Assembly: GCA_005888635.1 (NCBI GenBank)
Contig: VBAW01000017.1
Location: 4,537-68,536, forward strand
Direction of reading: 5' to 3'
Origin: Candidatus Bathyarchaeota archaeon
GTDB taxonomy: Archaea > Thermoproteota > Bathyarchaeia > 40CM-2-53-6
DNA: 64,000 nt
Below, one piece after another: positions 1-64,000 of this stretch (positions are counted from its first letter, which is position 1; the number at the start of each line of letters is the position of its first letter). The notes under the pieces were generated by a model. The model made no database searches and was not told the origin of the DNA. It was given only the letters and a program-made list of their open reading frames with translations. A program made the position numbers and the translations under genes.

Positions 1-2
1 AT

Positions 3-638
3 GCCCTGACAGAACACGGCTCAACGCCGATCAACAACGAGTTTTACGTGAAAAACTACTATCTCCGTGCCTACGAGGAAGGCACCGGGCCCCGAATGGT
101 GCTGGAGACAGCACTAATAGGAAAGAACCGGCCGATGATCGACGCGGTTTACGAATCTTACAGGAAAATCTTCCAAGCCACGGTGGAAAGGGCAACACTC
201 CAGACCGGGGCCATCGAGATCCTCAAAGCCCTCAAACGAGCAGGATTCAAGATCAGCATTGCAACAATGAGGTACACAAAATCAGTCGTCGACTCTGAAC
301 TGAAACATCTGGCAGTCACTTCCCAAGTCGACCTCCTGTTGACCCGGCAGGACCTTGGCGTAAAGGGCACGTTAAGGTCCTTGGAAGAGACGGTAAATCA
401 GCGAGCCCGACTTGTAGCTAGAGCTCTCAGAGAAATCAGCCTCACACCAGATGAGGTGTTTCTCGTCGGTGACTCTTGGTGGGATGTTCGAGCAGGAAAA
501 CAGCTAGGGATAAGAACAGTTCTAGTCAAGACAGGTTTCGCTTCACACAATGACTTCTCGAGAGAGAATCCAGACCTAACGGTTTCTTCCATGAATGAGC
601 TGAGGGAAATCTTGGAGAAGAGCCACTGGGCGATCTGA
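3..638 (+). CDS. HAD-superfamily hydrolase/phosphatase, 5' end outside the window
   Basis: The reading frame is open from base 3, upstream of the listed ORF 48..638. It has the C-terminal HAD motif FLVGDSWWDVRAGKQLGIRTVLVKTG (GDxxxD type) and a cap-like middle region. The N-terminal DxD motif is absent, so the true start lies upstream of the window. Confidence 0.7.
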   Translation, partial: ALTEHGSTPINNEFYVKNYYLRAYEEGTGPRMVLETALIGKNRPMIDAVYESYRKIFQATVERATLQTGAIEILKALKRAGFKISIATMRYTKSVVDSELKHLAVTSQVDLLLTRQDLGVKGTLRSLEETVNQRARLVARALREISLTPDEVFLVGDSWWDVRAGKQLGIRTVLVKTGFASHNDFSRENPDLTVSSMNELREILEKSHWAI

Positions 639-717
639 CCAGGATTCTCGATGAGAAGATGGGCCTCTTCAGGACCTTAGGAAATGCGACTGTACGCATT
701 TGCCGAGTCATGCTTCT

Positions 718-1539
718 TCACGCCGTCTTGTAGAGGTCTGTCGTGGCTACTGGTTCAATGTCGTTCTTCTCCAGTTCTCTGAGCAGCCGGTTGATTCCTA
801 GCCAGTCGCTAGCGATGTGTCCAAGGACGATTAGATTAGAAAAGTTCTCCGCGGCTAGCTTTGTCAAATCAGCTTCTGAAATGTGGATGTAGGACAGAGT
901 TCCAACACCATTCTCGAAGTATGCTTTAGCCACATCATAGCCACCATTCGTGTAGCAGGCATGAGAGACTACAACTTTCCTAGCCTTGCGATTTGGAGAA
1001 CCGAGTCGCACTTCGATCCGAGTCTCCGCCTCGCGGAACTCGGGAAACGCGCCAATCCTAGAAACAAGTTGACCAACAGTGCTGTCTTCATCCAGCCCTT
1101 TGATCGCTTGGACGATCATTCTTCGACCAATCTCATCGCAGGGACTGTGAATCGTAACAAGGGGAAGGCCCAGCTTCTTTGCGGCGTTCGGGACCTGATC
1201 ATAATTCTCGGGATGGTGCTGAATGTCGAGGACTCGGTACTTGTTCTTCACAGCCTGCTGAGCTTCTTCTGACGGGACCCCGGCCGCCCTCAACTGGTCA
1301 ATATGACGGAGGAAGACCTTGTAGCCTTCAAGCTGGGCCTTTCCCCCAGCTGGATGGTGCGCGATTACTCCATCACAGTCGAGATTCCGGGCGAGCAATA
1401 GTTCGCCGACCCCCACATCAATAGCGACAAGGACCTTCCTGAGCTTGCGTCCCTTGACGTGAATCTCACTGTCAGCAGGAACACTGCTGAAGTGGGCGAG
1501 TTTGAGAGCCGTCCTCATTATTTGCTGAGCATCAAGCAA
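718..1539 (-). CDS. Conserved hypothetical protein, possibly NIF3/DUF34-like metal-centre protein
   Basis: 273-aa ORF with VIAHHPAGG and VTIHSPCDEIG motifs that loosely resemble NIF3 (HHP ... H..D) metal ligands. The family assignment is tentative. Confidence 0.35.
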   Translation of the reverse strand: MLDAQQIMRTALKLAHFSSVPADSEIHVKGRKLRKVLVAIDVGVGELLLARNLDCDGVIAHHPAGGKAQLEGYKVFLRHIDQLRAAGVPSEEAQQAVKNKYRVLDIQHHPENYDQVPNAAKKLGLPLVTIHSPCDEIGRRMIVQAIKGLDEDSTVGQLVSRIGAFPEFREAETRIEVRLGSPNRKARKVVVSHACYTNGGYDVAKAYFENGVGTLSYIHISEADLTKLAAENFSNLIVLGHIASDWLGINRLLRELEKNDIEPVATTDLYKTA

Positions 1540-1575
1540 GGCGCAGCCAAGCCCGTCAGATGGGGTCCTTGAGGC

Positions 1576-2991
1576 TCAGGCCCGTCCGCCCTTCGTCATC
1601 TTCTTGAGGTCGAGAATCTCGTCCAGTTTGTCTTTGGGCAGGATTCCCTCTTCCAAGACAACCTCTCGCAGGGACTTGTTCTCGGCCATGGCCTTCTTCG
1701 CGATCTTCGCCGCATTGTCGTAGCCAATCTTTGGAGTGAGCCTCGTCACCATCATCAGAGTCCTCTCTGCATATTCCAAGCAACGCTTCTTGTCCGCGGT
1801 GATCCCCCCGACACACTTCTCGCCAAGAACACGGGACCCGTTAGCCAATATCGTGATTGACTGTAGCAGATCGTAAGCGATAACCGGCATCATGACGTTC
1901 AGCTCCAGCTGGCCTAGCATCCCGCAGACGCCGATCGCTGTATCGTTTCCGTAGATCTGAGCAGCCACCAGATTTAGAGCTTCAGGAATCACAGGGTTGA
2001 CTTTACCGGGCATTATGCTCGACCCTGGCTCCATTGCAGGAAGATCAATCTCGCCCAGCGCAGTTCTAGGACCCGAGTTGAGAAGGCGGAGGTCGTTGGA
2101 TATTTTCATCAGGCTCGTAGCGATAGTTTTCAAATCGCCGCTCGCTTCGACACACGCATCCTTGCTCTGCATTGCCTCGAAAGCGTTCTCCGCCTTTCGA
2201 AACGACAGGCCGGTTAGACGGTTAATTTCTGCGATGGCCAGCTCAGCATACTTCGGGTCAGCGTTGAGACCTGTTCCCACTGCAGTCCCGCCCAACGGCA
2301 GTTCCATCAGGATGTCCCTAGCTTGTTCCGCCCGCTTGATACCGTGCCTGATCATGCTCGCGTAGCCGCTGAACTCCTGGCCTAGAGTAATCGGGACAGC
2401 GTCTTGCAGATGGGTCCGACCCGCTTTGACGACGTCGTCAAACTCTCTCGCCTTCTTCTCTAAGGCCTCAGCCAAGACACGTAGGCTCGGGAGGAGTCTG
2501 TGAACGATCTCTTCGGCCGACGAGACGTGAATCGCGGACGGAAAGACGTCATTCGTAGATTGGCACATATTCACATGATCATTTGGATGAATAATCGACT
2601 TGTCCCCCCTCTTACCACCGAGAAGCTCAACAGCGCGGTTCGCGATGACTTCGTTCATGTTCATGTTCGACGAGGTACCGCTACCTGTCTGGAAGACATC
2701 AACCACGAACTGGTCGTAGAGAGCCCCCTCCATAATCTCCTTCGCCGCAGAAACAATGGCCTCACCCTTCTTCGGGTCCAACAGTCCCAGCTGCATGTTG
2801 GCCCGCGTAGCAGAGAGCTTGATCAGAGCCATAGCCCGAACGAATTCCTTAGGAAGGCGTAGACCCGATATGGGAAAGTTCTGAACCGCCCGCTGGGTCT
2901 CAGCGCCATAATACGCAGAGCTAGGGACTTTGACCTCCCCCATGGAGTCCTTGTCCAACCGATATTCCTCGACCGTAACCATTATCGCCAC
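1576..2991 (-). CDS. fumC: Class II fumarate hydratase
   Basis: 471 aa with the lyase-1 signature GSSIMPGKVNP. QTGSGTSSNMNMNEV and GQEFSGY match fumarase C rather than aspartase. Confidence 0.9.
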   Translation of the reverse strand: MAIMVTVEEYRLDKDSMGEVKVPSSAYYGAETQRAVQNFPISGLRLPKEFVRAMALIKLSATRANMQLGLLDPKKGEAIVSAAKEIMEGALYDQFVVDVFQTGSGTSSNMNMNEVIANRAVELLGGKRGDKSIIHPNDHVNMCQSTNDVFPSAIHVSSAEEIVHRLLPSLRVLAEALEKKAREFDDVVKAGRTHLQDAVPITLGQEFSGYASMIRHGIKRAEQARDILMELPLGGTAVGTGLNADPKYAELAIAEINRLTGLSFRKAENAFEAMQSKDACVEASGDLKTIATSLMKISNDLRLLNSGPRTALGEIDLPAMEPGSSIMPGKVNPVIPEALNLVAAQIYGNDTAIGVCGMLGQLELNVMMPVIAYDLLQSITILANGSRVLGEKCVGGITADKKRCLEYAERTLMMVTRLTPKIGYDNAAKIAKKAMAENKSLREVVLEEGILPKDKLDEILDLKKMTKGGRA

Positions 2992-3353
2992 GCCGGAGAC
3001 AGCCCCGGAGAACTGGGACTAAAAAACACTCCCTATCAACTCTGAAAATAGTACCATTCATTCTGCGCTCTCAGTTTCGTCGACCTCTCCGCTCTAACAG
3101 TCCGAACAGGAAGATTCGGTGGAACCTTGATTTCACCTCGGAAGATGCGACGAAATAGCCAGAGGCTCAGAGACCAGATTCGACAGGTCCTATCGGTCCT
3201 CGACGAGGTAGAACAGTATCGTATGAAAAACCTCTCGAAGGCTCACGCGTGAGTCCAGAAACCTCTTCTCACCACCCTGCTGTGACTCAGTGAGGGAACA
3301 GTTTACATCATCAAACATTCGACTAGCGGCCTTCAAATCTAGGTCGCTAGTCC

Positions 3354-4280
3354 GTGAGACTGCTAAGATTCCAACAGAAGCCCTCCGAGAATCGGATGGG
3401 AATTATGATCGACTCGGCTCGGTTTGCTGAGCTGGGCTCCTCAAAGAACTCGGAACCCATTCTGGACTTTCTCCAGGACCCAAAGAGCGAGGCCAAAGCA
3501 AAACAGACGCTTGAGGCGGCGAAGAAACAGATTGGTGACTCGAGAGAAAAGAATCCGAAGGGAGTCTTCAACCTCGACAAAGTTACTGTTCTTCCTCCTA
3601 TCTCACGTCCAACAAAGATCATCTGCATGGGCGGAAACTTCTCAGACCACCTCCAAGAGGGATCGACAAGCCTTCCTCCGTTCCCAATATCATTTCTCAA
3701 ATCTCCGACTTCACTAGTAGGACATAGAGCTCCAATCTTCTATCCTCGAAGAGTCAAACTCCTAGACTACGAAGTGGAGCTCGCTGCCGTCATCGGCGTG
3801 AGGTGCAAAGACGTGTCCAGGAAGAGTGCCCTCAACCATATCGCTGGCTTCTCAGTCTTCAACGATATCAGCGCACGTGACATTCAGTTCGCAGAGATGA
3901 AGAGAGGCTTCTGCAACCTCGGCAAGAACTTCGCGTCCTTCGCCCCTATGGGGCCTTTCCTAGTTACTCCTGACCAAGCTGGGAATCCTGACAATCTTGG
4001 AATGGAACTCCGAGTCAACGGACAGACGAGACAGTTTTCCAGCACGAAGAACATGGTCTTCAAGATGCGACAGCTAGTCGAGTTCTTCTCATCCATGACC
4101 CTCGAACCAGGGGACATCATCACGTCAGGTACACCCTCCGGCGTGGCTATCTATAGACAACCTGACAAGACACCGTTTCTGCTACAGCCGGGAGATATGA
4201 TCGAATCGAAGATCGAGAACCTAGGAAGATTACAGAATACTGTCGTCGCAGAGACGAGTCCTGTAAAGACAGCTTTCTAG
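3354..4280 (+). CDS. Fumarylacetoacetate hydrolase (FAH) family protein
   Basis: 308 aa with DYEVELAAVIG and ITSGTPSGV motifs typical of FAH / 2-keto-4-pentenoate hydratase-like enzymes. It is divergent from fumC across a gap of about 360 bp. Confidence 0.85.
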   Translation: MRLLRFQQKPSENRMGIMIDSARFAELGSSKNSEPILDFLQDPKSEAKAKQTLEAAKKQIGDSREKNPKGVFNLDKVTVLPPISRPTKIICMGGNFSDHLQEGSTSLPPFPISFLKSPTSLVGHRAPIFYPRRVKLLDYEVELAAVIGVRCKDVSRKSALNHIAGFSVFNDISARDIQFAEMKRGFCNLGKNFASFAPMGPFLVTPDQAGNPDNLGMELRVNGQTRQFSSTKNMVFKMRQLVEFFSSMTLEPGDIITSGTPSGVAIYRQPDKTPFLLQPGDMIESKIENLGRLQNTVVAETSPVKTAF

Positions 4281-4298
4281 GGCCCGGAAGACCATAGC

Positions 4299-4544
4299 CT
4301 AGCGCGGGTAGGCCTCACCCTGTATCCTCTTAGTATACGTCGCAACCGTTGCGTTTTGAAGACTCCGCTCGCCGTTCTTCTGAGCCTTGTACGAGTCCCA
4401 TCCCAGCTTGACAATATGACTCAGAACCGCCGAAAAGGTCGGCTTCGGAGGCTCCATCCTATCAAACAGCCTCCTCATCTCATCCAATAGCTCCCTCGAA
4501 ATCCTGACCGAGTATGGGATTGTAACAGTCAATCGACTCATCAC
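4299..4544 (-). CDS. Small ribbon-helix-helix (CopG/Arc-like) protein
   Basis: 81 aa. The N-terminal segment RLTVTIPYSVRISRELLDEMRRL has a beta-strand then helix pattern typical of RHH DNA-binding proteins. Confidence 0.4.
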   Translation of the reverse strand: MMSRLTVTIPYSVRISRELLDEMRRLFDRMEPPKPTFSAVLSHIVKLGWDSYKAQKNGERSLQNATVATYTKRIQGEAYPR

Positions 4545-4659
4545 ACTACACTACGATACGCACTTCTCACTACGACCCGGTCGAGGACAGTTGATTGTGG
4601 TGTAACCTTTGCCCTTAAGCCCGGGTAACAAGAATACGGCACCCAGAGGTGAATTATGA

Positions 4660-4848
4660 ATGAGAAGAGATCAGCTAAGGAGATTCCTCAACAGTGATGT
4701 GGTGGGCCAGTTGAACAATGGACTCTTCTTCGAGGGATATGTTGCAGACGAAGCCGGAAGAGTATTAGTCTTCGACCGGGACAGTCGAGCCCATCAAATC
4801 AGCGCAACACAGGTCAAATGGCTCGCAAAAGCGGTAAGATACTGTTGA
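4660..4848 (+). CDS. Hypothetical small protein
   Basis: 62-aa ORF in an otherwise empty interval, with no recognisable motif. Confidence 0.25.
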   Translation: MRRDQLRRFLNSDVVGQLNNGLFFEGYVADEAGRVLVFDRDSRAHQISATQVKWLAKAVRYC

Positions 4849-4906
4849 CAGGCTGGGGAACAGACAACTGTGCTAGGATTCCCGATTTTTGGGGCGATGT
4901 TGGTTG

Positions 4907-5039
4907 TGGCGGGCCCGCCGGGAATTGAACCCGGGACAGCCGGGTGTCTTCCGCGAGGTAAAAGCTTCACCAGAGATAGCTCTTCCGGTGCTCTACCTCT
5001 TCAGGATCCCTGTTAGGAATCTGGCTGAGCTACGGGCCC
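4907..5039 (-). tRNA. tRNA-Lys (anticodon UUU) with three inferred introns and an encoded CCA
   Basis: Minus-strand exons reassemble to GGGCCCG TA GCTC AGCCAGGTA GAGC A CCGGG CTTTTAA CCCGG CTGTC CCGGG TTCAATT CCCGG CGGGCCC G CCA, 74 nt plus CCA. Inferred introns are 23 nt in the D-loop (about 5020-4998), 19 nt inside the anticodon stem (4984-4966) and 13 nt at canonical position 37/38 (4958-4946). The anticodon lies at 4962-4960. Confidence 0.8.
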
Positions 5040-5064
5040 GCGCGACGGCCGAGTTTGACCTGAT

Positions 5065-5072
5065 CTATATTA
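5065..5072 (-). promoter_or_regulatory. TATA-like box upstream of tRNA-Lys
   Basis: The minus strand reads TAATATAG, centred about 29 nt upstream of tRNA position 1 (5039). Comparable A/T boxes sit about 27-30 nt upstream of the other four tRNA genes. Confidence 0.35.
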
Positions 5073-5141
5073 GTTGATTTTCCAAACAAGACCAAGACGC
5101 TCTGTGAAAAAGCAAGTTGCCTCAACATTCGAGCCCTCAGA

Positions 5142-5594
5142 TCAAGATTGGCTAATCTGACTCATCCTGACCGCGCCGACAACCTCTAGCAGGCTTCTTC
5201 CTTGCGCAATGTTTGCCGGTACTTGCTTCCTTGCAATAAGGCCTGCAATAATGAGCTTCTCGACTACCCTAGCAGTCGGTCCTAGCACATCTTGTAAAGC
5301 CTTCACGAACTCTCCAACCAGTTTTGGAATCTGATCGGGTGAGATGGAATTTCGCCTTTGGAGGAGGAGAAATATTGACTCTTTGACAGTTGGTCCCAAT
5401 GCATCGAGAGCTGCGCTGACAGAGTCTACCAGAGCTTGGTCGAAAACGCCCGTCGGTTCATCACGCAACTCTATTAGACACCAACATCTGCGAACCTTTG
5501 CGTGACAGAGGCCTGACTGAGCAAGCATCTCGGCTCGTTCCGAGCTTCGCCCCTGACGTGTGAAGCAAGCCTTTGCCCATCGTGCCTTGACCAT
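5142..5594 (-). CDS. Hypothetical protein (start uncertain)
   Basis: 150-aa ORF. The C-terminal two thirds look like a helical globular protein. The N-terminal Arg/Cys-rich part may be untranslated, and an internal Met at MLAQSG is a possible start. Confidence 0.35.
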   Translation of the reverse strand: MVKARWAKACFTRQGRSSERAEMLAQSGLCHAKVRRCWCLIELRDEPTGVFDQALVDSVSAALDALGPTVKESIFLLLQRRNSISPDQIPKLVGEFVKALQDVLGPTARVVEKLIIAGLIARKQVPANIAQGRSLLEVVGAVRMSQISQS

Positions 5595-5780
5595 CCGCTT
5601 CTCTAATGAAAATTCAAGAAGATAGCAAGGATAGAGTCGAGATAAGAATCACGTTACTGTCAGCAACCCTACGAGGTCATCTCTGATTCAGCCGCGCTAG
5701 AACAGAGTCGCTTCTTAGTAATGCTGTGAACCAGCCTTCATACAGTCAATATTAACCATCTAAGATTCATAGCAGAGACT

Positions 5781-6332
5781 ATGATCGACCTTGCCGCGAT
5801 AACAGCGGACCTCAGTGCAGTGAGTTCGATAGCAATCATTCTAGGCGCCGTGTTCGTAATCTTTCAGCTCAGGCAGAACGCGAGACTGATCAGAACGGCC
5901 AACTTTGAAACCAAGGCCAACATGTCATTTTCAGTTCTGGAAATTATCACGGAAGAATCCTTCGCCCGTAGGAGGAAGAACATGCACGACGCGATAAAGA
6001 AGTACAGTCAGATCAACTGGGAAGGATTCGATGACAGTCTCGAAGATTTCGAAGCCCGAAACTTCGGCTACATCTACGAGCTAATCGGCGAGCTTGTCAG
6101 GGAAGGAATAATTGACTTCACGATCGCCATTCACTCCCTACGCTATCTGCTCGTGTTTGACTGGCAGAGATTCGAACCTCTGGTTAAGCATCTCATGGAA
6201 CGATACAAGGTCCCGGTGAACCCGTATGAAAACTTCGAATGGCTAGCGCAAGAAACAAGAAAGTACCTGGAGAACCAAGGAAGGATCGACACTGGACACC
6301 CCGAGATTCCTGCTCCCGCCAGCATGCACTAG
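5781..6332 (+). CDS. Hypothetical N-terminally membrane-anchored protein
   Basis: 183 aa with a single N-terminal hydrophobic helix (SSIAIILGAVFVIFQL) followed by a soluble helical domain. Confidence 0.45.
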   Translation: MIDLAAITADLSAVSSIAIILGAVFVIFQLRQNARLIRTANFETKANMSFSVLEIITEESFARRRKNMHDAIKKYSQINWEGFDDSLEDFEARNFGYIYELIGELVREGIIDFTIAIHSLRYLLVFDWQRFEPLVKHLMERYKVPVNPYENFEWLAQETRKYLENQGRIDTGHPEIPAPASMH

Positions 6333-6365
6333 CTTAAACATTAGAATAGAATCCTTCGCAGTCTG

Positions 6366-6698
6366 GTGCTAGACATGATCGTCAAGCATCTCTCCGAAAC
6401 AGTACCTGAGAGAGAAGGCGATTTTACACGATGGTATCTCTCGCGTGCCGACCGAGGCCATTCACTGGCCGTTAGATACGTTGAACTCACCGGAATGGTC
6501 CCACCACACACTCACGACGTTGAAGAGACAATCTTCTACATCGAGGGGAAGGGCTTAGCCCGAGTTGGTGGGAAAGAGGTTCGGGTCAAACCCGGAACCA
6601 TGGTGGTGGTTCCACCCGGCACCGTTCACAGTTCGATCAGGGAAGGCCTCGAACCACTCCGATACCTAGCGATCTTTGTAGGTAGCCCAGACCTCTAA
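6366..6698 (+). CDS. Cupin-domain protein
   Basis: 110 aa with the cupin_2-like motifs PPHTHDVEETIFYIEGKG and GTMVVVPPGTVHS. Confidence 0.75.
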   Translation: MLDMIVKHLSETVPEREGDFTRWYLSRADRGHSLAVRYVELTGMVPPHTHDVEETIFYIEGKGLARVGGKEVRVKPGTMVVVPPGTVHSSIREGLEPLRYLAIFVGSPDL

Positions 6699-6769
6699 CA
6701 CCAGCACGAATAAGACGACAGGACGCGAAGACACTGCAAGACCCCTCCGACTCATACAAACTAGAGCAG

Positions 6770-7429
6770 ATGAAGATCAAGCTGGCAAGAGGTGGAGAGA
6801 CCAGCATTGTCTACGGTCTGCCCTCCAAGATCCATGATCCATCGACATGCCTCATCATAGCCCACGGCGCCGGGGGACCAATGCACACGCCCTTCATACG
6901 ATATTTCCACACTGAACTCGCAAAGCGAGGCTTCCTGACTGTCAGGTTCAATTTTCCATACATGGAAGCCCGCAGGAGGGTGCCTGACAGGAGAGAGGTC
7001 CTGGAGGAAAGCTACCGCACAATCGTCGACCAAGCAAAGAACGGCACACATAAGCCAGATCGAATGGTCATAGGAGGAAAATCAATGGGGGGACGAATCG
7101 CGTCCCAGATAGCATCCAACGGGGTAGACGTGAACGGACTCTTCTTCCTCGGTTATCCACTCCATCCGATAGGCAAGACTGACCAGCTGAGGGATGAGCA
7201 CCTCTACCGGATCAAGAAGCCGATGCTTTTCTTGTCCGGGACGAGGGATAGTTTTGCCAGACAGGATCTTCTGGAAAAAGTCGTCTCAAGGATAGGATCA
7301 AACGCCCAGATCCATTGGATACAGAACGGAGACCATAGCTTCAAGACTCCTGATACGAAAACCGGCAACACAGGGAGTTTGCGGGAGGCCCTTGCACTTC
7401 TAGTGGATTGGTTGCAAACGATAGCCTAG
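6770..7429 (+). CDS. Alpha/beta hydrolase (dienelactone-hydrolase-like)
   Basis: 219 aa with the nucleophile elbow GGKSMGGRIAS (GxSxG), a late GTRD motif and a C-terminal GDHSF (His). Confidence 0.75.
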   Translation: MKIKLARGGETSIVYGLPSKIHDPSTCLIIAHGAGGPMHTPFIRYFHTELAKRGFLTVRFNFPYMEARRRVPDRREVLEESYRTIVDQAKNGTHKPDRMVIGGKSMGGRIASQIASNGVDVNGLFFLGYPLHPIGKTDQLRDEHLYRIKKPMLFLSGTRDSFARQDLLEKVVSRIGSNAQIHWIQNGDHSFKTPDTKTGNTGSLREALALLVDWLQTIA

Positions 7430-7673
7430 GGATCTGAAAGTCGGCGCGAGCTTCCTGCTCAATACTGTACATTTATTAGAGACGGACTGGGGTCGTGGGC
7501 TTAGAAGAACATTGTGCGACAGTTGCGGCTGTTCTTCAGAGCAGGAAGAGACGACTACTCAACCAGAGGAAGCCTAGCCCTATACCTGCTGGGGCATTGA
7601 AACTTCCCAAAAATCCAACGAAGGAGCAGCTGGGCTCCTTCCATCTTTTCAACCCTACAAAGTACCGAAAATC

Positions 7674-8093
7674 TTAGAGTCCTGGTATCGTCGGAAGAAC
7701 AAACAGAGCCCCTAGAGCTAAGGCCCCAAGAATAAAGATCAGTACTATCCCCACAACGACTGCCATGATTGATGTTCCTATCGCGCCTAACCATCCCGTC
7801 TTGAAGTAGTGTTTCACCAGCAACAGAAATATTAGCAGTCCGAGCAGGATGCCTATTGTTCCTAGGAACGCGATCGAAGCCCCAACTAGGAATGTTCCGA
7901 CACTAGCTATTCCCAAAGCCTCACCGAAAGTTACGCGGCGTCCAACTACTATTTCTCCCGCTAGCCAGAGTACAACCCCGATGACTAGGAGATAGATGAT
8001 GAAGAGGATGAGGAAGGTTATGAGAGTGGCGCTGAGACCTCCGATCGATGGTAGTGCCGGCGCCGGGTTCGCCATGAACGTCTTGCCCTGCAC
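7674..8093 (-). CDS. Hypothetical polytopic membrane protein
   Basis: 139 aa, almost entirely hydrophobic, with about 4 predicted TM helices. Confidence 0.55.
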   Translation of the reverse strand: MQGKTFMANPAPALPSIGGLSATLITFLILFIIYLLVIGVVLWLAGEIVVGRRVTFGEALGIASVGTFLVGASIAFLGTIGILLGLLIFLLLVKHYFKTGWLGAIGTSIMAVVVGIVLIFILGALALGALFVLPTIPGL

Positions 8094-8217
8094 ATCCCCG
8101 ATTGAAATGTCAAGTTATTCTTGATGAAACCTTTCTCATTCATCCATAGTAAGTTTCAGTTCTCTTCCGGGGAATATTGGGAAGGTTTAAGCTTGCACGC
8201 TTTCGGGTAGCGTGATT

Positions 8218-8395
8218 GCCCAGGAAATCAGTATCCGGGCTCGCGCCCCGTCCGTAAAATCCGGACGCGTTAAGGTAGTATAGCCCGGTCCACGGCTTGC
8301 GGGAGCCGGCCGAGAGTATGCACGGCTGTCACCCGTGCGACACTCGAAACGAACGGTCGAGCGCACGGCGGGTTCGAATCCCGCCCTGGGCGCCA
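8218..8395 (+). tRNA. tRNA-Asp (anticodon GUC) with three inferred introns and an encoded CCA
   Basis: Exons are 8218-8224 (GCCCAGG), 8276-8292 (TA GTAT AGCCCGGTCCA), 8316-8341 (GTAT G CACGG CTGTCAC CCGTG CGAC) and 8367-8392 (G GCGGG TTCGAAT CCCGC CCTGGGC G), followed by CCA. The acceptor stem forms a perfect 7 bp. The anticodon GTC is at 8328-8330. Inferred introns are 51, 23 and 25 nt. Confidence 0.8.
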
Positions 8396-8787
8396 AGCCA
8401 CTACACGACATCACTTCGACGCAATGGAGGATTATCTAGAATCGTCATGCTTCAAGTTGAACTATCGGGAACCCTGCCTAGAAACAAGGCTGGCTGACCA
8501 AGTGTCACAACATGCGAGGACCGCACACCTTGATGATCAGTCCAGCTTATCGGTGCTTACGTGATGACCCCGCACTAGCGCCACGCTTCCGACTATCTCG
8601 CAATTGGGAGATTATTCTGGGCGCTGCTCGATGCCGAGCCAAACAGAAGACTCAAGGTTGTATCGATTGTAGCCAGAACAATAATGCGAGTTTCTTGACT
8701 CATGTACGGCATGTGTACCCACTTGTGTTCTTGAGTACTTTAATGGCCCATGACGGGTCGAAATACTCTCGGTTGTAGACGTGTCGG

Positions 8788-8795
8788 TTATATGA
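8788..8795 (+). promoter_or_regulatory. TATA-like box for the oxidoreductase gene (leaderless or very short leader)
   Basis: TTATATGA is centred about 29 nt upstream of the ATG at 8821. Confidence 0.35.
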
Positions 8796-8820
8796 AAAGC
8801 CGCCTAGAGTGTTCCTCATC

Positions 8821-9873
8821 ATGAACCGCCTCAACATCGCAGTCATAGGCGCGGGCTACTGGGGAAAGAAGGTCATAGCCCAGATTCTTGACATAGCCCG
8901 GACTGGAGAAGAGATCAACCTCTATTCTGTAGCTGACAGTTCCCCGATTGCACTCGAACAGTGCAGAAAAGAATTCGGCCCCCTAAACTATCGCTTAGAC
9001 TATCGCGAACTACTCTCAGACCCCAAAGTGTCTGCAGTCCATCTATGCTCCCCGAACCAGACCCATTTTGAAATAGCCTCCGAATTTCTCAGAGAGGGAA
9101 AACACGTTCTGGTCGAGAAACCGCTAGCTATGAAATCCAGAGAGGGCTATGAATTGGTTAGACTCGCCAAAGAACATGGCAGTGTCCTCTGCACCGGCCA
9201 CGTCCACAGATTCAACAACGGCATCAGAGGACTACGACGACTAATGGATAGTGGAGTTCTGGGCGACATCTACTACCTCCGCCTCAAATGGACAGGCTTC
9301 ATGGCCATCCAGAATAACAGAGAAGTAATCACCGACCTGGGACCACACCCCTTCGACATCTGCAACAACCTCCTCGAAACATGGCCCAAGAAGATCTCCT
9401 GCAAAGGGAGAGGCTACAGGTCAAGTGCGGGATACGAAATGGCATCCATCTACTCCGAACACCCAGGCGGATATGACGCTGGCATCGAACTAAGCTGGCT
9501 GGACATGGAGAAACATCGAGACGTGACTGTAGTCGGCAGCGACGGCACTGCGGAGCTAGACTGCATCGAACAGAGACTGGTTTTACACCGGAAGGGAGCG
9601 GTGGAACGCGTAATGGTCGTCCCCAACAACACCCTCCGAGAAGAGATTCTCCACTTTGCCAGATGCATCGAGTACAACTCGTCTGCTGAACACTATCCCA
9701 ACCGGGCTGACGGAACACTTGGAGCCAACGTCGTCAGAGTCCTCGAGACGACGAAAAAGTCTCTTGAGGAGGAACGCACGATCCAAGTTGAAATTCCTCG
9801 CGGCGAACCTATACCAGCTAGTGAACCGATGCCTGGACTACACGCGGAGCCGCCGAGTATGGGGAGCCTCTGA
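8821..9873 (+). CDS. Gfo/Idh/MocA family NAD(P)-dependent oxidoreductase
   Basis: Has the Rossmann motif NIAVIGAGYWGKK and the EKPLA motif. The listed ORF starts at GTG 8809, but the ATG at 8821 fits the TATA spacing better. Confidence 0.85.
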   Translation: MNRLNIAVIGAGYWGKKVIAQILDIARTGEEINLYSVADSSPIALEQCRKEFGPLNYRLDYRELLSDPKVSAVHLCSPNQTHFEIASEFLREGKHVLVEKPLAMKSREGYELVRLAKEHGSVLCTGHVHRFNNGIRGLRRLMDSGVLGDIYYLRLKWTGFMAIQNNREVITDLGPHPFDICNNLLETWPKKISCKGRGYRSSAGYEMASIYSEHPGGYDAGIELSWLDMEKHRDVTVVGSDGTAELDCIEQRLVLHRKGAVERVMVVPNNTLREEILHFARCIEYNSSAEHYPNRADGTLGANVVRVLETTKKSLEEERTIQVEIPRGEPIPASEPMPGLHAEPPSMGSL

Positions 9874-9986
9874 ACGAACCAGCAAAATAACGATAAGGGT
9901 TGAGGAACTCATGACAGGGGTTATGGCGTGCGTTAGAATCACCCGATGAAAAACATGCGCACAGTCTAACCCGGGCAACAATCCAA

Positions 9987-10181
9987 ATGTGTGACAAATG
10001 CCATCGCTTCTTCGTAATTAGTTACGAGAAGAATGAGAAAGGAGAAGTTGTGGAGATCGGGCACGAACTCGATATTCGAGTCAAATCATCCGGCATCGTC
10101 CGGCTCGATGAAGGCGAACATCCGAGAGGTTCTGAACGAACTCCTCCGGTGAGGAAATATGAAGAAGAGACTTGTTGGTAA
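9987..10181 (+). CDS. Hypothetical small protein
   Basis: 64-aa ORF with an N-terminal CxxC. No other support. Confidence 0.2.
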   Translation: MCDKCHRFFVISYEKNEKGEVVEIGHELDIRVKSSGIVRLDEGEHPRGSERTPPVRKYEEETCW

Positions 10182-10326
10182 TCATTGAAATTCTCTCGCT
10201 ATACTAGTTTTAGAAACGCCGACTAAGATCCTCATAAACGTCTTGCGCGCGGACTATCGTCGCTGGCTTTGTAGAAAAAATGGGCTTCGCGGAAAAAGGG
10301 GCGAAGCCTTGTGGAACTGGATTGGA

Positions 10327-10935
10327 CTATCGCTGTGTGGCTATAGGAGATACTGGTGCAGGCATCGTGATTCGGAACTCGTTGGGACCCACGATCTGCG
10401 CGAATACTTGGTGCTCGCTCAGTCCAATGTCGACCTGAGTGTTAACCAAGTCCTTGAGAAGGGCTTTCACTGCTTCGCTGTAGAACAGCGATGCCTTTCG
10501 GCCGAAACCGTGGTTCAGTATTACAGTTGTCAGGTGGCCATCGTTGGTATATTCGAAACGGAACGCTTTGCCGTATCTGGGACCGAGTAGCTCTAGGGCT
10601 CGCACTGATGTTTCAAGGTCTACCCTCTTGAAGAGGAAGGCTATCAGGTCCTTGGCCAGGTTCTTTCCGAACCAACTGCCAAGCTCTTTGGCCTGTTCGT
10701 CAGTTGTATAGCCTACCAGCTTCTCGAAAATGTCCGAGGGCAGGGTGACGAAGCCCAGGCGGTCGGCAAAGACGTCCCACTCGACGAATTTCCGTAGGGC
10801 TTGGTTTGCGAAATAGTTGACGCTTACACGCTGTTCATGTGCTAATTTTTCGAGCTGGAAGTCGATGTCCTCGTCGATTCGGATAGTTCTAGTGACGCTC
10901 TTTGTCTTATTCTTGAACTGATAGCTTCTCAACAT
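10327..10935 (-). CDS. RHH-domain protein with a conserved ~130-aa C-terminal domain (paralogue of 14260..14841)
   Basis: 202 aa with an N-terminal RHH-like segment, RTIRIDEDIDFQLEKLAHEQRVSVNYFANQALRKFVEW. By eye it aligns over its full length with the 193-aa ORF at 14260..14841, for example ILNHGFGRKASLFYSEAVKAL versus ILRHSMGLSASAYYGASFKAL. Confidence 0.6.
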   Translation of the reverse strand: MLRSYQFKNKTKSVTRTIRIDEDIDFQLEKLAHEQRVSVNYFANQALRKFVEWDVFADRLGFVTLPSDIFEKLVGYTTDEQAKELGSWFGKNLAKDLIAFLFKRVDLETSVRALELLGPRYGKAFRFEYTNDGHLTTVILNHGFGRKASLFYSEAVKALLKDLVNTQVDIGLSEHQVFAQIVGPNEFRITMPAPVSPIATQR

Positions 10936-11409
10936 GGTTATAGAAGACTGCGTCGGCGTAGAATATATGCATAACTCATCCTTTGTGTTCGGACTGAAGA
11001 CACATATACTCTATTGTATTTGAATCGGCGGCGTCCCTTCGCATGTGTTCTAATTGACCCTGTTTCTGTTCCGTCGTACATTTGACGACTATTGTATTCC
11101 GATATATCACAATGTGATAGAAGCGAACCAAACTTAACCTTCCATTACGAGTTATAATCAATGTCGGGTCTTTGTATCCCAAACAAGCCCAAGTCGAGCC
11201 ATTTGAGATGGGACCGCTTACCGTTGGAGCAACCGGGCTACAAGTACTGATAAAAGAGGGCTAACTGAGGACAATAGCTTCAGTACTGGGAGGTCTTTCA
11301 GCTTTAGGACGATCGTTACGTGGAATGGTTTTGAGGGAACCGGAGCCGTCTTTTGGACACCTGCTAAGGCTTAACACTCTGGGACGATATAGCCGTCTTC
11401 GGCTCAAGC

Positions 11410-11781
11410 ATGGTTTCTATTATTCACGCTCCGCCTCAGGAGATCGTAGTCACCGGCCTCACGAGCTTCAATTCTCAGCAGAACCTCGCCTCTATGATTG
11501 CCTTCGTCATGAACGTCTCTGGCCAGGCCATGGCACTATACTGGGCGGAAGGGGTCGTATTCTTAGCTGATTTTGTCGAGCCGGAGGCTCTGCCTGATGA
11601 ATATGTCAAGGGAAAGATCTATGCCTCCAACGTCTCGCACGCTCCAATGGCCAAGTACAGCAACCTCATCCGGGTGGGAAACATGGAAGTACCCGTCATC
11701 GACGTCTCATCAAACATTGCTCTGCGAGACTTGGCTCAGTGGATACGTGAGAATCACCAGTCCGCGTCCGACAAATCTTAA
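11410..11781 (+). CDS. Hypothetical protein
   Basis: 123-aa ORF with an ATG start. A GATATAG box sits about 25 nt upstream, which suggests a leaderless transcript. No recognisable domain. Confidence 0.45.
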   Translation: MVSIIHAPPQEIVVTGLTSFNSQQNLASMIAFVMNVSGQAMALYWAEGVVFLADFVEPEALPDEYVKGKIYASNVSHAPMAKYSNLIRVGNMEVPVIDVSSNIALRDLAQWIRENHQSASDKS

Positions 11782-11810
11782 CTAATCACTCAAGCCCGGA
11801 TGGCCTCGGT

Positions 11811-12003
11811 CCCGGGGTAGCTCAGCCTGGAAGAGCTTCCGGCTGTAGTCCTGCACTCAACGTGCGGGTCAGCCAGCCGACCAGGCGTACAGATACCGGA
11901 GTGGAGAAGGTTCCACGGATTGTCGCCGGAGAATCGGACGTAACCGGTTCGGCGAGTTCAAAGTAGAGGTTTTCCCTCTATGGAACTCCGGCCCCCGGGA
12001 CCA
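11811..12003 (+). tRNA. tRNA-Tyr (anticodon GUA) with up to four inferred introns and an encoded CCA
   Basis: Has a C1-G72 acceptor pair (CCCGGGG/CCCCGGG) and discriminator A73, which are archaeal tRNA-Tyr identity features. Exon 1 is 11811-11848 and ends in the loop CTGTAG (anticodon 11845-11847). A 46-nt canonical intron lies at 11849-11894, followed by A38 and CCGGA. Further inferred introns are 11902-11920 (variable loop), 11930-11956 (53/54) and 11963-11986 (59/60). Removing them gives GCCGG TTCAAAT CCGGC, whose loop and 3' strand match the M. jannaschii tRNA-Tyr T-arm as I recall it. Confidence 0.85.
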
Positions 12004-12051
12004 GCTCCCCTACACCGGAAAAATCACAGATGGACCTAGAATCTCAGGCCA

Positions 12052-12435
12052 CTATTTCGACTTGACAGTCGTGGGTCGTGACTCGAGCTCGCGGAGGATG
12101 AGCTCGTTCTGCTTCATCATGATATTGTTCTGGTCCGTGAGGATTCGCAACGCGCTCGCGATTAGCGAGAGAGATGGGTTATCCCATCTGAACTCATTCT
12201 CTTTGACGGCAAGCGCTTGCTTTCCCTTGATAATCGACCCTCGCAAATTCTCATCGCTAGAGTCATCTGCAAAGGCGACACGCTGTCTCCGGTCCACCTT
12301 GTCCGACATGCTCGCGGCGGCGTGCTCCCGTTTGACGTCTGGATAACAATCTTCGCAGAACCTTTGACCTTTGAGTTCAAGGAGAGGGTCTATGAGGCTG
12401 AGAGTCTTTCCGCATCTCGAACAGAAATCTGCCAA
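12052..12435 (-). CDS. Hypothetical protein with an N-terminal zinc ribbon
   Basis: 127 aa. It has CSRCG ... CEDC at the N-terminus and a coiled-coil-like C-terminus. An antisense ORF at 12217..12699 competes with it. Confidence 0.45.
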   Translation of the reverse strand: MADFCSRCGKTLSLIDPLLELKGQRFCEDCYPDVKREHAAASMSDKVDRRQRVAFADDSSDENLRGSIIKGKQALAVKENEFRWDNPSLSLIASALRILTDQNNIMMKQNELILRELESRPTTVKSK

Positions 12436-12543
12436 ATTTGTTCTGTTAGCTCCGTTAACGGTTTGAGTCTTGGAGCGCTATTAAAGAGTCTTGTAACCAA
12501 CAGCCGAATGGCGACCCTGCGAATCGAAGACGGGAAGTCTGTC

Positions 12544-12789
12544 TTAGTGTCTAAGCCTGGCGACAGGCGAGACGAGGGTCCTGGAATTGCGGGATTCTCC
12601 CCCGTAGATCGGGGGTTGAAGCAGGTTGGAGTCATTCTCTCCAATGGGCTGTCCGTTCGAGTTCTGCTTTATCCAATCAGGCACGACAACCGCTCTTAGG
12701 AGCTGTTGTACAGTCACGTCCCGGTTCTTCGCCTCGTTCGATAGAACATCGTAAGCGTTCTCCCCGATTGACATTATGAACTTGGCCAT
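12544..12789 (-). CDS. Small RHH-like protein
   Basis: 81 aa. KFIMSIGENAYDVLSNEAKNRDVTVQQLLRAVV has a strand-helix-helix pattern. It is the third gene of a tightly packed small-ORF operon. Confidence 0.4.
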   Translation of the reverse strand: MAKFIMSIGENAYDVLSNEAKNRDVTVQQLLRAVVVPDWIKQNSNGQPIGENDSNLLQPPIYGGESRNSRTLVSPVARLRH

Positions 12790-12797
12790 TGTTGGTA

Positions 12798-13025
12798 TCA
12801 GTCTCCTAGTTGTCCGGGTTCTCGCCGACGAGGACTCTGTTCTAGAGCCAGAGTTCGGGAAGGGTCTGTTTGGCCCGCCTCAACTTGCACGACCATTGAG
12901 TAGTCGACACCAATCCATTTCAGATATTCTACCATGGCTTTGAACTCGGTCAGGATATCTTCGCTGGCGTCGACCGTCGTCTCACCGGTCATTCTGAGGA
13001 ACGCTTTCCATTTACGGTTCTCCAT
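12798..13025 (-). CDS. Hypothetical small protein
   Basis: 75 aa. It starts 2 nt after the stop of the upstream ORF and ends 8 nt before the next ORF, which is operon-like packing. Confidence 0.35.
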   Translation of the reverse strand: MENRKWKAFLRMTGETTVDASEDILTEFKAMVEYLKWIGVDYSMVVQVEAGQTDPSRTLALEQSPRRREPGQLGD

Positions 13026-13027
13026 AC

Positions 13028-13306
13028 TCAGGCCCTCCTAGATGCTGCCTCTTCGGGACTGTCCTGGCCGTCCACCTTTCCTTCGACCTTGAAGTAGACT
13101 TCTCGGCCCTTCATCCACTCTCGGTGAGTTCCTGCATTCTCTATGTCTGTGTAGACTCCGTCGAGCCAGACCCTCACATTCAGGCTTGCGGATGAGGATA
13201 TCAGCTCTGCAAGGAGACCCTTCAACTGGTCGTCGGTTATAGTATCTTGCGGGACGGTCTGACTCGGCGTTTCGGGCGGATATCCCACGTCAGCTGTTTC
13301 TTCCAA
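13028..13306 (-). CDS. Hypothetical small acidic protein
   Basis: 92 aa with a TTG start. It is the first gene of the small-ORF operon, and A/T-rich boxes (ATTATATC, CTATATC) lie just upstream on the minus strand. Confidence 0.35.
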   Translation of the reverse strand: MEETADVGYPPETPSQTVPQDTITDDQLKGLLAELISSSASLNVRVWLDGVYTDIENAGTHREWMKGREVYFKVEGKVDGQDSPEEAASRRA

Positions 13307-13406
13307 TGCGCTTCAGATATAGACACTCACCGATTTGATATAATCCCAACGTTTACACTCAATAGCACAAGCATGCCGGAGATAGCCAATCCTCAAACTT
13401 CAATCA

Positions 13407-13429
13407 AATGTGTTCGAGTCTAACACATT
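13407..13429. repeat. Perfect 8-bp inverted repeat with a 7-nt spacer in a non-coding gap
   Basis: AATGTGTT CGAGTCT AACACATT, read directly from the sequence, about 100 bp upstream of the small-ORF operon. Confidence 0.5.
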
Positions 13430-13721
13430 GTAGACACTGGCTTATTATCATCCAGTGCCCTGTATCCGTCGAAAATTCCAAGGGTTGCTTCTTGCGTAAA
13501 TTCATGGGTAGCGTTCGACGAGAAAGTGTTTAGAGAAACTCGACAAGGATGTGAAAAGCCGCAACATAAGCCTCCAAGCATTTCTTAGAGCAGGAGTCAT
13601 TCTCGAATGGATCCGAAACGGAAACGGAGCGATTACCTATCGTCCAACTATGCGTGAAACCTAGTCACAGCAAAACTGGTTTCAGACACTACTCTGAACA
13701 GGGAAGTAACTATTCGTCTGT

Positions 13722-14150
13722 CTAGCCTTTGAGGCCCCAACCCGCTTTGAAAGAAGGAATGACTTTGATGAAAGGGGCCTCACCTTCCTTCCAGGGAGCT
13801 CGCTTGACCCAGGTCAGCTTCGAATAGAACAGTCTGTAGAGACGCCGATACTCCTCTCCCTTCTCTATAATCTCCACTGGTCCACTGATCAATAGGAGCT
13901 TCTGAGTTCCGCCAGAATCAACGAGAACCGCCGCGTGGGGATTCTCCCTGAGATTCTTCAGTTTACGGGTCCCATAGTCAGTAACAATAAACGCGTAGTC
14001 CTGGTCCCAGACATATGAGACTGGAACAACATGAGGCTCGCCCTTTCGTGATGCTGTCGCAAATCTGCACAGCTCATTGCTCTTCAGGAAATCAATTTCT
14101 TTCGCGGACAACTTTACCTCGTGGGGGCCGTTGTTCGGTTTTTTTGGCAA
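13722..14150 (-). CDS. Pyridoxamine 5'-phosphate oxidase (PPOX) family flavin/F420-binding protein
   Basis: 142 aa with CRFATASRKGEPHVVPVSYVWD ... NLRENPHAAVLVD, typical of split-barrel PPOX-like proteins. Confidence 0.75.
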   Translation of the reverse strand: MPKKPNNGPHEVKLSAKEIDFLKSNELCRFATASRKGEPHVVPVSYVWDQDYAFIVTDYGTRKLKNLRENPHAAVLVDSGGTQKLLLISGPVEIIEKGEEYRRLYRLFYSKLTWVKRAPWKEGEAPFIKVIPSFKAGWGLKG

Positions 14151-14259
14151 GGTTTACGTCCGCAGACAGGTTCTATTATTTGAGTACGTCGGAAAGCATG
14201 CGGCCTTCAGGGGAGAGAAACAAGGGCTGCCTTTCAATCCTATGATTCGACCGGTCTCT

Positions 14260-14841
14260 CTATGACTGCTTGGTCAGTTGCTCTTTGAGGGTCTTTGGAG
14301 CTACCGTCTTCAGCGTGCTAGCGCTACTGATTTTACATGTCATTTGATCTTCGCTCTCCTCCAATTCGCATTTCACTCCGAGGCGGTCACAGAGTGCTTT
14401 GAAAGAGGCACCGTAGTATGCTGATGCGCTAAGTCCCATGCTGTGCCTTAGGATTATGGTGCGACTCTCCTTATCCCCGAACTCTGAATAGACATAGGCG
14501 TTTGCGTATTCTGCGCCTATCACCTCGAAGGTTTTGAGAACAGAGTCTAGGTCGAACTTGCGGAAGTAATAGAGGATAAACTCGACGACCGTATCTTTCC
14601 CATTCTTGGTGCCCATCTCTCTCGCCTCTCCAACGGTGACATGCGACCAGAGCGTTTTCATTAGTCGAGGATCGCTGGTGACCAGTTTGAAGCTGTCGAC
14701 GTATCTTCCCCATTCTATGTATCGTCGTATTGCTCTGTTGACGAGCACGTTGACCTCCAGATTATGACCGCCTACCATCTTGTCTATTTTCTCGCTGACG
14801 TCGGGGTCGATGGTGAAGGTCCTGCGCGTACGTCTTTCCAA
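14260..14841 (-). CDS. RHH-domain protein, paralogue of 10327..10935
   Basis: 193 aa with the N-terminal segment RTFTIDPDVSEKIDKMV...EVNVLVNRAIRRYIEW. The same C-terminal domain is conserved in the paralogue. Confidence 0.6.
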   Translation of the reverse strand: MERRTRRTFTIDPDVSEKIDKMVGGHNLEVNVLVNRAIRRYIEWGRYVDSFKLVTSDPRLMKTLWSHVTVGEAREMGTKNGKDTVVEFILYYFRKFDLDSVLKTFEVIGAEYANAYVYSEFGDKESRTIILRHSMGLSASAYYGASFKALCDRLGVKCELEESEDQMTCKISSASTLKTVAPKTLKEQLTKQS

Positions 14842-15318
14842 AAGCGTTTCTGAATAGACCGACTGGACTGCTCGTTATAGGACTTGCTCAGTTCAGCGAG
14901 AATCATGTGAACGCTGATATGGACTATCAGCATTTCCATAACATGTACAATACAAACAGGAAACGAGATAATCGCGGCAACATCTATAACGAAAAACGCG
15001 CTGTCATAGGGTAATGCACGATAATTCCCCAAAACAAACGTGGCATTGTGGGAGTGCATACCGCGACCCTAAAGCTAACTTAATAGCTGCATTGCTGGCA
15101 TGGGCCCCTAGAGAGTCGCGATCACTGCCGTTGCCGACCGCTGGCTGCCGCGGATGAACGCTATCAAGCGACCACGTTACAGGTAGACTGCAAACTTCGC
15201 TGCTCCGACGCCAAAACGAATCTCGGACCATTCAACTCGCCAGAGCAAATGGTGTCAGTGGGCAAATGGGGGCCCTTCGGCCCTTAGGATGATAACCGGA
15301 GAATGGGCAGAATATTTG

Positions 15319-15576
15319 TTACTCTGGCCTGATGCTTTCGCCCGTCACAGTGTCGATCATGGTCAACGGGTCTGAGTCGCGCAGATACTTGTCAATGTAC
15401 TGATTTGCTTCTACGATGTCTGGAGCAACGAAGACGACCACGGCATCGTATCCACCTGTTCCAAAGATCACCTTCTCGGTCGTACATCCTAGCCATCGTT
15501 GCGGCAACTTTTGAAGCCGCTGCTTTGCTCCTTCCACCCTACCGGATATCTTCAGCAAAGCCACAAAGCTAGGCAT
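15319..15576 (-). CDS. Stand-alone Lrp/AsnC ligand-binding (RAM) domain protein
   Basis: MPSFVALLKISG ... GGYDAVVVFVAPDIVEANQYI ... TMIDTVTG follows the RAM-domain pattern. The longest ORF extends to 15588. Confidence 0.5.
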   Translation of the reverse strand: MPSFVALLKISGRVEGAKQRLQKLPQRWLGCTTEKVIFGTGGYDAVVVFVAPDIVEANQYIDKYLRDSDPLTMIDTVTGESIRPE

Positions 15577-16104
15577 CCTTTGTCTCAAATATCGTTCATC
15601 TGACGATTGAAAATATTAGTGTTTTGATTCACCTGTAATCGTTTTGATATAGAATTGGTCGAGTGCGGTTTGGGAAATAATAGTCCAGGTCCTGAATCTC
15701 GACCCTTCAAGAACCGTTCTGCGGTTTGAACGGCTCCCTTTAGCCGGAAAGACTCGACCTACGACCGCCATCGTATCCTCTGCAAGAAGATCGATGAAAA
15801 GCTCTGCATCGGCGACGCCAGCGACCCCGAGGCTCATGTCGATCGGGATTCCTAGCAGAAAATCTAAAAAACTCGTTGGACTAGACTAGTTCACGTTTTC
15901 TGACAGTCTGGGAAATCTTGCTGACATTATGTGGCGACAAAGCAGAGAAGCCAACATCCGCGAACGATGATGACCGGAACCGCGCTCGATGGATCTCTTC
16001 GTTCAGCGAAATCACGCGTAAATACTCTGGCAAATCGGATCCAGTTATCCTCTCTTGACTTCCTATTCACGTTGCATTTGTCTTGAATATGGCCTCGTGG
16101 GTCC

Positions 16105-18777
16105 ATGACGAGCAGGACCAGTTCTTCCCAGGCCCGACTGGTTGGAATCTTCGTACTTGTCCTCATAATATCTCTCGCCGAGTTCGCTGCTCTGCTCCTT
16201 GATTACCAGAACAACCGGTACCTCCGCCAATACGTCTCAGACAATCTTGGCACAATAATCTTAGCCACGATCGGCCTCCTTTTCGTCGCAGGGGGCGCAG
16301 GATACTTAGTCTTCAAGAGACTTGGAATCCCGAAGTCACCCGGACCCCGTGTCCCCACGTTCGCGCGAATCGGCTCCTCCGTAGGAAGAAGATACAAGCT
16401 GATAATCGTCTTTTGGATTCTGCTATTTGCGGCAAGTTTTCCGTTATCTCAACAACTCTCTCAAGTCACTACTTCAAGCACCAGCGGCGGACAATCCAGT
16501 TCCTCTCAATCTGCTCTAGCCCAGAATCTTATGGCTCAAGAATTTCCCCATCCCCAGTCTAATGCAAGCGCCATAATTCTCCTCCAAGGAAACAATGTTA
16601 CCGACAACGCGACCAAAATCTTCACTCTTCACCTAGAGCAACGCCTTGAGGCACCAAGAGTCCTCAACAGTCTCGAGAATCTCACGACAATCTACACTAT
16701 CGCCAGGATAGCCCTCATTGGAGCCTATTTGCAAAAGGGCTACAACTTCACTGCGGCGCAATCAAGTGCCAACCAGACCCTATGGGCTGATACCCTGTAT
16801 GAAATCCTGTCTCAATATCCCAAACTGATCCCACCGGCGATCATCCAGAACTTCATCAGTCCGAACAAGAACGCAATGATCATTCTGGTAACCTTCTCCC
16901 AGGCTCCCGGCTCGTTCGGCTCAGCAGACACCGACCCGATACTGAAGAACGTAGTAACTATGCGAAACATCATCTCCCAACTCAAAGCAAGCGATCCCGA
17001 ACCCTTACAGACATACGTTACAGGTGACCTAGCCACCACAGCCGACTCTTCTCTGGGAAGCAACGCCGACCTGGGTCGCATCGAACCCGTCACAGTCGGC
17101 GCCATCCTTGTTCTAGCTGGACTGTTCTTCCTTGCAATCGTCACTCCCTTCGTACCGCTTGCTACCGTTGGAATGGCGCTGCTGATGGCAGAAGGCGGCC
17201 TTTACCTCATCGGCAAATACATCATCCCTATCCAAGACACTACCACCACATTCCTGTTCACGATAATGCTTGGGGTCGGTACAGACTACGCCATCTTTCT
17301 AATGGCCCGTTACCGTGAAGAACGCGTAGAAGGCCGCGACAAGGCCAAAGCTATCCAGACTTCCATAACCTGGTCAGGAGAGAGCATCGCCACTAGCGCG
17401 ACCACTGTCATAATCGCGTTCGGGGCAATGACGTTAACCAGCTTCACCCTCCTCAGATCCATCGGCGTCGGCCTGGGCTTCGGCGTCTTGATTGCACTTC
17501 TAGTAAGCCTGACACTAATCCCCTCGCTCATTCTGATCGCGGGAGACCGGATATTTTGGCCTACTTCCGGGAAGAGATTCGAGGGTTATGCGGCTCGTGC
17601 GCGGAAGAGGAGAACTGAAAGGCCCGGATATTTCCGGCGAGCTGCAAGCTTCAGCGTCAAAAGACCCGTCCTAGTCTTAGGATTGGCTCTGATCATATCC
17701 ATCCCAGCGATCTACGTATCACTAACAGGGTCGACCTCGTACGACTTTGCAGCGGGTCTTCCAGCGGCCGAAAGCGTCAAGGGTATCACTGCTCTAGAAC
17801 AGAGCTTCGGCGCTGGTCAAATAGGCCCTACGCAAGTACTCGTGCAATTCCCAACAACCATTCTCGCAAACGGAAATCTCAGCGCGGGCGCACGTGCAAG
17901 CCTAGAAAAGCTGAGCCAGGCCATCGCCAACTTGACCAATGTCAAGGAAGTCACGGGACCTACTCGGCCCAATGGAATCGCGATAACGGGGACCAATCTA
18001 GCAGACATAGGACGCGACAATCGGACCGCCATGCTGACTGTCCTATTTGCTGACGAGCCATTCACCCAAAACTCTCTCAACACAGTCACTCAGATACGGA
18101 ACCTCTTAACAAGTCTTCAGAACTCCGACGCGTCGCTGGCTCAGGACGCCGTACTGGTAGGAGGCGCATCCGCATCCACACTGGATTTCGCCAATGAGAC
18201 GGTCAACCAGTTCAATACAATCAGAATATTGACAGTCGCAGCCATATTCGTCGTCTTGCTGCTAGTTCTCGGCTCCTATCCGCTAGCAATAACCGGGATA
18301 CTATCCATAGGCCTGAGCATAATCTGGGCTTACGCAGCCACTCTTCTCTTCTTCAACAACGTGCTCCAATCAGGGGTCCTCTTCATCATCCCCCTCGTAC
18401 TATTTCTGCTCCTTTATGGAATCGGTATGGACTACAACATCTTCATTCTAACCAGGATCAGGGAAGAAGCACAGAAGGGTAAGGAGACCCGACAAGCAGT
18501 TGTAGACGCCGTCGACAGAACCGGGGGAATAATAACGGCTCTAGCGCTTATCCTTGCGGGAGCACTGGGCTCACTACTGCTCTCATCCAATCGTCTTCTC
18601 GAAGGTTTCGGTTTCGCGATCGCCTTAGCTGTCGTCCTTGACGCAATGGTCGTGCGGACATATCTCGTCCCGGCAATCATGTCACTTCTCGGCCCTAGAG
18701 CATGGTGGGGTCCCAATCGGCTGAGAAGGGTACGATTCGACAAGAAAAGCAATCCACAATCCTCCAGCGATGCCTAG
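16105..18777 (+). CDS. MMPL/RND-superfamily membrane transporter
   Basis: 890 aa with duplicated modules. Each module has a TM bundle and the MMPL hallmark (GVGTDYAIFLMARYREE and GIGMDYNIFILTRIREE), separated by large extracytoplasmic loops. Confidence 0.9.
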   Translation: MTSRTSSSQARLVGIFVLVLIISLAEFAALLLDYQNNRYLRQYVSDNLGTIILATIGLLFVAGGAGYLVFKRLGIPKSPGPRVPTFARIGSSVGRRYKLIIVFWILLFAASFPLSQQLSQVTTSSTSGGQSSSSQSALAQNLMAQEFPHPQSNASAIILLQGNNVTDNATKIFTLHLEQRLEAPRVLNSLENLTTIYTIARIALIGAYLQKGYNFTAAQSSANQTLWADTLYEILSQYPKLIPPAIIQNFISPNKNAMIILVTFSQAPGSFGSADTDPILKNVVTMRNIISQLKASDPEPLQTYVTGDLATTADSSLGSNADLGRIEPVTVGAILVLAGLFFLAIVTPFVPLATVGMALLMAEGGLYLIGKYIIPIQDTTTTFLFTIMLGVGTDYAIFLMARYREERVEGRDKAKAIQTSITWSGESIATSATTVIIAFGAMTLTSFTLLRSIGVGLGFGVLIALLVSLTLIPSLILIAGDRIFWPTSGKRFEGYAARARKRRTERPGYFRRAASFSVKRPVLVLGLALIISIPAIYVSLTGSTSYDFAAGLPAAESVKGITALEQSFGAGQIGPTQVLVQFPTTILANGNLSAGARASLEKLSQAIANLTNVKEVTGPTRPNGIAITGTNLADIGRDNRTAMLTVLFADEPFTQNSLNTVTQIRNLLTSLQNSDASLAQDAVLVGGASASTLDFANETVNQFNTIRILTVAAIFVVLLLVLGSYPLAITGILSIGLSIIWAYAATLLFFNNVLQSGVLFIIPLVLFLLLYGIGMDYNIFILTRIREEAQKGKETRQAVVDAVDRTGGIITALALILAGALGSLLLSSNRLLEGFGFAIALAVVLDAMVVRTYLVPAIMSLLGPRAWWGPNRLRRVRFDKKSNPQSSSDA

Positions 18778-18840
18778 AGTTTGAGTCCGTCAGTTCTAGA
18801 AGGCTCATAGTCGAGACGAGAGGTCTTCTCACTTGGAGCC

Positions 18841-19665
18841 TTGACCTACAGGACAGAATACACTCTGGGCTTCCTAGCCCTCCTGCCTCTTCTCGCTACC
18901 GGCGTCGCCAAGGGAACAGGCTGGCTCGTCACCATCATTGTCGTGTACGTCGGTATCCCTCTTCTCATCTGGAGTCTGCTGGTAGATCGTCTTGCCTTCC
19001 TAGCCTTGAGGATAATTTGCCGACTCCGTGAATCCTCGGGACACCAGTACTATTTTGAGAGACAGGTGGGGAAGCCGGGCGTTTCGCGTAGAATTCTAAG
19101 AGACATTCGCGTGTTAGTGTTTGTGTTCTTTCTGTCCGCGCTGATCGTTCCACAAGTTACTCAGGTCAATCCCCAAAATCCCCAAAATCTCGTCATTGTT
19201 AGCAACGCGTTCATCTATGTAGCCATTTTCCTGCTCGCAATACCATCATCGATACATGTCCTTCTCTGGGTCCTCGAAGATTCTGGACTACGGTGTCACA
19301 ACACATCGAGACTCACAGTTACCGTTCCAGCCGCTTGGACGTCGAGATGGCTGTCCTCTCTGGGAGGCATCGGCGCTTTCGTTTCCTTTGCTGTAGCAAT
19401 GGGCGGCAATCTTGATAGAGCCATTTCGCTCGGATTTACGTTAATGATCTCCCTTCTACCATCCTGCGTTTTGGCACCGACTCTCTTCTATCGCAGGCTA
19501 GAGCCTGGAATCATTGCAAAGATTCGTTCGAGTAAGGCGGCAATGACAATGGCACGCCTCTTCCCGCAGGTCTCTAATCCATCTCTTCCCCCTTTATCGG
19601 CGCCAACTCTACGCTCGGTTCGAGTGAATGAAGAAACGAAGCAGACCACTGAGCCTCATTCATAG
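18841..19665 (+). CDS. Hypothetical polytopic membrane protein
   Basis: 274 aa with multiple hydrophobic helices. It lies directly downstream of the MMPL gene. Confidence 0.5.
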   Translation: MTYRTEYTLGFLALLPLLATGVAKGTGWLVTIIVVYVGIPLLIWSLLVDRLAFLALRIICRLRESSGHQYYFERQVGKPGVSRRILRDIRVLVFVFFLSALIVPQVTQVNPQNPQNLVIVSNAFIYVAIFLLAIPSSIHVLLWVLEDSGLRCHNTSRLTVTVPAAWTSRWLSSLGGIGAFVSFAVAMGGNLDRAISLGFTLMISLLPSCVLAPTLFYRRLEPGIIAKIRSSKAAMTMARLFPQVSNPSLPPLSAPTLRSVRVNEETKQTTEPHS

Positions 19666-19732
19666 TACCCTACGCTATTCGGTCGGCAAGTTACTATTCG
19701 CTTAAAGAGCACTCGAACAATCCTGAGCCATC

Positions 19733-20182
19733 ATGAGCCTGGCCGAGGCGGCGAAGCCAGCCCCCCCGAGCAGCACGATTCGAAGCTATGCTATGATCGG
19801 AATAGTCCTTTACGCCTTCGGCCTTGTCTTGAACGAGATCGGCAACGGTCTGACACAGCTATGGCTAGTCCCCTATGCGGACACGATAAGCGCGCTAGGT
19901 TTCGTGATTGCACTTTACACCGCCGCTCTTGCTGGGCTCGGAACGCGTTTGACTGTGTTGATAGGCCTCATCTATGGCATTGGAATCTTCTACGTATGCG
20001 AGCCCGACGCTACCTACGTGGCTTCGGGTCTCAAGATTTCATCGTACAACACGACCCACTTTGTCGGGCTTGGTCTGATCGGCTTCACGATGATACTGTT
20101 GATTGCTCTCGCGTTCTATCTGACGCGTGCGAAATCAGGTCGTCGAACCCTTCCCAAACAAGACCCCGGTTCGACAAGCTAG
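19733..20182 (+). CDS. Hypothetical membrane protein
   Basis: 149 aa with about 4 TM helices. Confidence 0.5.
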   Translation: MSLAEAAKPAPPSSTIRSYAMIGIVLYAFGLVLNEIGNGLTQLWLVPYADTISALGFVIALYTAALAGLGTRLTVLIGLIYGIGIFYVCEPDATYVASGLKISSYNTTHFVGLGLIGFTMILLIALAFYLTRAKSGRRTLPKQDPGSTS

Positions 20183-20208
20183 TTCTCTCCCTGAGATTCA
20201 TTGGAATC

Positions 20209-20337
20209 TGGCGGGCCCGCGGGGATTTGAACCCCGGACCTCTAGCCGGAGATTTTTCTCGAATCTCCTACAGCTGACTCCGATGGTGAAACCCCACTTA
20301 GGGGGCTGCCGCTCTATCCAGGCTGAGCTACGGGCCC
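20209..20337 (-). tRNA. Multi-intron tRNA, isotype unresolved (best parse gives loop CUUUCAA, Glu-UUC, tentative)
   Basis: On the minus strand the 5' part reads GGGCCCG TA GCTC AGCCTGGATA GAGC and the 3' part reads CGGGG TTCAAAT CCCCG CGGGCCC G CCA. Between them are 74 nt where 23 are expected. My parse is G GCAGC C [12 nt] TTTCA [11 nt CCATCGGAGTC] A GCTGT AG [28 nt] GTC. The 11-nt element resembles the 13-nt 37/38 intron of tRNA-Lys (CCTCGCGGAAGAC). Confidence 0.7.
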
Positions 20338-20392
20338 AGAACAGACCCGGAGCGAAAGGATAGTTAATGATTCCTCACGGATGACGGGCTAG

Positions 20393-20629
20393 CTATTCGA
20401 GATTAATTGTCTGATTCCCAAAGAACTCCTTAGGATCGACAATGTGAACCCTCTTTCCCTTTTTCATCAACTCCTCCGCGACCTGCTCGTTGGTGGTGAA
20501 GTAGCAGCCGTCGCCGGTGAAAAATCGGAGCAGTCCATGTGACGAATCTCCACAAACTAGGAAGTTAGCCATGGTCTTGTCGTCGTCAAGATCCTTGCCG
20601 CATAGTGGACACTTGAACTCCACCCACAA
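20393..20629 (-). CDS. Hypothetical small Cys-containing protein
   Basis: 78 aa with CPLCG ... C....H, a possible zinc-binding site. Confidence 0.4.
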   Translation of the reverse strand: MWVEFKCPLCGKDLDDDKTMANFLVCGDSSHGLLRFFTGDGCYFTTNEQVAEELMKKGKRVHIVDPKEFFGNQTINLE

Positions 20630-20784
20630 AAGCCCGGACTCTCTGCATCTGTCCAGTCGCTCTAGCTGCCTTTAAACTGTTGACCTAACAAGAAAAATCC
20701 ATCCTCCGGGACCATTCCAGACGGAATCTTGTCACACCTCAGCGGTCTGGTTCAATATGAGAGTGAAATCTATATGAAAACAGA

Positions 20785-21231
20785 TTGACGGGGTGTATGG
20801 GAAACTTGGAAGAGAAGATCGTAGTCAAGACGAAGCATGGAGAGCTTACCCTAGAGCAACTCGCCGAACTACAACCTGGCTTAGCCCGGTTAATGAAGGA
20901 GATCGGAGATCGATTTCACATACTATACTATGCTGCTAAGGGTGGAAACTGGAAACTGGCCGAACACGAACAGAAGGTAACGATCAGCATCCTCAAAGCA
21001 GGAGCGACCTTGAGGCCAAAATACCATCAAGACATCACCAGCTTCATACAATCACAACTGCAACCGCTAGCTGAGAGCATCAAGGCCAAAGACTGGCAAA
21101 CATTCGAACATTGCTACAAGAACGCGGTAGAGGAAGCCAATAAGCTCCATGAAAAATATGGATACGGATTCATCCATTACAAACTCTCCAAGAACCCGCC
21201 TGATTACTACGACCTAAACCTTCGAGATTGA
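20785..21231 (+). CDS. Hypothetical helical protein
   Basis: 148-aa ORF. An ATG four codons in, at MGNLEEK, is the likely start. No motif recognised. Confidence 0.5.
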   Translation: MTGCMGNLEEKIVVKTKHGELTLEQLAELQPGLARLMKEIGDRFHILYYAAKGGNWKLAEHEQKVTISILKAGATLRPKYHQDITSFIQSQLQPLAESIKAKDWQTFEHCYKNAVEEANKLHEKYGYGFIHYKLSKNPPDYYDLNLRD

Positions 21232-21531
21232 ATCTCTGAGCGTAGGGCAAGCGCATGTCGTCAGTAGCGAGACGTAGCCGGGTCTTTAGTGATTTTTCAG
21301 CCTGCTGCCGCTGAAACATGAATGAGGCGTGTACGAAATTCTCTCTTTGTCCGCCTTCGCTTCAGTGCCTTGGACCTTGAGCGAAGATCTAGAGTCCCGT
21401 CACGATTGGGCGACCTCTCAGCCATCCAGCATTTCTCCCGCTGTTCGCTAAGACCGCCTGTCCTGTGGGTCCCTCTGATAAGTTTTCCTGAATAACTAGA
21501 CAAACAAGATGAATCAGGTCGAACTCTTATC

Positions 21532-22848
21532 CTAAGTTAGTATCTTTGCCATTTCTTCCACTACTCGATTCTTCGGAACGTTTCTTTCCTCGCCAGTCTT
21601 CATGTCTCTCAACCGCACATTGCCCTCCTTGAGCTCTCTAGGACCTACAATCACAATGATTCGAACCTTGGCCGAGTCGGCATAATCCATCTGTTTTTTC
21701 AATGGACGCTCTTTGAGATCTCTGTCCGCGCGCAGTCCGCTATCTCGCAACGCTCGCATCACCTTGATGGTCTCGTCTCGCACGTCTTCGCCTGCCATTG
21801 CAACGTAGACCTGTGGATTCTGTTCCAGATCTGGGAAGAGCCCCTTCTTTTCGAGGGAGATCATGAGCCTCTCGAAGCCCCCTGCCACGCCGGTTGCAGG
21901 CATGTCTCGTTTTCCGTATATTCGACAGAGCTTGTCGAAACGGCCACCGCCAAACACGGCACCGACATCCTCGCCAGCTTGATCGTACGCTTCGAAGACT
22001 GTTCCGTCGTAGTAGCTTATCCCTCTCACAATTCTTAGGTCCACTTGGACCTTGGACCTTTTTCCTAGGGAGTCGACGTTGTCAATGGTTCCTGTGAGTT
22101 CCTGTAGTCCTTTGCTGATCAAGTCATTCTTCGGGAGTTTCTTCTCTAGATCGGGTAGGACTTTGTCGGCGTCTCCGCCGATATCAGCGAACCCCATGAC
22201 GCGTTTCACTTTGTCTTGGGAGAGCCCCGCTCTGCCTAGTTCTCCTTCGATCTGTTCGGGACCCTTTTTGCCCATTCCGTCGATGATTCGTAGCAATCTC
22301 TCGAGTTCCTCTTGTGAGCGGACGCCTATGGTCTGGAGGAACCCTTCTGCGAGTTTTCTGTTGCTGACTCGGACTTCGTGATCTTTCAATCCGACTTTGT
22401 CTAGAATGTCGGAACCTAGGCTGATGATCTCCGCATCAGCAGTGGGTTCAGCTACTCCATAGATTTCCGCGTCCCATTGTGTGTGGTATCTGTATCTGGC
22501 GTATTGTGGCTCGTCGTATCGCCAGACTCCTCCGATGCATCCGATCTTTATGGGTTCAGGAAGGTCGAATCGGTTGGCGATCATCCGGGTCATGCCGACC
22601 GTTAAGTCGAATCGGAGACCCAGGTTTCGCCCTGCTTTGTCTTTGAACCAGTAGATTTCTTCTCGCACTCCGGGGCCAGATTTTGCTTCGAGAGTCTCAA
22701 GATTTTCCACTGGGCTGGGCTCTAACAGTTGGAACCCGTAGCTCCAGAGTACTTGGCGGATTTTGTCAGCGAGCCAAATTCTCTTGGTCATCTCTTCCGG
22801 TTCTATGTCCTTCATTCCGCGGGGGAGTGTGAATTGAGTCTCAGACAA
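21532..22848 (-). CDS. hisS: Histidine--tRNA ligase
   Basis: 438 aa with the class II aaRS/HisRS motifs LPRGMKD, RYDEPQ..RYR, DAEIYG and GGGRFDKL, plus a C-terminal anticodon-binding domain. Confidence 0.92.
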   Translation of the reverse strand: MSETQFTLPRGMKDIEPEEMTKRIWLADKIRQVLWSYGFQLLEPSPVENLETLEAKSGPGVREEIYWFKDKAGRNLGLRFDLTVGMTRMIANRFDLPEPIKIGCIGGVWRYDEPQYARYRYHTQWDAEIYGVAEPTADAEIISLGSDILDKVGLKDHEVRVSNRKLAEGFLQTIGVRSQEELERLLRIIDGMGKKGPEQIEGELGRAGLSQDKVKRVMGFADIGGDADKVLPDLEKKLPKNDLISKGLQELTGTIDNVDSLGKRSKVQVDLRIVRGISYYDGTVFEAYDQAGEDVGAVFGGGRFDKLCRIYGKRDMPATGVAGGFERLMISLEKKGLFPDLEQNPQVYVAMAGEDVRDETIKVMRALRDSGLRADRDLKERPLKKQMDYADSAKVRIIVIVGPRELKEGNVRLRDMKTGEERNVPKNRVVEEMAKILT

Positions 22849-22872
22849 GCCGAAGAACCTTCAACGTCTGAA

Positions 22873-23418
22873 TTATTGGGATTGGAAAGTCTCAGGGTTC
22901 AACGTGTAGTAGACGATGTCTGTGCGCCGATCAATGACGGCCAACACCAGGTCCTTGCCATCCTTGTTTGCTTTCGCTGACAAAGTTGCGAGTTTTTCGA
23001 GTGTAGACTCTCCCCCCTCGAACACAATAGTTACAAGCCTTCTGACGGCTCCCTTACCGAAGGTTTCGAAATCGTAGCCCGCTTCTCCATCCCGGACCAA
23101 GTATCCCCGGTCCCGAAGGTCTCTGTAGACCAGATACTTTGTCCATATGGCGGGCTTCCCTACCGATAGCTTCGTCACCAGCTGCTGAAGCGACTTGGAC
23201 TGCTTGGTCTTCTCGTCCAAGACTTTGATCCTCTTCTTCTCAACGAGGTAGAAGGTTTCGTAGGGATTGAGTGTGATTCTGTCGTCGACTAGAGTTCCGA
23301 ACGCTTTCTCGCGGAGGTCCATCAGTTTCTCAGGTTCTCGGAGAAAGACTCCTCCCCTGGAAAGATAGGCCTCGATTGCCTCAACGATAACCGGTACTTG
23401 CTCGCTCTTGGTTTCCAA
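22873..23418 (-). CDS. tRNA-splicing endonuclease (EndA) family subunit, probably non-catalytic/structural
   Basis: Collinear with M. jannaschii EndA as I recall it: KYLVYRDLRDRGYLVRDG versus KYLVYKDLRTRGYIVKTG, and LVLAVIDRRTDIVYYTL versus LLIAIVDADGDIVYYNM. The positions aligning to catalytic Tyr115 and His125 read Phe (DFETF) and Arg/Leu (VRRLVTIV). The longest ORF reaches 23496, but the TTG at 23418 gives 181 aa, close to EndA size. It sits 24 nt upstream of hisS on the same strand. Confidence 0.65.
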   Translation of the reverse strand: METKSEQVPVIVEAIEAYLSRGGVFLREPEKLMDLREKAFGTLVDDRITLNPYETFYLVEKKRIKVLDEKTKQSKSLQQLVTKLSVGKPAIWTKYLVYRDLRDRGYLVRDGEAGYDFETFGKGAVRRLVTIVFEGGESTLEKLATLSAKANKDGKDLVLAVIDRRTDIVYYTLNPETFQSQ

Positions 23419-23452
23419 AGGGTTCCAGAAAGTCGAGCACGCGGACGGGCGG

Positions 23453-23460
23453 CTATAAAG
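23453..23460. promoter_or_regulatory. Possible shared TATA element between the divergent endA-like and mtnA genes
   Basis: CTATAAAG on the plus strand reads CTTTATAG on the minus strand. It lies about 40 nt from the mtnA ATG (23497) and about 37 nt from the proposed TTG (23418). Confidence 0.25.
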
Positions 23461-23496
23461 CCATTCAAATAGAAAGACGCGGCGACTAGAAATCAA

Positions 23497-24534
23497 ATGA
23501 CCGGCAAGAATCTGGAGCCCTTGAGATGGCGCAACGGCGTATTGGAAGTCATAGACCAGACTCTCCTACCAGCCAAGCTAGCCTACGTCCGTTTGGGAAA
23601 TGTCGGACAGGTCTGTGCCGCGATCAGAACGATGATGGTTCGTGGGGCACCTCTGATCGGGGTTGTGGGCGCCTACGGCCTCGTCCTTTCGGTGAAGAAA
23701 GTCAAGACACGCGATCTAGCCGAGGCTCGAACTCAGCTCCGGAAATGGGCCGATCTTCTGATCCAGACTCGGCCCACAGGTGTGAATCTTCGATGGGCAG
23801 TAGAACGAGTCTTCAACGCCTCTACCAAAGCGGGAGACGTTTCGTCATTGAAAGAGGTACTCCTGAAGGAAGCAGATGCAATTTTCAATGGTGAGTTAGA
23901 GGCTGCTCGAAGAATTGGGAAATATGGGTCCGCACTCTTGGAGGATGGTGACACGGTTCTTACTCATTGTAATGCTGGCGCCCTCGCGACTGTTGGCTAC
24001 GGAACATCCCTCGCCGTAGTTAGAGCCGCCGTGGAGCAGGGAAAGCGGATCAGTGTGATAGCAACAGAGACTCGTCCGTTACTCCAGGGATCGAGGCTGA
24101 CAGCGTTCGAACTAGCGCATGACAAGATTCCGGTGAAAATCATCGTTGACAGTGCAACCGCCCAGATGATGGCGCGGGGTGCAGTGGACAAGATTCTCGT
24201 TGGCGCAGATCGAATATTGAAGACCGGTCACGTGACAAACAAGATTGGCACTCTGCCTATTGCATTGTCCGCGAAGTTTTATGGCGTCCCGTTCTACGTG
24301 GCTGCTCCAGTCTCCACTGTCGACATGGTTACGGACCCTTCGAGGGTTGTTATCGAAGAGCGAAACCAGCGAGAGGTTCTCTATGTTGCTGGGAGGAGGG
24401 TTGCACCGCGGAGTGTCGAGGCGCTGAATCCGGCGTTTGACGTTACTCCGCCCGAGTTAGTGACGAGCATTGTTACGGATAGGGGGATGGCTGGTCCGCC
24501 GTTTGTGGAGAGCCTACGCTCGTTGTCCAGGTGA
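23497..24534 (+). CDS. mtnA: S-methyl-5-thioribose-1-phosphate isomerase / eIF-2B-like ribose-bisphosphate isomerase family
   Basis: 345 aa with LEVIDQTLLP, MMVRGAPLIGV, THCNAGALATVGYGTSLAVVRAA and GADRILKTGHVTNKIGT. Confidence 0.85.
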   Translation: MTGKNLEPLRWRNGVLEVIDQTLLPAKLAYVRLGNVGQVCAAIRTMMVRGAPLIGVVGAYGLVLSVKKVKTRDLAEARTQLRKWADLLIQTRPTGVNLRWAVERVFNASTKAGDVSSLKEVLLKEADAIFNGELEAARRIGKYGSALLEDGDTVLTHCNAGALATVGYGTSLAVVRAAVEQGKRISVIATETRPLLQGSRLTAFELAHDKIPVKIIVDSATAQMMARGAVDKILVGADRILKTGHVTNKIGTLPIALSAKFYGVPFYVAAPVSTVDMVTDPSRVVIEERNQREVLYVAGRRVAPRSVEALNPAFDVTPPELVTSIVTDRGMAGPPFVESLRSLSR

Positions 24535-24586
24535 GTTTAATGGTTCTTTGCTGATGTTTCTACTTTGTCTACGCTGAAAGGTAGTC

Positions 24587-25327
24587 TTACGCCACCATCT
24601 TGACGAGCGATAGGCCGATCTCGACGGGAACATTGCCTACTGACTCTATTCGAGACTTCCACTCATTTCCGATAGCTACGAGTGCATAGATGCCTATGAC
24701 TTCCGCTCTTGCCTTGAGAATGACCTTCATCATTGCCCGCTGGGTCTCTCCGCTGTCGATGATGTCGTCGGCGATGAGTACGCCCTCTCCTTTCTTGAAC
24801 GCGTCCTTGGAGACGTAGAGACTCTTCATTATGGCGGTCTTGGGGGGAACGTAGAATTCTTCGATGAATTCTCGGACGCCGACCTCTCTGGATTGTTTAG
24901 CGACGATTAGTCTCGTGCCTAGCCGGTGAGCTAGGAGCGTCGCGAGAGGGACGCCGTCGACAGCAGCGGTCATGACCTTGTTCACTCTTTTGCCTGCAAA
25001 CTTTCCGACAGCTTGTTGTACTGCTCTTTCTAGTAGCATTGTGTCGTTGATTATTCCTGTGTTGTCAAAGTAGCCTAGGTCGTCGAATTTGATTCTCTCG
25101 TGCAGTTCTTTTTCTAGGCTCATGTATTTCTGGAGAGTCCTGTTGATTTCTTCAGCGCGCTCGGCGGTTGGTAGCACGTGGCCTTTGACATAGCGACTCA
25201 ATACGGTCTCTGGTAAATGTAGAATGCCGGAGAGTTCTCTGTAGGTGTATTGCTCTTTTGCCAGGTTCAAGAGTTCGATCGTTTGGAGTTTGTACTTGAG
25301 ATCTAGAATGCGCGAGGTGTCCTTCAT
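24587..25327 (-). CDS. HTH domain fused to a phosphoribosyltransferase-like domain (PyrE-like/GfcR-like regulator)
   Basis: 246 aa. It has an N-terminal HTH (YTYRELSGILHLPETVLSRYVKG) and a C-terminal PRTase PRPP loop (VLIADDIIDSGET). Confidence 0.7.
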   Translation of the reverse strand: MKDTSRILDLKYKLQTIELLNLAKEQYTYRELSGILHLPETVLSRYVKGHVLPTAERAEEINRTLQKYMSLEKELHERIKFDDLGYFDNTGIINDTMLLERAVQQAVGKFAGKRVNKVMTAAVDGVPLATLLAHRLGTRLIVAKQSREVGVREFIEEFYVPPKTAIMKSLYVSKDAFKKGEGVLIADDIIDSGETQRAMMKVILKARAEVIGIYALVAIGNEWKSRIESVGNVPVEIGLSLVKMVA

Positions 25328-25390
25328 TGCTTGTATTCGCGCTTTAGCCCTTTGTACCCTGTATAACGTTTTCCGTATCGCGCAACGTGA

Positions 25391-25825
25391 TCATTTTTTC
25401 CGGCGACTCTTGACGACTCCCCGACTGTTCTGGTATTTTCCCACGTATGCATGTGTCGCAGGCATTCCGAGTCTTAACAAAGAGAGCTGGATGAACCTCT
25501 CGCCCTTCCTGAGACTAACCAATCTATCTCCGGCATTATGGAGACTGACTGTGAGTTGTCCGCGGAAGCCGGGGTCGACTAGAGCGAGACTCGCAACTAT
25601 CCCCTCTCTTGCCAAAGATGACCGAATGTGGAGTATTCCGAGAAACCTCTCCGAAAGTTCCACCCGTTCAATAGTAGCCACTAGTCTCTGCTGGCCAGGT
25701 CTTAGTACCAGACTTCTATCGGCTCGCAGGTCTATACCGGCAGGATTCAGTTTCGGGTTTCGTGGAACGATGTGAAACTGGCCGGTTTTTATCGCACCAG
25801 TGATCTCGCTGTCGGAGAGGGCCAT
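25391..25825 (-). CDS. dcd: dCTP deaminase / dUTPase-superfamily enzyme
   Basis: PAGIDLR, RSSLAREGI, VDPGFRGQLTVSLHN and GERFIQLS motifs. The start is placed at MALSDSEI, although the longest ORF reaches 25882. Confidence 0.85.
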   Translation of the reverse strand: MALSDSEITGAIKTGQFHIVPRNPKLNPAGIDLRADRSLVLRPGQQRLVATIERVELSERFLGILHIRSSLAREGIVASLALVDPGFRGQLTVSLHNAGDRLVSLRKGERFIQLSLLRLGMPATHAYVGKYQNSRGVVKSRRKK

Positions 25826-25830
25826 TTCTG

Positions 25831-26595
25831 TTGGATGCGATGACGACGGTTTCAAAAAGGCTTCCAAGTGGGTGGAAGACATCGGAGCGTAACGGAAGAT
25901 CTGCCGTCAAGAGAGCGCTCTCTTCTTGTCCAGCACCTTATCGCAGCAGATCTGTAGGCTCTTTGGCCGACCGTAGAGTCTGGCAGAAGGGGGTTCGATA
26001 TTTGAAGAGGAGTGATCCGATCCTCGCCCGGATAATCGATAGAGTGGGTCCGGTCAAGTTCGAACTGGATGACGATCACTATGAAGCGGTTGTGGGCTCC
26101 ATCATCTTTCAGCAGCTAGCCGGTTCAACTGCTCGAGCGATTCTGAATAGGTTCAAACAACTCTACGGGGGACGAGTTCCTAGTCCGAGGGAATACTTGT
26201 CAACTGATGTTGAAAAGTTGCGTGGAAGCGGGTTGTCCCCGCAGAAAATCTCCTACATCAGGGATCTCGCTGAACGACTGGAGAACGGGACTCTGGACCT
26301 GAAGAGGCTGGAGAATCTCCCTGATGAGGAAGCCCTCAACGAACTGGACAACGTCAGGGGAATCGGGAGATGGACCGCCGAGATGTTTCTGATTTTCAAG
26401 CTGGGCAGGACAGACGTGTTGCCGGTTGATGATCTGGGTCTGCGCAAGGCGGCTCGGAAAGCTTACAGGCTTCGAACGCTTCCGAAGAGAGATAGGTTTG
26501 AACAGCTAGCGAAGAAGTGGCATCCTTACTCTTCAATCTCGACCTTCTACCTCTGGAAGAGCATGGAGAAGCCTGAAGCTCCCGCGAAATGGTAG
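25831..26595 (+). CDS. HhH-GPD DNA glycosylase (AlkA-like 3-methyladenine DNA glycosylase II)
   Basis: LDNVRGIGRWTAEMFLIFKLGRTDVLPVDDLGLRKA is the HhH-GPD motif with the catalytic Asp. The N-terminal ~50 aa of the ORF are Arg/Ser-rich, so the true start may be later (for example TTG at 26002). Confidence 0.8.
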   Translation: MDAMTTVSKRLPSGWKTSERNGRSAVKRALSSCPAPYRSRSVGSLADRRVWQKGVRYLKRSDPILARIIDRVGPVKFELDDDHYEAVVGSIIFQQLAGSTARAILNRFKQLYGGRVPSPREYLSTDVEKLRGSGLSPQKISYIRDLAERLENGTLDLKRLENLPDEEALNELDNVRGIGRWTAEMFLIFKLGRTDVLPVDDLGLRKAARKAYRLRTLPKRDRFEQLAKKWHPYSSISTFYLWKSMEKPEAPAKW

Positions 26596-26872
26596 CACAA
26601 GACCTGTCCGGCTTCCCCCAAAGTTTCCAATTTTCGAACCATTCTAATCTGTCAGCAAGTGGGCCTGATCTGCAAAGAAACAAAGAGTTGAATCAGACAC
26701 AGAATGTAGATTACCTACAATCGTGTCTGAAACCGCTAGACAACCAGCGAGTTCGGACATCTCAGGCGAAGACCCTCAGGGAAATAATTCGGATTTTAGA
26801 CGATTGGATAAATTCACACGCTTAATCGAGGTTAGAGCGACTACTCGATTCCTCGAACACGATGACTCGGTC

Positions 26873-27766
26873 TTATTTTCTTCCTATCCAGCATGCGTTC
26901 TTACTCTTGTCGTACCAAGAGTTAACATATTCACCAGTCGCTATTCTATTGCAGACAAAATTTGCGTCGCAGTAATCACAGATTTCTTCGTTACCGATGA
27001 CCCAGCCGGTCCCAGGGTCCATGTCTGTCTTTACTTCGACCATCTCTTCCGATAATCCCTGCGTCAGAGTGTCGAGGGGATCCTGGGTGCACTGGTTGCA
27101 TCCTTGAGCGCAGGGATAGGGTTCGACCGTGTAGAATGGCCCATTGGGACCATTGGCAGTGTCGTGATAATCACAGAAACTATTGCATGAGACGTCGCCT
27201 GAAATTGAGGCGGTGGTTCCTGGTGGCAGGAAGATGTTGTAGGCACCGGCAGTTCTGAGGTCCGCTACTGTTCCGGAGCTAATCCAGCCGATGAGGGTCT
27301 TGGCGATCTGATCGTTGGAGATTTGGGAGGGAGGGTCTTGTGGAATCATGACTGGTCCGATCAGTTTGCCAGTTCCTACATTGTACGTGCTTAGCCCGCC
27401 TGAGTAGCTAGTATCGGATTCTAGATGCGCCACAACTAGCTCTAGCCTCTTCATCCATTGTGATGAAGATGGTTTAGTGTAGTAGCTGCCCCAGTAAATG
27501 TTCTGCCAAGTATAACCGTCCTGCCAGAGGGGTCCACCGTTGTATTTCACGATCGATGATGTTGTTGCCGGGTGGACTCGGTGATTGCAGGGTTGAGAAT
27601 AGTGCCATATTCCAGAGGGCTGCTTGTCGTATGTGAGATTGTAGTCGACGACAGGAATCCTAAACCGACTCTTCGTCCCTCTCACGCCAACATGACGGAA
27701 ACTGTCAGAGGAGGTCCCGCAAATGGGGCACTTGAAAATATTCCTGCAGGAGTCGCATCTGTCCAT
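26873..27766 (-). CDS. Hypothetical cysteine-rich protein with an N-terminal zinc ribbon
   Basis: 297 aa with CDSC..(7)..CPICG at the N-terminus and many further Cys (SCNSFCDYHD, PCAQGCNQC, ICDYCDANFVC). It has neither a signal peptide nor a TM segment. Confidence 0.55.
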   Translation of the reverse strand: MDRCDSCRNIFKCPICGTSSDSFRHVGVRGTKSRFRIPVVDYNLTYDKQPSGIWHYSQPCNHRVHPATTSSIVKYNGGPLWQDGYTWQNIYWGSYYTKPSSSQWMKRLELVVAHLESDTSYSGGLSTYNVGTGKLIGPVMIPQDPPSQISNDQIAKTLIGWISSGTVADLRTAGAYNIFLPPGTTASISGDVSCNSFCDYHDTANGPNGPFYTVEPYPCAQGCNQCTQDPLDTLTQGLSEEMVEVKTDMDPGTGWVIGNEEICDYCDANFVCNRIATGEYVNSWYDKSKNACWIGRK

Positions 27767-27893
27767 GATAAGCGGTCATTATCGGGCTCCGTTTCTAAAA
27801 CTTCTCTAGATAGGATTGTTACTTGCGAGCGTGGTGTTCGGTTCAGACGCTGACAAATATCGTGCAGTTTGCCCTTTGTATTTCAGAGAAACA

Positions 27894-28409
27894 ATGTCCA
27901 AATCTGCATCAACTAGCTTTGTCTTCGCAAATGCTAAGGGAGAACTCGGACACATTGTCAGCCAGCTCAAACGAGTCGGCAGCATAGAATCCGTCACTCC
28001 GGTCACCGGACGCTTCGACCTCGTGATCCGACTGAAGACCAACGAGCTCATCAAAGCATTCAACACCGTCGAGAAGATCAGAAGCATCACCGGCATCACG
28101 TCCACCCAGACAGCGTTCTCGATCGAGAACGTTTCCAATGCCAAGAACAGGGAAGAGTCCTCTGAGCCCCCGCTCGCCTTTGCGCTGGTCAAGGTCAAAG
28201 GCAAGTTCCGAACCGTGCTCCAGAAGCTAAAGTCGTTCCCGAACCTCGTCGAGGCTCACCTGATTCCAGGAGAGTTCGATGTTGTCGCCTCTTTCAACGG
28301 CTTCAGTCAGGATGAGCTCATGGAGAATTCCGTTGAGAAGATCAGCAGAATCAACGGAGTAACCGCCAGCGAGACACTTATCACTTGGACCCCCACCAAA
28401 CAACCATAG
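27894..28409 (+). CDS. Tandem Lrp/AsnC ligand-binding (RAM) domain protein without an HTH
   Basis: Two repeats follow the RAM pattern: FVFANAKGELGHIVSQLKRVGSIESVTPVTGRFDLVIRL and AFALVKVKGKFRTVLQKLKSFPNLVEAHLIPGEFDVVASF. The ATG is at 27894. Confidence 0.6.
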   Translation: MSKSASTSFVFANAKGELGHIVSQLKRVGSIESVTPVTGRFDLVIRLKTNELIKAFNTVEKIRSITGITSTQTAFSIENVSNAKNREESSEPPLAFALVKVKGKFRTVLQKLKSFPNLVEAHLIPGEFDVVASFNGFSQDELMENSVEKISRINGVTASETLITWTPTKQP

Positions 28410-28530
28410 AAACTCCTCGCTAAGGAAGCGTATCAGCTTCCTTCTATTTTTCTAACGAGAAACCTAGTTCCGCTCTATTTCTAAACTTGCATATGGTTGA
28501 ACGACCAGTTGATGCGTATATTAGACAGGA

Positions 28531-28983
28531 CTACTCGTTGACTACCCGTTCTGGCTCTATCTTCACGAGGATTCTACCAACACCCGGTTGATGATGCGGA
28601 TTTTTGCTAGTACCAAGATACTTCACGGACAGCCTGTTGTTGTGTTCTTCCGCTCCTTTCGACGTCATGTCCAGCACCCGTCCCCTGATTACGACCTTCT
28701 CGTAGGGATCCTGCTGATTGAAAATGCTCAAGGCCACCCTATGATTCGCCTTCAGATACTTCGCCTTCGCTCGACCCTCAGCAGTGTTCACAAGAATAAG
28801 GTCTCCTTCACGATCAACCCACACGGGACTCACATGCGGCGAACCATCAGACATCACAAAGGCAAGATTGCCAAAATTCTTGCCATCAATCAGTTTGATT
28901 GCTTTCTCGGAGAGTCTTGCACGTGGCATGAGTAATGCAGCTTTCATGAACGAGGACTCCGTAATTAAAGAGATGCTACGCAC
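28531..28983 (-). CDS. PPOX-family (pyridoxamine-5'-phosphate-oxidase-like, possibly F420-dependent) protein
   Basis: NLAFVMSDGSPHVSPVWVDREGDLILVNT ... YLKANHRVALSI. The likely true start is the Met at 28929 (MPRARLSEK). Confidence 0.75.
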   Translation of the reverse strand: MRSISLITESSFMKAALLMPRARLSEKAIKLIDGKNFGNLAFVMSDGSPHVSPVWVDREGDLILVNTAEGRAKAKYLKANHRVALSIFNQQDPYEKVVIRGRVLDMTSKGAEEHNNRLSVKYLGTSKNPHHQPGVGRILVKIEPERVVNE

Positions 28984-29049
28984 CGCTACTCCGAATGCTT
29001 CAACTTTGCACGCAGAACAAATTCAAATAATTTTTGTCGATGAAGTAAA

Positions 29050-29152
29050 TGGCGGGCCCGGTGGGATTCGAACCCACGATTTTGGGCTCTCTTCACTCTG
29101 AAATCGAAAGCTCCGAAGGCCCACGTCTTGGTCCTGGCTCGACTACGGGCCC
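29050..29152 (-). tRNA. tRNA-Arg (anticodon UCG) with a canonical 24-nt intron and an encoded CCA
   Basis: The minus strand reads GGGCCCG TA GTCG AGCCAGGACCA AGAC G TGGGC CTTCGG [24 nt, 29112-29089] A GCCCA AAATC GTGGG TTCGAAT CCCAC CGGGCCC G CCA. The intron 3' segment GAAG pairs with loop CTTC, as expected for a bulge-helix-bulge (BHB) splice motif. Confidence 0.85.
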
Positions 29153-29406
29153 CGCGGCCATATCCAATTTACTAGCCCTTTTATTGCCTTGCGCGATCTG
29201 ACGGGAACGTGGGTCCAGCGTAAATCCCAGAAATTCCCGGCCTAAGAGTTAGAAATATCGATCAGGAGGTGGCAGCGCTTTCCTCAAGATCCTCCGCTTG
29301 AGGTCAGGTAGTAGGATTGAAGGCGAATATCTCCAACTGCAAAAAAACCAGTTCATAGATTGCTCTGCGCCTGATATCCAGATTTCGTCCTCGCCCAGTC
29401 TGGACT

Positions 29407-30324
29407 CTATTCTGTGCCTGACCCGCTCGATAGATGTCTAAGGAATCGTTGTATTGTGCGTCTTACTCCGTGAGCTTCCGGCTTGGCTTGGTTGAAAATC
29501 GATACGAAGTCAGCGTGGTACTGCTGCGCAAGTGCATTGTCAGTTGCAAATGTGGCGTTCTCAAAATTCTTGTTCTCCGCTCTCTCTGTATAGTTATAGC
29601 TCCCCCACTCTACAGTCTTCCCATCCACAACAATGTACTTGTCGTGCATTATTCCTCCATTCGGTGAAATCAGCCGTACATCGCACCCAGCTCTTTCCAG
29701 TGTGTCGTGGAGCTCTGCCTGTCGACCCCGTGTCTCCAGGCGGTCTAGGACAAGCGCGACCTTGACTCCCCTTTTGATCGCCTCTAGAATCGCCTTCTCG
29801 ACGTACATATTCGTGAATTCGTAGGCCGCCATCTCGATGCTCCCCACAGCGCTATCGATTAGAGCGACCGCTTGTCGTTCTATTCCTCCCGCCGGGGAGA
29901 ACAGAGCATTAACGCGAGGGGTTGACAGCTCACGCCCCACTTTCTCCGGTATACTGGTGTTCTGTTCTTCTTTCGAGACCGGCTCCAGACTGTCTGAGAC
30001 CGCGTTCTCGACCTTCCCAGGTGAAAGGACGGCTTGACCGCGATTTGAAAAGGGCCGCAAGGTGAGCTTTGCTCCCGTCTTCCCTTCTAGCGAAAGGAAG
30101 AGCTCAGTCCGATTCCCAGATCGATAAGCGCCCTCGATCCAAAGTTCGATCGAGTCGACGTTCAGACCCTTGAACCAGTCCAACAGCTCATCCAGTTTCA
30201 GCCTGAGACTCTTGAAGGGTGTAATCCCTGCGATTTGAGCTGCGGGGTTCTCGGGCGGCCTGAAAACCAGCACTACGTCGTCCGTTACGTCTGACCTACC
30301 CTTCCCAAGCAAGCTCATGTCCAT
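29407..30324 (-). CDS. Phospholipase D-family (HKD) nuclease-like protein with an unknown N-terminal domain
   Basis: The C-terminal ~165 aa resemble Nuc/PLD and carry a single HKD motif, HDKYIVVDGKTVEWGSYNYTERAENKN. The N-terminal ~140 aa have no recognisable motif. Confidence 0.8.
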   Translation of the reverse strand: MDMSLLGKGRSDVTDDVVLVFRPPENPAAQIAGITPFKSLRLKLDELLDWFKGLNVDSIELWIEGAYRSGNRTELFLSLEGKTGAKLTLRPFSNRGQAVLSPGKVENAVSDSLEPVSKEEQNTSIPEKVGRELSTPRVNALFSPAGGIERQAVALIDSAVGSIEMAAYEFTNMYVEKAILEAIKRGVKVALVLDRLETRGRQAELHDTLERAGCDVRLISPNGGIMHDKYIVVDGKTVEWGSYNYTERAENKNFENATFATDNALAQQYHADFVSIFNQAKPEAHGVRRTIQRFLRHLSSGSGTE

Positions 30325-30428
30325 GGCTCCCTATCGAGATTCATTGAATAACCGATTGAAACCCGCGTGCATCCCTCTAGGGTATTGGCCCCAAGAACGG
30401 AACTCTGCTCCACGTAAGCGGCGAGGCC

Positions 30429-31182
30429 TTACTGGTGAAAGGGCAGCCAGTCCTTACCTTGAATCCTTTCCGACCTCATCCTTCTGAAGATTCGGCTCGC
30501 TTCGATTCTGATCTGGTGATAGTTGATGAAGCTGAGAAACACGACTTCGGCTAGAGGTATGACCGCGTATGGATAGAGAGCCGTGGTTATCCCTGTGCTG
30601 AAGACCATTTTGAGGAAGGACGATCCCATCTCTGGGTATAGCAGGGGAAGATTCGACAGCGCTAGGATGCCGAGAAGTGCCCTGATGGCTGGCATGATCC
30701 TAATTTTATTGTAGATTAGAAATAGTGGGAGGGCGACGACCGCAAGTCTCGGATCGAAGAAAGCAAGTCCTAGAGCCAGCCCTGACCATGAAGCCCTTCC
30801 CGTCTTGCCAAGGTAGAATGATAGGGACAACAGAAGAGTCTCGAACACTTTTGATTGGCCTTCTTTCTACTGCCAGAAATAAGCGATTGAGAATCCCCAG
30901 CCCGGGGCTGGAGCGGGCACTAGCAGGACGATAACTTCGGCTATGATCGTGAAGGCCCATCCCTTCTCTTTTGTAAGGCTGTAGACCAGGATCATTGAAT
31001 AGTCTCCATGCTCCAATGTAGACTCCGGAGAAATCCTTGGCGAGAGGCTGGTTCGAGCAGCAGCCCGAATCAATGTTAGGTATTTGTGGATAGGCAGAGA
31101 GAAAGGTGCTGAAGTTGAGAGCTAGCAGCCTACAGACCAGGTCGAGAAGAGCTTTCTTGCCCAGTTTTCTGGTCTCCCCCAT
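30429..31182 (-). pseudogene. Disrupted integral-membrane gene (one frameshift plus one in-frame TAG)
   Basis: Three ORF pieces are present: 31182-30706 (meaningful only up to about DFSGVYIGAWRLFND), 31073-30867 (hydrophobic, ends YFWQ-TAG) and 30848-30429. The last piece is in the same frame as the middle one and continues KEGQSKVFETLLLSLSFYLG... with further TM helices. Confidence 0.4.
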
Positions 31183-31296
31183 TTGAGTCTGACCCGCTTC
31201 TGGCCGATAGAGGATGATGTGATTATTAATCGGAACAGTTCGTGCCTAATTCAAACAGTCGGGCGGTTCGTGGGATACGAGAGGTAGAACATTCTA

Positions 31297-32022
31297 ATGT
31301 CATTATCCGTTCAGGCGTGCATAGAAGCAAAGTTCGTCACGAAATCCTACGGCAAGACCGTCGCGCTCGATGATGTCTCCTTCAGCATCCCATGCGGCGA
31401 AAGGTATGCTCTTCTCGGTCCTAACGGGGCTGGGAAGTCAACTACCCTGAAGCTTCTCGTCGGCCTTTTGAAATCCGACACTGGGACGATTAGGATCAGC
31501 GGATACGAACCGTTCAGCTCGGACGCCAAGTCGATTCTCGGATATCTTCCGGAAGATGCGACGCCCTACAGGACATTGTCTGTCAGGGAGAACCTAGAAT
31601 ACATCGCCGCCCTTCGAGGAGTGAAGGATGTCCGTGAAGCGACTGAGAGATTCTTGGATGATTTGAGCCTCCGAGAGTACGAACGGGCCAAGGTCGGCAA
31701 GCTCTCGCGCGGGAACATGCAAAAACTAGCCATTGCCTTAGCACTCATCCACAAGCCGAGAATAGTCCTCCTTGATGAACCGCTAAACTATCTTGACATC
31801 CCAACTCAAGAGAGAGTTTTCAAGATGCTAAAGTCTCTCGACTCGACTCAGATAGTTTCCACTCACATCATGTCAATCGCCACACGACTCACAGAGAAGG
31901 TCATCATGATCTCAAGAGGGAGGATTGTCTGGAACGGGACCATTGACACGCTAAAGAGTCTGGAACAGGGCGAAGAGCCGATAGAAAGCGTCGTTGCTAG
32001 GCTAATGACAAATGCTGGCTAA
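31297..32022 (+). CDS. ABC transporter ATP-binding protein
   Basis: Walker [10 protein letters not shown], signature LSRGNMQKL and Walker B IVLLDEP. Confidence 0.9.
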
Positions 32023-33427
32023 ACTCGTAAAGTTCGTACTCCTAACCAGGTTCTCCAAGCCGCTCCTTGGCCTCGTAACTTTCTTTCTGATCTACGATGT
32101 GGTAATAAGAGCGGTTACGACTGGAGGCTCTCCAGAATTCTCTGGAGGATTCTCCTATTACGCTGTAGGCGCTTCGATCTTCTTCATCACGATAAGCCTC
32201 CTTTTCGGAGGTCTGTTCATCCTAAAGTCGGACAGGGACTACTTGCTGACTCTCCCGCTGAAACGAAGGGAGCTCAGCCTCTCGCTATTTACGGCTCAAT
32301 TCGTCGGTTCCGGCATCACCATACTCTTCCTCTTCGGATTCTATCTTGCGGGCGCCGGAACTCTCCAGACCACGATATTGCTAGGGGCAGACCTAGCGAT
32401 CCTGGCGGCTGTAGTCACTGCGCTTGGCGTCATCTCGAACATTCTCTCGACCCGAGTTAGGGTGGGGCTCGCAGCAATTCTCGGAATCTGGTGCCTCTCT
32501 TCGATCTTCGGGAACCCGTTTACCCCCGTTTCTCCTTTCACGGGAGACCTTCTGTACGGCAGCATAGTGCTGTTCGGTTTCGCAGCCATAACTGTGCCCG
32601 TTGCTCTGAGAGAGTTGGCCTATCTAGAGCTGGGATCGATGAGGAGTCTTTTGAGGGCTACCAGTTCTGAGTACAAGAAGACAATGAGCTTCGCTGGTAA
32701 GAGTCCCGTGAGAGCGATCTACTCTTACCACTTGTCATTCTTGGAACTGGTGGGGAGAGTCAATCTTGCGGGCTCCACCAGTTACAGGGCAGCGCGTGTA
32801 AGAACCTCTACTGTACTCATTATCTCCAGTGCTCTAGGCGCAGTCTATCTTTTTTTGGCCGGGCTATCGCCATTTGCCGATCTTCCGTCTAGGCCCGTCG
32901 TCATCGTCTTGCCAATTCTCATGGGAATCATTACCCTAGTCTTGATGTCTCAGGGTACGTTCTCTAACGAGAGAGGTTGGCTTGCCTTTACTGCCATGGA
33001 CCCGGCGGTATACCTGCGGCATCTTCTTCTTTCAAGAGCGGTCTCGACCTTAGCGATAACAGGGCCCTTCGCCATTGCGAATATAGTCCTCGCTTTTCGG
33101 GGCGTCCCAGCCGCTGTAAACTCCTCCATTGTGCTTCTCGTTACAGTTTCTTCAGCATCGATCCTCGCAACTTACCTGGTGGCGAGGCTGGGCGCTGTTC
33201 AGCAAGTCAAAGAAGAAGGAATGATGCCTGGACAATTTGACCTGAAACAACTTCTCGCCATCATCCCCACATACATTGTAATCATTCTCATAGTAGTCTC
33301 TGAGATATCATTGACAGCCTCCATCGTCATTGCTGGAGTCCTCGGGACCCTCTCACTGCTTATGATGCTAAGCAAAAGCGTCTGGAGAGGAATAGCCTAT
33401 CGTCTCACCCAGCGCGGATTTGTCTGA
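32012..33427 (+). CDS. Hypothetical polytopic membrane protein, presumed permease partner of the ABC ATPase
   Basis: 471 aa with more than 10 hydrophobic helices. It overlaps the ATPase gene by 11 nt. Confidence 0.6.
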
Positions 33428-33452
33428 CCCTACTTCTCAACGTCCTTTGCGA

Positions 33453-34847
33453 CTAGTCCGTGAACTTGTAATGCCGGTAGCCTTGGGGAGTCACATCGAT
33501 CAGAACGAACTCGTTTTCAGGTTCTGCCACAAACTTCCTCCCATCCGGCAGGGGTCCTGCTTCATGAAGCGCCTCATATTCAACCAAGGACACCGGTCTG
33601 CGGTGCTGCAGCTTCTCTGAATGACCAAATTTCCTCGCGACCTCACTCCATCCTTCCTGAAAGACCCAGCTAGAAACTTTTGCTTTAGAGCCGCTACCAT
33701 AGTTCCCGGAACCTCCCCTTCTCCCTGCGAGATCAACGCCTCTCTTCGCCTTTGTTTCAAGAAGCATCGAGAGACAGCTCTTCTCAGAAGCTGAGTAGCT
33801 GTTCCCGCTTTCCTTCGCATGAATGAGACCATCCGCAACTTTGTCCAAGTACTCCCTCTGAAACTGCGGCGTCTCCATGAAGTGGTGCATGTAATCCGAT
33901 TCGGCTTTCTCAAACTCCTCCCTCTTCCTGAAACTCGTAGCTTTGGGCTCGGGTCCAATCTTTTGAGTGACTTCCGTCCAGCGGGGTAGTCCCCGCCAGA
34001 AGTGTCTCAGAAGGTAGGCGAAGCCCTTCTCAGCCATCTTCGGATATGGTACGTGAAACGACATTGGTCCAACATGGTCCACTAATGATTCTCCGGGTCC
34101 AGCCTTGATCAACTTGGCGGCCTCTGCCTGTTCTGCCCAGTCATCAACCGCGCCCTCCATGGCTTTCAGATAGCATTTCTCTGAATGCTTGCCGTGTACT
34201 ACTGCAGTTGTGGAGAATAATGGTCTCCAGAAATCGTCTTCATCCTCCATGTAAGTGCCGATGACGTTGTCGAAGCTTAGCAATCTTGGTTCCTCTCTGA
34301 CCAAAAGTGCGACGGCTCCTGCTCCCTGGGTGGACTCTCCGGGAGTATTCAGCGGATACTTTGCAATGTCTGTTGAGCAGACAATGCTGGATCTGCCGTT
34401 GGCGCGACCTGCCCATGCCCAGTCCAGTGAGCTCTCTAGGGCATCAGCCGTACTGACACAAGCAAACTTGTATTCAACCCCTGACGTTTTCTTGAGGGCA
34501 CCCTTGCCATACTTCTGTTCTAGCATTCCATGAACGTAGGCTGCGACGGGTTTGGACTCGTCAACCCCTGTCTCAGTGGCGATATCGATTCTAGCAATGT
34601 TCGCGGGGGAAAGATTGTTCCGCTCGATTAGTTCGAAGATCGCGTTTGCAGCCAAGACCGAACTGTCCTGGTATGTGTCTGGAATAGACATCTTCGCAAT
34701 CCCGATCCCATGCAGATACTTTGCAGGGTCAGACTCTCTCGCGCGCGAAAACTCAGTAGGCTTTTCCGGATGCTCTTCACTAGCTAATTCCAGATATAAT
34801 CGAGGAACGTAGACCGCAATGTCGTCAATGCCAACGGATGTCTTCAA
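33453..34847 (-). CDS. Hydroxymethylglutaryl-CoA synthase family protein (long form)
   Basis: 464 aa with IDIATETGVDESKP, YKFACVSTADAL (nucleophile Cys region) and GESTQGAGAVALLV. These motifs are typical of HMG-CoA synthases. Confidence 0.85.
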   Translation of the reverse strand: MKTSVGIDDIAVYVPRLYLELASEEHPEKPTEFSRARESDPAKYLHGIGIAKMSIPDTYQDSSVLAANAIFELIERNNLSPANIARIDIATETGVDESKPVAAYVHGMLEQKYGKGALKKTSGVEYKFACVSTADALESSLDWAWAGRANGRSSIVCSTDIAKYPLNTPGESTQGAGAVALLVREEPRLLSFDNVIGTYMEDEDDFWRPLFSTTAVVHGKHSEKCYLKAMEGAVDDWAEQAEAAKLIKAGPGESLVDHVGPMSFHVPYPKMAEKGFAYLLRHFWRGLPRWTEVTQKIGPEPKATSFRKREEFEKAESDYMHHFMETPQFQREYLDKVADGLIHAKESGNSYSASEKSCLSMLLETKAKRGVDLAGRRGGSGNYGSGSKAKVSSWVFQEGWSEVARKFGHSEKLQHRRPVSLVEYEALHEAGPLPDGRKFVAEPENEFVLIDVTPQGYRHYKFTD

Positions 34848-35080
34848 TAGTCAACCTCCAGAACCTGATTGAGAGCTAACGAGCTGGTTTCTGCCTCTGA
34901 TGAAGCATTCTCGACGGCACGAAAAGATAGGTTCCCTGTTCTCCTTAGAGGCTTGTTTTCAGTTACAATCCTTCGTTGTATCCTTGAGCCGATGTCAGAA
35001 AATAGGATACTATCGGATTCTGTATCTGATACGATATAGTTTATATCCAGCCCAGCAATCACCTCTCAAAAGCTGGTCAA

Positions 35081-36094
35081 ATGCCCGGAATAATCGACGT
35101 GTCACAGCTTGTCAAGACCTATGGCGACGGGACCAAGGCCGTGAAGGGAATCACGTTCAGTGTTAACGAAGGAGAGTTCTTCGGTTTCCTGGGTCCGAAC
35201 GGCGCTGGAAAGAGCACGACCATCAAGATACTCACAACCCTCCTTCAAAAGACATCGGGTTTTGCCTCGGTCGCCGGACTCAACGTGGACTCTGATGCCG
35301 CGAAGATTAGAAAGATTATCGGAGTGCAGAATCAGGATACAGTAGTTGACGAGGATCTTACGGGCCGTGAGAATCTTGTGCTTCAAGGACAGTTGCAGCA
35401 GATGCATGGACCCGCAATCAAAGAGAGAGTCGATGACCTTCTCAAGATTGTCGATCTTGTAGACGCTGCAGACAAGCGCGCCGGCTTCTATTCGGGAGGT
35501 ATGAAGAAGCGACTCGACCTCGCAACAACCCTCGTACACAACCCGAAAATACTCTTTCTAGACGAGCCCACCACCGGACTGGACCCTCAGTCGAGAGCGG
35601 CAATCTGGGCCTACCTGAAACGTTTGAACGAACAGGGAATCACGATATTCATTACTACACAATACTTAGAGGAAGTTGATAGACTGTGTCGGCGACTCGC
35701 CATTGTTGACCTTGGAGAGATCGTTGCCCAAGGAACTCCTGGTGATCTGAAACAGGAAATAGGAGCTGATTCGATTTCGTTGGGATTCGAGAATTCGAGC
35801 TTGAACGGGGGCGACGTACGAACTAAAGCTCGACAGGTCCTCGAGAAGAAGTTTGACGGAGTGTCCAACATCGTAGACTCAGACATAGGTTTGACAGTCT
35901 ATGCGAAGAATGGTAGCTACATGGTCCCGGAACTCGTGAGAGCTTTCGATGAAGCCCAGATTAGACTCTCAACGATTGGAGTGTCCTCCCCGACCCTTGA
36001 CGACGTGTTCCTCAAGCACACAGGGAAGAGAATCCGGGTCGAAGAAGTCAGTAGCGCAAACATGCGAGGCATGTTTGGCCGAAGGAGACGCTAA
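35081..36094 (+). CDS. ABC transporter ATP-binding protein (DrrA/ABC-2 type)
   Basis: [18 protein letters not shown] and ILFLDEPTTGLD, plus a C-terminal regulatory extension. Confidence 0.9.
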   Translation: MPGIIDVSQLVKTYGDGTKAVKGITFSVNEGEFFGFLGPNGAGKSTTIKILTTLLQKTSGFASVAGLNVDSDAAKIRKIIGVQNQDTVVDEDLTGRENLVLQGQLQQMHGPAIKERVDDLLKIVDLVDAADKRAGFYSGGMKKRLDLATTLVHNPKILFLDEPTTGLDPQSRAAIWAYLKRLNEQGITIFITTQYLEEVDRLCRRLAIVDLGEIVAQGTPGDLKQEIGADSISLGFENSSLNGGDVRTKARQVLEKKFDGVSNIVDSDIGLTVYAKNGSYMVPELVRAFDEAQIRLSTIGVSSPTLDDVFLKHTGKRIRVEEVSSANMRGMFGRRRR

Positions 36095-36096
36095 GC

Positions 36097-36894
36097 ATGT
36101 CGTTCTTCTCAGACGCTACCCACCTATTCGTACGGTCAATGAAGAAGCTAGTACGGAATCCAATATTGGTCTTCTTCTCCCTCTTTCAGCCCATAATCTT
36201 CCTCCTACTTTTCACTCAGTTGTTCAGCGGTCTTGGCCGCTTCCTCGGGGCAGGGATCCTCAGCTACACAGCCTTCGCAACCGCAGGAATCGTCTTGCAG
36301 AACGCCTTCTCCAGCGCCTTCCAGTCAGGAACCGCCGTAGTTGATGACATAAAATCCGGCTTCCTTTCCAAAATGCTTGCGACTCCAGTGAACAGATCCG
36401 CAATTCTCTTTGGAAGATTACTCAGCGATGTCTTCAGAGTCGTAGTTCAAACGGTAATCATTCTAGTACTAGCATATGCCCTCGGCGTATACCCAGCTAC
36501 CGGAGCCATAGGCTACCTACTCGTCATCTTCACAGTTGCCTTCTTCGGCCTGGCTTGGTCGGGAATATCTCTCGCCCTAGGACTGAAGACAAAGAGTGCC
36601 GAGACAGTCTTCGGGATCGCCGGAGCCGTAACCTTCCCACTCTTGTTCATGAGCACTGCACTGGTCACAGCAGATTTCATGCCTCCTTGGATGCAAGACG
36701 TTTCAACTTACAATCCTGTCAGTATTGCCGTAAACGCGATTCGAAACCCCATCACCGGGTGCAATGTTGCTCAGAGAGTATGCAACATTGGATTTGATTG
36801 GAACACGATCCTCCAGGCCTACGGGGTAATCGCCGCCATCGGCTTAGTGACACTAGGAGCGACTCTGTACCTGTTCAGAAAGGTAGTCAGCTAA
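36097..36894 (+). CDS. ABC-2 type transporter permease
   Basis: 265 aa with 6 TM helices. It starts 3 nt after the ATPase stop. Confidence 0.8.
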   Translation: MSFFSDATHLFVRSMKKLVRNPILVFFSLFQPIIFLLLFTQLFSGLGRFLGAGILSYTAFATAGIVLQNAFSSAFQSGTAVVDDIKSGFLSKMLATPVNRSAILFGRLLSDVFRVVVQTVIILVLAYALGVYPATGAIGYLLVIFTVAFFGLAWSGISLALGLKTKSAETVFGIAGAVTFPLLFMSTALVTADFMPPWMQDVSTYNPVSIAVNAIRNPITGCNVAQRVCNIGFDWNTILQAYGVIAAIGLVTLGATLYLFRKVVS

Positions 36895-36898
36895 AGAG

Positions 36899-37858
36899 TT
36901 GTCCGGAATGAGCGGTCCCTCCATTGAAGCAGTGAATCTCTCAAAACGTTATGGCTCATTTCCCGCCCTTTCGAACCTTTCCTTGAAGATCGAAGGATCA
37001 AAGTGCGTTGGCTTTCTCGGCCCAAATGGCGCGGGAAAGACGACCACTCTCAAGATCTTCACTGATATGATTAGAGCATCGGAAGGGAAGGCTCTGATCA
37101 ATGGAATTGATGTGCATCTTAACAAGAAAAAGGCCTTGAGCTCAGTCGGGTCCCTGATTGAGAGTCCCGAGATCTACCCCTCGCTGACACCTAGAGAAGC
37201 GTTGTCGATGGTCTCTGATATCAGAGGACTTCCTAGAGCGGAAAAACGAAAGAAGATCGAAGAGGTTGTTTCCGAGGTAAAGATGGAGGAGTGGTTGGAC
37301 AAGAAGGTCGGGAAGTTCTCCAAAGGCATGAAGCAGAGAATCAACATTGCAGCGGCACTCCTCTCTGACCCGGACGTCTTTCTACTTGACGAGCCTACTA
37401 CCGGTCTTGACCCAAGAGGAATGGCCGAGGTTCGGGACATCGTCAAATCGTTAAAGACACGCAATAGGCTCATCTTCATGAGTTCACACTTGTTGAACGA
37501 GGTCCAAGACGTATGCGATGAGGTGGCGATGATCGACCACGGCAAGCTGCTCGTCTATGATAGCCTGTCTAACGTGACGAGTAGAGCTTCAAGCGATGGA
37601 GGAAACATAGTCGAAATAGAATTATTGAGGGACATCGACGAGCGAACCGTAAATGATGATATTGCATCCCTGGCCAACGTAAGCTCTGCCGAGAGACCTG
37701 ATCCCAGGAAGATTCGAATCCATTTCTCAGGGGGTGTTCAGAACCAGGAGAGACTTCTGCTAGATCTCGCTAACCTGAAGATTGGAATGATTAGTTTCCA
37801 TCCTTCTGCTTCAGCTCTCGAGGACACGTATCTGAGACTCATCAAGGACACCTTGTGA
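36899..37858 (+). CDS. ABC transporter ATP-binding protein (second module)
   Basis: GPNGAGKTT, FSKGMKQRI and VFLLDEPTTGLD. Confidence 0.9.
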   Translation: MSGMSGPSIEAVNLSKRYGSFPALSNLSLKIEGSKCVGFLGPNGAGKTTTLKIFTDMIRASEGKALINGIDVHLNKKKALSSVGSLIESPEIYPSLTPREALSMVSDIRGLPRAEKRKKIEEVVSEVKMEEWLDKKVGKFSKGMKQRINIAAALLSDPDVFLLDEPTTGLDPRGMAEVRDIVKSLKTRNRLIFMSSHLLNEVQDVCDEVAMIDHGKLLVYDSLSNVTSRASSDGGNIVEIELLRDIDERTVNDDIASLANVSSAERPDPRKIRIHFSGGVQNQERLLLDLANLKIGMISFHPSASALEDTYLRLIKDTL

Positions 37859-38751
37859 TCGGAACGATGAGCAAACTACCGGGTAAATCCCTCCCAACGC
37901 CGGGCAGTCGCGTCCTGCCAACTAGTGTGTCCCAAGTCGGAACGATTACCAAATACGAACTCTTGAACTACTTCAGGTCTAGACGATTCTTCATCCTGCT
38001 AGCTATTGGGCTGATCATCAGCGGACTTCTCACAGCACTAGTTGCGTATTACGGTGTTAGCAACGTTGCACCCTGCCTGCCAAGCATGTGCTCAAGTCCT
38101 CCTTTAGCGTTCTACTCCTTCTGGTGGGGGAGCTCGATCACTTTCGTAATAGTACTCTCTGGAATCTTTTTCGGTGGAGATGCAATCTCTGGAGAGTTCC
38201 AGAATAAGACCGGTTATTTTCTGGTCGCGAACCCTCTGCGCAGATCTTCAATATACATTGGGAAGTGGCTCGGCGCTTTGACAGCGTCTCTGATGGTGTT
38301 AGCTATCTATGCTGCTATAACGGTAGGAAACGGTCTCTACTATTTCGGGGCGAATGTCCCCTACCAGTTCGCAGAGTCCTTGAGCTTCTCAATATTGTAT
38401 CTTATTGCCGTACTCGGATTCACTTTCTTCTTCAGTTCACTCTTCAAGAGCAGCTCAATGTCGATCCTCGTGACCGCCATCCTCTTTCTCTTTGCCTTCA
38501 GCCTAATCCAACTCATCGTGTCAGGTCTCGCGCAGATCGAACCGTGGTTCATCATTACGTATGGTTCAGGAATAATTGGAAACGTGCTGATGGATACTTA
38601 CCCCACTACACAGCCTATTAGGGGTCCAGGTGGAAGAGACAGCACAACGTTCGCTGCAACCATCCCGGAAGGTATTGTGATATTGGTAGCCTACTTCTTT
38701 GCAACGGCGATTCTCGGGCTGGTTCTCTTCGAGAGAAAAGAGTTCACCTAG
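37855..38751 (+). CDS. ABC-2 family permease-like membrane protein
   Basis: 298 aa with about 6 TM helices. It overlaps the preceding ATPase gene by 4 nt. Confidence 0.65.
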   Translation: MIGTMSKLPGKSLPTPGSRVLPTSVSQVGTITKYELLNYFRSRRFFILLAIGLIISGLLTALVAYYGVSNVAPCLPSMCSSPPLAFYSFWWGSSITFVIVLSGIFFGGDAISGEFQNKTGYFLVANPLRRSSIYIGKWLGALTASLMVLAIYAAITVGNGLYYFGANVPYQFAESLSFSILYLIAVLGFTFFFSSLFKSSSMSILVTAILFLFAFSLIQLIVSGLAQIEPWFIITYGSGIIGNVLMDTYPTTQPIRGPGGRDSTTFAATIPEGIVILVAYFFATAILGLVLFERKEFT

Positions 38752-38792
38752 ATCAAGATACATGAAGGATCATATTCGCTTCTCGCACCTTT

Positions 38793-39551
38793 CTATCCAG
38801 CGACATACGACCGGATGAGGTCGCGGAACTTACCGTTGTTCATCAATTCCTCGGCGATCGTTTCGTTCTCCTTTCCTTCCCGGTCCCAGACCAGGAACCT
38901 TGATTCACCACCGCGTGAGAATCTTGCGATGAAGTAGGGCATATAGAACAGGTTGCCTTCCAGAAACTCGATTTTTTCCAGATCTATCTTAGCAGGTAGT
39001 TTCAAACCGTCTGCGAACATCTTCCATCGCGTGTCTCGAGTCTTCTTCAGGTGATCAAGATTTTCCTTGATCTCTTGTTTTGCACGGTCAGTCTTTGTAA
39101 GTGAATCATATTGTTTCGACAATTCTTGCAATTGGTGGTCGAAGTCAGACAACATTCTTCTTAGTTCATCCAGTCTCTCGCTGACAAGAATCGTCGAGTC
39201 GACTCCTCGCACCACCGAACCCGAGTCAGGCTCCACGTCGACTAGTTGGGGTAAGAAGGAGATTAGTTCAGGGTAGAACCCGAGGTTTACCTCTCGAAGG
39301 GCCATGACCGCCGACCTTCCTTGGGCGAGAACGCTCTGCTTTGATAGGAAGCCCTTCGCAGTTGAATACTGGTAACTAAACTCTAGATAGGGCAGATACA
39401 GCGTTTTCCCAAAGACGAATCGCTCTTCTGACCCGCCTAGAATTCCCTTTTTCACCCGTTTCTTCTCAGCACTCTGCTGGACAACACTTTCAGGCATCAA
39501 CATCGGCAAAGCCTTGACAATGGCCGGTCCTGAAGCAGCTCCTTCGCTCAA
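38793..39551 (-). CDS. Hypothetical protein with a central coiled coil
   Basis: 252 aa. Aromatic beta-like segments (LYLPYLEFSYQYS and LFYMPYFIARFS) flank a charged helical region (LDELRRMLSDFDHQLQELSKQYDSL...). Confidence 0.5.
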   Translation of the reverse strand: MSEGAASGPAIVKALPMLMPESVVQQSAEKKRVKKGILGGSEERFVFGKTLYLPYLEFSYQYSTAKGFLSKQSVLAQGRSAVMALREVNLGFYPELISFLPQLVDVEPDSGSVVRGVDSTILVSERLDELRRMLSDFDHQLQELSKQYDSLTKTDRAKQEIKENLDHLKKTRDTRWKMFADGLKLPAKIDLEKIEFLEGNLFYMPYFIARFSRGGESRFLVWDREGKENETIAEELMNNGKFRDLIRSYVAG

Positions 39552-39710
39552 CCTCCTGATCTCTCCTCGCTGTAATGGCGCGCTCTATGATAGCTCATAA
39601 GCAAAATTCCAGGTTTTCTCCCCGGTCGAAGAGCTGATAATAGAACTAGCTTGACTTTGGACCAGAAGCTGTTGCAAAATCGCGGGAATCTTCCGGATGA
39701 TTGCTGGAGT

Positions 39711-40391
39711 TTAGCTATAGACTATCTCGACGGTGTGCCCCGTCCCGTAAGGATATCCATTAGGGTATTGAGGGTCACCGGTAGCAGTCGGAGAACAAGG
39801 AGCACTGGTTGACTGAGCGCTGCAATAATCGTAGTGAGTTAGATCCAGGGACCCATATTCTGTGGAGTTTTGGGGGTTGGATTGTCCCCTGTCGATGAGT
39901 AGTGAAAGCGTATGGCCTTGGCCTATCTTGAAGCCCAGGATGTCGGTTGAATTGAAAATGATGGGACGATCGACTCCATCGACGCTAGCCCCATTGGGAA
40001 AGGTAAGCCTCCAGATTGTGAAGAAGGCACCTAGAGTATATTGATTCGATAGCGAAGGGGCCTCGATGTGAATTATACCGGATGCGTCGTGGGTGTGCAT
40101 TGGCTCAAGACAAGTCTGCGAAACGAATCCAACATACTGTGGAACACTCACACTTACGTTACTCGTGCCGGTGTTTACGTAGATCCGAAGCCAAGGGTGA
40201 ACATGCACAACGTTACCCTCGGCGCCGCAAGGAAATGGCCAGTCCCCGCCTCCCTTGCTCTGGGTGAGAGCGTAGACGCCGTACCCGATTGTCCCAATCA
40301 AAACAGCGACAATGACGACTGAGATGATAGTTCTTCGCTGGCGCTGCCTTCTGACCTCCTCAAGCACTTTCTTCTTACGAGCCTGGGTCAA
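39711..40391 (-). CDS. Hypothetical membrane-anchored extracytoplasmic protein with His-rich motifs
   Basis: 226 aa with an N-terminal signal anchor (TIISVVIVAVLIGTIGYGVYAL), then VHVHPWLRIYV and MHTHDASGIIHIE motifs. Confidence 0.55.
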   Translation of the reverse strand: MTQARKKKVLEEVRRQRQRRTIISVVIVAVLIGTIGYGVYALTQSKGGGDWPFPCGAEGNVVHVHPWLRIYVNTGTSNVSVSVPQYVGFVSQTCLEPMHTHDASGIIHIEAPSLSNQYTLGAFFTIWRLTFPNGASVDGVDRPIIFNSTDILGFKIGQGHTLSLLIDRGQSNPQNSTEYGSLDLTHYDYCSAQSTSAPCSPTATGDPQYPNGYPYGTGHTVEIVYS

Positions 40392-40484
40392 GCTACCAGT
40401 CCATCTCTAGGTGGTAATATCCTGACTCAAAAGTTTGCCCCTCGACTACTCTTAATATTCTGAGCCCGACGAATCTTAGCTGAA

Positions 40485-40691
40485 ATGAGGTCCACTATCC
40501 TCACGAGGATTGTCAACAGCGCCATATGGATCGTATCTGGTGCGATTGTCATCATCGTACGCGCCTCGGTAACTCAAGGAGGATCCGTCCTTATCTGGAC
40601 TACCATAGGTGGAGGAATGATAATCTACGGAGCCGGGCGCCTAGTTTGGGCCATCGTCAAGACCTCGTCAACGGCTCCTGCACCCGTTTAA
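40485..40691 (+). CDS. Hypothetical small membrane protein
   Basis: 68 aa with two hydrophobic helices. Confidence 0.3.
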   Translation: MRSTILTRIVNSAIWIVSGAIVIIVRASVTQGGSVLIWTTIGGGMIIYGAGRLVWAIVKTSSTAPAPV

Positions 40692-40790
40692 CAGACTCCC
40701 ACTCGACGGATAATCGAAATCCTATCGAGACGAGTATCATTTGAATGACCAACTCACTCGAGAATTGCAGCGTCGGGGCTGATTCTTCGC

Positions 40791-41417
40791 CTAGTCGCGA
40801 CGATCTGTCAACATTGTTGCGGGCGGTGGTCCCATTTGTCCCGGCATCGGCTGGGGTCCCATCGGCATCTGCTCTGGGAGAGAGAAGAAGGACACTATTT
40901 GCAGTATTTCTGCTATGAAGACGATTATGAACCCCACGAATATGATTGCAGTTGCGGCTCCGATGAGGTAGAGTAATCCTGTTGTGTGGAATGTTCCTAC
41001 GTTGAGCCTTGTCGCAATGGTGTCATAGCTCCTCTTCAGGAATATTGAGGCAATGAGATAGAAGATCCAAATCACGATGAGCCCAGCAATGATGGACGCT
41101 ATCACTGCGGAGAAGCCGGTCGGCAGAGTCGTCGTTCCGGGGGTGTAGGTATAGCTCCCTAGGCCGATCAGCGAATATACGGCGCCCAGCACGACTACAA
41201 CTCCTACGACTATCCCAATTATCGCCAAGACGACAGCGATGATCATGTTGTTGAAGATCTTTTGATCGCCGAGAATATCTGCAATGTATTTCACGGCGAT
41301 GAGAATCATGATGAAGCCTACAATCGAGAGGACAGCGCCTGCATACGGAATAGGACTCAGAAGAACGAGGATCGACCCAACTCCGCCAAGGGTCTTGGCT
41401 TGTCCCAGGGACGCCAT
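40791..41417 (-). CDS. DUF996-like archaeal membrane protein
   Basis: 208 aa. The N-terminus, LGQAKTLGGVGSILVLLSPIPYAGAVLSIVGFIMILIAVKYIADILGDQKIFNN, matches my memory of the DUF996 family. The C-terminal tail is Pro/Gly/Met-rich. Confidence 0.6.
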   Translation of the reverse strand: MASLGQAKTLGGVGSILVLLSPIPYAGAVLSIVGFIMILIAVKYIADILGDQKIFNNMIIAVVLAIIGIVVGVVVVLGAVYSLIGLGSYTYTPGTTTLPTGFSAVIASIIAGLIVIWIFYLIASIFLKRSYDTIATRLNVGTFHTTGLLYLIGAATAIIFVGFIIVFIAEILQIVSFFSLPEQMPMGPQPMPGQMGPPPATMLTDRRD

Positions 41418-41474
41418 GCTTTTGGATTGATCTCACAGTAGTTAACGCTTTACCAAGCTAGGGCGTCCCGGAAG

Positions 41475-42497
41475 CTAGTCGAGCTGGAGCACCATATACG
41501 TCTCGTCGATATATCCTTCCTGTAGCCATCCTGGAAGCTTTCCACACTCGACGAATCCCGCTTTTGCATAGAGTTTCTCAGCGGGATTGTTGCCTTCGAA
41601 AACTGTGAGAATGACTCTAGAGAGGTTAAGCCTCTTGGCGAGCGTCCTCATTGCGTCCATTAACAATGTCCCTACACCAATCCCCTGGTACTCTGCTCTG
41701 ATGTACATGCCGAGACTCATTACATGCTGCATCACATCAGGGCCGAGTCTGAAAAGGTCGAGCAACCCTACAGGCTCCCCAATCGACTCGTCCTCACAGA
41801 CTATAGAAAAAACTCTACGCTTCTCGAACCACTCATCATACGTTCCAGGACCCCAAGGGACTGACCCCTCAAAGACACCATTCGCTATTCCCCGAATGAC
41901 GTTCAGATGAGTCGCGGCTTTGTTCAGGAAGGGACGATCTTCCTTGCGGTAGCCTCTAAGCTTCAGCCTCTGACTCTTCGCCTTGTCAACCTCTAGAATC
42001 GGGTAGAGGCCGGGCTTGGCGTAGCTTCGACGAATACCGAAGTGGTATCGCTCATCGAGCTCTTTGTACAGGTAGTGTAGGTCAAACCTCTTTCCGTCGA
42101 GAGATACCGCACCCGGAATGGATGCACCGACCTTGTAGTCCAGAGCCCTGAGCGCTTGTAGACGCTTGCGATCATAGCCGAAGATGTGGGTTCGAAGAAC
42201 GAGTTTCTCCTGAGCGAGGGCCATGTCCTCGACCTTTCCAACAGCTTCCTTCAGACCGGCGAGGGAGTCTGTCACAATGACGAAATCTGCTCGGGGCGTC
42301 CATTTCTCTCGCCCCGAACTGAAGCAGAAAAGTGCGTCGATTGCTCTTACAGAGTAGAGAAGGAAGCTGCTTCTTTCAGGAAAGTATTCTTTGAAAATTT
42401 CCTCGCTGAGAGGTAGGACATGCCCGATCTGGAGACTTCGGTCGTTCAGATATTTACGTCCCGCATCAACGTCTTGATCGAGCGGAGTTAGGCGCAA
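41475..42497 (-). CDS. GNAT-family N-acetyltransferase (two-domain)
   Basis: The C-terminal half has the acetyl-CoA motif QGIGVGTLLMDAMRTLAKRL ... NNPAEKLYAKAGFVECG. The N-terminal half looks like a degenerate GNAT fold. Confidence 0.7.
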   Translation of the reverse strand: MRLTPLDQDVDAGRKYLNDRSLQIGHVLPLSEEIFKEYFPERSSFLLYSVRAIDALFCFSSGREKWTPRADFVIVTDSLAGLKEAVGKVEDMALAQEKLVLRTHIFGYDRKRLQALRALDYKVGASIPGAVSLDGKRFDLHYLYKELDERYHFGIRRSYAKPGLYPILEVDKAKSQRLKLRGYRKEDRPFLNKAATHLNVIRGIANGVFEGSVPWGPGTYDEWFEKRRVFSIVCEDESIGEPVGLLDLFRLGPDVMQHVMSLGMYIRAEYQGIGVGTLLMDAMRTLAKRLNLSRVILTVFEGNNPAEKLYAKAGFVECGKLPGWLQEGYIDETYMVLQLD

Positions 42498-42566
42498 CTC
42501 TCTCCATCTATCAACGGTCTGGACCGTTTAAGTTAGTTAACAAGGATGGTCAAACCAAGTCACCCA

Positions 42567-43559
42567 TTATCGCTTCCCCATCTCATGCGTCTTCTTCTGT
42601 TGTCTGTTGACTAGGACCACACCTGTCAGAATCAAGGCGAAGCTTACTCCATGCCATGGGCTGAGATTTTCTTTGAGTAGGAGGACTGAGGTTATGACGC
42701 CGAACACTGGGACCAGATTGCCGAAGATTGCTGCTCTTCCGGCTCCGATCTTGGAGACACCTACCACGTAGAAGAAGTAGCCTACTACGGTTGAGAGGAA
42801 GGCGAGGTATAGGATTCCAAGCCATGACAGCGGGCTCCAGCTGTAAGTCCAGGGAGCCTCCAATAGTGATAGGGGAATTAGGAAGAGCCAGCCGAACAGA
42901 GAGATCCATGCGAGGATCGCTAGGGAGGAGGGTGCCGAAACGGAATTGTCTGCCCTGTTTGCTGCTACAAATCCTCTCAAAGTAACAGTGTAGATGGCAT
43001 ACGCAATTGCTCCTCCGAAGACGAGACTTATTCCTAGAGGCCTGTTGAGAACATCGTTGTTGGGAGAGAGTAGAGAGATGACTCCGATGCCTGCGAGTCC
43101 TGAGATGAAGCCCAGACCCTTAGTCTTAGTCAAGCGTTCGTTAAGGACGAACGATGCCATGATTGCTATTAACACGGGTCCTATACCGATGACCAGTGAA
43201 TCATCGCTAGCGGCCGCATATCTGACACCATAGAGGAAGAAGATCTGATACAAGGTCGTAGAAAACAGCCCCATGACGACAAGATTCAAGATCCATTTTC
43301 GTTCAAGCCCGAGTGCTTGTCGTTTAACCCTTAGAATCCCGAACAATACGGGAACAACTATCGCGTATCTCAGCACTGCAATAGACACTGGAGGCAGGTT
43401 TGTCGCCAAGAGCCTGCCGACGGGCCACGCCAGTCCCCAGAGGAACATGGTGAGTAGAAGCTGAGAATAGACGATCCAGTTCCGGCTCTCGACTCCAATC
43501 GTCGTGGCCTCTGTGGGCAGGCGTTGCAGATCGGTCTTGCTCTGCCGGCCTGGGACCAT
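42567..43559 (-). CDS. DMT-superfamily (EamA-type) transporter
   Basis: 330 aa with about 10 TM helices in two EamA-like repeats. Confidence 0.8.
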   Translation of the reverse strand: MVPGRQSKTDLQRLPTEATTIGVESRNWIVYSQLLLTMFLWGLAWPVGRLLATNLPPVSIAVLRYAIVVPVLFGILRVKRQALGLERKWILNLVVMGLFSTTLYQIFFLYGVRYAAASDDSLVIGIGPVLIAIMASFVLNERLTKTKGLGFISGLAGIGVISLLSPNNDVLNRPLGISLVFGGAIAYAIYTVTLRGFVAANRADNSVSAPSSLAILAWISLFGWLFLIPLSLLEAPWTYSWSPLSWLGILYLAFLSTVVGYFFYVVGVSKIGAGRAAIFGNLVPVFGVITSVLLLKENLSPWHGVSFALILTGVVLVNRQQKKTHEMGKR

Positions 43560-43793
43560 GTGGGGAGAGTTTCAGAACGGGATAAGTAGTTTGACTCCGA
43601 ATCTTGCTCTCTAACTAGGCTGATGGTGAAGCAAACCGCAGACCTCAGCACAACTGTTACCACTTACGGTTACCAGATCCGTTACCAATCAAGAAATCCC
43701 AAAAATAATTCATTCCCGCGACACGAGAGTGCTAAACTGGCCGTGCGGAACCTTGGCCAGGGTGAAGAGTCTGCCTTTTTCTGGAGACTGAAG

Positions 43794-44264
43794 CTATGCG
43801 GGCTTGAAAGCTAGAATATCGGTCAGAGCACCGGTCCGTGCTGATGCTTCTTTCAGGATTGAGACGACCTTCATTCCGAAGGTCACGCTGCTGGGTTCGC
43901 TGACGTTCAGTTTGTGAACGATTCCTCCCTTCACTCCTTCAAATCTTATCAGTGCAAGGGTCACTGGTCCGTTAGGTTCTCCTGTTCTATTCCTGTTAAC
44001 GGTCGTGTAGCTGTAGACATATCCTGGCTCTTCGAGGGTTCTCGTCTCTTTCATCTCGATGAAGCAGGATGGACAAAACATTCGGGCGGGAACGTAGCTG
44101 TTCTTGCACTTGGAACACTCCGAAGCCAAGAACCGCCCGTTCCTCTTCAGTTCTCGACGAAACTCTTCCCCGGCCACGCCGGCTGTGTAGTGAAATTCTA
44201 GAGGGATGCTGTCGGTCCAGTGGCGCGCCTGGGACGCTTGGGATATCTTCTCTAGGATTGGCAT
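43794..44264 (-). CDS. DUF35 zinc-ribbon/OB-fold protein
   Basis: 156 aa with ASECSKCKNSYVPARMFCPSC (rubredoxin-like zinc ribbon) followed by an OB-fold-like segment. Confidence 0.75.
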   Translation of the reverse strand: MPILEKISQASQARHWTDSIPLEFHYTAGVAGEEFRRELKRNGRFLASECSKCKNSYVPARMFCPSCFIEMKETRTLEEPGYVYSYTTVNRNRTGEPNGPVTLALIRFEGVKGGIVHKLNVSEPSSVTFGMKVVSILKEASARTGALTDILAFKPA

Positions 44265-44267
44265 GTT

Positions 44268-44780
44268 CTAGGCCTCTATGGGCCTAAAGTATCGAATATC
44301 CGTGATTGCTCCCTGTCTCTCGCTGGGCTGTTTCCAGACCGCTTGGACCTTCATGCCGATCCTTATGCTAGCTGGCTCTACCTCTCCTAGGTTGTGGAGT
44401 ATTCCCATGCCCGGACTGGCGCCGTCTATGTCGACGACCGCGACTAGAATTGGGGTCTTGAGCCGTCTCGCATCGGTACCTACGTGTGAGATGGAGAAAG
44501 TGTTGACCGTCCCGGTGTCTCTGACTTGGACCCATGCGTCTGTGGGTCTGTAGCATTGCTCGCAGTACATTCTTGGAGGAACAAGGATTCGCTCGCACTG
44601 GCTACACTTTCGGGCAACTATCCTTCCCTCTTTCAACTCGTCTAGGAATCTGCTTATTGCGACGCCCGCGGCCCAGCTGTATCGGGGCACGAACTTGTAT
44701 TGGATATCGAGGTACTTTCCTTCCTTCAGCTCATCCGACGTGATCTCGTGGCCTGGATAGCTTGTTATTTTCTGGGACAT
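44268..44780 (-). CDS. DUF35 zinc-ribbon/OB-fold protein (second copy)
   Basis: 170 aa with ARKCSQCERILVPPRMYCEQC followed by an OB-like segment. It ends 3 nt before the next gene. Confidence 0.75.
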   Translation of the reverse strand: MSQKITSYPGHEITSDELKEGKYLDIQYKFVPRYSWAAGVAISRFLDELKEGRIVARKCSQCERILVPPRMYCEQCYRPTDAWVQVRDTGTVNTFSISHVGTDARRLKTPILVAVVDIDGASPGMGILHNLGEVEPASIRIGMKVQAVWKQPSERQGAITDIRYFRPIEA

Positions 44781-44792
44781 TTCTTGTCCACT

Positions 44793-45956
44793 CTATGACC
44801 TCATCACTGCTACAGTACCCACTTGCATCAGATCTCCCCACGCCTGCGCAACGCCTGTCCGGGCGTCCTTCTTGACCTGTCGTTTTCCCGCTTCTCCTCT
44901 CAATTGCCAGAACAGCTCACAGATCTTCATCATGCCAGCGGCGGCGATCGGATTCCCAACTCCCAATAGTCCACCGGAGGGACAGACGGGGAGGTCGCCG
45001 TCCCGCTGGGTTACTCCATCAACAGTCATCTTCGGAGCCTCCCCCTTGCCAGCGAGCTGTAGCCCCTCGAGATGGTGGAGTTCTTTGTAGTCAAAGGGAT
45101 CGTAAGGCTCGGCAATGTCAATCTCCTTCCGAGGGTTCTTGATGCCCGCCATCTTGTAGGCCATCTTGGCCGCCTTCTCAACATACTCCGGATATGCCAA
45201 GTCCCTGTTGGTCCAATGCGTCGAGTCAAGGGTCCAACCTACACCGTCCAGCCAAACAGGCTCATCGGTCAACTTCTTCGCAACCTTCTCCGAAACGAGA
45301 ACGACCGCTGCTGCACCGTCGCTTGGCGGACTTACGTCCAAACGCTTGACAGGAGAACAGATCGGCTCGGAATTCATCACGTCATTCACAGTTATCTTGG
45401 CTCCGAGCTGGGCCGAAGGATGATCAATAGCGTTTCCCTTGTTCTTCACTGCTACCTCTGCGATCTCTTCCTCCTTGATCCCGTACTTGTGCATGTACCG
45501 CCGCATCTCTAGCGAGAAGATCCAGAGCAGTGTGGTACCGAGCGGACGTTCAAGGATCTGGTCAAAGATACTCCAGAAAGCATACTGTGGATGAGGGTGT
45601 AGAGGCGACATCTTCTCCTCCGCGACACAGAGAACCGTATCGTACATTCCGGACGCTACATTCCACCAGCCGCCGATCGGTGTGAAGACTCCTGTTCCAC
45701 CCCCAACATAGACGCGTTCGTGGGGCTTTCCGATTGCTCCCATTCCGTCGAGATAGTATTCTCCTTTCATGTGCACCCCGTCGAAGGCGTCAGGCGCGGA
45801 GCCTGAGACCACGGACTGTATGTCTTTCAGCGTTAGACCCGCCGAGTCTAGGGCCATCTTTGATGCTTCGAAGGAGAGTTCCTTTGGGCTTTCCAGCATA
45901 CGACGTCGGAACAATGTGATTCCAGCGCCTACAATTGCAACTCGACTCTTCATCAC
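44793..45956 (-). CDS. Thiolase-fold (SCP-x-like) protein, apparently lacking the nucleophilic Cys
   Basis: 387 aa with the thiolase-like N-terminus RVAIVGAGITLF, then EEKMS, and C-terminal PSGGLLGVGNPIAAAG ... QLRGEAGKRQV. The position of the catalytic Cys reads VGGGTG, and the usual GHP reads GNP. Confidence 0.8.
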   Translation of the reverse strand: MMKSRVAIVGAGITLFRRRMLESPKELSFEASKMALDSAGLTLKDIQSVVSGSAPDAFDGVHMKGEYYLDGMGAIGKPHERVYVGGGTGVFTPIGGWWNVASGMYDTVLCVAEEKMSPLHPHPQYAFWSIFDQILERPLGTTLLWIFSLEMRRYMHKYGIKEEEIAEVAVKNKGNAIDHPSAQLGAKITVNDVMNSEPICSPVKRLDVSPPSDGAAAVVLVSEKVAKKLTDEPVWLDGVGWTLDSTHWTNRDLAYPEYVEKAAKMAYKMAGIKNPRKEIDIAEPYDPFDYKELHHLEGLQLAGKGEAPKMTVDGVTQRDGDLPVCPSGGLLGVGNPIAAAGMMKICELFWQLRGEAGKRQVKKDARTGVAQAWGDLMQVGTVAVMRS

Positions 45957-45965
45957 AGACTCCTC

Positions 45966-47120
45966 CTAGTTTCCTAGCACCGCTACTGCCCCCGTGGCAG
46001 TGGGTATGCCCCTCCAGCTCTGGACCAAGGCTCTCTTTGCGCTTGGAACCTGCAGTCGGCCTGCTTGTCCTCGCAACTGCATAACTGCCTCTAGCGTCCG
46101 ATGGAGTCCCGTCGCCTCTAGCAAGTGTCCGACTCCAAGTGAGCCCCCTGATGCGTTGACTGGCAATCTTCCATCAATGTCGAAGGCTCCAGCGTCAACC
46201 ATCTTGCCAGCCTTGCCTTTTGTTGCTAGCTTCAACGCTTCCAAGCTTTGTAGCTCCTTGTAGCTGTAGGTATCATCAACCTCGGCCAGGTCGAGATAAC
46301 TAGCGGGACTTCTGATGTTAGCCATCTTGTAGGCTCTGCCCGCTGCCTGTTCAACGTATTCCGCTCGCGCAAGATCTCTGTCTTCAACTACCGGTGTGTC
46401 GGAACTCCATCCAATCCCTTTTATCCAGACTGTATGGTCTCCGAGTTTCCTGGCCTTCTGGGCCGATGCTAGAACGAAAACGATGCTGGCGTCGATTCCC
46501 TTACTTGACTCCAGTTCGGTCAAGGGGGAGGCGGCGACCTGTGAGTTCATCACTATTCCTTTGTCAATGTTGGCTCCGTGAACCCCTCGAGGGTTTGATA
46601 GGGCATTCTTCTTGTTCTTGACCGCCACCTGGGCGCAGTACTCTCTCTTTGTGCCGGTCTCCTTGAGATATCTAGCCATCTCCATTCCTGCGAGGAATCT
46701 GGGGTCCGCGTCGAAGTGGTGATGAGTATAGACTGGGTCGTAGGCGAAACTGGCTATTTCGTCCGGGTTCACGACATCGGAGATTTTACTGTGAGATTCT
46801 ACGACCGCGACGTCAGCGATGCCGGACATGATGTGCATACAGGCTGTAGCTAGTCCGATTATTCCATCTGAGGAGATAGTGCATAATGGTCGTAGGACCG
46901 CGCCCAGCTGGTCGGGCATGTACTCGTCTGTGATGCTGATTCCTTCCCAGAAATCCTCGGTACAGCAGACGAAGCTCTGAACATCCTTTCGAGGGTCTAT
47001 TCCCGCGTCCTCATAGGCGCGAGTTGCAGCTTCAAACATTAGCTCTCGAGTCGAGAGTCCGGGGGTCATAGAATCGAAGCCGGCGTAGCCTACCCCAACG
47101 ATTCCTATCTGGAAGGGCAA
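45966..47120 (-). CDS. Thiolase-fold (SCP-x-like) protein, nucleophile position apparently Ser
   Basis: 384 aa with IGIVGVGYAGF and NASGGSLGVGHLLEATG ... QLRGQAGRLQV. The segment aligning to C-A-(S/T)-G reads S-S-D-G. Confidence 0.8.
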   Translation of the reverse strand: MPFQIGIVGVGYAGFDSMTPGLSTRELMFEAATRAYEDAGIDPRKDVQSFVCCTEDFWEGISITDEYMPDQLGAVLRPLCTISSDGIIGLATACMHIMSGIADVAVVESHSKISDVVNPDEIASFAYDPVYTHHHFDADPRFLAGMEMARYLKETGTKREYCAQVAVKNKKNALSNPRGVHGANIDKGIVMNSQVAASPLTELESSKGIDASIVFVLASAQKARKLGDHTVWIKGIGWSSDTPVVEDRDLARAEYVEQAAGRAYKMANIRSPASYLDLAEVDDTYSYKELQSLEALKLATKGKAGKMVDAGAFDIDGRLPVNASGGSLGVGHLLEATGLHRTLEAVMQLRGQAGRLQVPSAKRALVQSWRGIPTATGAVAVLGN

Positions 47121-47181
47121 GAATCCATCGAGAAAATCGGCGATGAACTGTTTACTATAAGACTTCCGCGAGAAAAAATCG

Positions 47182-48873
47182 TCATTGCGCCATTATGCGT
47201 GGCGTTCCGCAACTGGTGCAGAAATTAGCGGTAGGCGACAGCGGCTGCCCGCATGACCGGCAAAAGCTCGATCCGAAAGCGGGTGCTGGAATCGATTGTG
47301 CTTGAATCATCGCTTGCCGCTGTCTCTCCTTTCTCGCGACGGCTACTGCTACCACAATGGCGATTAGTATCGGTGGAATGACCAGCGTGATCAGTTCTGG
47401 AAGACTGAAGACTTTGGCTATGAGAGACCCGGGATTGCTTATGCTCTGCGTCGTCGTTGAAGATATTCCATAAGGCACTGTGACATGGAAGGTGTAATTG
47501 GCAACTGGCAGCTTTGTGAAGACAGCCTGTCCGTTATTGTCGGTCTTCGCCGTCTCGTTGGTTGAGTCTGGTAGATACATTATGACCGTCGTGTTCTTGA
47601 CTGGAAGTGAGTAGAAGTATCCGACCACGTGCATCGTGACCGAAAAGACATTTGTCGGGACGATCTGGCTGCTCGCGGTTGAGTTGACCACTGCTCCAGT
47701 TGCAACGTTCTTGGCGCGCCATGAGATCTGATTGATCGTCCACTGTCCTGACGGACTGGGAATCTGTTGATTGTTGTAAGTTGTTAGGAATATCTCTCTT
47801 CCAGATGTTGAGTCAGATAGGGAGACCCAAGTTGGCGTGAGGCTGTTCCCATCCATATCGACGAAGGAAAGCGGCGGAAGATTCCAGTTGTTTCCGACGC
47901 ACGACAAAGCTATTGTCGACCACAAGTCTGAGCCGTTAGAGACGCCGCTCCCGCACTGATCTGTAGGATAGGATATGTCACTACCTGTCAAAAAGTCGTT
48001 TTGTCGCCCAAACACTTCAGTGGCGGTGTAGGGATTGGGAAGGGTCATGGAGCTAGTTGCGCCGTATCCAATGTGGACCTTTCCAACCTGGACTAACTGC
48101 CAAGCTCCTGGGTTCGTTTCGTACATGAAACTCTTGAATTCTGCAGGGCCAATAACGTCCGTGTTGGACGTAGTCTGTGCAACCTCTGCAAGAACCGCGG
48201 CCGGGTGACTCCCTGAGTCGGTGTCGCCGCCTCCTAGATAGTACTGTTGTCCTTGCGTTGGGCTCGACCCTAGGAACTGGTTATCCATGTAGAATGACCA
48301 GACACCACTTCCGGTATAGTTCATGGTGTAGGTGTGCCATGATCCGATTGGGCCGGCCGATCCCGCGGGGCCAATTATCGGTGGAGAGTTCGTGTTTCCT
48401 GCTGGGAAGAATTCGTAGAACCATGCGCAACAATAGTACTGGTTAGTTGTGGTTAGCCCATTGTAATATCCGACCTGGACGAAGGCCCCGTTAGCCAGTA
48501 TGCTACCGACCCAGTAAGAGTGCGCATCATTGTTGACCTTGTCGTATACAGTCCTGATCATTACACTTGCGCCTACGCTCTTGTAAATGCCTGAATCGCC
48601 GATCGCTCCTACTTGGAACCAGAAAGGGTCGCCGGCTGTGGCGCTTGTCACTCCCATGGGGCCCTGGGGTATCAGAAGAGGCTGCCCAGAGACCGAGCCG
48701 GAAGGAGCGAGAATATGATTCGAGGTTGCTCCTCCGAAGTAGATAATCCCGACGACAGCGAGAACGATAATGCTCCAGGTCCTCGCGCTCGGGCATCGCC
48801 AGCTGGTCAAGACAAGAGAAGAAAGCCGGTGCGGTGCTGAAAAACGTGTTGTACTAAAGATTAAACGGACCAA
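47182..48873 (-). CDS. Large extracytoplasmic protein with a C-terminal TM helix and cytoplasmic zinc ribbon
   Basis: 563 aa with an N-terminal signal anchor (WSIIVLAVVGIIYFGG). The segment SYWVGSILANGAFVQVGYYNG ... YYCCAWFYEFFP resembles the WVG...Q.G...AW.E..P pattern of concanavalin-like/peptidase-G1 folds. The C-terminus has a TM helix (LITLVIPPILIAIVVAVAV) followed by CRSCG...CTSCG. The start is uncertain: the listed start is a TTG, and another TTG at 48810 is possible. Confidence 0.6.
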   Translation of the reverse strand: MVRLIFSTTRFSAPHRLSSLVLTSWRCPSARTWSIIVLAVVGIIYFGGATSNHILAPSGSVSGQPLLIPQGPMGVTSATAGDPFWFQVGAIGDSGIYKSVGASVMIRTVYDKVNNDAHSYWVGSILANGAFVQVGYYNGLTTTNQYYCCAWFYEFFPAGNTNSPPIIGPAGSAGPIGSWHTYTMNYTGSGVWSFYMDNQFLGSSPTQGQQYYLGGGDTDSGSHPAAVLAEVAQTTSNTDVIGPAEFKSFMYETNPGAWQLVQVGKVHIGYGATSSMTLPNPYTATEVFGRQNDFLTGSDISYPTDQCGSGVSNGSDLWSTIALSCVGNNWNLPPLSFVDMDGNSLTPTWVSLSDSTSGREIFLTTYNNQQIPSPSGQWTINQISWRAKNVATGAVVNSTASSQIVPTNVFSVTMHVVGYFYSLPVKNTTVIMYLPDSTNETAKTDNNGQAVFTKLPVANYTFHVTVPYGISSTTTQSISNPGSLIAKVFSLPELITLVIPPILIAIVVAVAVARKERQRQAMIQAQSIPAPAFGSSFCRSCGQPLSPTANFCTSCGTPRIMAQ

Positions 48874-48901
48874 GGAAAGGGCCGACGATGAGAGAGTCCC
48901 G

Positions 48902-50071
48902 ATGGTCGGTTTCTTTGGTCCGGAACAGAAAGAACTCGTTCAGATGATGTACGGGTCGACATCCGAAGATTATCTGCTCCTTCTTGAGTCGTTGGGAGAT
49001 TTCTTCGAGAAGGAGATAGAGCCGACAGCTCGTCAGATCGACGTGAAGGCAGAGTTTCCTCGAGAGAACATTCGGAAACTCTTCGAGCAAGGATTCACCA
49101 GCATGGGCTTTCCAAAAGATTTTGGTGGCCTTGAACTTCCATGGCCTATTTACGTCGCGGCGATGGAGATGTGCGGGAAGGCTTGCGCAAGCACCGCTCT
49201 CTCCCTCGCCATTCACGGGACCTGTTGTGAGGGAGTTCGCCAATTCAGCAATCCCAGTCAAAAGAAAGAGTATCTTCCCCAGATGATAAGCGGCAAAAAG
49301 TTTGCGGGCTTTTCTTTGACCGAGCCAGGCGCGGGCTCCGACGCACGCAATCTTCAGACCACCGCGCGTCTCGAAGGTGGACAATGGGTGGTGAATGGTA
49401 CGAAAATGTTCACCACAAACGGCGGCCACTGCGATCTCTACTTCCTCTTCGCCAAGACTCCCAAGGGACCCTCAGCATTCCTCGTTGACGCAAAGTCTGC
49501 GAAATCTAGTAAGCATATCGACAAGCTGGGATATCGAGGCTCGGTTACCGCGGAGGTTGTCTTCGAGAATGCTCATGTTCCAAAGGAGAGCCTCGTCGGT
49601 ACCGAGGGAGAGGGTTTCGAGTATGCGAAGAAGATGCTTTTTGGGGGAAGAGTGACTGTCGGGGCCATTTCCACTGGGATTGCTCGGGCTGCTTTTGACA
49701 AGGCTGTCAAGTACAGCAAGGACCGGACCGCTTTTGGGAAACCCCTCTCAGACTTTGAGATGATACAGTCCAAGCTAGCCGACATGCTGACGGATATCAA
49801 CGCGTCGAGGATGATGGTCTACCGAGCAGCATACTTGAAGGACCAAGGAAAGCCGTTCGAGTCTGAGGCTGCCCAAGCCAAGGTCTTCGCTAGCGAGCAT
49901 GGATTGAGAGTCTGCGACGAGGCGATCCAGATACATGGAGGCTATGGCTATGCGGACGAGTTTGATGTGCACCGGCACTGGCGAGATTCAAGACTCAATA
50001 CTCTTGGGGAGGGGACCTCGGAAATCATGAGGCTGATTATCTCGAAGAACATCATTAAGGGGATGAAGTAA
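48902..50071 (+). CDS. Acyl-CoA dehydrogenase
   Basis: FSLTEPGAGSDARNLQTTA and IHGGYGYADEFDVHRHWRDSRLNTLGEGTSEI. The start is set at the ATG at 48902 (MVGFFGPEQ), giving 389 aa. Confidence 0.9.
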   Translation: MVGFFGPEQKELVQMMYGSTSEDYLLLLESLGDFFEKEIEPTARQIDVKAEFPRENIRKLFEQGFTSMGFPKDFGGLELPWPIYVAAMEMCGKACASTALSLAIHGTCCEGVRQFSNPSQKKEYLPQMISGKKFAGFSLTEPGAGSDARNLQTTARLEGGQWVVNGTKMFTTNGGHCDLYFLFAKTPKGPSAFLVDAKSAKSSKHIDKLGYRGSVTAEVVFENAHVPKESLVGTEGEGFEYAKKMLFGGRVTVGAISTGIARAAFDKAVKYSKDRTAFGKPLSDFEMIQSKLADMLTDINASRMMVYRAAYLKDQGKPFESEAAQAKVFASEHGLRVCDEAIQIHGGYGYADEFDVHRHWRDSRLNTLGEGTSEIMRLIISKNIIKGMK

Positions 50072-50492
50072 GCCTCTGACTCTGGTTGTGAGGCTTCCCA
50101 GGCTGGAATGATTATAGTCGATTTTTCGATAGTGCAGGTTTCCGACTGAGTCCTTCCGACACCGCGGATTGCATGTGCAGATCGATGAAAATAGCTCAGA
50201 ATATGCCCTGATCCGAAATCGGGGCAGGCGGTTTGAGATCGCGACTTTTTCACGCTGAGCTCTCCGCTTAGTCTGCAATTGGGAAAACGTCTGATCGTTC
50301 TATTCTACGCCCTGAACAACGAGACTCGCCCATTTCATTTTCAACTGGCAGGACCCCTCTCCGAAAAATCTCAAAAGCAGTTGATCCTCGCGACACGAAA
50401 CTGCCTTTCAACCCTAAGGTTATTACAATCCGAGGGGTCGGTGACGGTTATCTGGAATAGTCGTGTTTACAATCAGAAGAGCCAGGAATTAG

Positions 50493-51164
50493 TTGAGAGC
50501 CTTAATCATCGGAGCTGGGAGGATTGGAATGCACCTTATTCGGTACCTCTCGAGCAGCGATGACAATCGACTGACCGTTATAGAGAAGAAACAGGAGCGC
50601 TGCAAGGAAGCATCCACCAACTCCGATGCAACCATTCTAAACGCCGATGGCTCCAAGCCTGACGTTCTCAAGCTGGCAGAGGCTTCACAAGCGGACATTG
50701 TCATAGTTACGACGGACGATGACAGAGTCAACCTGGCTGCAACCAGACAGGCGAAGAAGGAGTTCGGCGTTCCCCGCATTATCGCTGTGGCAAACAGCCC
50801 CAAGAACAAGGAACGACTAAGAGAAGCAGGGGCTGACATGGTCATCTGCCCAGCCGAGTTAGCCCTCAAAGACCTCGAAAACATGCTGGAGAGAGATCGC
50901 GCGGTCACTCTCATGTACCGATCGGAATTGGACCTGCGGGTTGCTGAGACAGTAATTCCGCTCAACGCGACCCTCATCGGAAAGAAGATCCATGAGATAC
51001 AGATGCCAGAGAAATGCAGAGTCGCCCTAGTATGTAGAGACAGCAGCTACGTCTTCCCCGAAGCCGAACTCGAACTCAAATCCGGAGACAAAGTTCTGCT
51101 ACTAGGCGACGCGCCATCTGTCGCGCGAACCGTGGAACTCTTAAGGTCAAGCGAAACAGCCTAG
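50493..51164 (+). CDS. trkA: TrkA-type potassium transport regulatory protein (RCK N and C domains)
   Basis: MRALIIGAGRIGMHL is a Rossmann/TrkA-N motif. The C-terminal region is TrkA-C-like (KIHEIQMPEKCRVALVCRDS...GDKVLLLG). Confidence 0.85.
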   Translation: MRALIIGAGRIGMHLIRYLSSSDDNRLTVIEKKQERCKEASTNSDATILNADGSKPDVLKLAEASQADIVIVTTDDDRVNLAATRQAKKEFGVPRIIAVANSPKNKERLREAGADMVICPAELALKDLENMLERDRAVTLMYRSELDLRVAETVIPLNATLIGKKIHEIQMPEKCRVALVCRDSSYVFPEAELELKSGDKVLLLGDAPSVARTVELLRSSETA

Positions 51165-51192
51165 CACCCTTCGGGGTAGGGCTGGACAAAGA

Positions 51193-51948
51193 GTGGCCTC
51201 CAACATATTCGACCTGTTCACCAGTCCGCCCGCCGAGCAGATCCTCACCATAATACTCATTCTCGTACTCACCTACTCAGTCGTCCGGGTGTACAGGAGC
51301 ATCATTACAAGAATAGCAGGCACTGTCCCATCTGGATTGATCGTCAGCCTGCAACAGATAGGAACGTGGTCCATCAGGATATTCGGCGCCTTCTACATAC
51401 TCAACACACTCAACGTCAACATACTCCTACTAGTCGCGCTACTCTCCCTCGGGGGTCTCGCGATGATCGTGGCCTACAGGAACATTCTTGCTGACATGGC
51501 CGCGTCCCAGTTCGTGTCCACATTCCAGCCGTTTAAGGTCGGAGAATGGATCGAAGTGCAAGACTACTACGGACGAGTAATCGAGAGAAATCTGATACAA
51601 ACAAAGATCCTTACACCAGACAACGAAATAGTCATCATCCCGAACTCGACATTGTTGAGAAGATCTGTCATTAACCGCACCCGCTCAGGAGCCCTCCGCA
51701 TCCAGATACCAGTCGCAGTCAGCACAGAGATAGACCTGGCGAAGATTCAGGATCAACTGCTACACATCGCTGAGGACATCAAGGTCGACCTACTCCCAGA
51801 CACGATCCCCCAAGTCCGCGTTACCCAAGTAACCCCACAGGAGACCCAGCTCGTCCTCCTCCTACAGATCGCCAACCCTGCCAAACGGGACCAGATAATT
51901 TCTGAGGTTCAAAAGCAATTCTACGAACTTCTCTCCAAGAGAAACTAA
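51193..51948 (+). CDS. Small-conductance mechanosensitive channel (MscS family)
   Basis: Three TM helices followed by FKVGEWIEVQDYYGRVIERNLIQTKILTPDNEIVIIPNSTLL, the MscS beta-domain signature. Confidence 0.8.
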   Translation: MASNIFDLFTSPPAEQILTIILILVLTYSVVRVYRSIITRIAGTVPSGLIVSLQQIGTWSIRIFGAFYILNTLNVNILLLVALLSLGGLAMIVAYRNILADMAASQFVSTFQPFKVGEWIEVQDYYGRVIERNLIQTKILTPDNEIVIIPNSTLLRRSVINRTRSGALRIQIPVAVSTEIDLAKIQDQLLHIAEDIKVDLLPDTIPQVRVTQVTPQETQLVLLLQIANPAKRDQIISEVQKQFYELLSKRN

Positions 51949-52025
51949 GCCCAAATAGCCTCAAATATCATAGCGCTGGAGGACCCGGCTGTTTCAGCGC
52001 CCATAGATGACTGAGGAACTTCTGT

Positions 52026-53495
52026 TTGACACAGCCCGCCCAGAGACCTGCCGGGCGCAGAAGACAAGGACTTAGACGAAACATCGGCATCCTGGGCAAC
52101 TTCGCCTTCGGCTACGCCGACGTAGCAGAAGGGATCTACTTCACCCTAGGCCTCGTCGTGATATACGCAGGCGCGGCCGCAACATACGCATACCTCTTCG
52201 CGACAACAGCCTACATTCTCACAGCCCTCTGCTACGCAGAACTCGCCAGCTCCTACCACCAGGCCGGAGGCGCTTTCGTATACGCTAGAAGAGCATTCGG
52301 GCGAAACATCGCTTTCCTCGCAGCCTGGGCACTCCTTCTCGATTACGTCGTCACTACCGCGATTTCCTCTCTTGCCGCTATAGGCTATCTAGGCTACTTC
52401 TTTCCCCAACTCAATGCGCCACTACTGATCGGTGGAGCTACCGCAGCCGCGATACTCTTTCTGATGAGCCTCAACATCCTTGGAATAGGCGAGTCGGCAA
52501 AATTCTCATACTTTCTAGTTCTGTTCAACCTGGCTGGAATGGCACTTGTTCTAGCGACCGGCTTCTTGTTCTCCTACAGACCCGGGCTCAACACTCTTCA
52601 TTTCGGCACCTCGCCGACATATCCCAACTTCCTATACGCGATCACAATCGCCATGTCCGGGTACCTTGGGATCGAAGTCATATCGCAGACCGCCGGAGAG
52701 ACTAGGAGACCGGCCAAGAATATTCCAAGAGCCGTATTCCTGATTAGCGCGGCCGTTGTTGCAGCTACGCTTTCCTTCTCAACCCTAGCACTGGGAGTCA
52801 GAAGTTATCAGGAGTTCCTGAGCAACCCCGCCAGCATAAACGACCCGGTATCTTTCATCGCCCTCGCATTTCCGAATGGCTGGATTCTTGCCGGCTTCGC
52901 CGCCATCTTGGGAATGTCCGTTCTTCTAGTTGCTGCCAATGCCGGGATAATTGGATCGTCACGCATAAGCTACGCAATGAGCCGGGACGGCGTAATACCC
53001 AAGGCGTTCGGAAGACTCCACAAGAAGCGCAATACCCCATTCATTTCGATAATCGCGTTTTCTTCGGTATCTGTCGCGCTTGCTCTCTCAGGTGAGCTCA
53101 GCTTTGTGGCAGAGTTGTACAATTTTGGAGCACTAATCGCATATGTGATCGTCGGTCTAAGCCTAATCTCTCTTAGAAACAAAGAGAAGGCCGTTTTCCG
53201 TCCATTCAAGACTCCAGGAAGCATTAGCATCAGGCCATTTTGGAAGAGAAACACCAATGAGGCTTCAGCGAGTTACGAGCGGTACACAATTCCAATTATA
53301 GGAGTGCTAACCATAATCGCAGATCTAGCGATCTGGCTTCTCGTAGTCGTTCTTCACCCGCTTGGCAGGATCTTCGGCAGCATCTGGATGGGCTTCGGAC
53401 TCTTGCTACTGTTCGCATACACGAGAATTCAGAAAACGAAACAGGACCCTTCGTCTGATTCGCATTCCGCAGAGGAGCGCCAAAGTTCGGAATAG
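52026..53495 (+). CDS. APC-superfamily amino acid permease
   Basis: 489 aa with about 12 TM helices and typical APC segments (AELASSYHQAGGAFVYA, GIEVISQTAGETRRP). Confidence 0.85.
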   Translation: MTQPAQRPAGRRRQGLRRNIGILGNFAFGYADVAEGIYFTLGLVVIYAGAAATYAYLFATTAYILTALCYAELASSYHQAGGAFVYARRAFGRNIAFLAAWALLLDYVVTTAISSLAAIGYLGYFFPQLNAPLLIGGATAAAILFLMSLNILGIGESAKFSYFLVLFNLAGMALVLATGFLFSYRPGLNTLHFGTSPTYPNFLYAITIAMSGYLGIEVISQTAGETRRPAKNIPRAVFLISAAVVAATLSFSTLALGVRSYQEFLSNPASINDPVSFIALAFPNGWILAGFAAILGMSVLLVAANAGIIGSSRISYAMSRDGVIPKAFGRLHKKRNTPFISIIAFSSVSVALALSGELSFVAELYNFGALIAYVIVGLSLISLRNKEKAVFRPFKTPGSISIRPFWKRNTNEASASYERYTIPIIGVLTIIADLAIWLLVVVLHPLGRIFGSIWMGFGLLLLFAYTRIQKTKQDPSSDSHSAEERQSSE

Positions 53496-53577
53496 CCGTC
53501 TGTAAGTCTTTTGAAAAAGAGAGCGAACAGCTGTCGGCGACATCCTTTGCTGGACATTGGTCGCTGTTGAACCGAGA

Positions 53578-53973
53578 CTACTCATTAAGCCTCTTCAATC
53601 GCTTCTCGATCACGTCGATCTGTTTGGACAGAAATGACTTGTATGCTCGTAGAAGCTTGACCTGTTGTGTTTTCGTTTGAGCATCGATCGTATTCATCGT
53701 TCGCTTGAACGTTTCAGAGGTCTTCTCGAGAGTCTCGTCTATTGTCGCAGAGACCTTCGGGGCCTTGTCTTGCACAAACTTACTAGTCGAATCAACCCAA
53801 GTCTTGCTTGCAGAGGCGAGATCTCTTCGAGCATGATCCATGTCTCGACGTATTCTCTCAAGGGCTATCCTGATGTCACGCCTCGCATGCTCAGATCCTT
53901 TCCTAGAAGACAATTCATGGCAAGGGACATCACCGTCCCAAGATAAATCTTCAATTTGAACAGCCCGGCCCAA
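53578..53973 (-). CDS. Hypothetical charged helical (coiled-coil-like) protein
   Basis: 131-aa ORF with no recognisable motif. Confidence 0.4.
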   Translation of the reverse strand: MGRAVQIEDLSWDGDVPCHELSSRKGSEHARRDIRIALERIRRDMDHARRDLASASKTWVDSTSKFVQDKAPKVSATIDETLEKTSETFKRTMNTIDAQTKTQQVKLLRAYKSFLSKQIDVIEKRLKRLNE

Positions 53974-54008
53974 CCAATATTACTGAGAACCACAACCGAC
54001 CTCCAGCA

Positions 54009-54428
54009 ATGAAGGGAATCAAGGAGAAAGTCTACCACGCCTGGAAGACTGGAACTTATCCCAGTCCCGCGACGAAGACCCTTGGCATCAAAATAATAGA
54101 ACTCTCCGAGGGACGCTCCCTAGTCGAAATGCAGATCGACGAGCATCTCCACAACATGTCAGCCACCATGCACGGAGGAGTAATGGCCGACATTGCAGAC
54201 GCAGCTATGGGAATAGCCATTTCCACCACTATATCTCCAGACGAGGACTTTACTACGATGGAGATGAAGATCAGTTTCTACAGACCACACATCAAGGGAC
54301 CATTGAGAGCAGAAGGGATCGTGGCGAAACGAGGAAAAAGGGTGGCCTTCGCAGAAGCGGTCCTGACGAATCAGCAGAAACAAATCATCGCCAAAGCGAA
54401 TGGCACGTGGCTCTTCCTGACGACATAG
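54009..54428 (+). CDS. PaaI/hotdog-fold acyl-CoA thioesterase
   Basis: 139 aa with NMSATMHGGVMADIADAAMGIA, typical of PaaI-type thioesterases. Confidence 0.8.
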   Translation: MKGIKEKVYHAWKTGTYPSPATKTLGIKIIELSEGRSLVEMQIDEHLHNMSATMHGGVMADIADAAMGIAISTTISPDEDFTTMEMKISFYRPHIKGPLRAEGIVAKRGKRVAFAEAVLTNQQKQIIAKANGTWLFLTT

Positions 54429-54482
54429 ATTTTCAAATTTCGGTCAGACCTCTGCCTAGTCCGGATGACTTATCATGCTTGA

Positions 54483-56066
54483 CTAGATTTCTAGACGAAC
54501 TCTGTACTCACCAAATCTGCTTCTGAAAAGGTCGCTGATTTCCCCGACCGTACATTCAGACCGCACCGCTCTCAAAATGTCATCGACCAAGTTAGAATCC
54601 CCAGAAGCCGCACTACCAAGTCTTGACAGAGCGCTGTTCACCTTCGCTTTGCTTCTTGAATTCTTGAACTTCCTCAGTTGTTGAATCTGTCGTCTCTCCA
54701 CGCTTGGGCTAATTCGCTGAATGTTCACATCTTTCTGATCCCTTTCTTCGAACCGGTTTACTCCGACAATTACAGTCTGACCCTCATCCACGGATCGCTG
54801 AAACTTGTAGGCGCTTTCTTGAATCTGTCTGTGGACAAAGCCGGATTCGATAGCCTTCCTCGCTCCTCCAAGCTGTTGGACTCTTTTGATGAGATCTGTG
54901 ACTTTGGTTTCGATCGTTCTTGTCAAGGATTCCAGATAGTAACTTCCCCCTAGCGGATCCGCCGTGCGGCTCACACCAGATTCGTACGCGATAATCTGCT
55001 GAGTCCGTAGCGCGATTTTAACAGAATCCTCCGTGGGAAGACCCAGAGCCTCGTCACGGGAGTTTGTATGAAGCGACTGGGAGCCTCCGAGAACGGCCGC
55101 TAGTGCCTGGATCGAGACTCGAGCAATGTTATTGTCGGGTTGTTGGGCGGTCAGAGTCTCGCCGCTCGTCTGAGCATGAAATCGGAGTTTGCAAGATTCA
55201 GGGTCGTGAGCTTTGAAACGTAGTCGCATTATGCTCGCCCAGATTTTTCGGGCTGCTCTGAACTTTGCGATCTCTTCTAGAAAGTCGTTTCGACATGCGA
55301 AGAAGAATGAAAGCTGAGAAGCAAAGTCATCGATCTTGAGACCGCGAGCTAGCACGGCCTCTACGTATTCAATCGCATTTGAGAAACAGAACGCAAGTTC
55401 CTGAATGGCGTCTGCTCCAGACTCACGAATGTGATAGCCACTGATACTGATGGGATGCCAATGAGGCATCTTCCGAGCAGAATATTCTATGAGATCGACC
55501 GCCAGTCTCAGAGAAAACTCCGGCGGATAGATGTAGGTATTCCGGGCAATGTACTCCTTCAGAATATCATTCTGGGTAGTTCCACGCAACTGCCTCTGCG
55601 GGACCCGTTGCTCCAGTCCAGCCGCAGCATACAAGCAGAGCAGAATCGGAGCGGTAGAATTGATTGTCATGCTAGTGCTGATCTTTCCGAGATCGATTCC
55701 ATCGAACAACCGTCTCATATCGTCGATACTGCTGACAGCGACTCCGACCTTGCCCACTTCCCCATGCGCTCTTGGATGATCAGAGTCAAGGCCGAGCTGC
55801 GTTGGAAGATCGAAGGCAGTGCTAAGTCCAGTCTCTCCATGAGAGATCAGATACTTGAATCGCCGGTTGGTTTCGCTGGCTGAACCGAATCCAGTGTACT
55901 GTCTCATCGTCCAAAGTCGGTCCCGGTACATGCTCGGGTAGATTCCTCTAGCATAAGGGAACTCTCCAGGCTTTCCGAGGGAACGAACCATTCCCCTAGA
56001 AACGTCTCTGTTGTCGTACGATGTCTTGACAGGTATTCCTGAGTCTGTGGTGATGCGATCAGGCAT
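54483..56066 (-). CDS. Methylmalonyl-CoA mutase, large (substrate-binding TIM-barrel) subunit
   Basis: 527 aa. RQYTGF and YIARNTYIYPP carry the Tyr/Arg pair characteristic of methylmalonyl-CoA mutase. It has no C-terminal B12-binding domain. Confidence 0.9.
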   Translation of the reverse strand: MPDRITTDSGIPVKTSYDNRDVSRGMVRSLGKPGEFPYARGIYPSMYRDRLWTMRQYTGFGSASETNRRFKYLISHGETGLSTAFDLPTQLGLDSDHPRAHGEVGKVGVAVSSIDDMRRLFDGIDLGKISTSMTINSTAPILLCLYAAAGLEQRVPQRQLRGTTQNDILKEYIARNTYIYPPEFSLRLAVDLIEYSARKMPHWHPISISGYHIRESGADAIQELAFCFSNAIEYVEAVLARGLKIDDFASQLSFFFACRNDFLEEIAKFRAARKIWASIMRLRFKAHDPESCKLRFHAQTSGETLTAQQPDNNIARVSIQALAAVLGGSQSLHTNSRDEALGLPTEDSVKIALRTQQIIAYESGVSRTADPLGGSYYLESLTRTIETKVTDLIKRVQQLGGARKAIESGFVHRQIQESAYKFQRSVDEGQTVIVGVNRFEERDQKDVNIQRISPSVERRQIQQLRKFKNSRSKAKVNSALSRLGSAASGDSNLVDDILRAVRSECTVGEISDLFRSRFGEYRVRLEI

Positions 56067-57057
56067 TTTCTGACACGTCTAATCTTGCGATGGCCTTCAC
56101 GAGTTTTGACGCTGCTGTCTCAGGGTCCAGTTCTTTCTTCGCAACTTGGCCGAGTAGATGCTGCCATGACTTTTCTTGCTTGAGACGGGTGACTGTCTCG
56201 GTGTAAAAGTCTGAAAACGCAGCTTCGATGAGTTCAGACTCAAGTCGCTTATTCCTCCTCTCTTCTCTTATGCCGTGATCATCTAAGAATTTCTGGAATT
56301 TTTCGATGCTGTCCACTAGCGAGGGCACTCCTGTTCCTTCGATTGCTACTGTCTTTAGCACAGGCGGTCTCCATCCGTTCTTTTCCTGTAGCCCGCTGGC
56401 GACATTGAACATTGTCTTCGATGGGTTGGTTATGTCTGCCTTGTTGACGACGAAAATGTCGCCGATCTCGTTAAAGCCTGCTTTGAACGCTTGAACTTCG
56501 TCCCCGAGCTGTGGCATTACAACGACCACGGTCGCGTCTACGGCGCTGGCGACTTGGACTTCGGTCTGGCCAGCTCCGACGGTCTCTACTATTACTATGT
56601 CCATTCCGGCCGCATCGAGGACCCTGATCGTGTTTATTGCGGCGCGAGCGAGGCCGCCGACATCGCCGCGAGATGCCATGCTGCGAATGTAAACTTCTCT
56701 TTCGAGGCTATGATCCATCATGCGTATCCTGTCGCCTAACAGTGCACCTCCTGTGTAGGGACTGGAGGGGTCTATGGCTAACACGCCCACTTTTCGTCCT
56801 CTCCTGCGGAATTCTTGGATCGTCTTGTCGACGAGAGTGCTTTTGCCCGTCCCTGTAGGACCAGTTATGCCGACTGTGAAGGCTTTTCCTGTACGTGGAT
56901 ACAGCTCGTGAATGAGTCGGCGACGACCGATTCCTCCAGATTCAACAATCGAAATGGCCTTAGCGAGGGCCCTGTGATCGCCCTTCAATACTCTCGAGGC
57001 TAGATCACTGACCAAGCTAGAGCCCTGATTGCCGGTTCGCTCTGGAACGTATTTCAA
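56059..57057 (-). CDS. meaB: Methylmalonyl-CoA mutase-associated G-protein chaperone (MeaB/ArgK)
   Basis: P-loop GITGPTGTGKSTL, then VIVETVGAGQ and VVNKAD. It overlaps the downstream mutase gene by 8 nt. Confidence 0.9.
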   Translation of the reverse strand: MKYVPERTGNQGSSLVSDLASRVLKGDHRALAKAISIVESGGIGRRRLIHELYPRTGKAFTVGITGPTGTGKSTLVDKTIQEFRRRGRKVGVLAIDPSSPYTGGALLGDRIRMMDHSLEREVYIRSMASRGDVGGLARAAINTIRVLDAAGMDIVIVETVGAGQTEVQVASAVDATVVVVMPQLGDEVQAFKAGFNEIGDIFVVNKADITNPSKTMFNVASGLQEKNGWRPPVLKTVAIEGTGVPSLVDSIEKFQKFLDDHGIREERRNKRLESELIEAAFSDFYTETVTRLKQEKSWQHLLGQVAKKELDPETAASKLVKAIARLDVSENA

Positions 57058-57123
57058 CGTTCAGAAGACGGTCCCGTGGAGATAATGGAGAAATAGGAAA
57101 ATCCGGCCCGTTATGGATGTATT

Positions 57124-58881
57124 GTGACTATTTTGGCAAAGGGCTACTGGAAGAAAGTTCTCGACGATATCAAGAGGCAGCGGAAGGCTAAGCCTTCAAC
57201 CTTCAACGCGAAATATCTCGCCAAGCTGAAGCGCCAAGAAGCGGAATGGCAGGCAAAGACTCTCAAACAGTGGACGAAGGACAGCCCGGAGCGGAAGCAG
57301 GAGTTCAGGAACCCTTCCAACATTCCGATCAAACGAGTCTACACTCCAAGAGACGTCGCGTACCAGGACGAGTCTCGCGACGCTGGTCTTCCAGGCGAGT
57401 ATCCTTACCTCCGAGGGGTCTATCCTACGCTGTACAGAGGGCGGCTCTGGACCATGCGAATGTTCTCAGGCTTCGGCACTCCAGAGGACACGAACAAGCG
57501 GCTCCACTATCTCCTAGAACACGGTGAAACAGGATTGAGCATAGCTTTCGACATGCCGACATTGTATGGATATGATCCTGATCATGAACGGGCAGAGGGG
57601 GAGGTGGGACGATGCGGCGTCTCAGTTGGTTCGCTGAAGGACATGGAGATCATTCTGGAAGGAATCCCGTTGGAAAAGGTGAGTACGAGCATGACGATCA
57701 ACGCACCTGCCTCCGTCTTGACCGCGATGTATGTTGGTGTCGCGGAGAGACAGGGATTGAAGCCGAACGAGTTGAGAGGGACCGTCCAGGCGGACATTCT
57801 CAAAGAGTATATTGCGCAGAAAGAGTGGGCGTTCCCTCCAGAAGCGCATCTCCGAATCATCCGTGACATGATGGTCTACTGCAGCAAGGAGATGCCGCAG
57901 TGGAACTACATCAGCATCAGTGGCTATCACATTCGCGAGGCTGGATCTAGCGCCGTCCAAGAACTAGCGTTTACACTCGCGGACGGCTTCGCGTATGTTG
58001 ATCTTGGAATCGAATCTGGTTTGAAAGTGGATGATTTCGCACCGCGATTGTCTTTCTTCTGGAACTGTGGAATGGACTTCTTCGAAGAGATCGCAAAATT
58101 CAGGGCGGCAAGAAGAATCTGGGCACGCGTTATGAGAGAGAAATACAAAGCAAAAGACCCCCGATCCTTGCTGTTGAGGACACACGCTCAGAACTCTGGT
58201 GCGTCACTAACTTGGCAACAGCCACTGAACAATATTGTTCGGACTACAATCGAAGCGCTAGCCACAGTCCTCGGCGGGACGCAGTCTCTTCATACAAACT
58301 CCTACGATGAAGCGTGGGCTCTTCCTTCAGAACAGGCAGCTACCGTCGCACTGAGAACCCAACAGATCATCGCGGAAGAGACAGGCGTCACGGACACAAT
58401 CGATCCGCTTGGCGGTTCGTACTACCTGGAATGGCTTACTGATGAGATGGAGGAAAAAGCGTTCGAGTATTTTGACAAGATCGAACGTGTAGGAGGGTTG
58501 CTGAACGCGATCAAGACCGGATTCTTGCAGCGCGAGATTGCAGAGACAGCCTACCGTTACCAGCAGGAACTTGAGCGGGACGAGAGGGTCGTGGTTGGTG
58601 TGAACAAGTATCAGGTCGATGAGAAACAGCCAATCGATACCCTGAAGATCAACGAGGAGGCTCAGAGGCGACAGATCGAGCGGATAGTCCGGGTCCGAGA
58701 CACAAGGGACAATGCAAAGGTTCGGGAAGCATTGGACGAGTTGCGCAAGACGTTCGAGGACGAGAAGTCCAATTCCATGTACCCCATCATCAAAGCGGTC
58801 CGAGCCTACGCAACGCTAGGCGAGATCATGGATGTCGGTCGGAAGGTCTTCGGAGACTACAAGGAGCCTCCAATCCTCTAA
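57124..58881 (+). CDS. Acyl-CoA mutase large subunit, isobutyryl-CoA-mutase-like
   Basis: 585 aa. RMFSGF, AFDMPTL and [11 protein letters not shown] carry the Phe/Gln pair that I recall as diagnostic of IcmA, in contrast to Tyr/Arg in MCM. It is divergent from meaB. Confidence 0.8.
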
Positions 58882-58920
58882 CCAGCAAAATCATCCCTAG
58901 AGACGACCGGAACCAGGCAT

Positions 58921-59501
58921 ATGGAAACTGAGAACGCTTACTCCTCTAAAGAGCTGAGCCCTACTACCTGGCCAGACTTCGAAGCGTTATTCGCAAAACA
59001 CAACGGTGTCTGGGGAGGCTGCTGGTGCATGTTCTACCATACAAAAGGAAAGTTTCTCATCAAAGGCCAAGGTCCAGATAACAAGAAGGCAAAGAAAGCT
59101 CTTGTAAAGAAACGACGAACACACGGCATAATCGTCTATTCCAACAATACTCCCGTTGGCTGGGTCCAGTACGGTCCGAAACCGGAACTCCCACGACTGG
59201 ACGCTAGCAAAACCTACCAGAGTTTGAGTCTCGGCAATGGAGGAAAGAAACTCTGGCGGATTACCTGTTTCTTCGTTGATAGAAACAATCGACGGAAAGG
59301 CGTAGCCGGATTCGGCCTGAACACAGCTCTCGCCTCCATCAAGAAGAAAGGCGGAGGCGTAATCGAGCGTACCCGTCGACTAAACCTAATCGCGGAGCGA
59401 GCTTGATGTGGTCCGGGACTGTGAAGATGTTCGAAGAGGCCGGATTCGGTGTGACTTCACGACTAGGCAAATCTAGCGTCGTTATGAGAAAGGCTGTCTG
59501 A
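58921..59501 (+). pseudogene. GNAT-like acetyltransferase interrupted by a 1-nt frameshift
   Basis: The ORF 58921..59406 ends ...KKKGGGVIE RTRRLNLIAERA*. Shifting one nucleotide at about 59368 gives AYPSTKPNRGASLMWSGTVKMFEEAGFGVTSRLGKSSVVMRKAV*, with a stop at 59499-59501. This looks like the natural C-terminus of this family. Confidence 0.55.
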
Positions 59502-59514
59502 TGATGCAAGCTCT

Positions 59515-60081
59515 TTGACAACAAGGATCAGAAAATTTCAAGGGACCCCGAAACCGTGGAGAATTACAGGGTCCCGGAGACTAATTGATCTTGGAGAAGT
59601 GAAACTCTACCGTGATAAGATAGTATCCAAGTCCGGTTTTAGGACGAATCATCTGCGACTCTCACTCCACGACTTTTCGATCATCGTGCCGTTATTGGAT
59701 GACGATCGTCTTGTCTTCATCTGGAACTATCGCCATCCGATTCAGGGCTGGGAACTCGAACTACCCGCCGGATTAGTGGACGATGGGGAAGACCCGGAAT
59801 CCGGCGCGAAACGGGAACTGAAAGAGGAGACTGGTTACTCTGCGCGGTCTTGGAAGGATCTTGGCTGGCTTCACACTCTGCCGGGAATATCGTCCCAGCG
59901 AGCGCATGTTTTCTTGGCGCGACAGTTGAAGAAGGGTAGCGCGAGCCGGGAGCCTTACGAGTACATGAAGATCAAGATTCTGAAGACTAGAGAGGCGTAT
60001 CGTCTGTTGTGGACTGGGAAGATTATCCACTCTCCAACTGTCTCGGCGTTGGGATTGGCTGAGAAGATGATTCTAGGATAG
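59515..60081 (+). CDS. NUDIX hydrolase (ADP-ribose pyrophosphatase-like)
   Basis: Nudix box GLVDDGEDPESGAKRELKEETGY. The start is a TTG. Confidence 0.8.
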   Translation: MTTRIRKFQGTPKPWRITGSRRLIDLGEVKLYRDKIVSKSGFRTNHLRLSLHDFSIIVPLLDDDRLVFIWNYRHPIQGWELELPAGLVDDGEDPESGAKRELKEETGYSARSWKDLGWLHTLPGISSQRAHVFLARQLKKGSASREPYEYMKIKILKTREAYRLLWTGKIIHSPTVSALGLAEKMILG

Positions 60082-60123
60082 GATCAGAGGTATTCTCGGC
60101 GATTTTCCAGGGATTAAAGTGCG

Positions 60124-60825
60124 TTAGATCGCCGCTCCGCAGGTAAGACACTTCTTTGTGCCCATTGGAAGTGTGCTGTGACAATACGGACAAACCGGTG
60201 CCTTGCCGCCGCTGGAAGAACCAGAAGATGCGAGGGTCGATGAGACAGTGCTGGGCCCAGGAGTACTTGCTGATGATCCTTGTGAGATAGGCAGAAAAGT
60301 GACGTGCGGATCTGTCGCCGACGGTTGACCATAGCCGGCATTTGTCGCGATTTGGGGCTGATTTCCCTGAGGTCCCAGTGAATATGGCATCGTGTACGCA
60401 GGCGTGATTGGTAATCCGCCTTTTCCGAAGAAGGCTTTCACATGAGTCCTCGTCAGATAGTACAGCATCAGACCCCAGAAGATCAATCCGCCGACCCCAC
60501 CGGTGATTAGACCGATTGTCAGAGCGCCAATGGCCCCGAGCAGTGAGAGTATGCTGAAAATCATCCCGAGAGTCCAAGACCAACCCCTACCGTGAAGAAA
60601 CCCTACGCCGGTAGCGAGCCAGATGATGCTGAAGAAGAGAACGACTCCCCCGATGACCAAACCGATAGCTCCAACCAGAGGGCCCACTGTTGGTAAAGTC
60701 GCGAACAGAGCGGAGAAGCCGATAATCACAAGACTAGCTAAGAGCCCAACAATTCCCATCAGAATCTCCAAAACCGCTAGTATCGTAATTCCTACTGGTC
60801 GAGAGGGCTTCTGCGCCATAGGCAC
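60124..60825 (-). CDS. Polytopic membrane protein with a C-terminal Ser-rich linker and zinc ribbon
   Basis: 233 aa with about 4 TM helices, the conserved YYLTRTHVKAFFGKGG motif, and then a low-complexity linker ending CPYCHS...CLTCG. Confidence 0.6.
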   Translation of the reverse strand: MPMAQKPSRPVGITILAVLEILMGIVGLLASLVIIGFSALFATLPTVGPLVGAIGLVIGGVVLFFSIIWLATGVGFLHGRGWSWTLGMIFSILSLLGAIGALTIGLITGGVGGLIFWGLMLYYLTRTHVKAFFGKGGLPITPAYTMPYSLGPQGNQPQIATNAGYGQPSATDPHVTFLPISQGSSASTPGPSTVSSTLASSGSSSGGKAPVCPYCHSTLPMGTKKCLTCGAAI

Positions 60826-60978
60826 AATTCGAGAAATGACGCAGTGTTAAGGCGACTGTTACTGAATACCCAGTTTAGTTGGTCATCGGTCTACCGGAAG
60901 ATATCCGGGAAACTTATAGATTCGACAGCCGAATACGGCCGTACGGCAGCTAGGCCAACGAGTAGCTCCAGCATTGGC

Positions 60979-61470
60979 TCATCCCTGCGTGGGCATTGGG
61001 GAAGCAATCGTCGAACCTCCTTTGCCAAAGAAGACCTTGACGTGTGGCCTGGTAAGATAGTAAATTATCAATAGACCAATAACCAATCCGAAGGCATTGC
61101 TGTAGGCACCAAACGCAATCTGGATAATGTCAAGGACTACGCTGATGGCAGTAACGATGATTCCAACGGTCCAAGCCCAGCCCTTGCCTCCAAAGTATCC
61201 GATTCCTACAGCGAAGTACAATATTCCCAGAACAAGTACTACTGCACCGAGTGCCAGTAGGATTACAGCGATTGTTCCCGCACCAATGGAGGCTAGCCCG
61301 GAATAGCCAGCGTTTGAAAGAGCATTTGTGAAGGCCGAGCCCGCGTAGGTTCCAATTACAAGTCCAAGACCAATTGCAGCTACTCCAGCAAGGAGGAGTG
61401 CTATTCCTCCAAGTATCGCGAGAACTCCTAGAATTGTTACGCCGGTCGGTCTGCGAGGTTTCGGTTGCAT
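60979..61470 (-). CDS. Polytopic membrane protein, paralogue of 60124..60825 without the zinc ribbon
   Basis: 163 aa with the same architecture and the motif YYLTRPHVKVFFGKGG. The N-termini are also similar (RRPTGVTILGVLAILGGI versus SRPVGITILAVLEILMGI). Confidence 0.6.
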   Translation of the reverse strand: MQPKPRRPTGVTILGVLAILGGIALLLAGVAAIGLGLVIGTYAGSAFTNALSNAGYSGLASIGAGTIAVILLALGAVVLVLGILYFAVGIGYFGGKGWAWTVGIIVTAISVVLDIIQIAFGAYSNAFGLVIGLLIIYYLTRPHVKVFFGKGGSTIASPMPTQG

Positions 61471-61752
61471 GGAAACCGGTCTATTTTATCGTATATAACA
61501 CATTCGATAAAGTCGATTTTTTGAACGATTTCGAAGGAGGGTCCTAGAATTTTTCCCGGTTTCGGGCTACTGACGATAGGTTTTGTCGTTTTTATGCGGG
61601 TCAATTCAGCTTGATACGAAGACTGAGCTCAGGAGTCGTAGCGTAATTTGCTACCAAGAGAAGCTGGACGGCAAACGCGCACTGCAAAGTTGACTCAGAG
61701 AAATCTGGAAATTTCTTGCCCTGTAAGGAATAATCGGGAATAACCTAGCGGC

Positions 61753-62235
61753 TTAGACGGTCGCGCCGCAGCTGGGGCAACGCGTAGATCCAGCAGGAAT
61801 ACTTGCTCCACAGTTCTTACATGTCATTCCCATTGAACCCATTGCTTGCCCAGATCCCATTGAGCCCATGGGCATTGCTCCCATCGGCTGGGAGGGCATC
61901 ATGGCGGGACCCATCGACGGTTTGTAAACCAACGCCAAGATCGCACCAATAAACGCCAACAAAGAGCCTATTCCGAAGCCCCAAGCAGAGGGGAAAGCAA
62001 TTATCGAAAGGATGAGAATGATGACCCCCCACATAGTGTGACTTTGAGGCTTCTGATAGAGCATCACAGATCCTAGGATAACTATCAGTCCAAAAATTAC
62101 CCCTACGATACCAAAAATTGCCCCTATACCACCGAATAAGAAAGAGAAACCAACTGCAAGAGCGACTCCACCCAGAAGTATGAATATCCCACCGATCAAC
62201 GACAGAACGAATGCGGCCGTGGGTTTGTCCGACAA
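61753..62235 (-). CDS. Membrane protein (DUF4064-like) with a Met/Gly-rich linker and C-terminal zinc ribbon
   Basis: 160 aa with about 4 TM helices, then PSQPMGAMPMGSMGSGQAMGSMG, then CKNCG...CPSCG. Confidence 0.55.
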   Translation of the reverse strand: MSDKPTAAFVLSLIGGIFILLGGVALAVGFSFLFGGIGAIFGIVGVIFGLIVILGSVMLYQKPQSHTMWGVIILILSIIAFPSAWGFGIGSLLAFIGAILALVYKPSMGPAMMPSQPMGAMPMGSMGSGQAMGSMGMTCKNCGASIPAGSTRCPSCGATV

Positions 62236-62431
62236 ATCCAGTCCCGCTGAAACTCAAGCCAGAGAATATTTAACGCATTCGATACGGTGCAGTTTGGACG
62301 ATTTTCGTTGGATATCTGGGAATTCCTCCATTAACATGCTATCTGACACCGGGTTAGTGTGGTTTGGGTGGTTCAACGCTGACTTGAGCCGGAGAGGATG
62401 CTCCGTGGAATCTTGGAAATAATTGAGGTCC

Positions 62432-63829
62432 CTAAACTGACGGGTGTGCGACTGAGACTTGGAACGGAGGTTCCTTGATTCGCGTTCTAGCGATCAATAC
62501 AGCCGACCCGATGGTTGCTGCGGCAATTATTCCTAGAATCCCGTACATCCATGGTACCCGGCTGACCGACTTGGTGGTGGATTTTGATTGCGCCAGATTA
62601 TTGGATGATTGCCCAGCTCCCGTTGTTGTACCGCTCGTCCCTGGATTGTACCCGCTCCCCGAGCCTGAGTTTGATCCGGAGTTAGAACCCCGTCTTGGGC
62701 TCGTGCCAGGTCCTTGACCGTTCCCGGTACCTGTTCCTGAGCCGCTACCAGAACTTGATTCGGTGGGTGATTCAGAACCACTTGTCGGTGTTAGTCGCTG
62801 GCTTAGGTCGAGAGTTGTGCTGGTGAGCTTTAGGGAGGCCCGAACGTCGATCCCGAATTGCCTCATTACGGGTATAGGAGTAGCAGGACAAACAGTCAGG
62901 GCTGGAGCGGTAGTCGCTGAAGGGCTGCAGGGTGCTGGCGGGATGAATGTTTCCTCGCCGAATCCAAGGTGGATGTCAGCGCTTGCGGAGAGTAGAAGAT
63001 CGCTGGTCTGATCATAGTTGAAAGTAAGCGCGAATCTGAAGTTGTTGGTGATCGGAATCGTGGAAGCCATTGTCGTCATTGGGTCTGGAGGCAGAGGAGA
63101 TCCGATCCTAGGAAACGCTAAAGTCCACGCAGACCGAGTTCCAATGCTGCCACCAAGATCGAGACTCGTCGAGCCAGTCACACTGGTTGGAAAAACTAGA
63201 ACTGACACAGTGTCGTTTACTTTGAGCGGTCCGTTGACCCACCACATTGTGTGAGGGGGTTGACGCATCATCGTGACGTCTAAGCCCGGCATGGTCGAAC
63301 CCCGGCTAGCACCTGTTGGCATGGTGGCGCCTATGTTTGTCTGGGCCATCCGTAGAGCCTGGTCCATTTCTGGCTCGATGAACGGCAGGATAGTGGCTAT
63401 TCGGGTTGCTAGATCGATGGATTCGTTGAAGTTCCCGGTATGATGCGTGGCTGGAGTAATGGTTTCGCCACTCGATGTTGTTATGTCCCGAGTGACGTTA
63501 AGAGTGGCTGTGGTGGAGTTCAGATCAGTGACGATCCAGCCCAAGGTCCCGTTGATGTTGAGGCTCGGCGAGATCATTGCGATCATTGGGCAGACAATTC
63601 CGGCACTGAGGGTCGAACTCAGAACAGGTGCACAAGACTGAAGGAGTGAGACAGAAACGGATAGATTGTAACTGGTCTGACTACCCGCGTGAAGATCAGG
63701 CGCCGCATTCACTGGGACAGCGACCAGCAGAAGAAGCGTCAAAGCTCCGAGGGAGAGGCTAGTTAACCGCATGACTATCTGATATCGCACCTTAGACCTT
63801 ATCTCATAAAAAGGGTTAACGGTGTTCAT
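62432..63829 (-). CDS. Secreted or surface protein with a Ser/Gly/Thr-rich stalk and C-terminal TM anchor
   Basis: 465 aa with an N-terminal signal/anchor (LTSLSLGALTLLLLVAVPVNA), a ~330-aa domain, a GS-rich linker (SSSGSGSGTGTGNGQG...) and a C-terminal TM helix (ILGIIAAATIGSAVLIA). Confidence 0.6.
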   Translation of the reverse strand: MNTVNPFYEIRSKVRYQIVMRLTSLSLGALTLLLLVAVPVNAAPDLHAGSQTSYNLSVSVSLLQSCAPVLSSTLSAGIVCPMIAMISPSLNINGTLGWIVTDLNSTTATLNVTRDITTSSGETITPATHHTGNFNESIDLATRIATILPFIEPEMDQALRMAQTNIGATMPTGASRGSTMPGLDVTMMRQPPHTMWWVNGPLKVNDTVSVLVFPTSVTGSTSLDLGGSIGTRSAWTLAFPRIGSPLPPDPMTTMASTIPITNNFRFALTFNYDQTSDLLLSASADIHLGFGEETFIPPAPCSPSATTAPALTVCPATPIPVMRQFGIDVRASLKLTSTTLDLSQRLTPTSGSESPTESSSGSGSGTGTGNGQGPGTSPRRGSNSGSNSGSGSGYNPGTSGTTTGAGQSSNNLAQSKSTTKSVSRVPWMYGILGIIAAATIGSAVLIARTRIKEPPFQVSVAHPSV

Positions 63830-63940
63830 CCAATTTGATCGTCAAAATTCCTGAGGAAACGCGTAGACGAAAAAAGGGAGTTCTCGATAGTCCGCCTAAC
63901 TAGGCGTAGCTCGGGGTCCGAGCCCTTCGTCTGCGTTAGG

Positions 63941-64000
63941 TTACTTTTTGCTCCAGAGGCCTATGACGTTGCCGTGCGGATCTCCGATGGTGCCCCAGTA
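63941..64000 (-). CDS. 3' end of a VOC/glyoxalase-family gene (partial)
   Basis: The minus strand reads YWGTIGDPHGNVIGLWSKK followed by a stop. The DPxGN..l ending is typical of glyoxalase/bleomycin-resistance folds. Only 19 codons are in the window. Confidence 0.4.
   Translation of the reverse strand, partial: YWGTIGDPHGNVIGLWSKK

Follow-up and report, generated by a model that had tools for sequence, protein, structure and literature searches.

The four-gene cluster at 43794..47120 of the window (the 64,000-nt stretch of Bathyarchaeota contig VBAW01000017.1 that was analysed) almost certainly does not encode the 'acetyl-CoA acetyltransferase' of common annotation, because both of its thiolase-fold proteins, here termed T1 and T2, have lost their catalytic cysteines. 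We tentatively infer instead, with a probability of about 0.45, a heteromeric lyase, its stoichiometry, chemistry and substrate included, that would act non-thiolytically on a short beta-substituted acyl-CoA and have T2 as its catalytic subunit.

The genes lie on the minus strand in the order T1 (45966..47120, 384 aa), T2 (44793..45956, 387 aa, or 386 aa if the start is the ATG one codon in), D1 (44268..44780, 170 aa) and D2 (43794..44264, 156 aa). The first-pass annotation had placed all four correctly, with gaps of 3-12 nt; the exact values are 9 nt (T1-T2), 12 nt (T2-D1) and 3 nt (D1-D2). A T-run, TTATTTTTGG, is found approximately 95 nt downstream of D2. Pfam domains agree with the description of two SCP2-type thiolase-fold and two DUF35 proteins: Thiolase_C_1 is matched by T1 at 1.6e-30 and by T2 at 6.7e-33, each together with Thiolase_N, and zf-ChsH2 and OB_ChsH2_C are matched by D1 at 5e-9 and 1.1e-14 and by D2 at 3e-8 and 4e-8. 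T1 and T2 are 38% identical to one another, and both are covered by contigs from four soil metatranscriptomes, one of which crosses the T1/T2 junction. This coverage, along with the existence of at least 574 relatives, argues that the open reading frames are real expressed genes and not chance. The host is an archaeon; among the matches listed, the closest contigs belong to soil MAGs that carry the label archaeon or Bathyarchaeota, and are 96-98% identical in protein and approximately 84% in DNA.

The relatives are those encoded by at least 574 stretches of the GTDB species-genome collection, the best 80 loci of which (71-98% identical) were examined. The cluster is a conserved operon of Bathyarchaeia, soil Nitrososphaeria, Thorarchaeota, other lineages and some bacteria, and the order T1-T2-D1-D2 is kept in approximately 70 of these best 80 species loci. 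The 2+2 layout is thus shared well beyond this archaeon, as the usual form of an old and large family (PRK06065/PRK06066). T2 belongs to PRK06065 (682 bits against an NCBIfam cut-off of 455), while the best match of T1 is PRK06066, at 490 bits slightly below the cut-off of 516. Both models are 'thiolase domain-containing protein' equivalogs without a functional name; the label 'acetyl-CoA C-acetyltransferase' given to members by JGI is contradicted by the active-site residues, and a search of the literature found no published characterisation of the four-gene cluster. Among the best 80 of the at least 574 relatives, T2 retains 71-78% identity across Bathyarchaeia, Nitrososphaeria, Thorarchaeota and Geoarchaeota. 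It is under very strong constraint, with a mean pairwise distance of 0.24 compared to 0.42 for D1, 0.44 for T1 and 0.56 for D2, the fastest-evolving subunit.

Catalytic positions were read from HMMER alignments to the solved archaeal thiolases 6esq and 7yvy. The position of the nucleophilic Cys (aaCasg) is occupied in T2 by Gly86, within VGGGTG, and in T1 by Ser83, within ISSDG; MAFFT moves the T1 position by three residues, to Gly86. A Cys at this position, sought in both alignments, is therefore absent from T1 and T2, as had been claimed. The HDCF motif reads YDPF in T2 (Tyr285-Asp-Pro-Phe288) and DDTY in T1, and GHP reads GNP in T2 (Asn335), the change that had already been reported for one protein, and GHL in T1. 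The three ACAT hallmarks, CxS, HDxF and GHx (PMC12960953), are missing in T2, and either missing or unconserved in T1. No invariant Cys is present in either protein among 73-80 orthologues, and T1 Cys80, which is near the nucleophile site, is Phe in half of them.

In T2, residues G86, Y285, D286, P287, F288, Y290, K291, E292, H294, H295 and N335 are invariant among 80 orthologues; Gly374 is likewise listed as invariant. The signature G86/Y285/(P or A)287/N335 is kept in 22 cluster representatives that are only 35-63% identical to T2. Its retention where the majority of other positions differ points to a functional site. In T1, the nucleophile region comprises Ser83/Ser84-Asp85, and the nucleophile-equivalent residue varies between S, P, A and T among 73 orthologues, Ser83 being present in 68%; His332 is also variable (Y/H/N/W), with His in 17 of 74. 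Invariant in T1 (73 orthologues) are Thr81, Asp85, Glu280, Asp283, Lys288 and Asn322. As neither its Ser nor its His is conserved, T1 looks like a non-catalytic partner and not a second active site. It is the degenerate, probably non-catalytic subunit, with T2 the probable catalytic one.

The loss of these hallmarks supports well the earlier opinion that this is not an acetoacetyl-CoA thiolase, here understood as that of the mevalonate pathway. Matches to the NCBIfam model of the characterised archaeal thiolase, at 210 and 167 bits, are below the cut-off of 600, and a canonical SCP2-type thiolase and DUF35 pair is encoded separately, beside the cluster, in related Bathyarchaeia genomes. Of the solved proteins, the archaeal thiolases 6esq and 7yvy come nearest in both sequence (30-32% identity) and fold (TM 0.85-0.90), and their system likewise pairs a thiolase-fold protein with a DUF35 protein. 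By contrast, the cluster has lost the CxS Cys, HDxF and GHx, contains two thiolase-fold and two DUF35 genes, and has no archaeal-type HMG-CoA synthase within the operon. The HMG-CoA synthase of the window (33453..34847) is real and, as previously noted, apart from the cluster: it is a stand-alone protein of 464 aa and of the bacterial/eukaryotic type.

T2 shares the two changes by which an SCP2-type thiolase becomes a steroid retro-aldolase of the Sal and Ltp2 kind, namely Gly at the nucleophile position, present in both enzymes (PMC12329534), and Tyr for the HDCF His (Y-D-x-F); the oxyanion-hole Gly is also kept. Alignment with CtSal (9myr_A) is gapless over 99 residues at a single offset, equating Y285, P287, N335 and G374 with Y302, C304, Q352 and G391, of which Tyr302 is the base and Gly391 the oxyanion hole (PMC12329534), and Gly86 aligns with Sal Gly89. 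Sal-Shy (9myr) and Ltp2-ChsH2 (6ok1) also resemble the T2 system in that a DUF35 Zn-ribbon/OB protein partners an SCP2-type thiolase fold, and the GHP His is replaced in all three, by Gln in Sal, Tyr in Ltp2 and Asn in T2. However, Sal and Ltp2 each form a homodimer, in which the two DUF35 domains are identical and fused to a MaoC hydratase, whereas here a putative T1/T2 heterodimer would be joined by two distinct free-standing DUF35 proteins, and, unlike ChsH/Ltp2 and Shy/Sal, no hydratase gene adjoins the cluster in the window or in most archaeal loci. They also function in bacterial steroid catabolism, whereas this cluster is archaeal and has a short-chain acyl-CoA context. At the sequence level the likeness is low, with 22-26% identity and PDB-search scores of 78 and 86 bits, and T2 falls outside PRK07855 ('lipid-transfer protein'; 138 bits against a cut-off of 469), a model that probably represents Ltp2, judging by its length and name. 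The structures nearest to the AF2 model of T2 (pTM 0.82; pLDDT <50 in active-site loops 55-64, 117-142 and 328-336) are archaeal and SCP2 thiolases, BbsB, PhlC, TbSLP, Ltp2 and Sal. The Ltp2-type analogy of the first-pass annotation is strengthened by the Gly and the Tyr of T2, but does not extend to the general acids: Pro287 takes the place of catalytic Cys304 in Sal and His296 in Ltp2, and Asn335 that of the acid Tyr344 in Ltp2. Aldolase chemistry in T2 would thus need another proton donor and, with both known acids lacking, is suggested by the likeness to these enzymes, not by demonstrated membership of their group.

That the four proteins form a heteromeric complex, as proposed earlier, is supported by the strict synteny in most of the examined loci, as well as by a naturally occurring T2-D1-D2 fusion (P0122), in which D1 follows T2 and a T1-like gene lies directly upstream. 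Co-variation of distance matrices is strongest between T1 and D2 (partial r 0.64), followed by T2-D1 (0.47) and T2-D2 (0.46). D1, the better conserved DUF35 protein, consists of a rubredoxin-like Zn ribbon and an OB fold, with Cys59, Cys62 and Cys73 invariant and Cys76 present in 92% of 76 orthologues; the four Zn-ribbon Cys of D2 are invariant in 73 orthologues. SSO2064 of S. solfataricus (3irb) is the best PDB match of both, at 8e-15 for D1, ahead of the ChsH2 and Shy DUF35 domains, and at 1.7e-18 for D2 (residues 8-116). It has the same helix, Zn-ribbon and OB layout; it is known solely as a structural-genomics product without known function, the first DUF35 structure, in whose description the family's thiolase neighbourhood was remarked upon (PMC2954200).

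The multi-component C-acyltransferases PhlACB and MucABC are also heteromeric and combine two different thiolase-superfamily subunits, one of them catalytically dead, with a DUF35 protein (PMC12960953). The dead subunit there is HMGS-like and the active PhlC/MucB retains the catalytic Cys and GHx, whereas in the present cluster neither subunit has the Cys and both resemble SCP2 thiolases. As PhlA/MucA is dead yet needed for activity (PMC12960953), and DUF35 mediates assembly of the M. thermolithotrophicus thiolase/HMGCS complex and likewise of the S. acidocaldarius ketothiolase/reductase/dehydratase complex, a proposed archaeal fatty-acid synthase (bioRxiv 10.1101/2024.07.05.601840), the cluster might encode a pseudo-enzyme scaffold, or an acyl-CoA-binding or regulatory module, that docks onto a thiolase, reductase, hydratase or dehydrogenase. 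Genuine thiolases are frequent neighbours, and contacts with many proteins could explain why T2 is so highly conserved. Such a non-catalytic assembly is nevertheless unlikely, as conserved Gly86, Tyr285, Asp286, Asn335 and Gly374 cluster at the former active site and are kept at 35-40% identity, which is unexpected for a pure scaffold. To our knowledge, at least one partner subunit retains a catalytic site in every known dead-subunit case, and T2 is the obvious candidate for that role.

Cys-less or nucleophile-less SCP2-type folds without an assigned physiological function also include ST0096 of S. tokodaii (4yzo), with Ser in place of the nucleophile, HDMA, and His retained in both motifs, and the trypanosomatid SCP2-thiolase-like protein TbSLP (5ab4-7), which has Y-D-C-F and so, unlike T2, retains the Cys of this motif. 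No DUF35 partner of either protein turned up among the matches obtained. KSQ and CLF ketosynthases, and weakly TbSLP, decarboxylate by means of an oxyanion hole that lacks the nucleophile, and T2 could similarly stabilise the enolate left on loss of CO2 from malonyl-, methylmalonyl- or another beta-carboxy-acyl-CoA. In 15-17 Bathyarchaeia loci among the best 80 of the at least 574, the genes directly after the operon encode both methylmalonyl-CoA mutase subunits (N and C), MeaB and CobA, an arrangement resembling the E. coli sbm-ygfD-ygfG operon for succinate-to-propionate conversion, where the mutase gene is followed by that of a methylmalonyl-CoA decarboxylase. Yet this neighbourhood is limited to one class, other lineages having acyl-CoA dehydrogenase/ETF/thiolase genes or acetoacetate-CoA ligase. 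TbSLP, a structural neighbour of the T2 model with the related YDCF, has slow malonyl-CoA decarboxylase activity, but Sal, with the same Tyr, has none (PMC12329534). As this activity of TbSLP is very low, no real function is assigned to the protein, and the YDCF Cys is absent from T2, a decarboxylase is rather unlikely. An unconventional thiolase or acyltransferase, working through T1 Ser83/His332 or by direct CoA attack without an acyl-enzyme, seems highly improbable. The T1 of the window does have Ser at the HMMER-aligned nucleophile position and His in GHL, Ser is used by the KAS III-like enzyme DpsC, and the acetoacetate-CoA ligase found in the operon of one lineage would supply acetoacetyl-CoA, the classic thiolase substrate; but these T1 residues are poorly kept among orthologues, T1 evolves at approximately twice the speed of T2, a canonical thiolase is usually encoded nearby, making a second redundant, and we know of no precedent for Cys-free thiolysis in the thiolase fold.

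The acyl-CoA dehydrogenase gene previously noted at 48902..50071, on the plus strand and divergent to the cluster, is real: its product has all three ACAD Pfam domains and is of the short-chain/butyryl-CoA type, with Bcd of the Bcd/Etf complex (5ol2_C) and short-chain acyl-CoA dehydrogenases as best PDB matches (approximately 1e-89). Such a gene adjoins the cluster in 23 of the best 80 loci (of at least 574), in several lineages and frequently together with genes for ETF subunits and for a membrane Fe-S/CCG oxidoreductase; it is a recurrent neighbour, probably from the same pathway, and lies outside the complex. Further neighbours encode ETF alpha/beta, a second acyl-CoA dehydrogenase, FadD-like ligases and a type II thiolase. 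The signature of T2 recurs in T2-like proteins that fill the aldolase slot of dehydrogenase-hydratase-lyase modules: Rhodococcus pLP1 carries two acyl-CoA dehydrogenases, a MaoC pair, a short T1-like protein, a T2-like protein whose motif reads YAPF, and then DUF35; another locus (L084) encodes MaoC, T1-like, T2-like and DUF35 proteins. In approximately 11 of the best 80 loci (of at least 574), all from a single lineage that has a genuine thiolase gene downstream, T2 and D1 are separated by the gene for an acetoacetate-CoA ligase (930 bits, cut-off 639), in one case (L048) with flanking gaps of 157 and 35 nt.

The preferred lyase would most simply be one T1·T2·D1·D2 enzyme, a heterodimeric version of the alpha2beta2 thiolase/DUF35 assemblies. 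T1 would be a degenerate paralogue supplying the dimer interface, and D1 and D2 would act as Zn-ribbon/OB clamps, one per thiolase-fold protomer, completing the substrate clefts. T2 retains the thiolase fold, and probably also the site for acyl-CoA, but cannot form an acyl-enzyme, because its nucleophile is Gly and its acid/base Cys is Pro; the Gly86 backbone NH may hold the beta-oxygen, with Tyr285 of Y-D-P-F as general base. The enzyme would cleave a C-C bond without thiolysis, as a retro-aldol/Claisen-type lyase, or catalyse the reverse reaction; its substrate would be a short acyl-CoA that is beta-hydroxylated or otherwise beta-substituted, and cleavage would yield acetyl- or propionyl-CoA and a carbonyl compound within short-chain acyl-CoA catabolism. 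The acetoacetate-CoA ligase insertion and the genuine thiolase downstream of it suggest the conversion of HMG-CoA to acetoacetate and acetyl-CoA as a concrete candidate, while in the Bathyarchaeia, with methylmalonyl-CoA mutase, MeaB and CobA alongside, a decarboxylase or propionyl-CoA-linked role would fit just as well.

The operon described in the first-pass annotation, four closely spaced minus-strand genes encoding two thiolase-fold and two DUF35 proteins, is confirmed by the open reading frames, the gaps between them and their Pfam domains. The thiolase-fold proteins T1 (45966-47120; 384 amino acids, TTG start) and T2 (44793-45956; 387 amino acids, GTG start, the next codon being ATG, preceded closely by a GGAGG) precede the DUF35 proteins D1 (44268-44780; 170 amino acids) and D2 (43794-44264; 156 amino acids), with spacers of 9, 12 and 3 nt, in that order. 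A TATA-like TTATAG lies approximately 35 nt 5' of the T1 start, and a T-run approximately 95 nt 3' of D2. T1 and T2, which are 38% identical, both contain Thiolase_N and Thiolase_C_1 (1.6e-30 in T1, 6.7e-33 in T2), while D1 and D2 both combine zf-ChsH2 (PF12172) with OB_ChsH2_C (PF01796), all above the gathering cut-off, and the four CxxC...CxxC cysteines of their rubredoxin-like zinc ribbons vary little or not at all among 73-76 orthologues. The nearest solved relative of D2 and D1 is SSO2064, the first DUF35 structure. No further thiolase or DUF35 genes were found elsewhere in the 64-kb window.

Catalytic positions were read from HMMER alignments to the thiolases of M. thermolithotrophicus (6esq) and P. 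furiosus (7yvy), and conservation was scored in 73-80 orthologues taken from related loci. The nucleophilic cysteine (aaCasg) is replaced by Gly86 in T2 (VGGGTG) and by Ser83 in T1 (ISSDG); HDCF, which supplies the acid/base cysteine of SCP2-type thiolases, reads YDPF in T2 and DDTY in T1; and GHP reads GNP in T2 and GHL in T1. T1 carries a deletion of 3-4 residues ahead of the nucleophile site, and MAFFT puts its nucleophile position at Gly86 where HMMER puts it at Ser83, with a cysteine at neither. The earlier claims that both folds lack the nucleophile, reading glycine (VGGGTG) in one and serine (SSDG) in the other, and that one of them has GNP in place of GHP, are upheld, and GNP is invariant among T2 orthologues; this observation was right in every detail.

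The two proteins differ in how these residues are kept. In T2, Gly86, Tyr285, Asp286, Pro287, Phe288, Tyr290, Lys291, Glu292, His294, His295 and Asn335 are invariant in 80 orthologues. In T1, the nucleophile-equivalent residue is serine in 68% of orthologues and otherwise proline, alanine or threonine, and His332 of GHL is found in 17 of 74, with tyrosine, asparagine or tryptophan in the others. A Ser/His pair acting as an alternative catalytic apparatus in T1 was rejected, because neither residue is conserved. Cys80 of T1 was also considered as a displaced nucleophile and rejected, as it is phenylalanine in 51% of orthologues and the cysteine of 6esq with which it aligns is non-catalytic. No cysteine is invariant in either family across the 73-80 orthologues; the best conserved in T2, at position 108, is present in 95% of them, yet is valine in the protein from this window.

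In agreement with the first reading, these observations argue against the operon encoding the acetoacetyl-CoA thiolase (ACAT) of the mevalonate pathway. Both T1 and T2 lack the nucleophilic cysteine of the CxS motif of the archaeal enzyme and the histidine of its HDxF motif (PMC12960953); the GHx histidine is missing from T2, in which all three changes are invariant, and in T1 is kept, as GHL, only in the minority of orthologues just described. Scores against NF053570 (AcCoTHIOL_METTL) are 210 bits for T2 and 167 bits for T1, far below the cut-off of 600, so that neither is a member. Furthermore, the operon contains no archaeal-type HMG-CoA synthase (HMGCS). The only HMGCS in the window (33453-34847, minus strand) is, as previously noted, separate from the four genes, lying unlinked 10 kb away. 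It is a 464-amino-acid protein of the bacterial/eukaryotic type (PF01154 and PF08540), whose best NCBIfam match is the haloarchaeal HMGCS (307 bits against a cut-off of 800), and it is flanked by ABC-transporter genes without a thiolase or DUF35 partner, instead of standing in the usual archaeal HMGCS-thiolase-DUF35 operon. The PhlACB and MucABC Friedel-Crafts acyltransferases are a further point of comparison; these pair an inactive HMGS-like subunit with an ACAT-like one in which the catalytic cysteine and GHx are intact, whereas T1 and T2 are both SCP2-thiolase-like and both without the cysteine. Judged by sequence, it is nearly certain that T1, T2, D1 and D2 are not a conventional thiolase, and the label 'acetyl-CoA C-acetyltransferase' given to many relatives by JGI conflicts with this evidence.

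The family is large and widespread. T2 is a member of the NCBIfam family PRK06065 (682 bits, cut-off 455), and T1 is a borderline case for PRK06066, its top match (490 bits, cut-off 516); NCBI names both merely 'thiolase domain-containing protein'. At E<=1e-20 a word-indexed search returned 7239 homologues; the top 120, drawn from Nitrososphaerota/Thaumarchaeota, Thermoprotei and Marsarchaeota records, have identities of 75-100%. Across GTDB species, each represented by a single genome, at least 574 stretches encode a relative; the best 80 of these loci (71-98% identical) are from soil 'Bathyarchaeota' metagenome-assembled genomes (MAGs) of the window's own clade (92-98%), Bathyarchaeia, soil Nitrososphaerales, Conexivisphaerales, Thorarchaeota, Geoarchaeota and others, and the order T1-T2-D1-D2 is preserved in about 70 of the 80. 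The window itself is approximately 84% identical at the DNA level to two Angelo-type soil MAG contigs, and nearly all of it is contained in about 20 soil metagenome runs. Mean pairwise distances are 0.24 for T2, 0.42 for D1, 0.44 for T1 and 0.56 for D2, which implies that T2 is the constrained subunit while T1 and D2 are loose. No T2 orthologues were found by tblastn on 72,556 plasmids, where all matches were below 38% identity.

More distant relatives were sought with T2 by a HMMER search of 1.84 billion cluster representatives, which gave 524 matches at E<=1e-30. The nearest form a tight T2 family with representatives at 47-63% identity. Beyond this, among full-length relatives, a T2-type clade shares a Gly/Tyr/(Pro or Ala)/Asn signature, complete in 22 representatives at 35-63% identity, and a T1-type clade is marked by x-Asp-Gly at the nucleophile region; true Cys/His thiolases lie further out. 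That the T2 signature persists where most of the sequence has diverged points to a functional role. In bacteria, too, genes of the T1 and T2 types lie together with DUF35 genes. At one locus (L081) a T1-like domain is followed by a T2-like gene and a DUF35 gene, and another (L084, 3075-9155) has two divergent copies of this triad, one of them following the gene for a MaoC hydratase that matches a mesaconyl-CoA hydratase Pfam family, with an acyl-CoA dehydrogenase (ACAD), an AMP-ligase and a beta-keto acid cleavage enzyme (BKACE) near. A third (L086) encodes a T2 orthologue at 63% identity with T1, D1 and D2, and a crotonase-family enoyl-CoA hydratase approximately 1 kb downstream. The bacterial locus L083 contains a natural T2-D1-D2 fusion of 731 amino acids (P0122; 2585-4780), in which the second DUF35 module lacks most of the zinc-ribbon cysteines; a T1-like gene lies immediately upstream, and a PBP1-type transglycosylase/transpeptidase is encoded nearby.

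The plasmid search also identified an operon on pLP1 of Rhodococcus qingshengii (6093-8691), which includes a thiolase, two ACADs, a MaoC pair, T1-like, T2-like and DUF35 genes, a CoA-transferase, an SDR and FadD. Its T1-like gene, annotated as a 304-amino-acid 'hypothetical protein', encodes a truncated thiolase fold and overlaps the start of the T2-like gene, whose product has TGGATG (glycine at the nucleophile position), YAPF and ANP (asparagine for the histidine of GHP). This layout matches the mycobacterial igr operon, of which Ltp2 is the aldolase, and suggests that heteromeric T1/T2-type lyases are also found in actinobacterial side-chain degradation clusters.

The closest functional precedents are the Cys-less steroid side-chain aldolases. 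At the position of the canonical HDCF of SCP2 thiolases, the trypanosomal SCP2-thiolase-like protein (SLP) has YDCF, Sal has YDCY, with Tyr302 as base and Cys304 as acid, and Ltp2 has YDHF, with Tyr294 as base and Tyr344, equivalent to Gln352 of Sal, as acid (PMC12329534). Sal and Ltp2 have glycine at the thiolase nucleophile position, where the backbone NH touches the substrate hydroxyl, and Gly391 of Sal helps to form the oxyanion hole (PMC12329534). With a 108-residue fragment as query, T2 283-381 aligns without gaps to 324-422 of CtSal (9myr_A), and residues were mapped from the coordinate ranges of this match. One chain-numbering offset of 24, attributable to the tag, equates Tyr285 with Tyr302, Asn335 with Gln352 and Gly374 with Gly391 together, and hence Pro287 with Cys304 and Leu330 with Gln347. 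T2 thus shares with Sal and Ltp2 the glycine at the nucleophile position, the base tyrosine within Y-D-x-F and the oxyanion glycine, the first two being hallmarks that are invariant in T2; T1 does not show this pair. It differs in having neither general acid, with Pro287 and Asn335 at the positions of Sal Cys304 and Ltp2 Tyr344. A putative partnership of T2 with DUF35 proteins is predicted from genes, namely the two in the operon and the T2-D1-D2 fusion; unlike in the Ltp2 and Sal systems, the DUF35 proteins carry no MaoC hydratase domain, and none of the genes adjoining the operon in the window encodes a hydratase.

Overall similarity does not single out the aldolases. T2 scores 86 bits against Ltp2, 78 against Sal and 164 against the true thiolase 7yvy, so over its whole sequence it is no nearer the former than the latter. 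A single-chain AF2 model of T2 from a 25-sequence alignment (pLDDT 71.9, pTM 0.82) confirms the fold, with active-site loops below 50, a confidence too low for analysis of the pocket. Its structural neighbours are archaeal thiolases, then ST0096, BbsB, SCP2 thiolase, PhlC and trypanosomal SLP, with Ltp2 and Sal close behind. ST0096 of S. tokodaii (4yzo), an archaeal 'thiolase-like protein' with serine at the nucleophile position, HDMA for HDCF and GHP retained, is among the nearest solved relatives of both T2 and the Rhodococcus T2-like protein.

Short-chain acyl-CoA catabolism is the theme shared by the genes around the cluster, which already include a genuine thiolase. The proximity of an ACAD to the operon was also confirmed; this enzyme (48902-50071, plus strand), of the short-chain butyryl-CoA type, is divergent and upstream of T1, with a single gene between them. 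That gene (47182-48873, minus strand), directly 5' of T1 on the same strand with a 61-nt gap, encodes a 563-amino-acid protein with an N-terminal hydrophobic segment, weak matches to CarboxypepD_reg/SdrD_B-like Ig folds, a C-terminal transmembrane segment and a terminal zinc ribbon, and its conservation at this site is limited to the nine closest soil-MAG loci, those of the window's clade. An ACAD lies beside the cluster in 23 of the best 80 loci, from several lineages, often accompanied by ETF alpha and beta, a membrane Fe-S/CCG oxidoreductase, a second ACAD and a FadD-like ligase, and a type II thiolase lies near the cluster in 12 loci. An inserted acetoacetate-CoA ligase gene (930 bits, cut-off 639) separates T2 from D1 in about 11 Nitrososphaerales loci; the spacing is tight in L048, where T2 ends at 7167, the ligase spans 7324-9276 and D1 starts at 9311. 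Bathyarchaeia loci have a divergent canonical SCP2-type thiolase (PRK06064; 507 bits, cut-off 420) accompanied by a DUF35 protein of its own and, 3' of D2, genes for the N and C subunits of methylmalonyl-CoA mutase, MeaB and CobA. In four of them (L030, L035, L037 and L046) a condensing enzyme lies directly 3' of D2, ahead of the mutase genes; it was considered as a direct link to HMGCS and rejected, being KAS III/type III PKS-like, with weak DpgA and FabH matches (e.g. L046 8144-9379). No neighbour is universal among the compared loci, and a hydratase is usually not adjoining. Elsewhere on the minus strand of the window, 40791-41417 encodes a 208-amino-acid multi-pass membrane protein with a C-terminal tail rich in Pro, Gly, Met and Gln, and, next to it, 41475-42497 a 340-amino-acid protein with a GNAT acetyltransferase domain in its C-terminal half, the N-terminal region of approximately 170 amino acids having no Pfam match.

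T1 and T2 are probably expressed in soil, with DNA carry-over in the metatranscriptomes being possible. Four soil metatranscriptomes from one study contain 22 near-identical contigs over 42500-50300, of which 16 are within T1/T2 and one (45941-46299) crosses the junction of these two genes. Three stop at 47096-47109, barely within the 5' end of T1, and three match the 563-amino-acid protein; none fall on D1 or D2, which at this shallow depth is not evidence of absence.

It is very likely that the four proteins form one heteromeric complex. This would comprise a T1/T2 heterodimer with one DUF35 protein per protomer, the heteromeric counterpart, as predicted from the genes, of the alpha2beta2 complexes of Sal, Ltp2, BbsAB and the S. 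acidocaldarius ketothiolase; T2 would be the sole catalytic subunit and T1 a degenerate partner, while D1 and D2 would shape the substrate clefts. Partial correlations between distance matrices are highest for T1-D2 (0.64), followed by T2-D1 (0.47) and T2-D2 (0.46), weak evidence for subunit pairing because common phylogeny governs every matrix (r 0.87-0.94). Gly86, Tyr285 and Gly374, together with the dehydrogenase-hydratase-lyase modules in which T2-type relatives occur, fit best with a non-thiolytic lyase catalysing the retro-aldol or Claisen-type cleavage of a short beta-hydroxyacyl-CoA, or the reverse, a reading to which we tentatively assign a probability of about 0.45. The inserted acetoacetate-CoA ligase makes the conversion of HMG-CoA to acetoacetate and acetyl-CoA a concrete candidate reaction; malyl-, methylmalyl- and citramalyl-CoA-type substrates, or 3-hydroxybutyryl-CoA, are equally open. 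The chief weakness of this model is that T2 lacks the general acid of known aldolases.

A non-catalytic scaffold or regulator is a further reading; the invariant T2 residues and the persistence of their signature suggest instead a working site, and we regard such a role as unlikely. By analogy with SLP, and given the methylmalonyl-CoA mutase genes in Bathyarchaeia, the complex might be a decarboxylase, which seems a little less likely again; SLP has the YDCF cysteine where T2 has proline. An unconventional thiolase or acyltransferase is quite improbable.

PRK06065 and PRK06066 are already recognised by NCBI. No description of this cluster of two thiolase folds with two DUF35 proteins, or of its cysteine loss, was found in the literature searched. 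A preprint on archaeal fatty-acid synthases covers Cys-containing ketothiolase/DUF35 pairs only (bioRxiv 10.1101/2024.07.05.601840), and the adjacent M. sedula genes Msed_0270 and Msed_0271, listed among candidate acetoacetyl-CoA beta-ketothiolases of the HP/HB cycle (PMC7078158, Table 1), may be a Cys-less T1/T2 pair.

The system is real, widespread and probably mis-annotated, a putative thiolase-fold/DUF35 complex with a repurposed active site. The T2 family, with thousands of metagenome proteins, is among the better-conserved proteins common to Bathyarchaeia, soil Nitrososphaeria and Thorarchaeota, and the name acetyl-CoA C-acetyltransferase places it in the butyrate, acetoacetate, mevalonate, fatty-acid and CO2-fixation pathways reconstructed for uncultured archaea. 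A bolder and doubtful possibility is that it is a previously unrecognised central acyl-CoA enzyme of TACK and Asgard archaea, a Cys-independent lyase standing in for a missing or misassigned enzyme, such as a non-orthologous HMG-CoA lyase or a malyl-, methylmalyl- or citramalyl-CoA-type lyase. It would use Tyr285 with an acid possibly drawn from T1 or a DUF35 subunit, an apparatus unlike those of Ltp2 and Sal, and in that case every 'acetyl-CoA acetyltransferase' assignment given to these genes in archaeal pathway reconstructions would be mistaken. To our knowledge, thiolase folds repurposed for non-thiolytic chemistry have so far come only from steroid-degrading bacteria and trypanosomes. Knowledge of the reaction would extend that list, correct the reconstructions, and explain why a heterodimer and two distinct DUF35 clamps have been retained since before the major archaeal phyla diverged.
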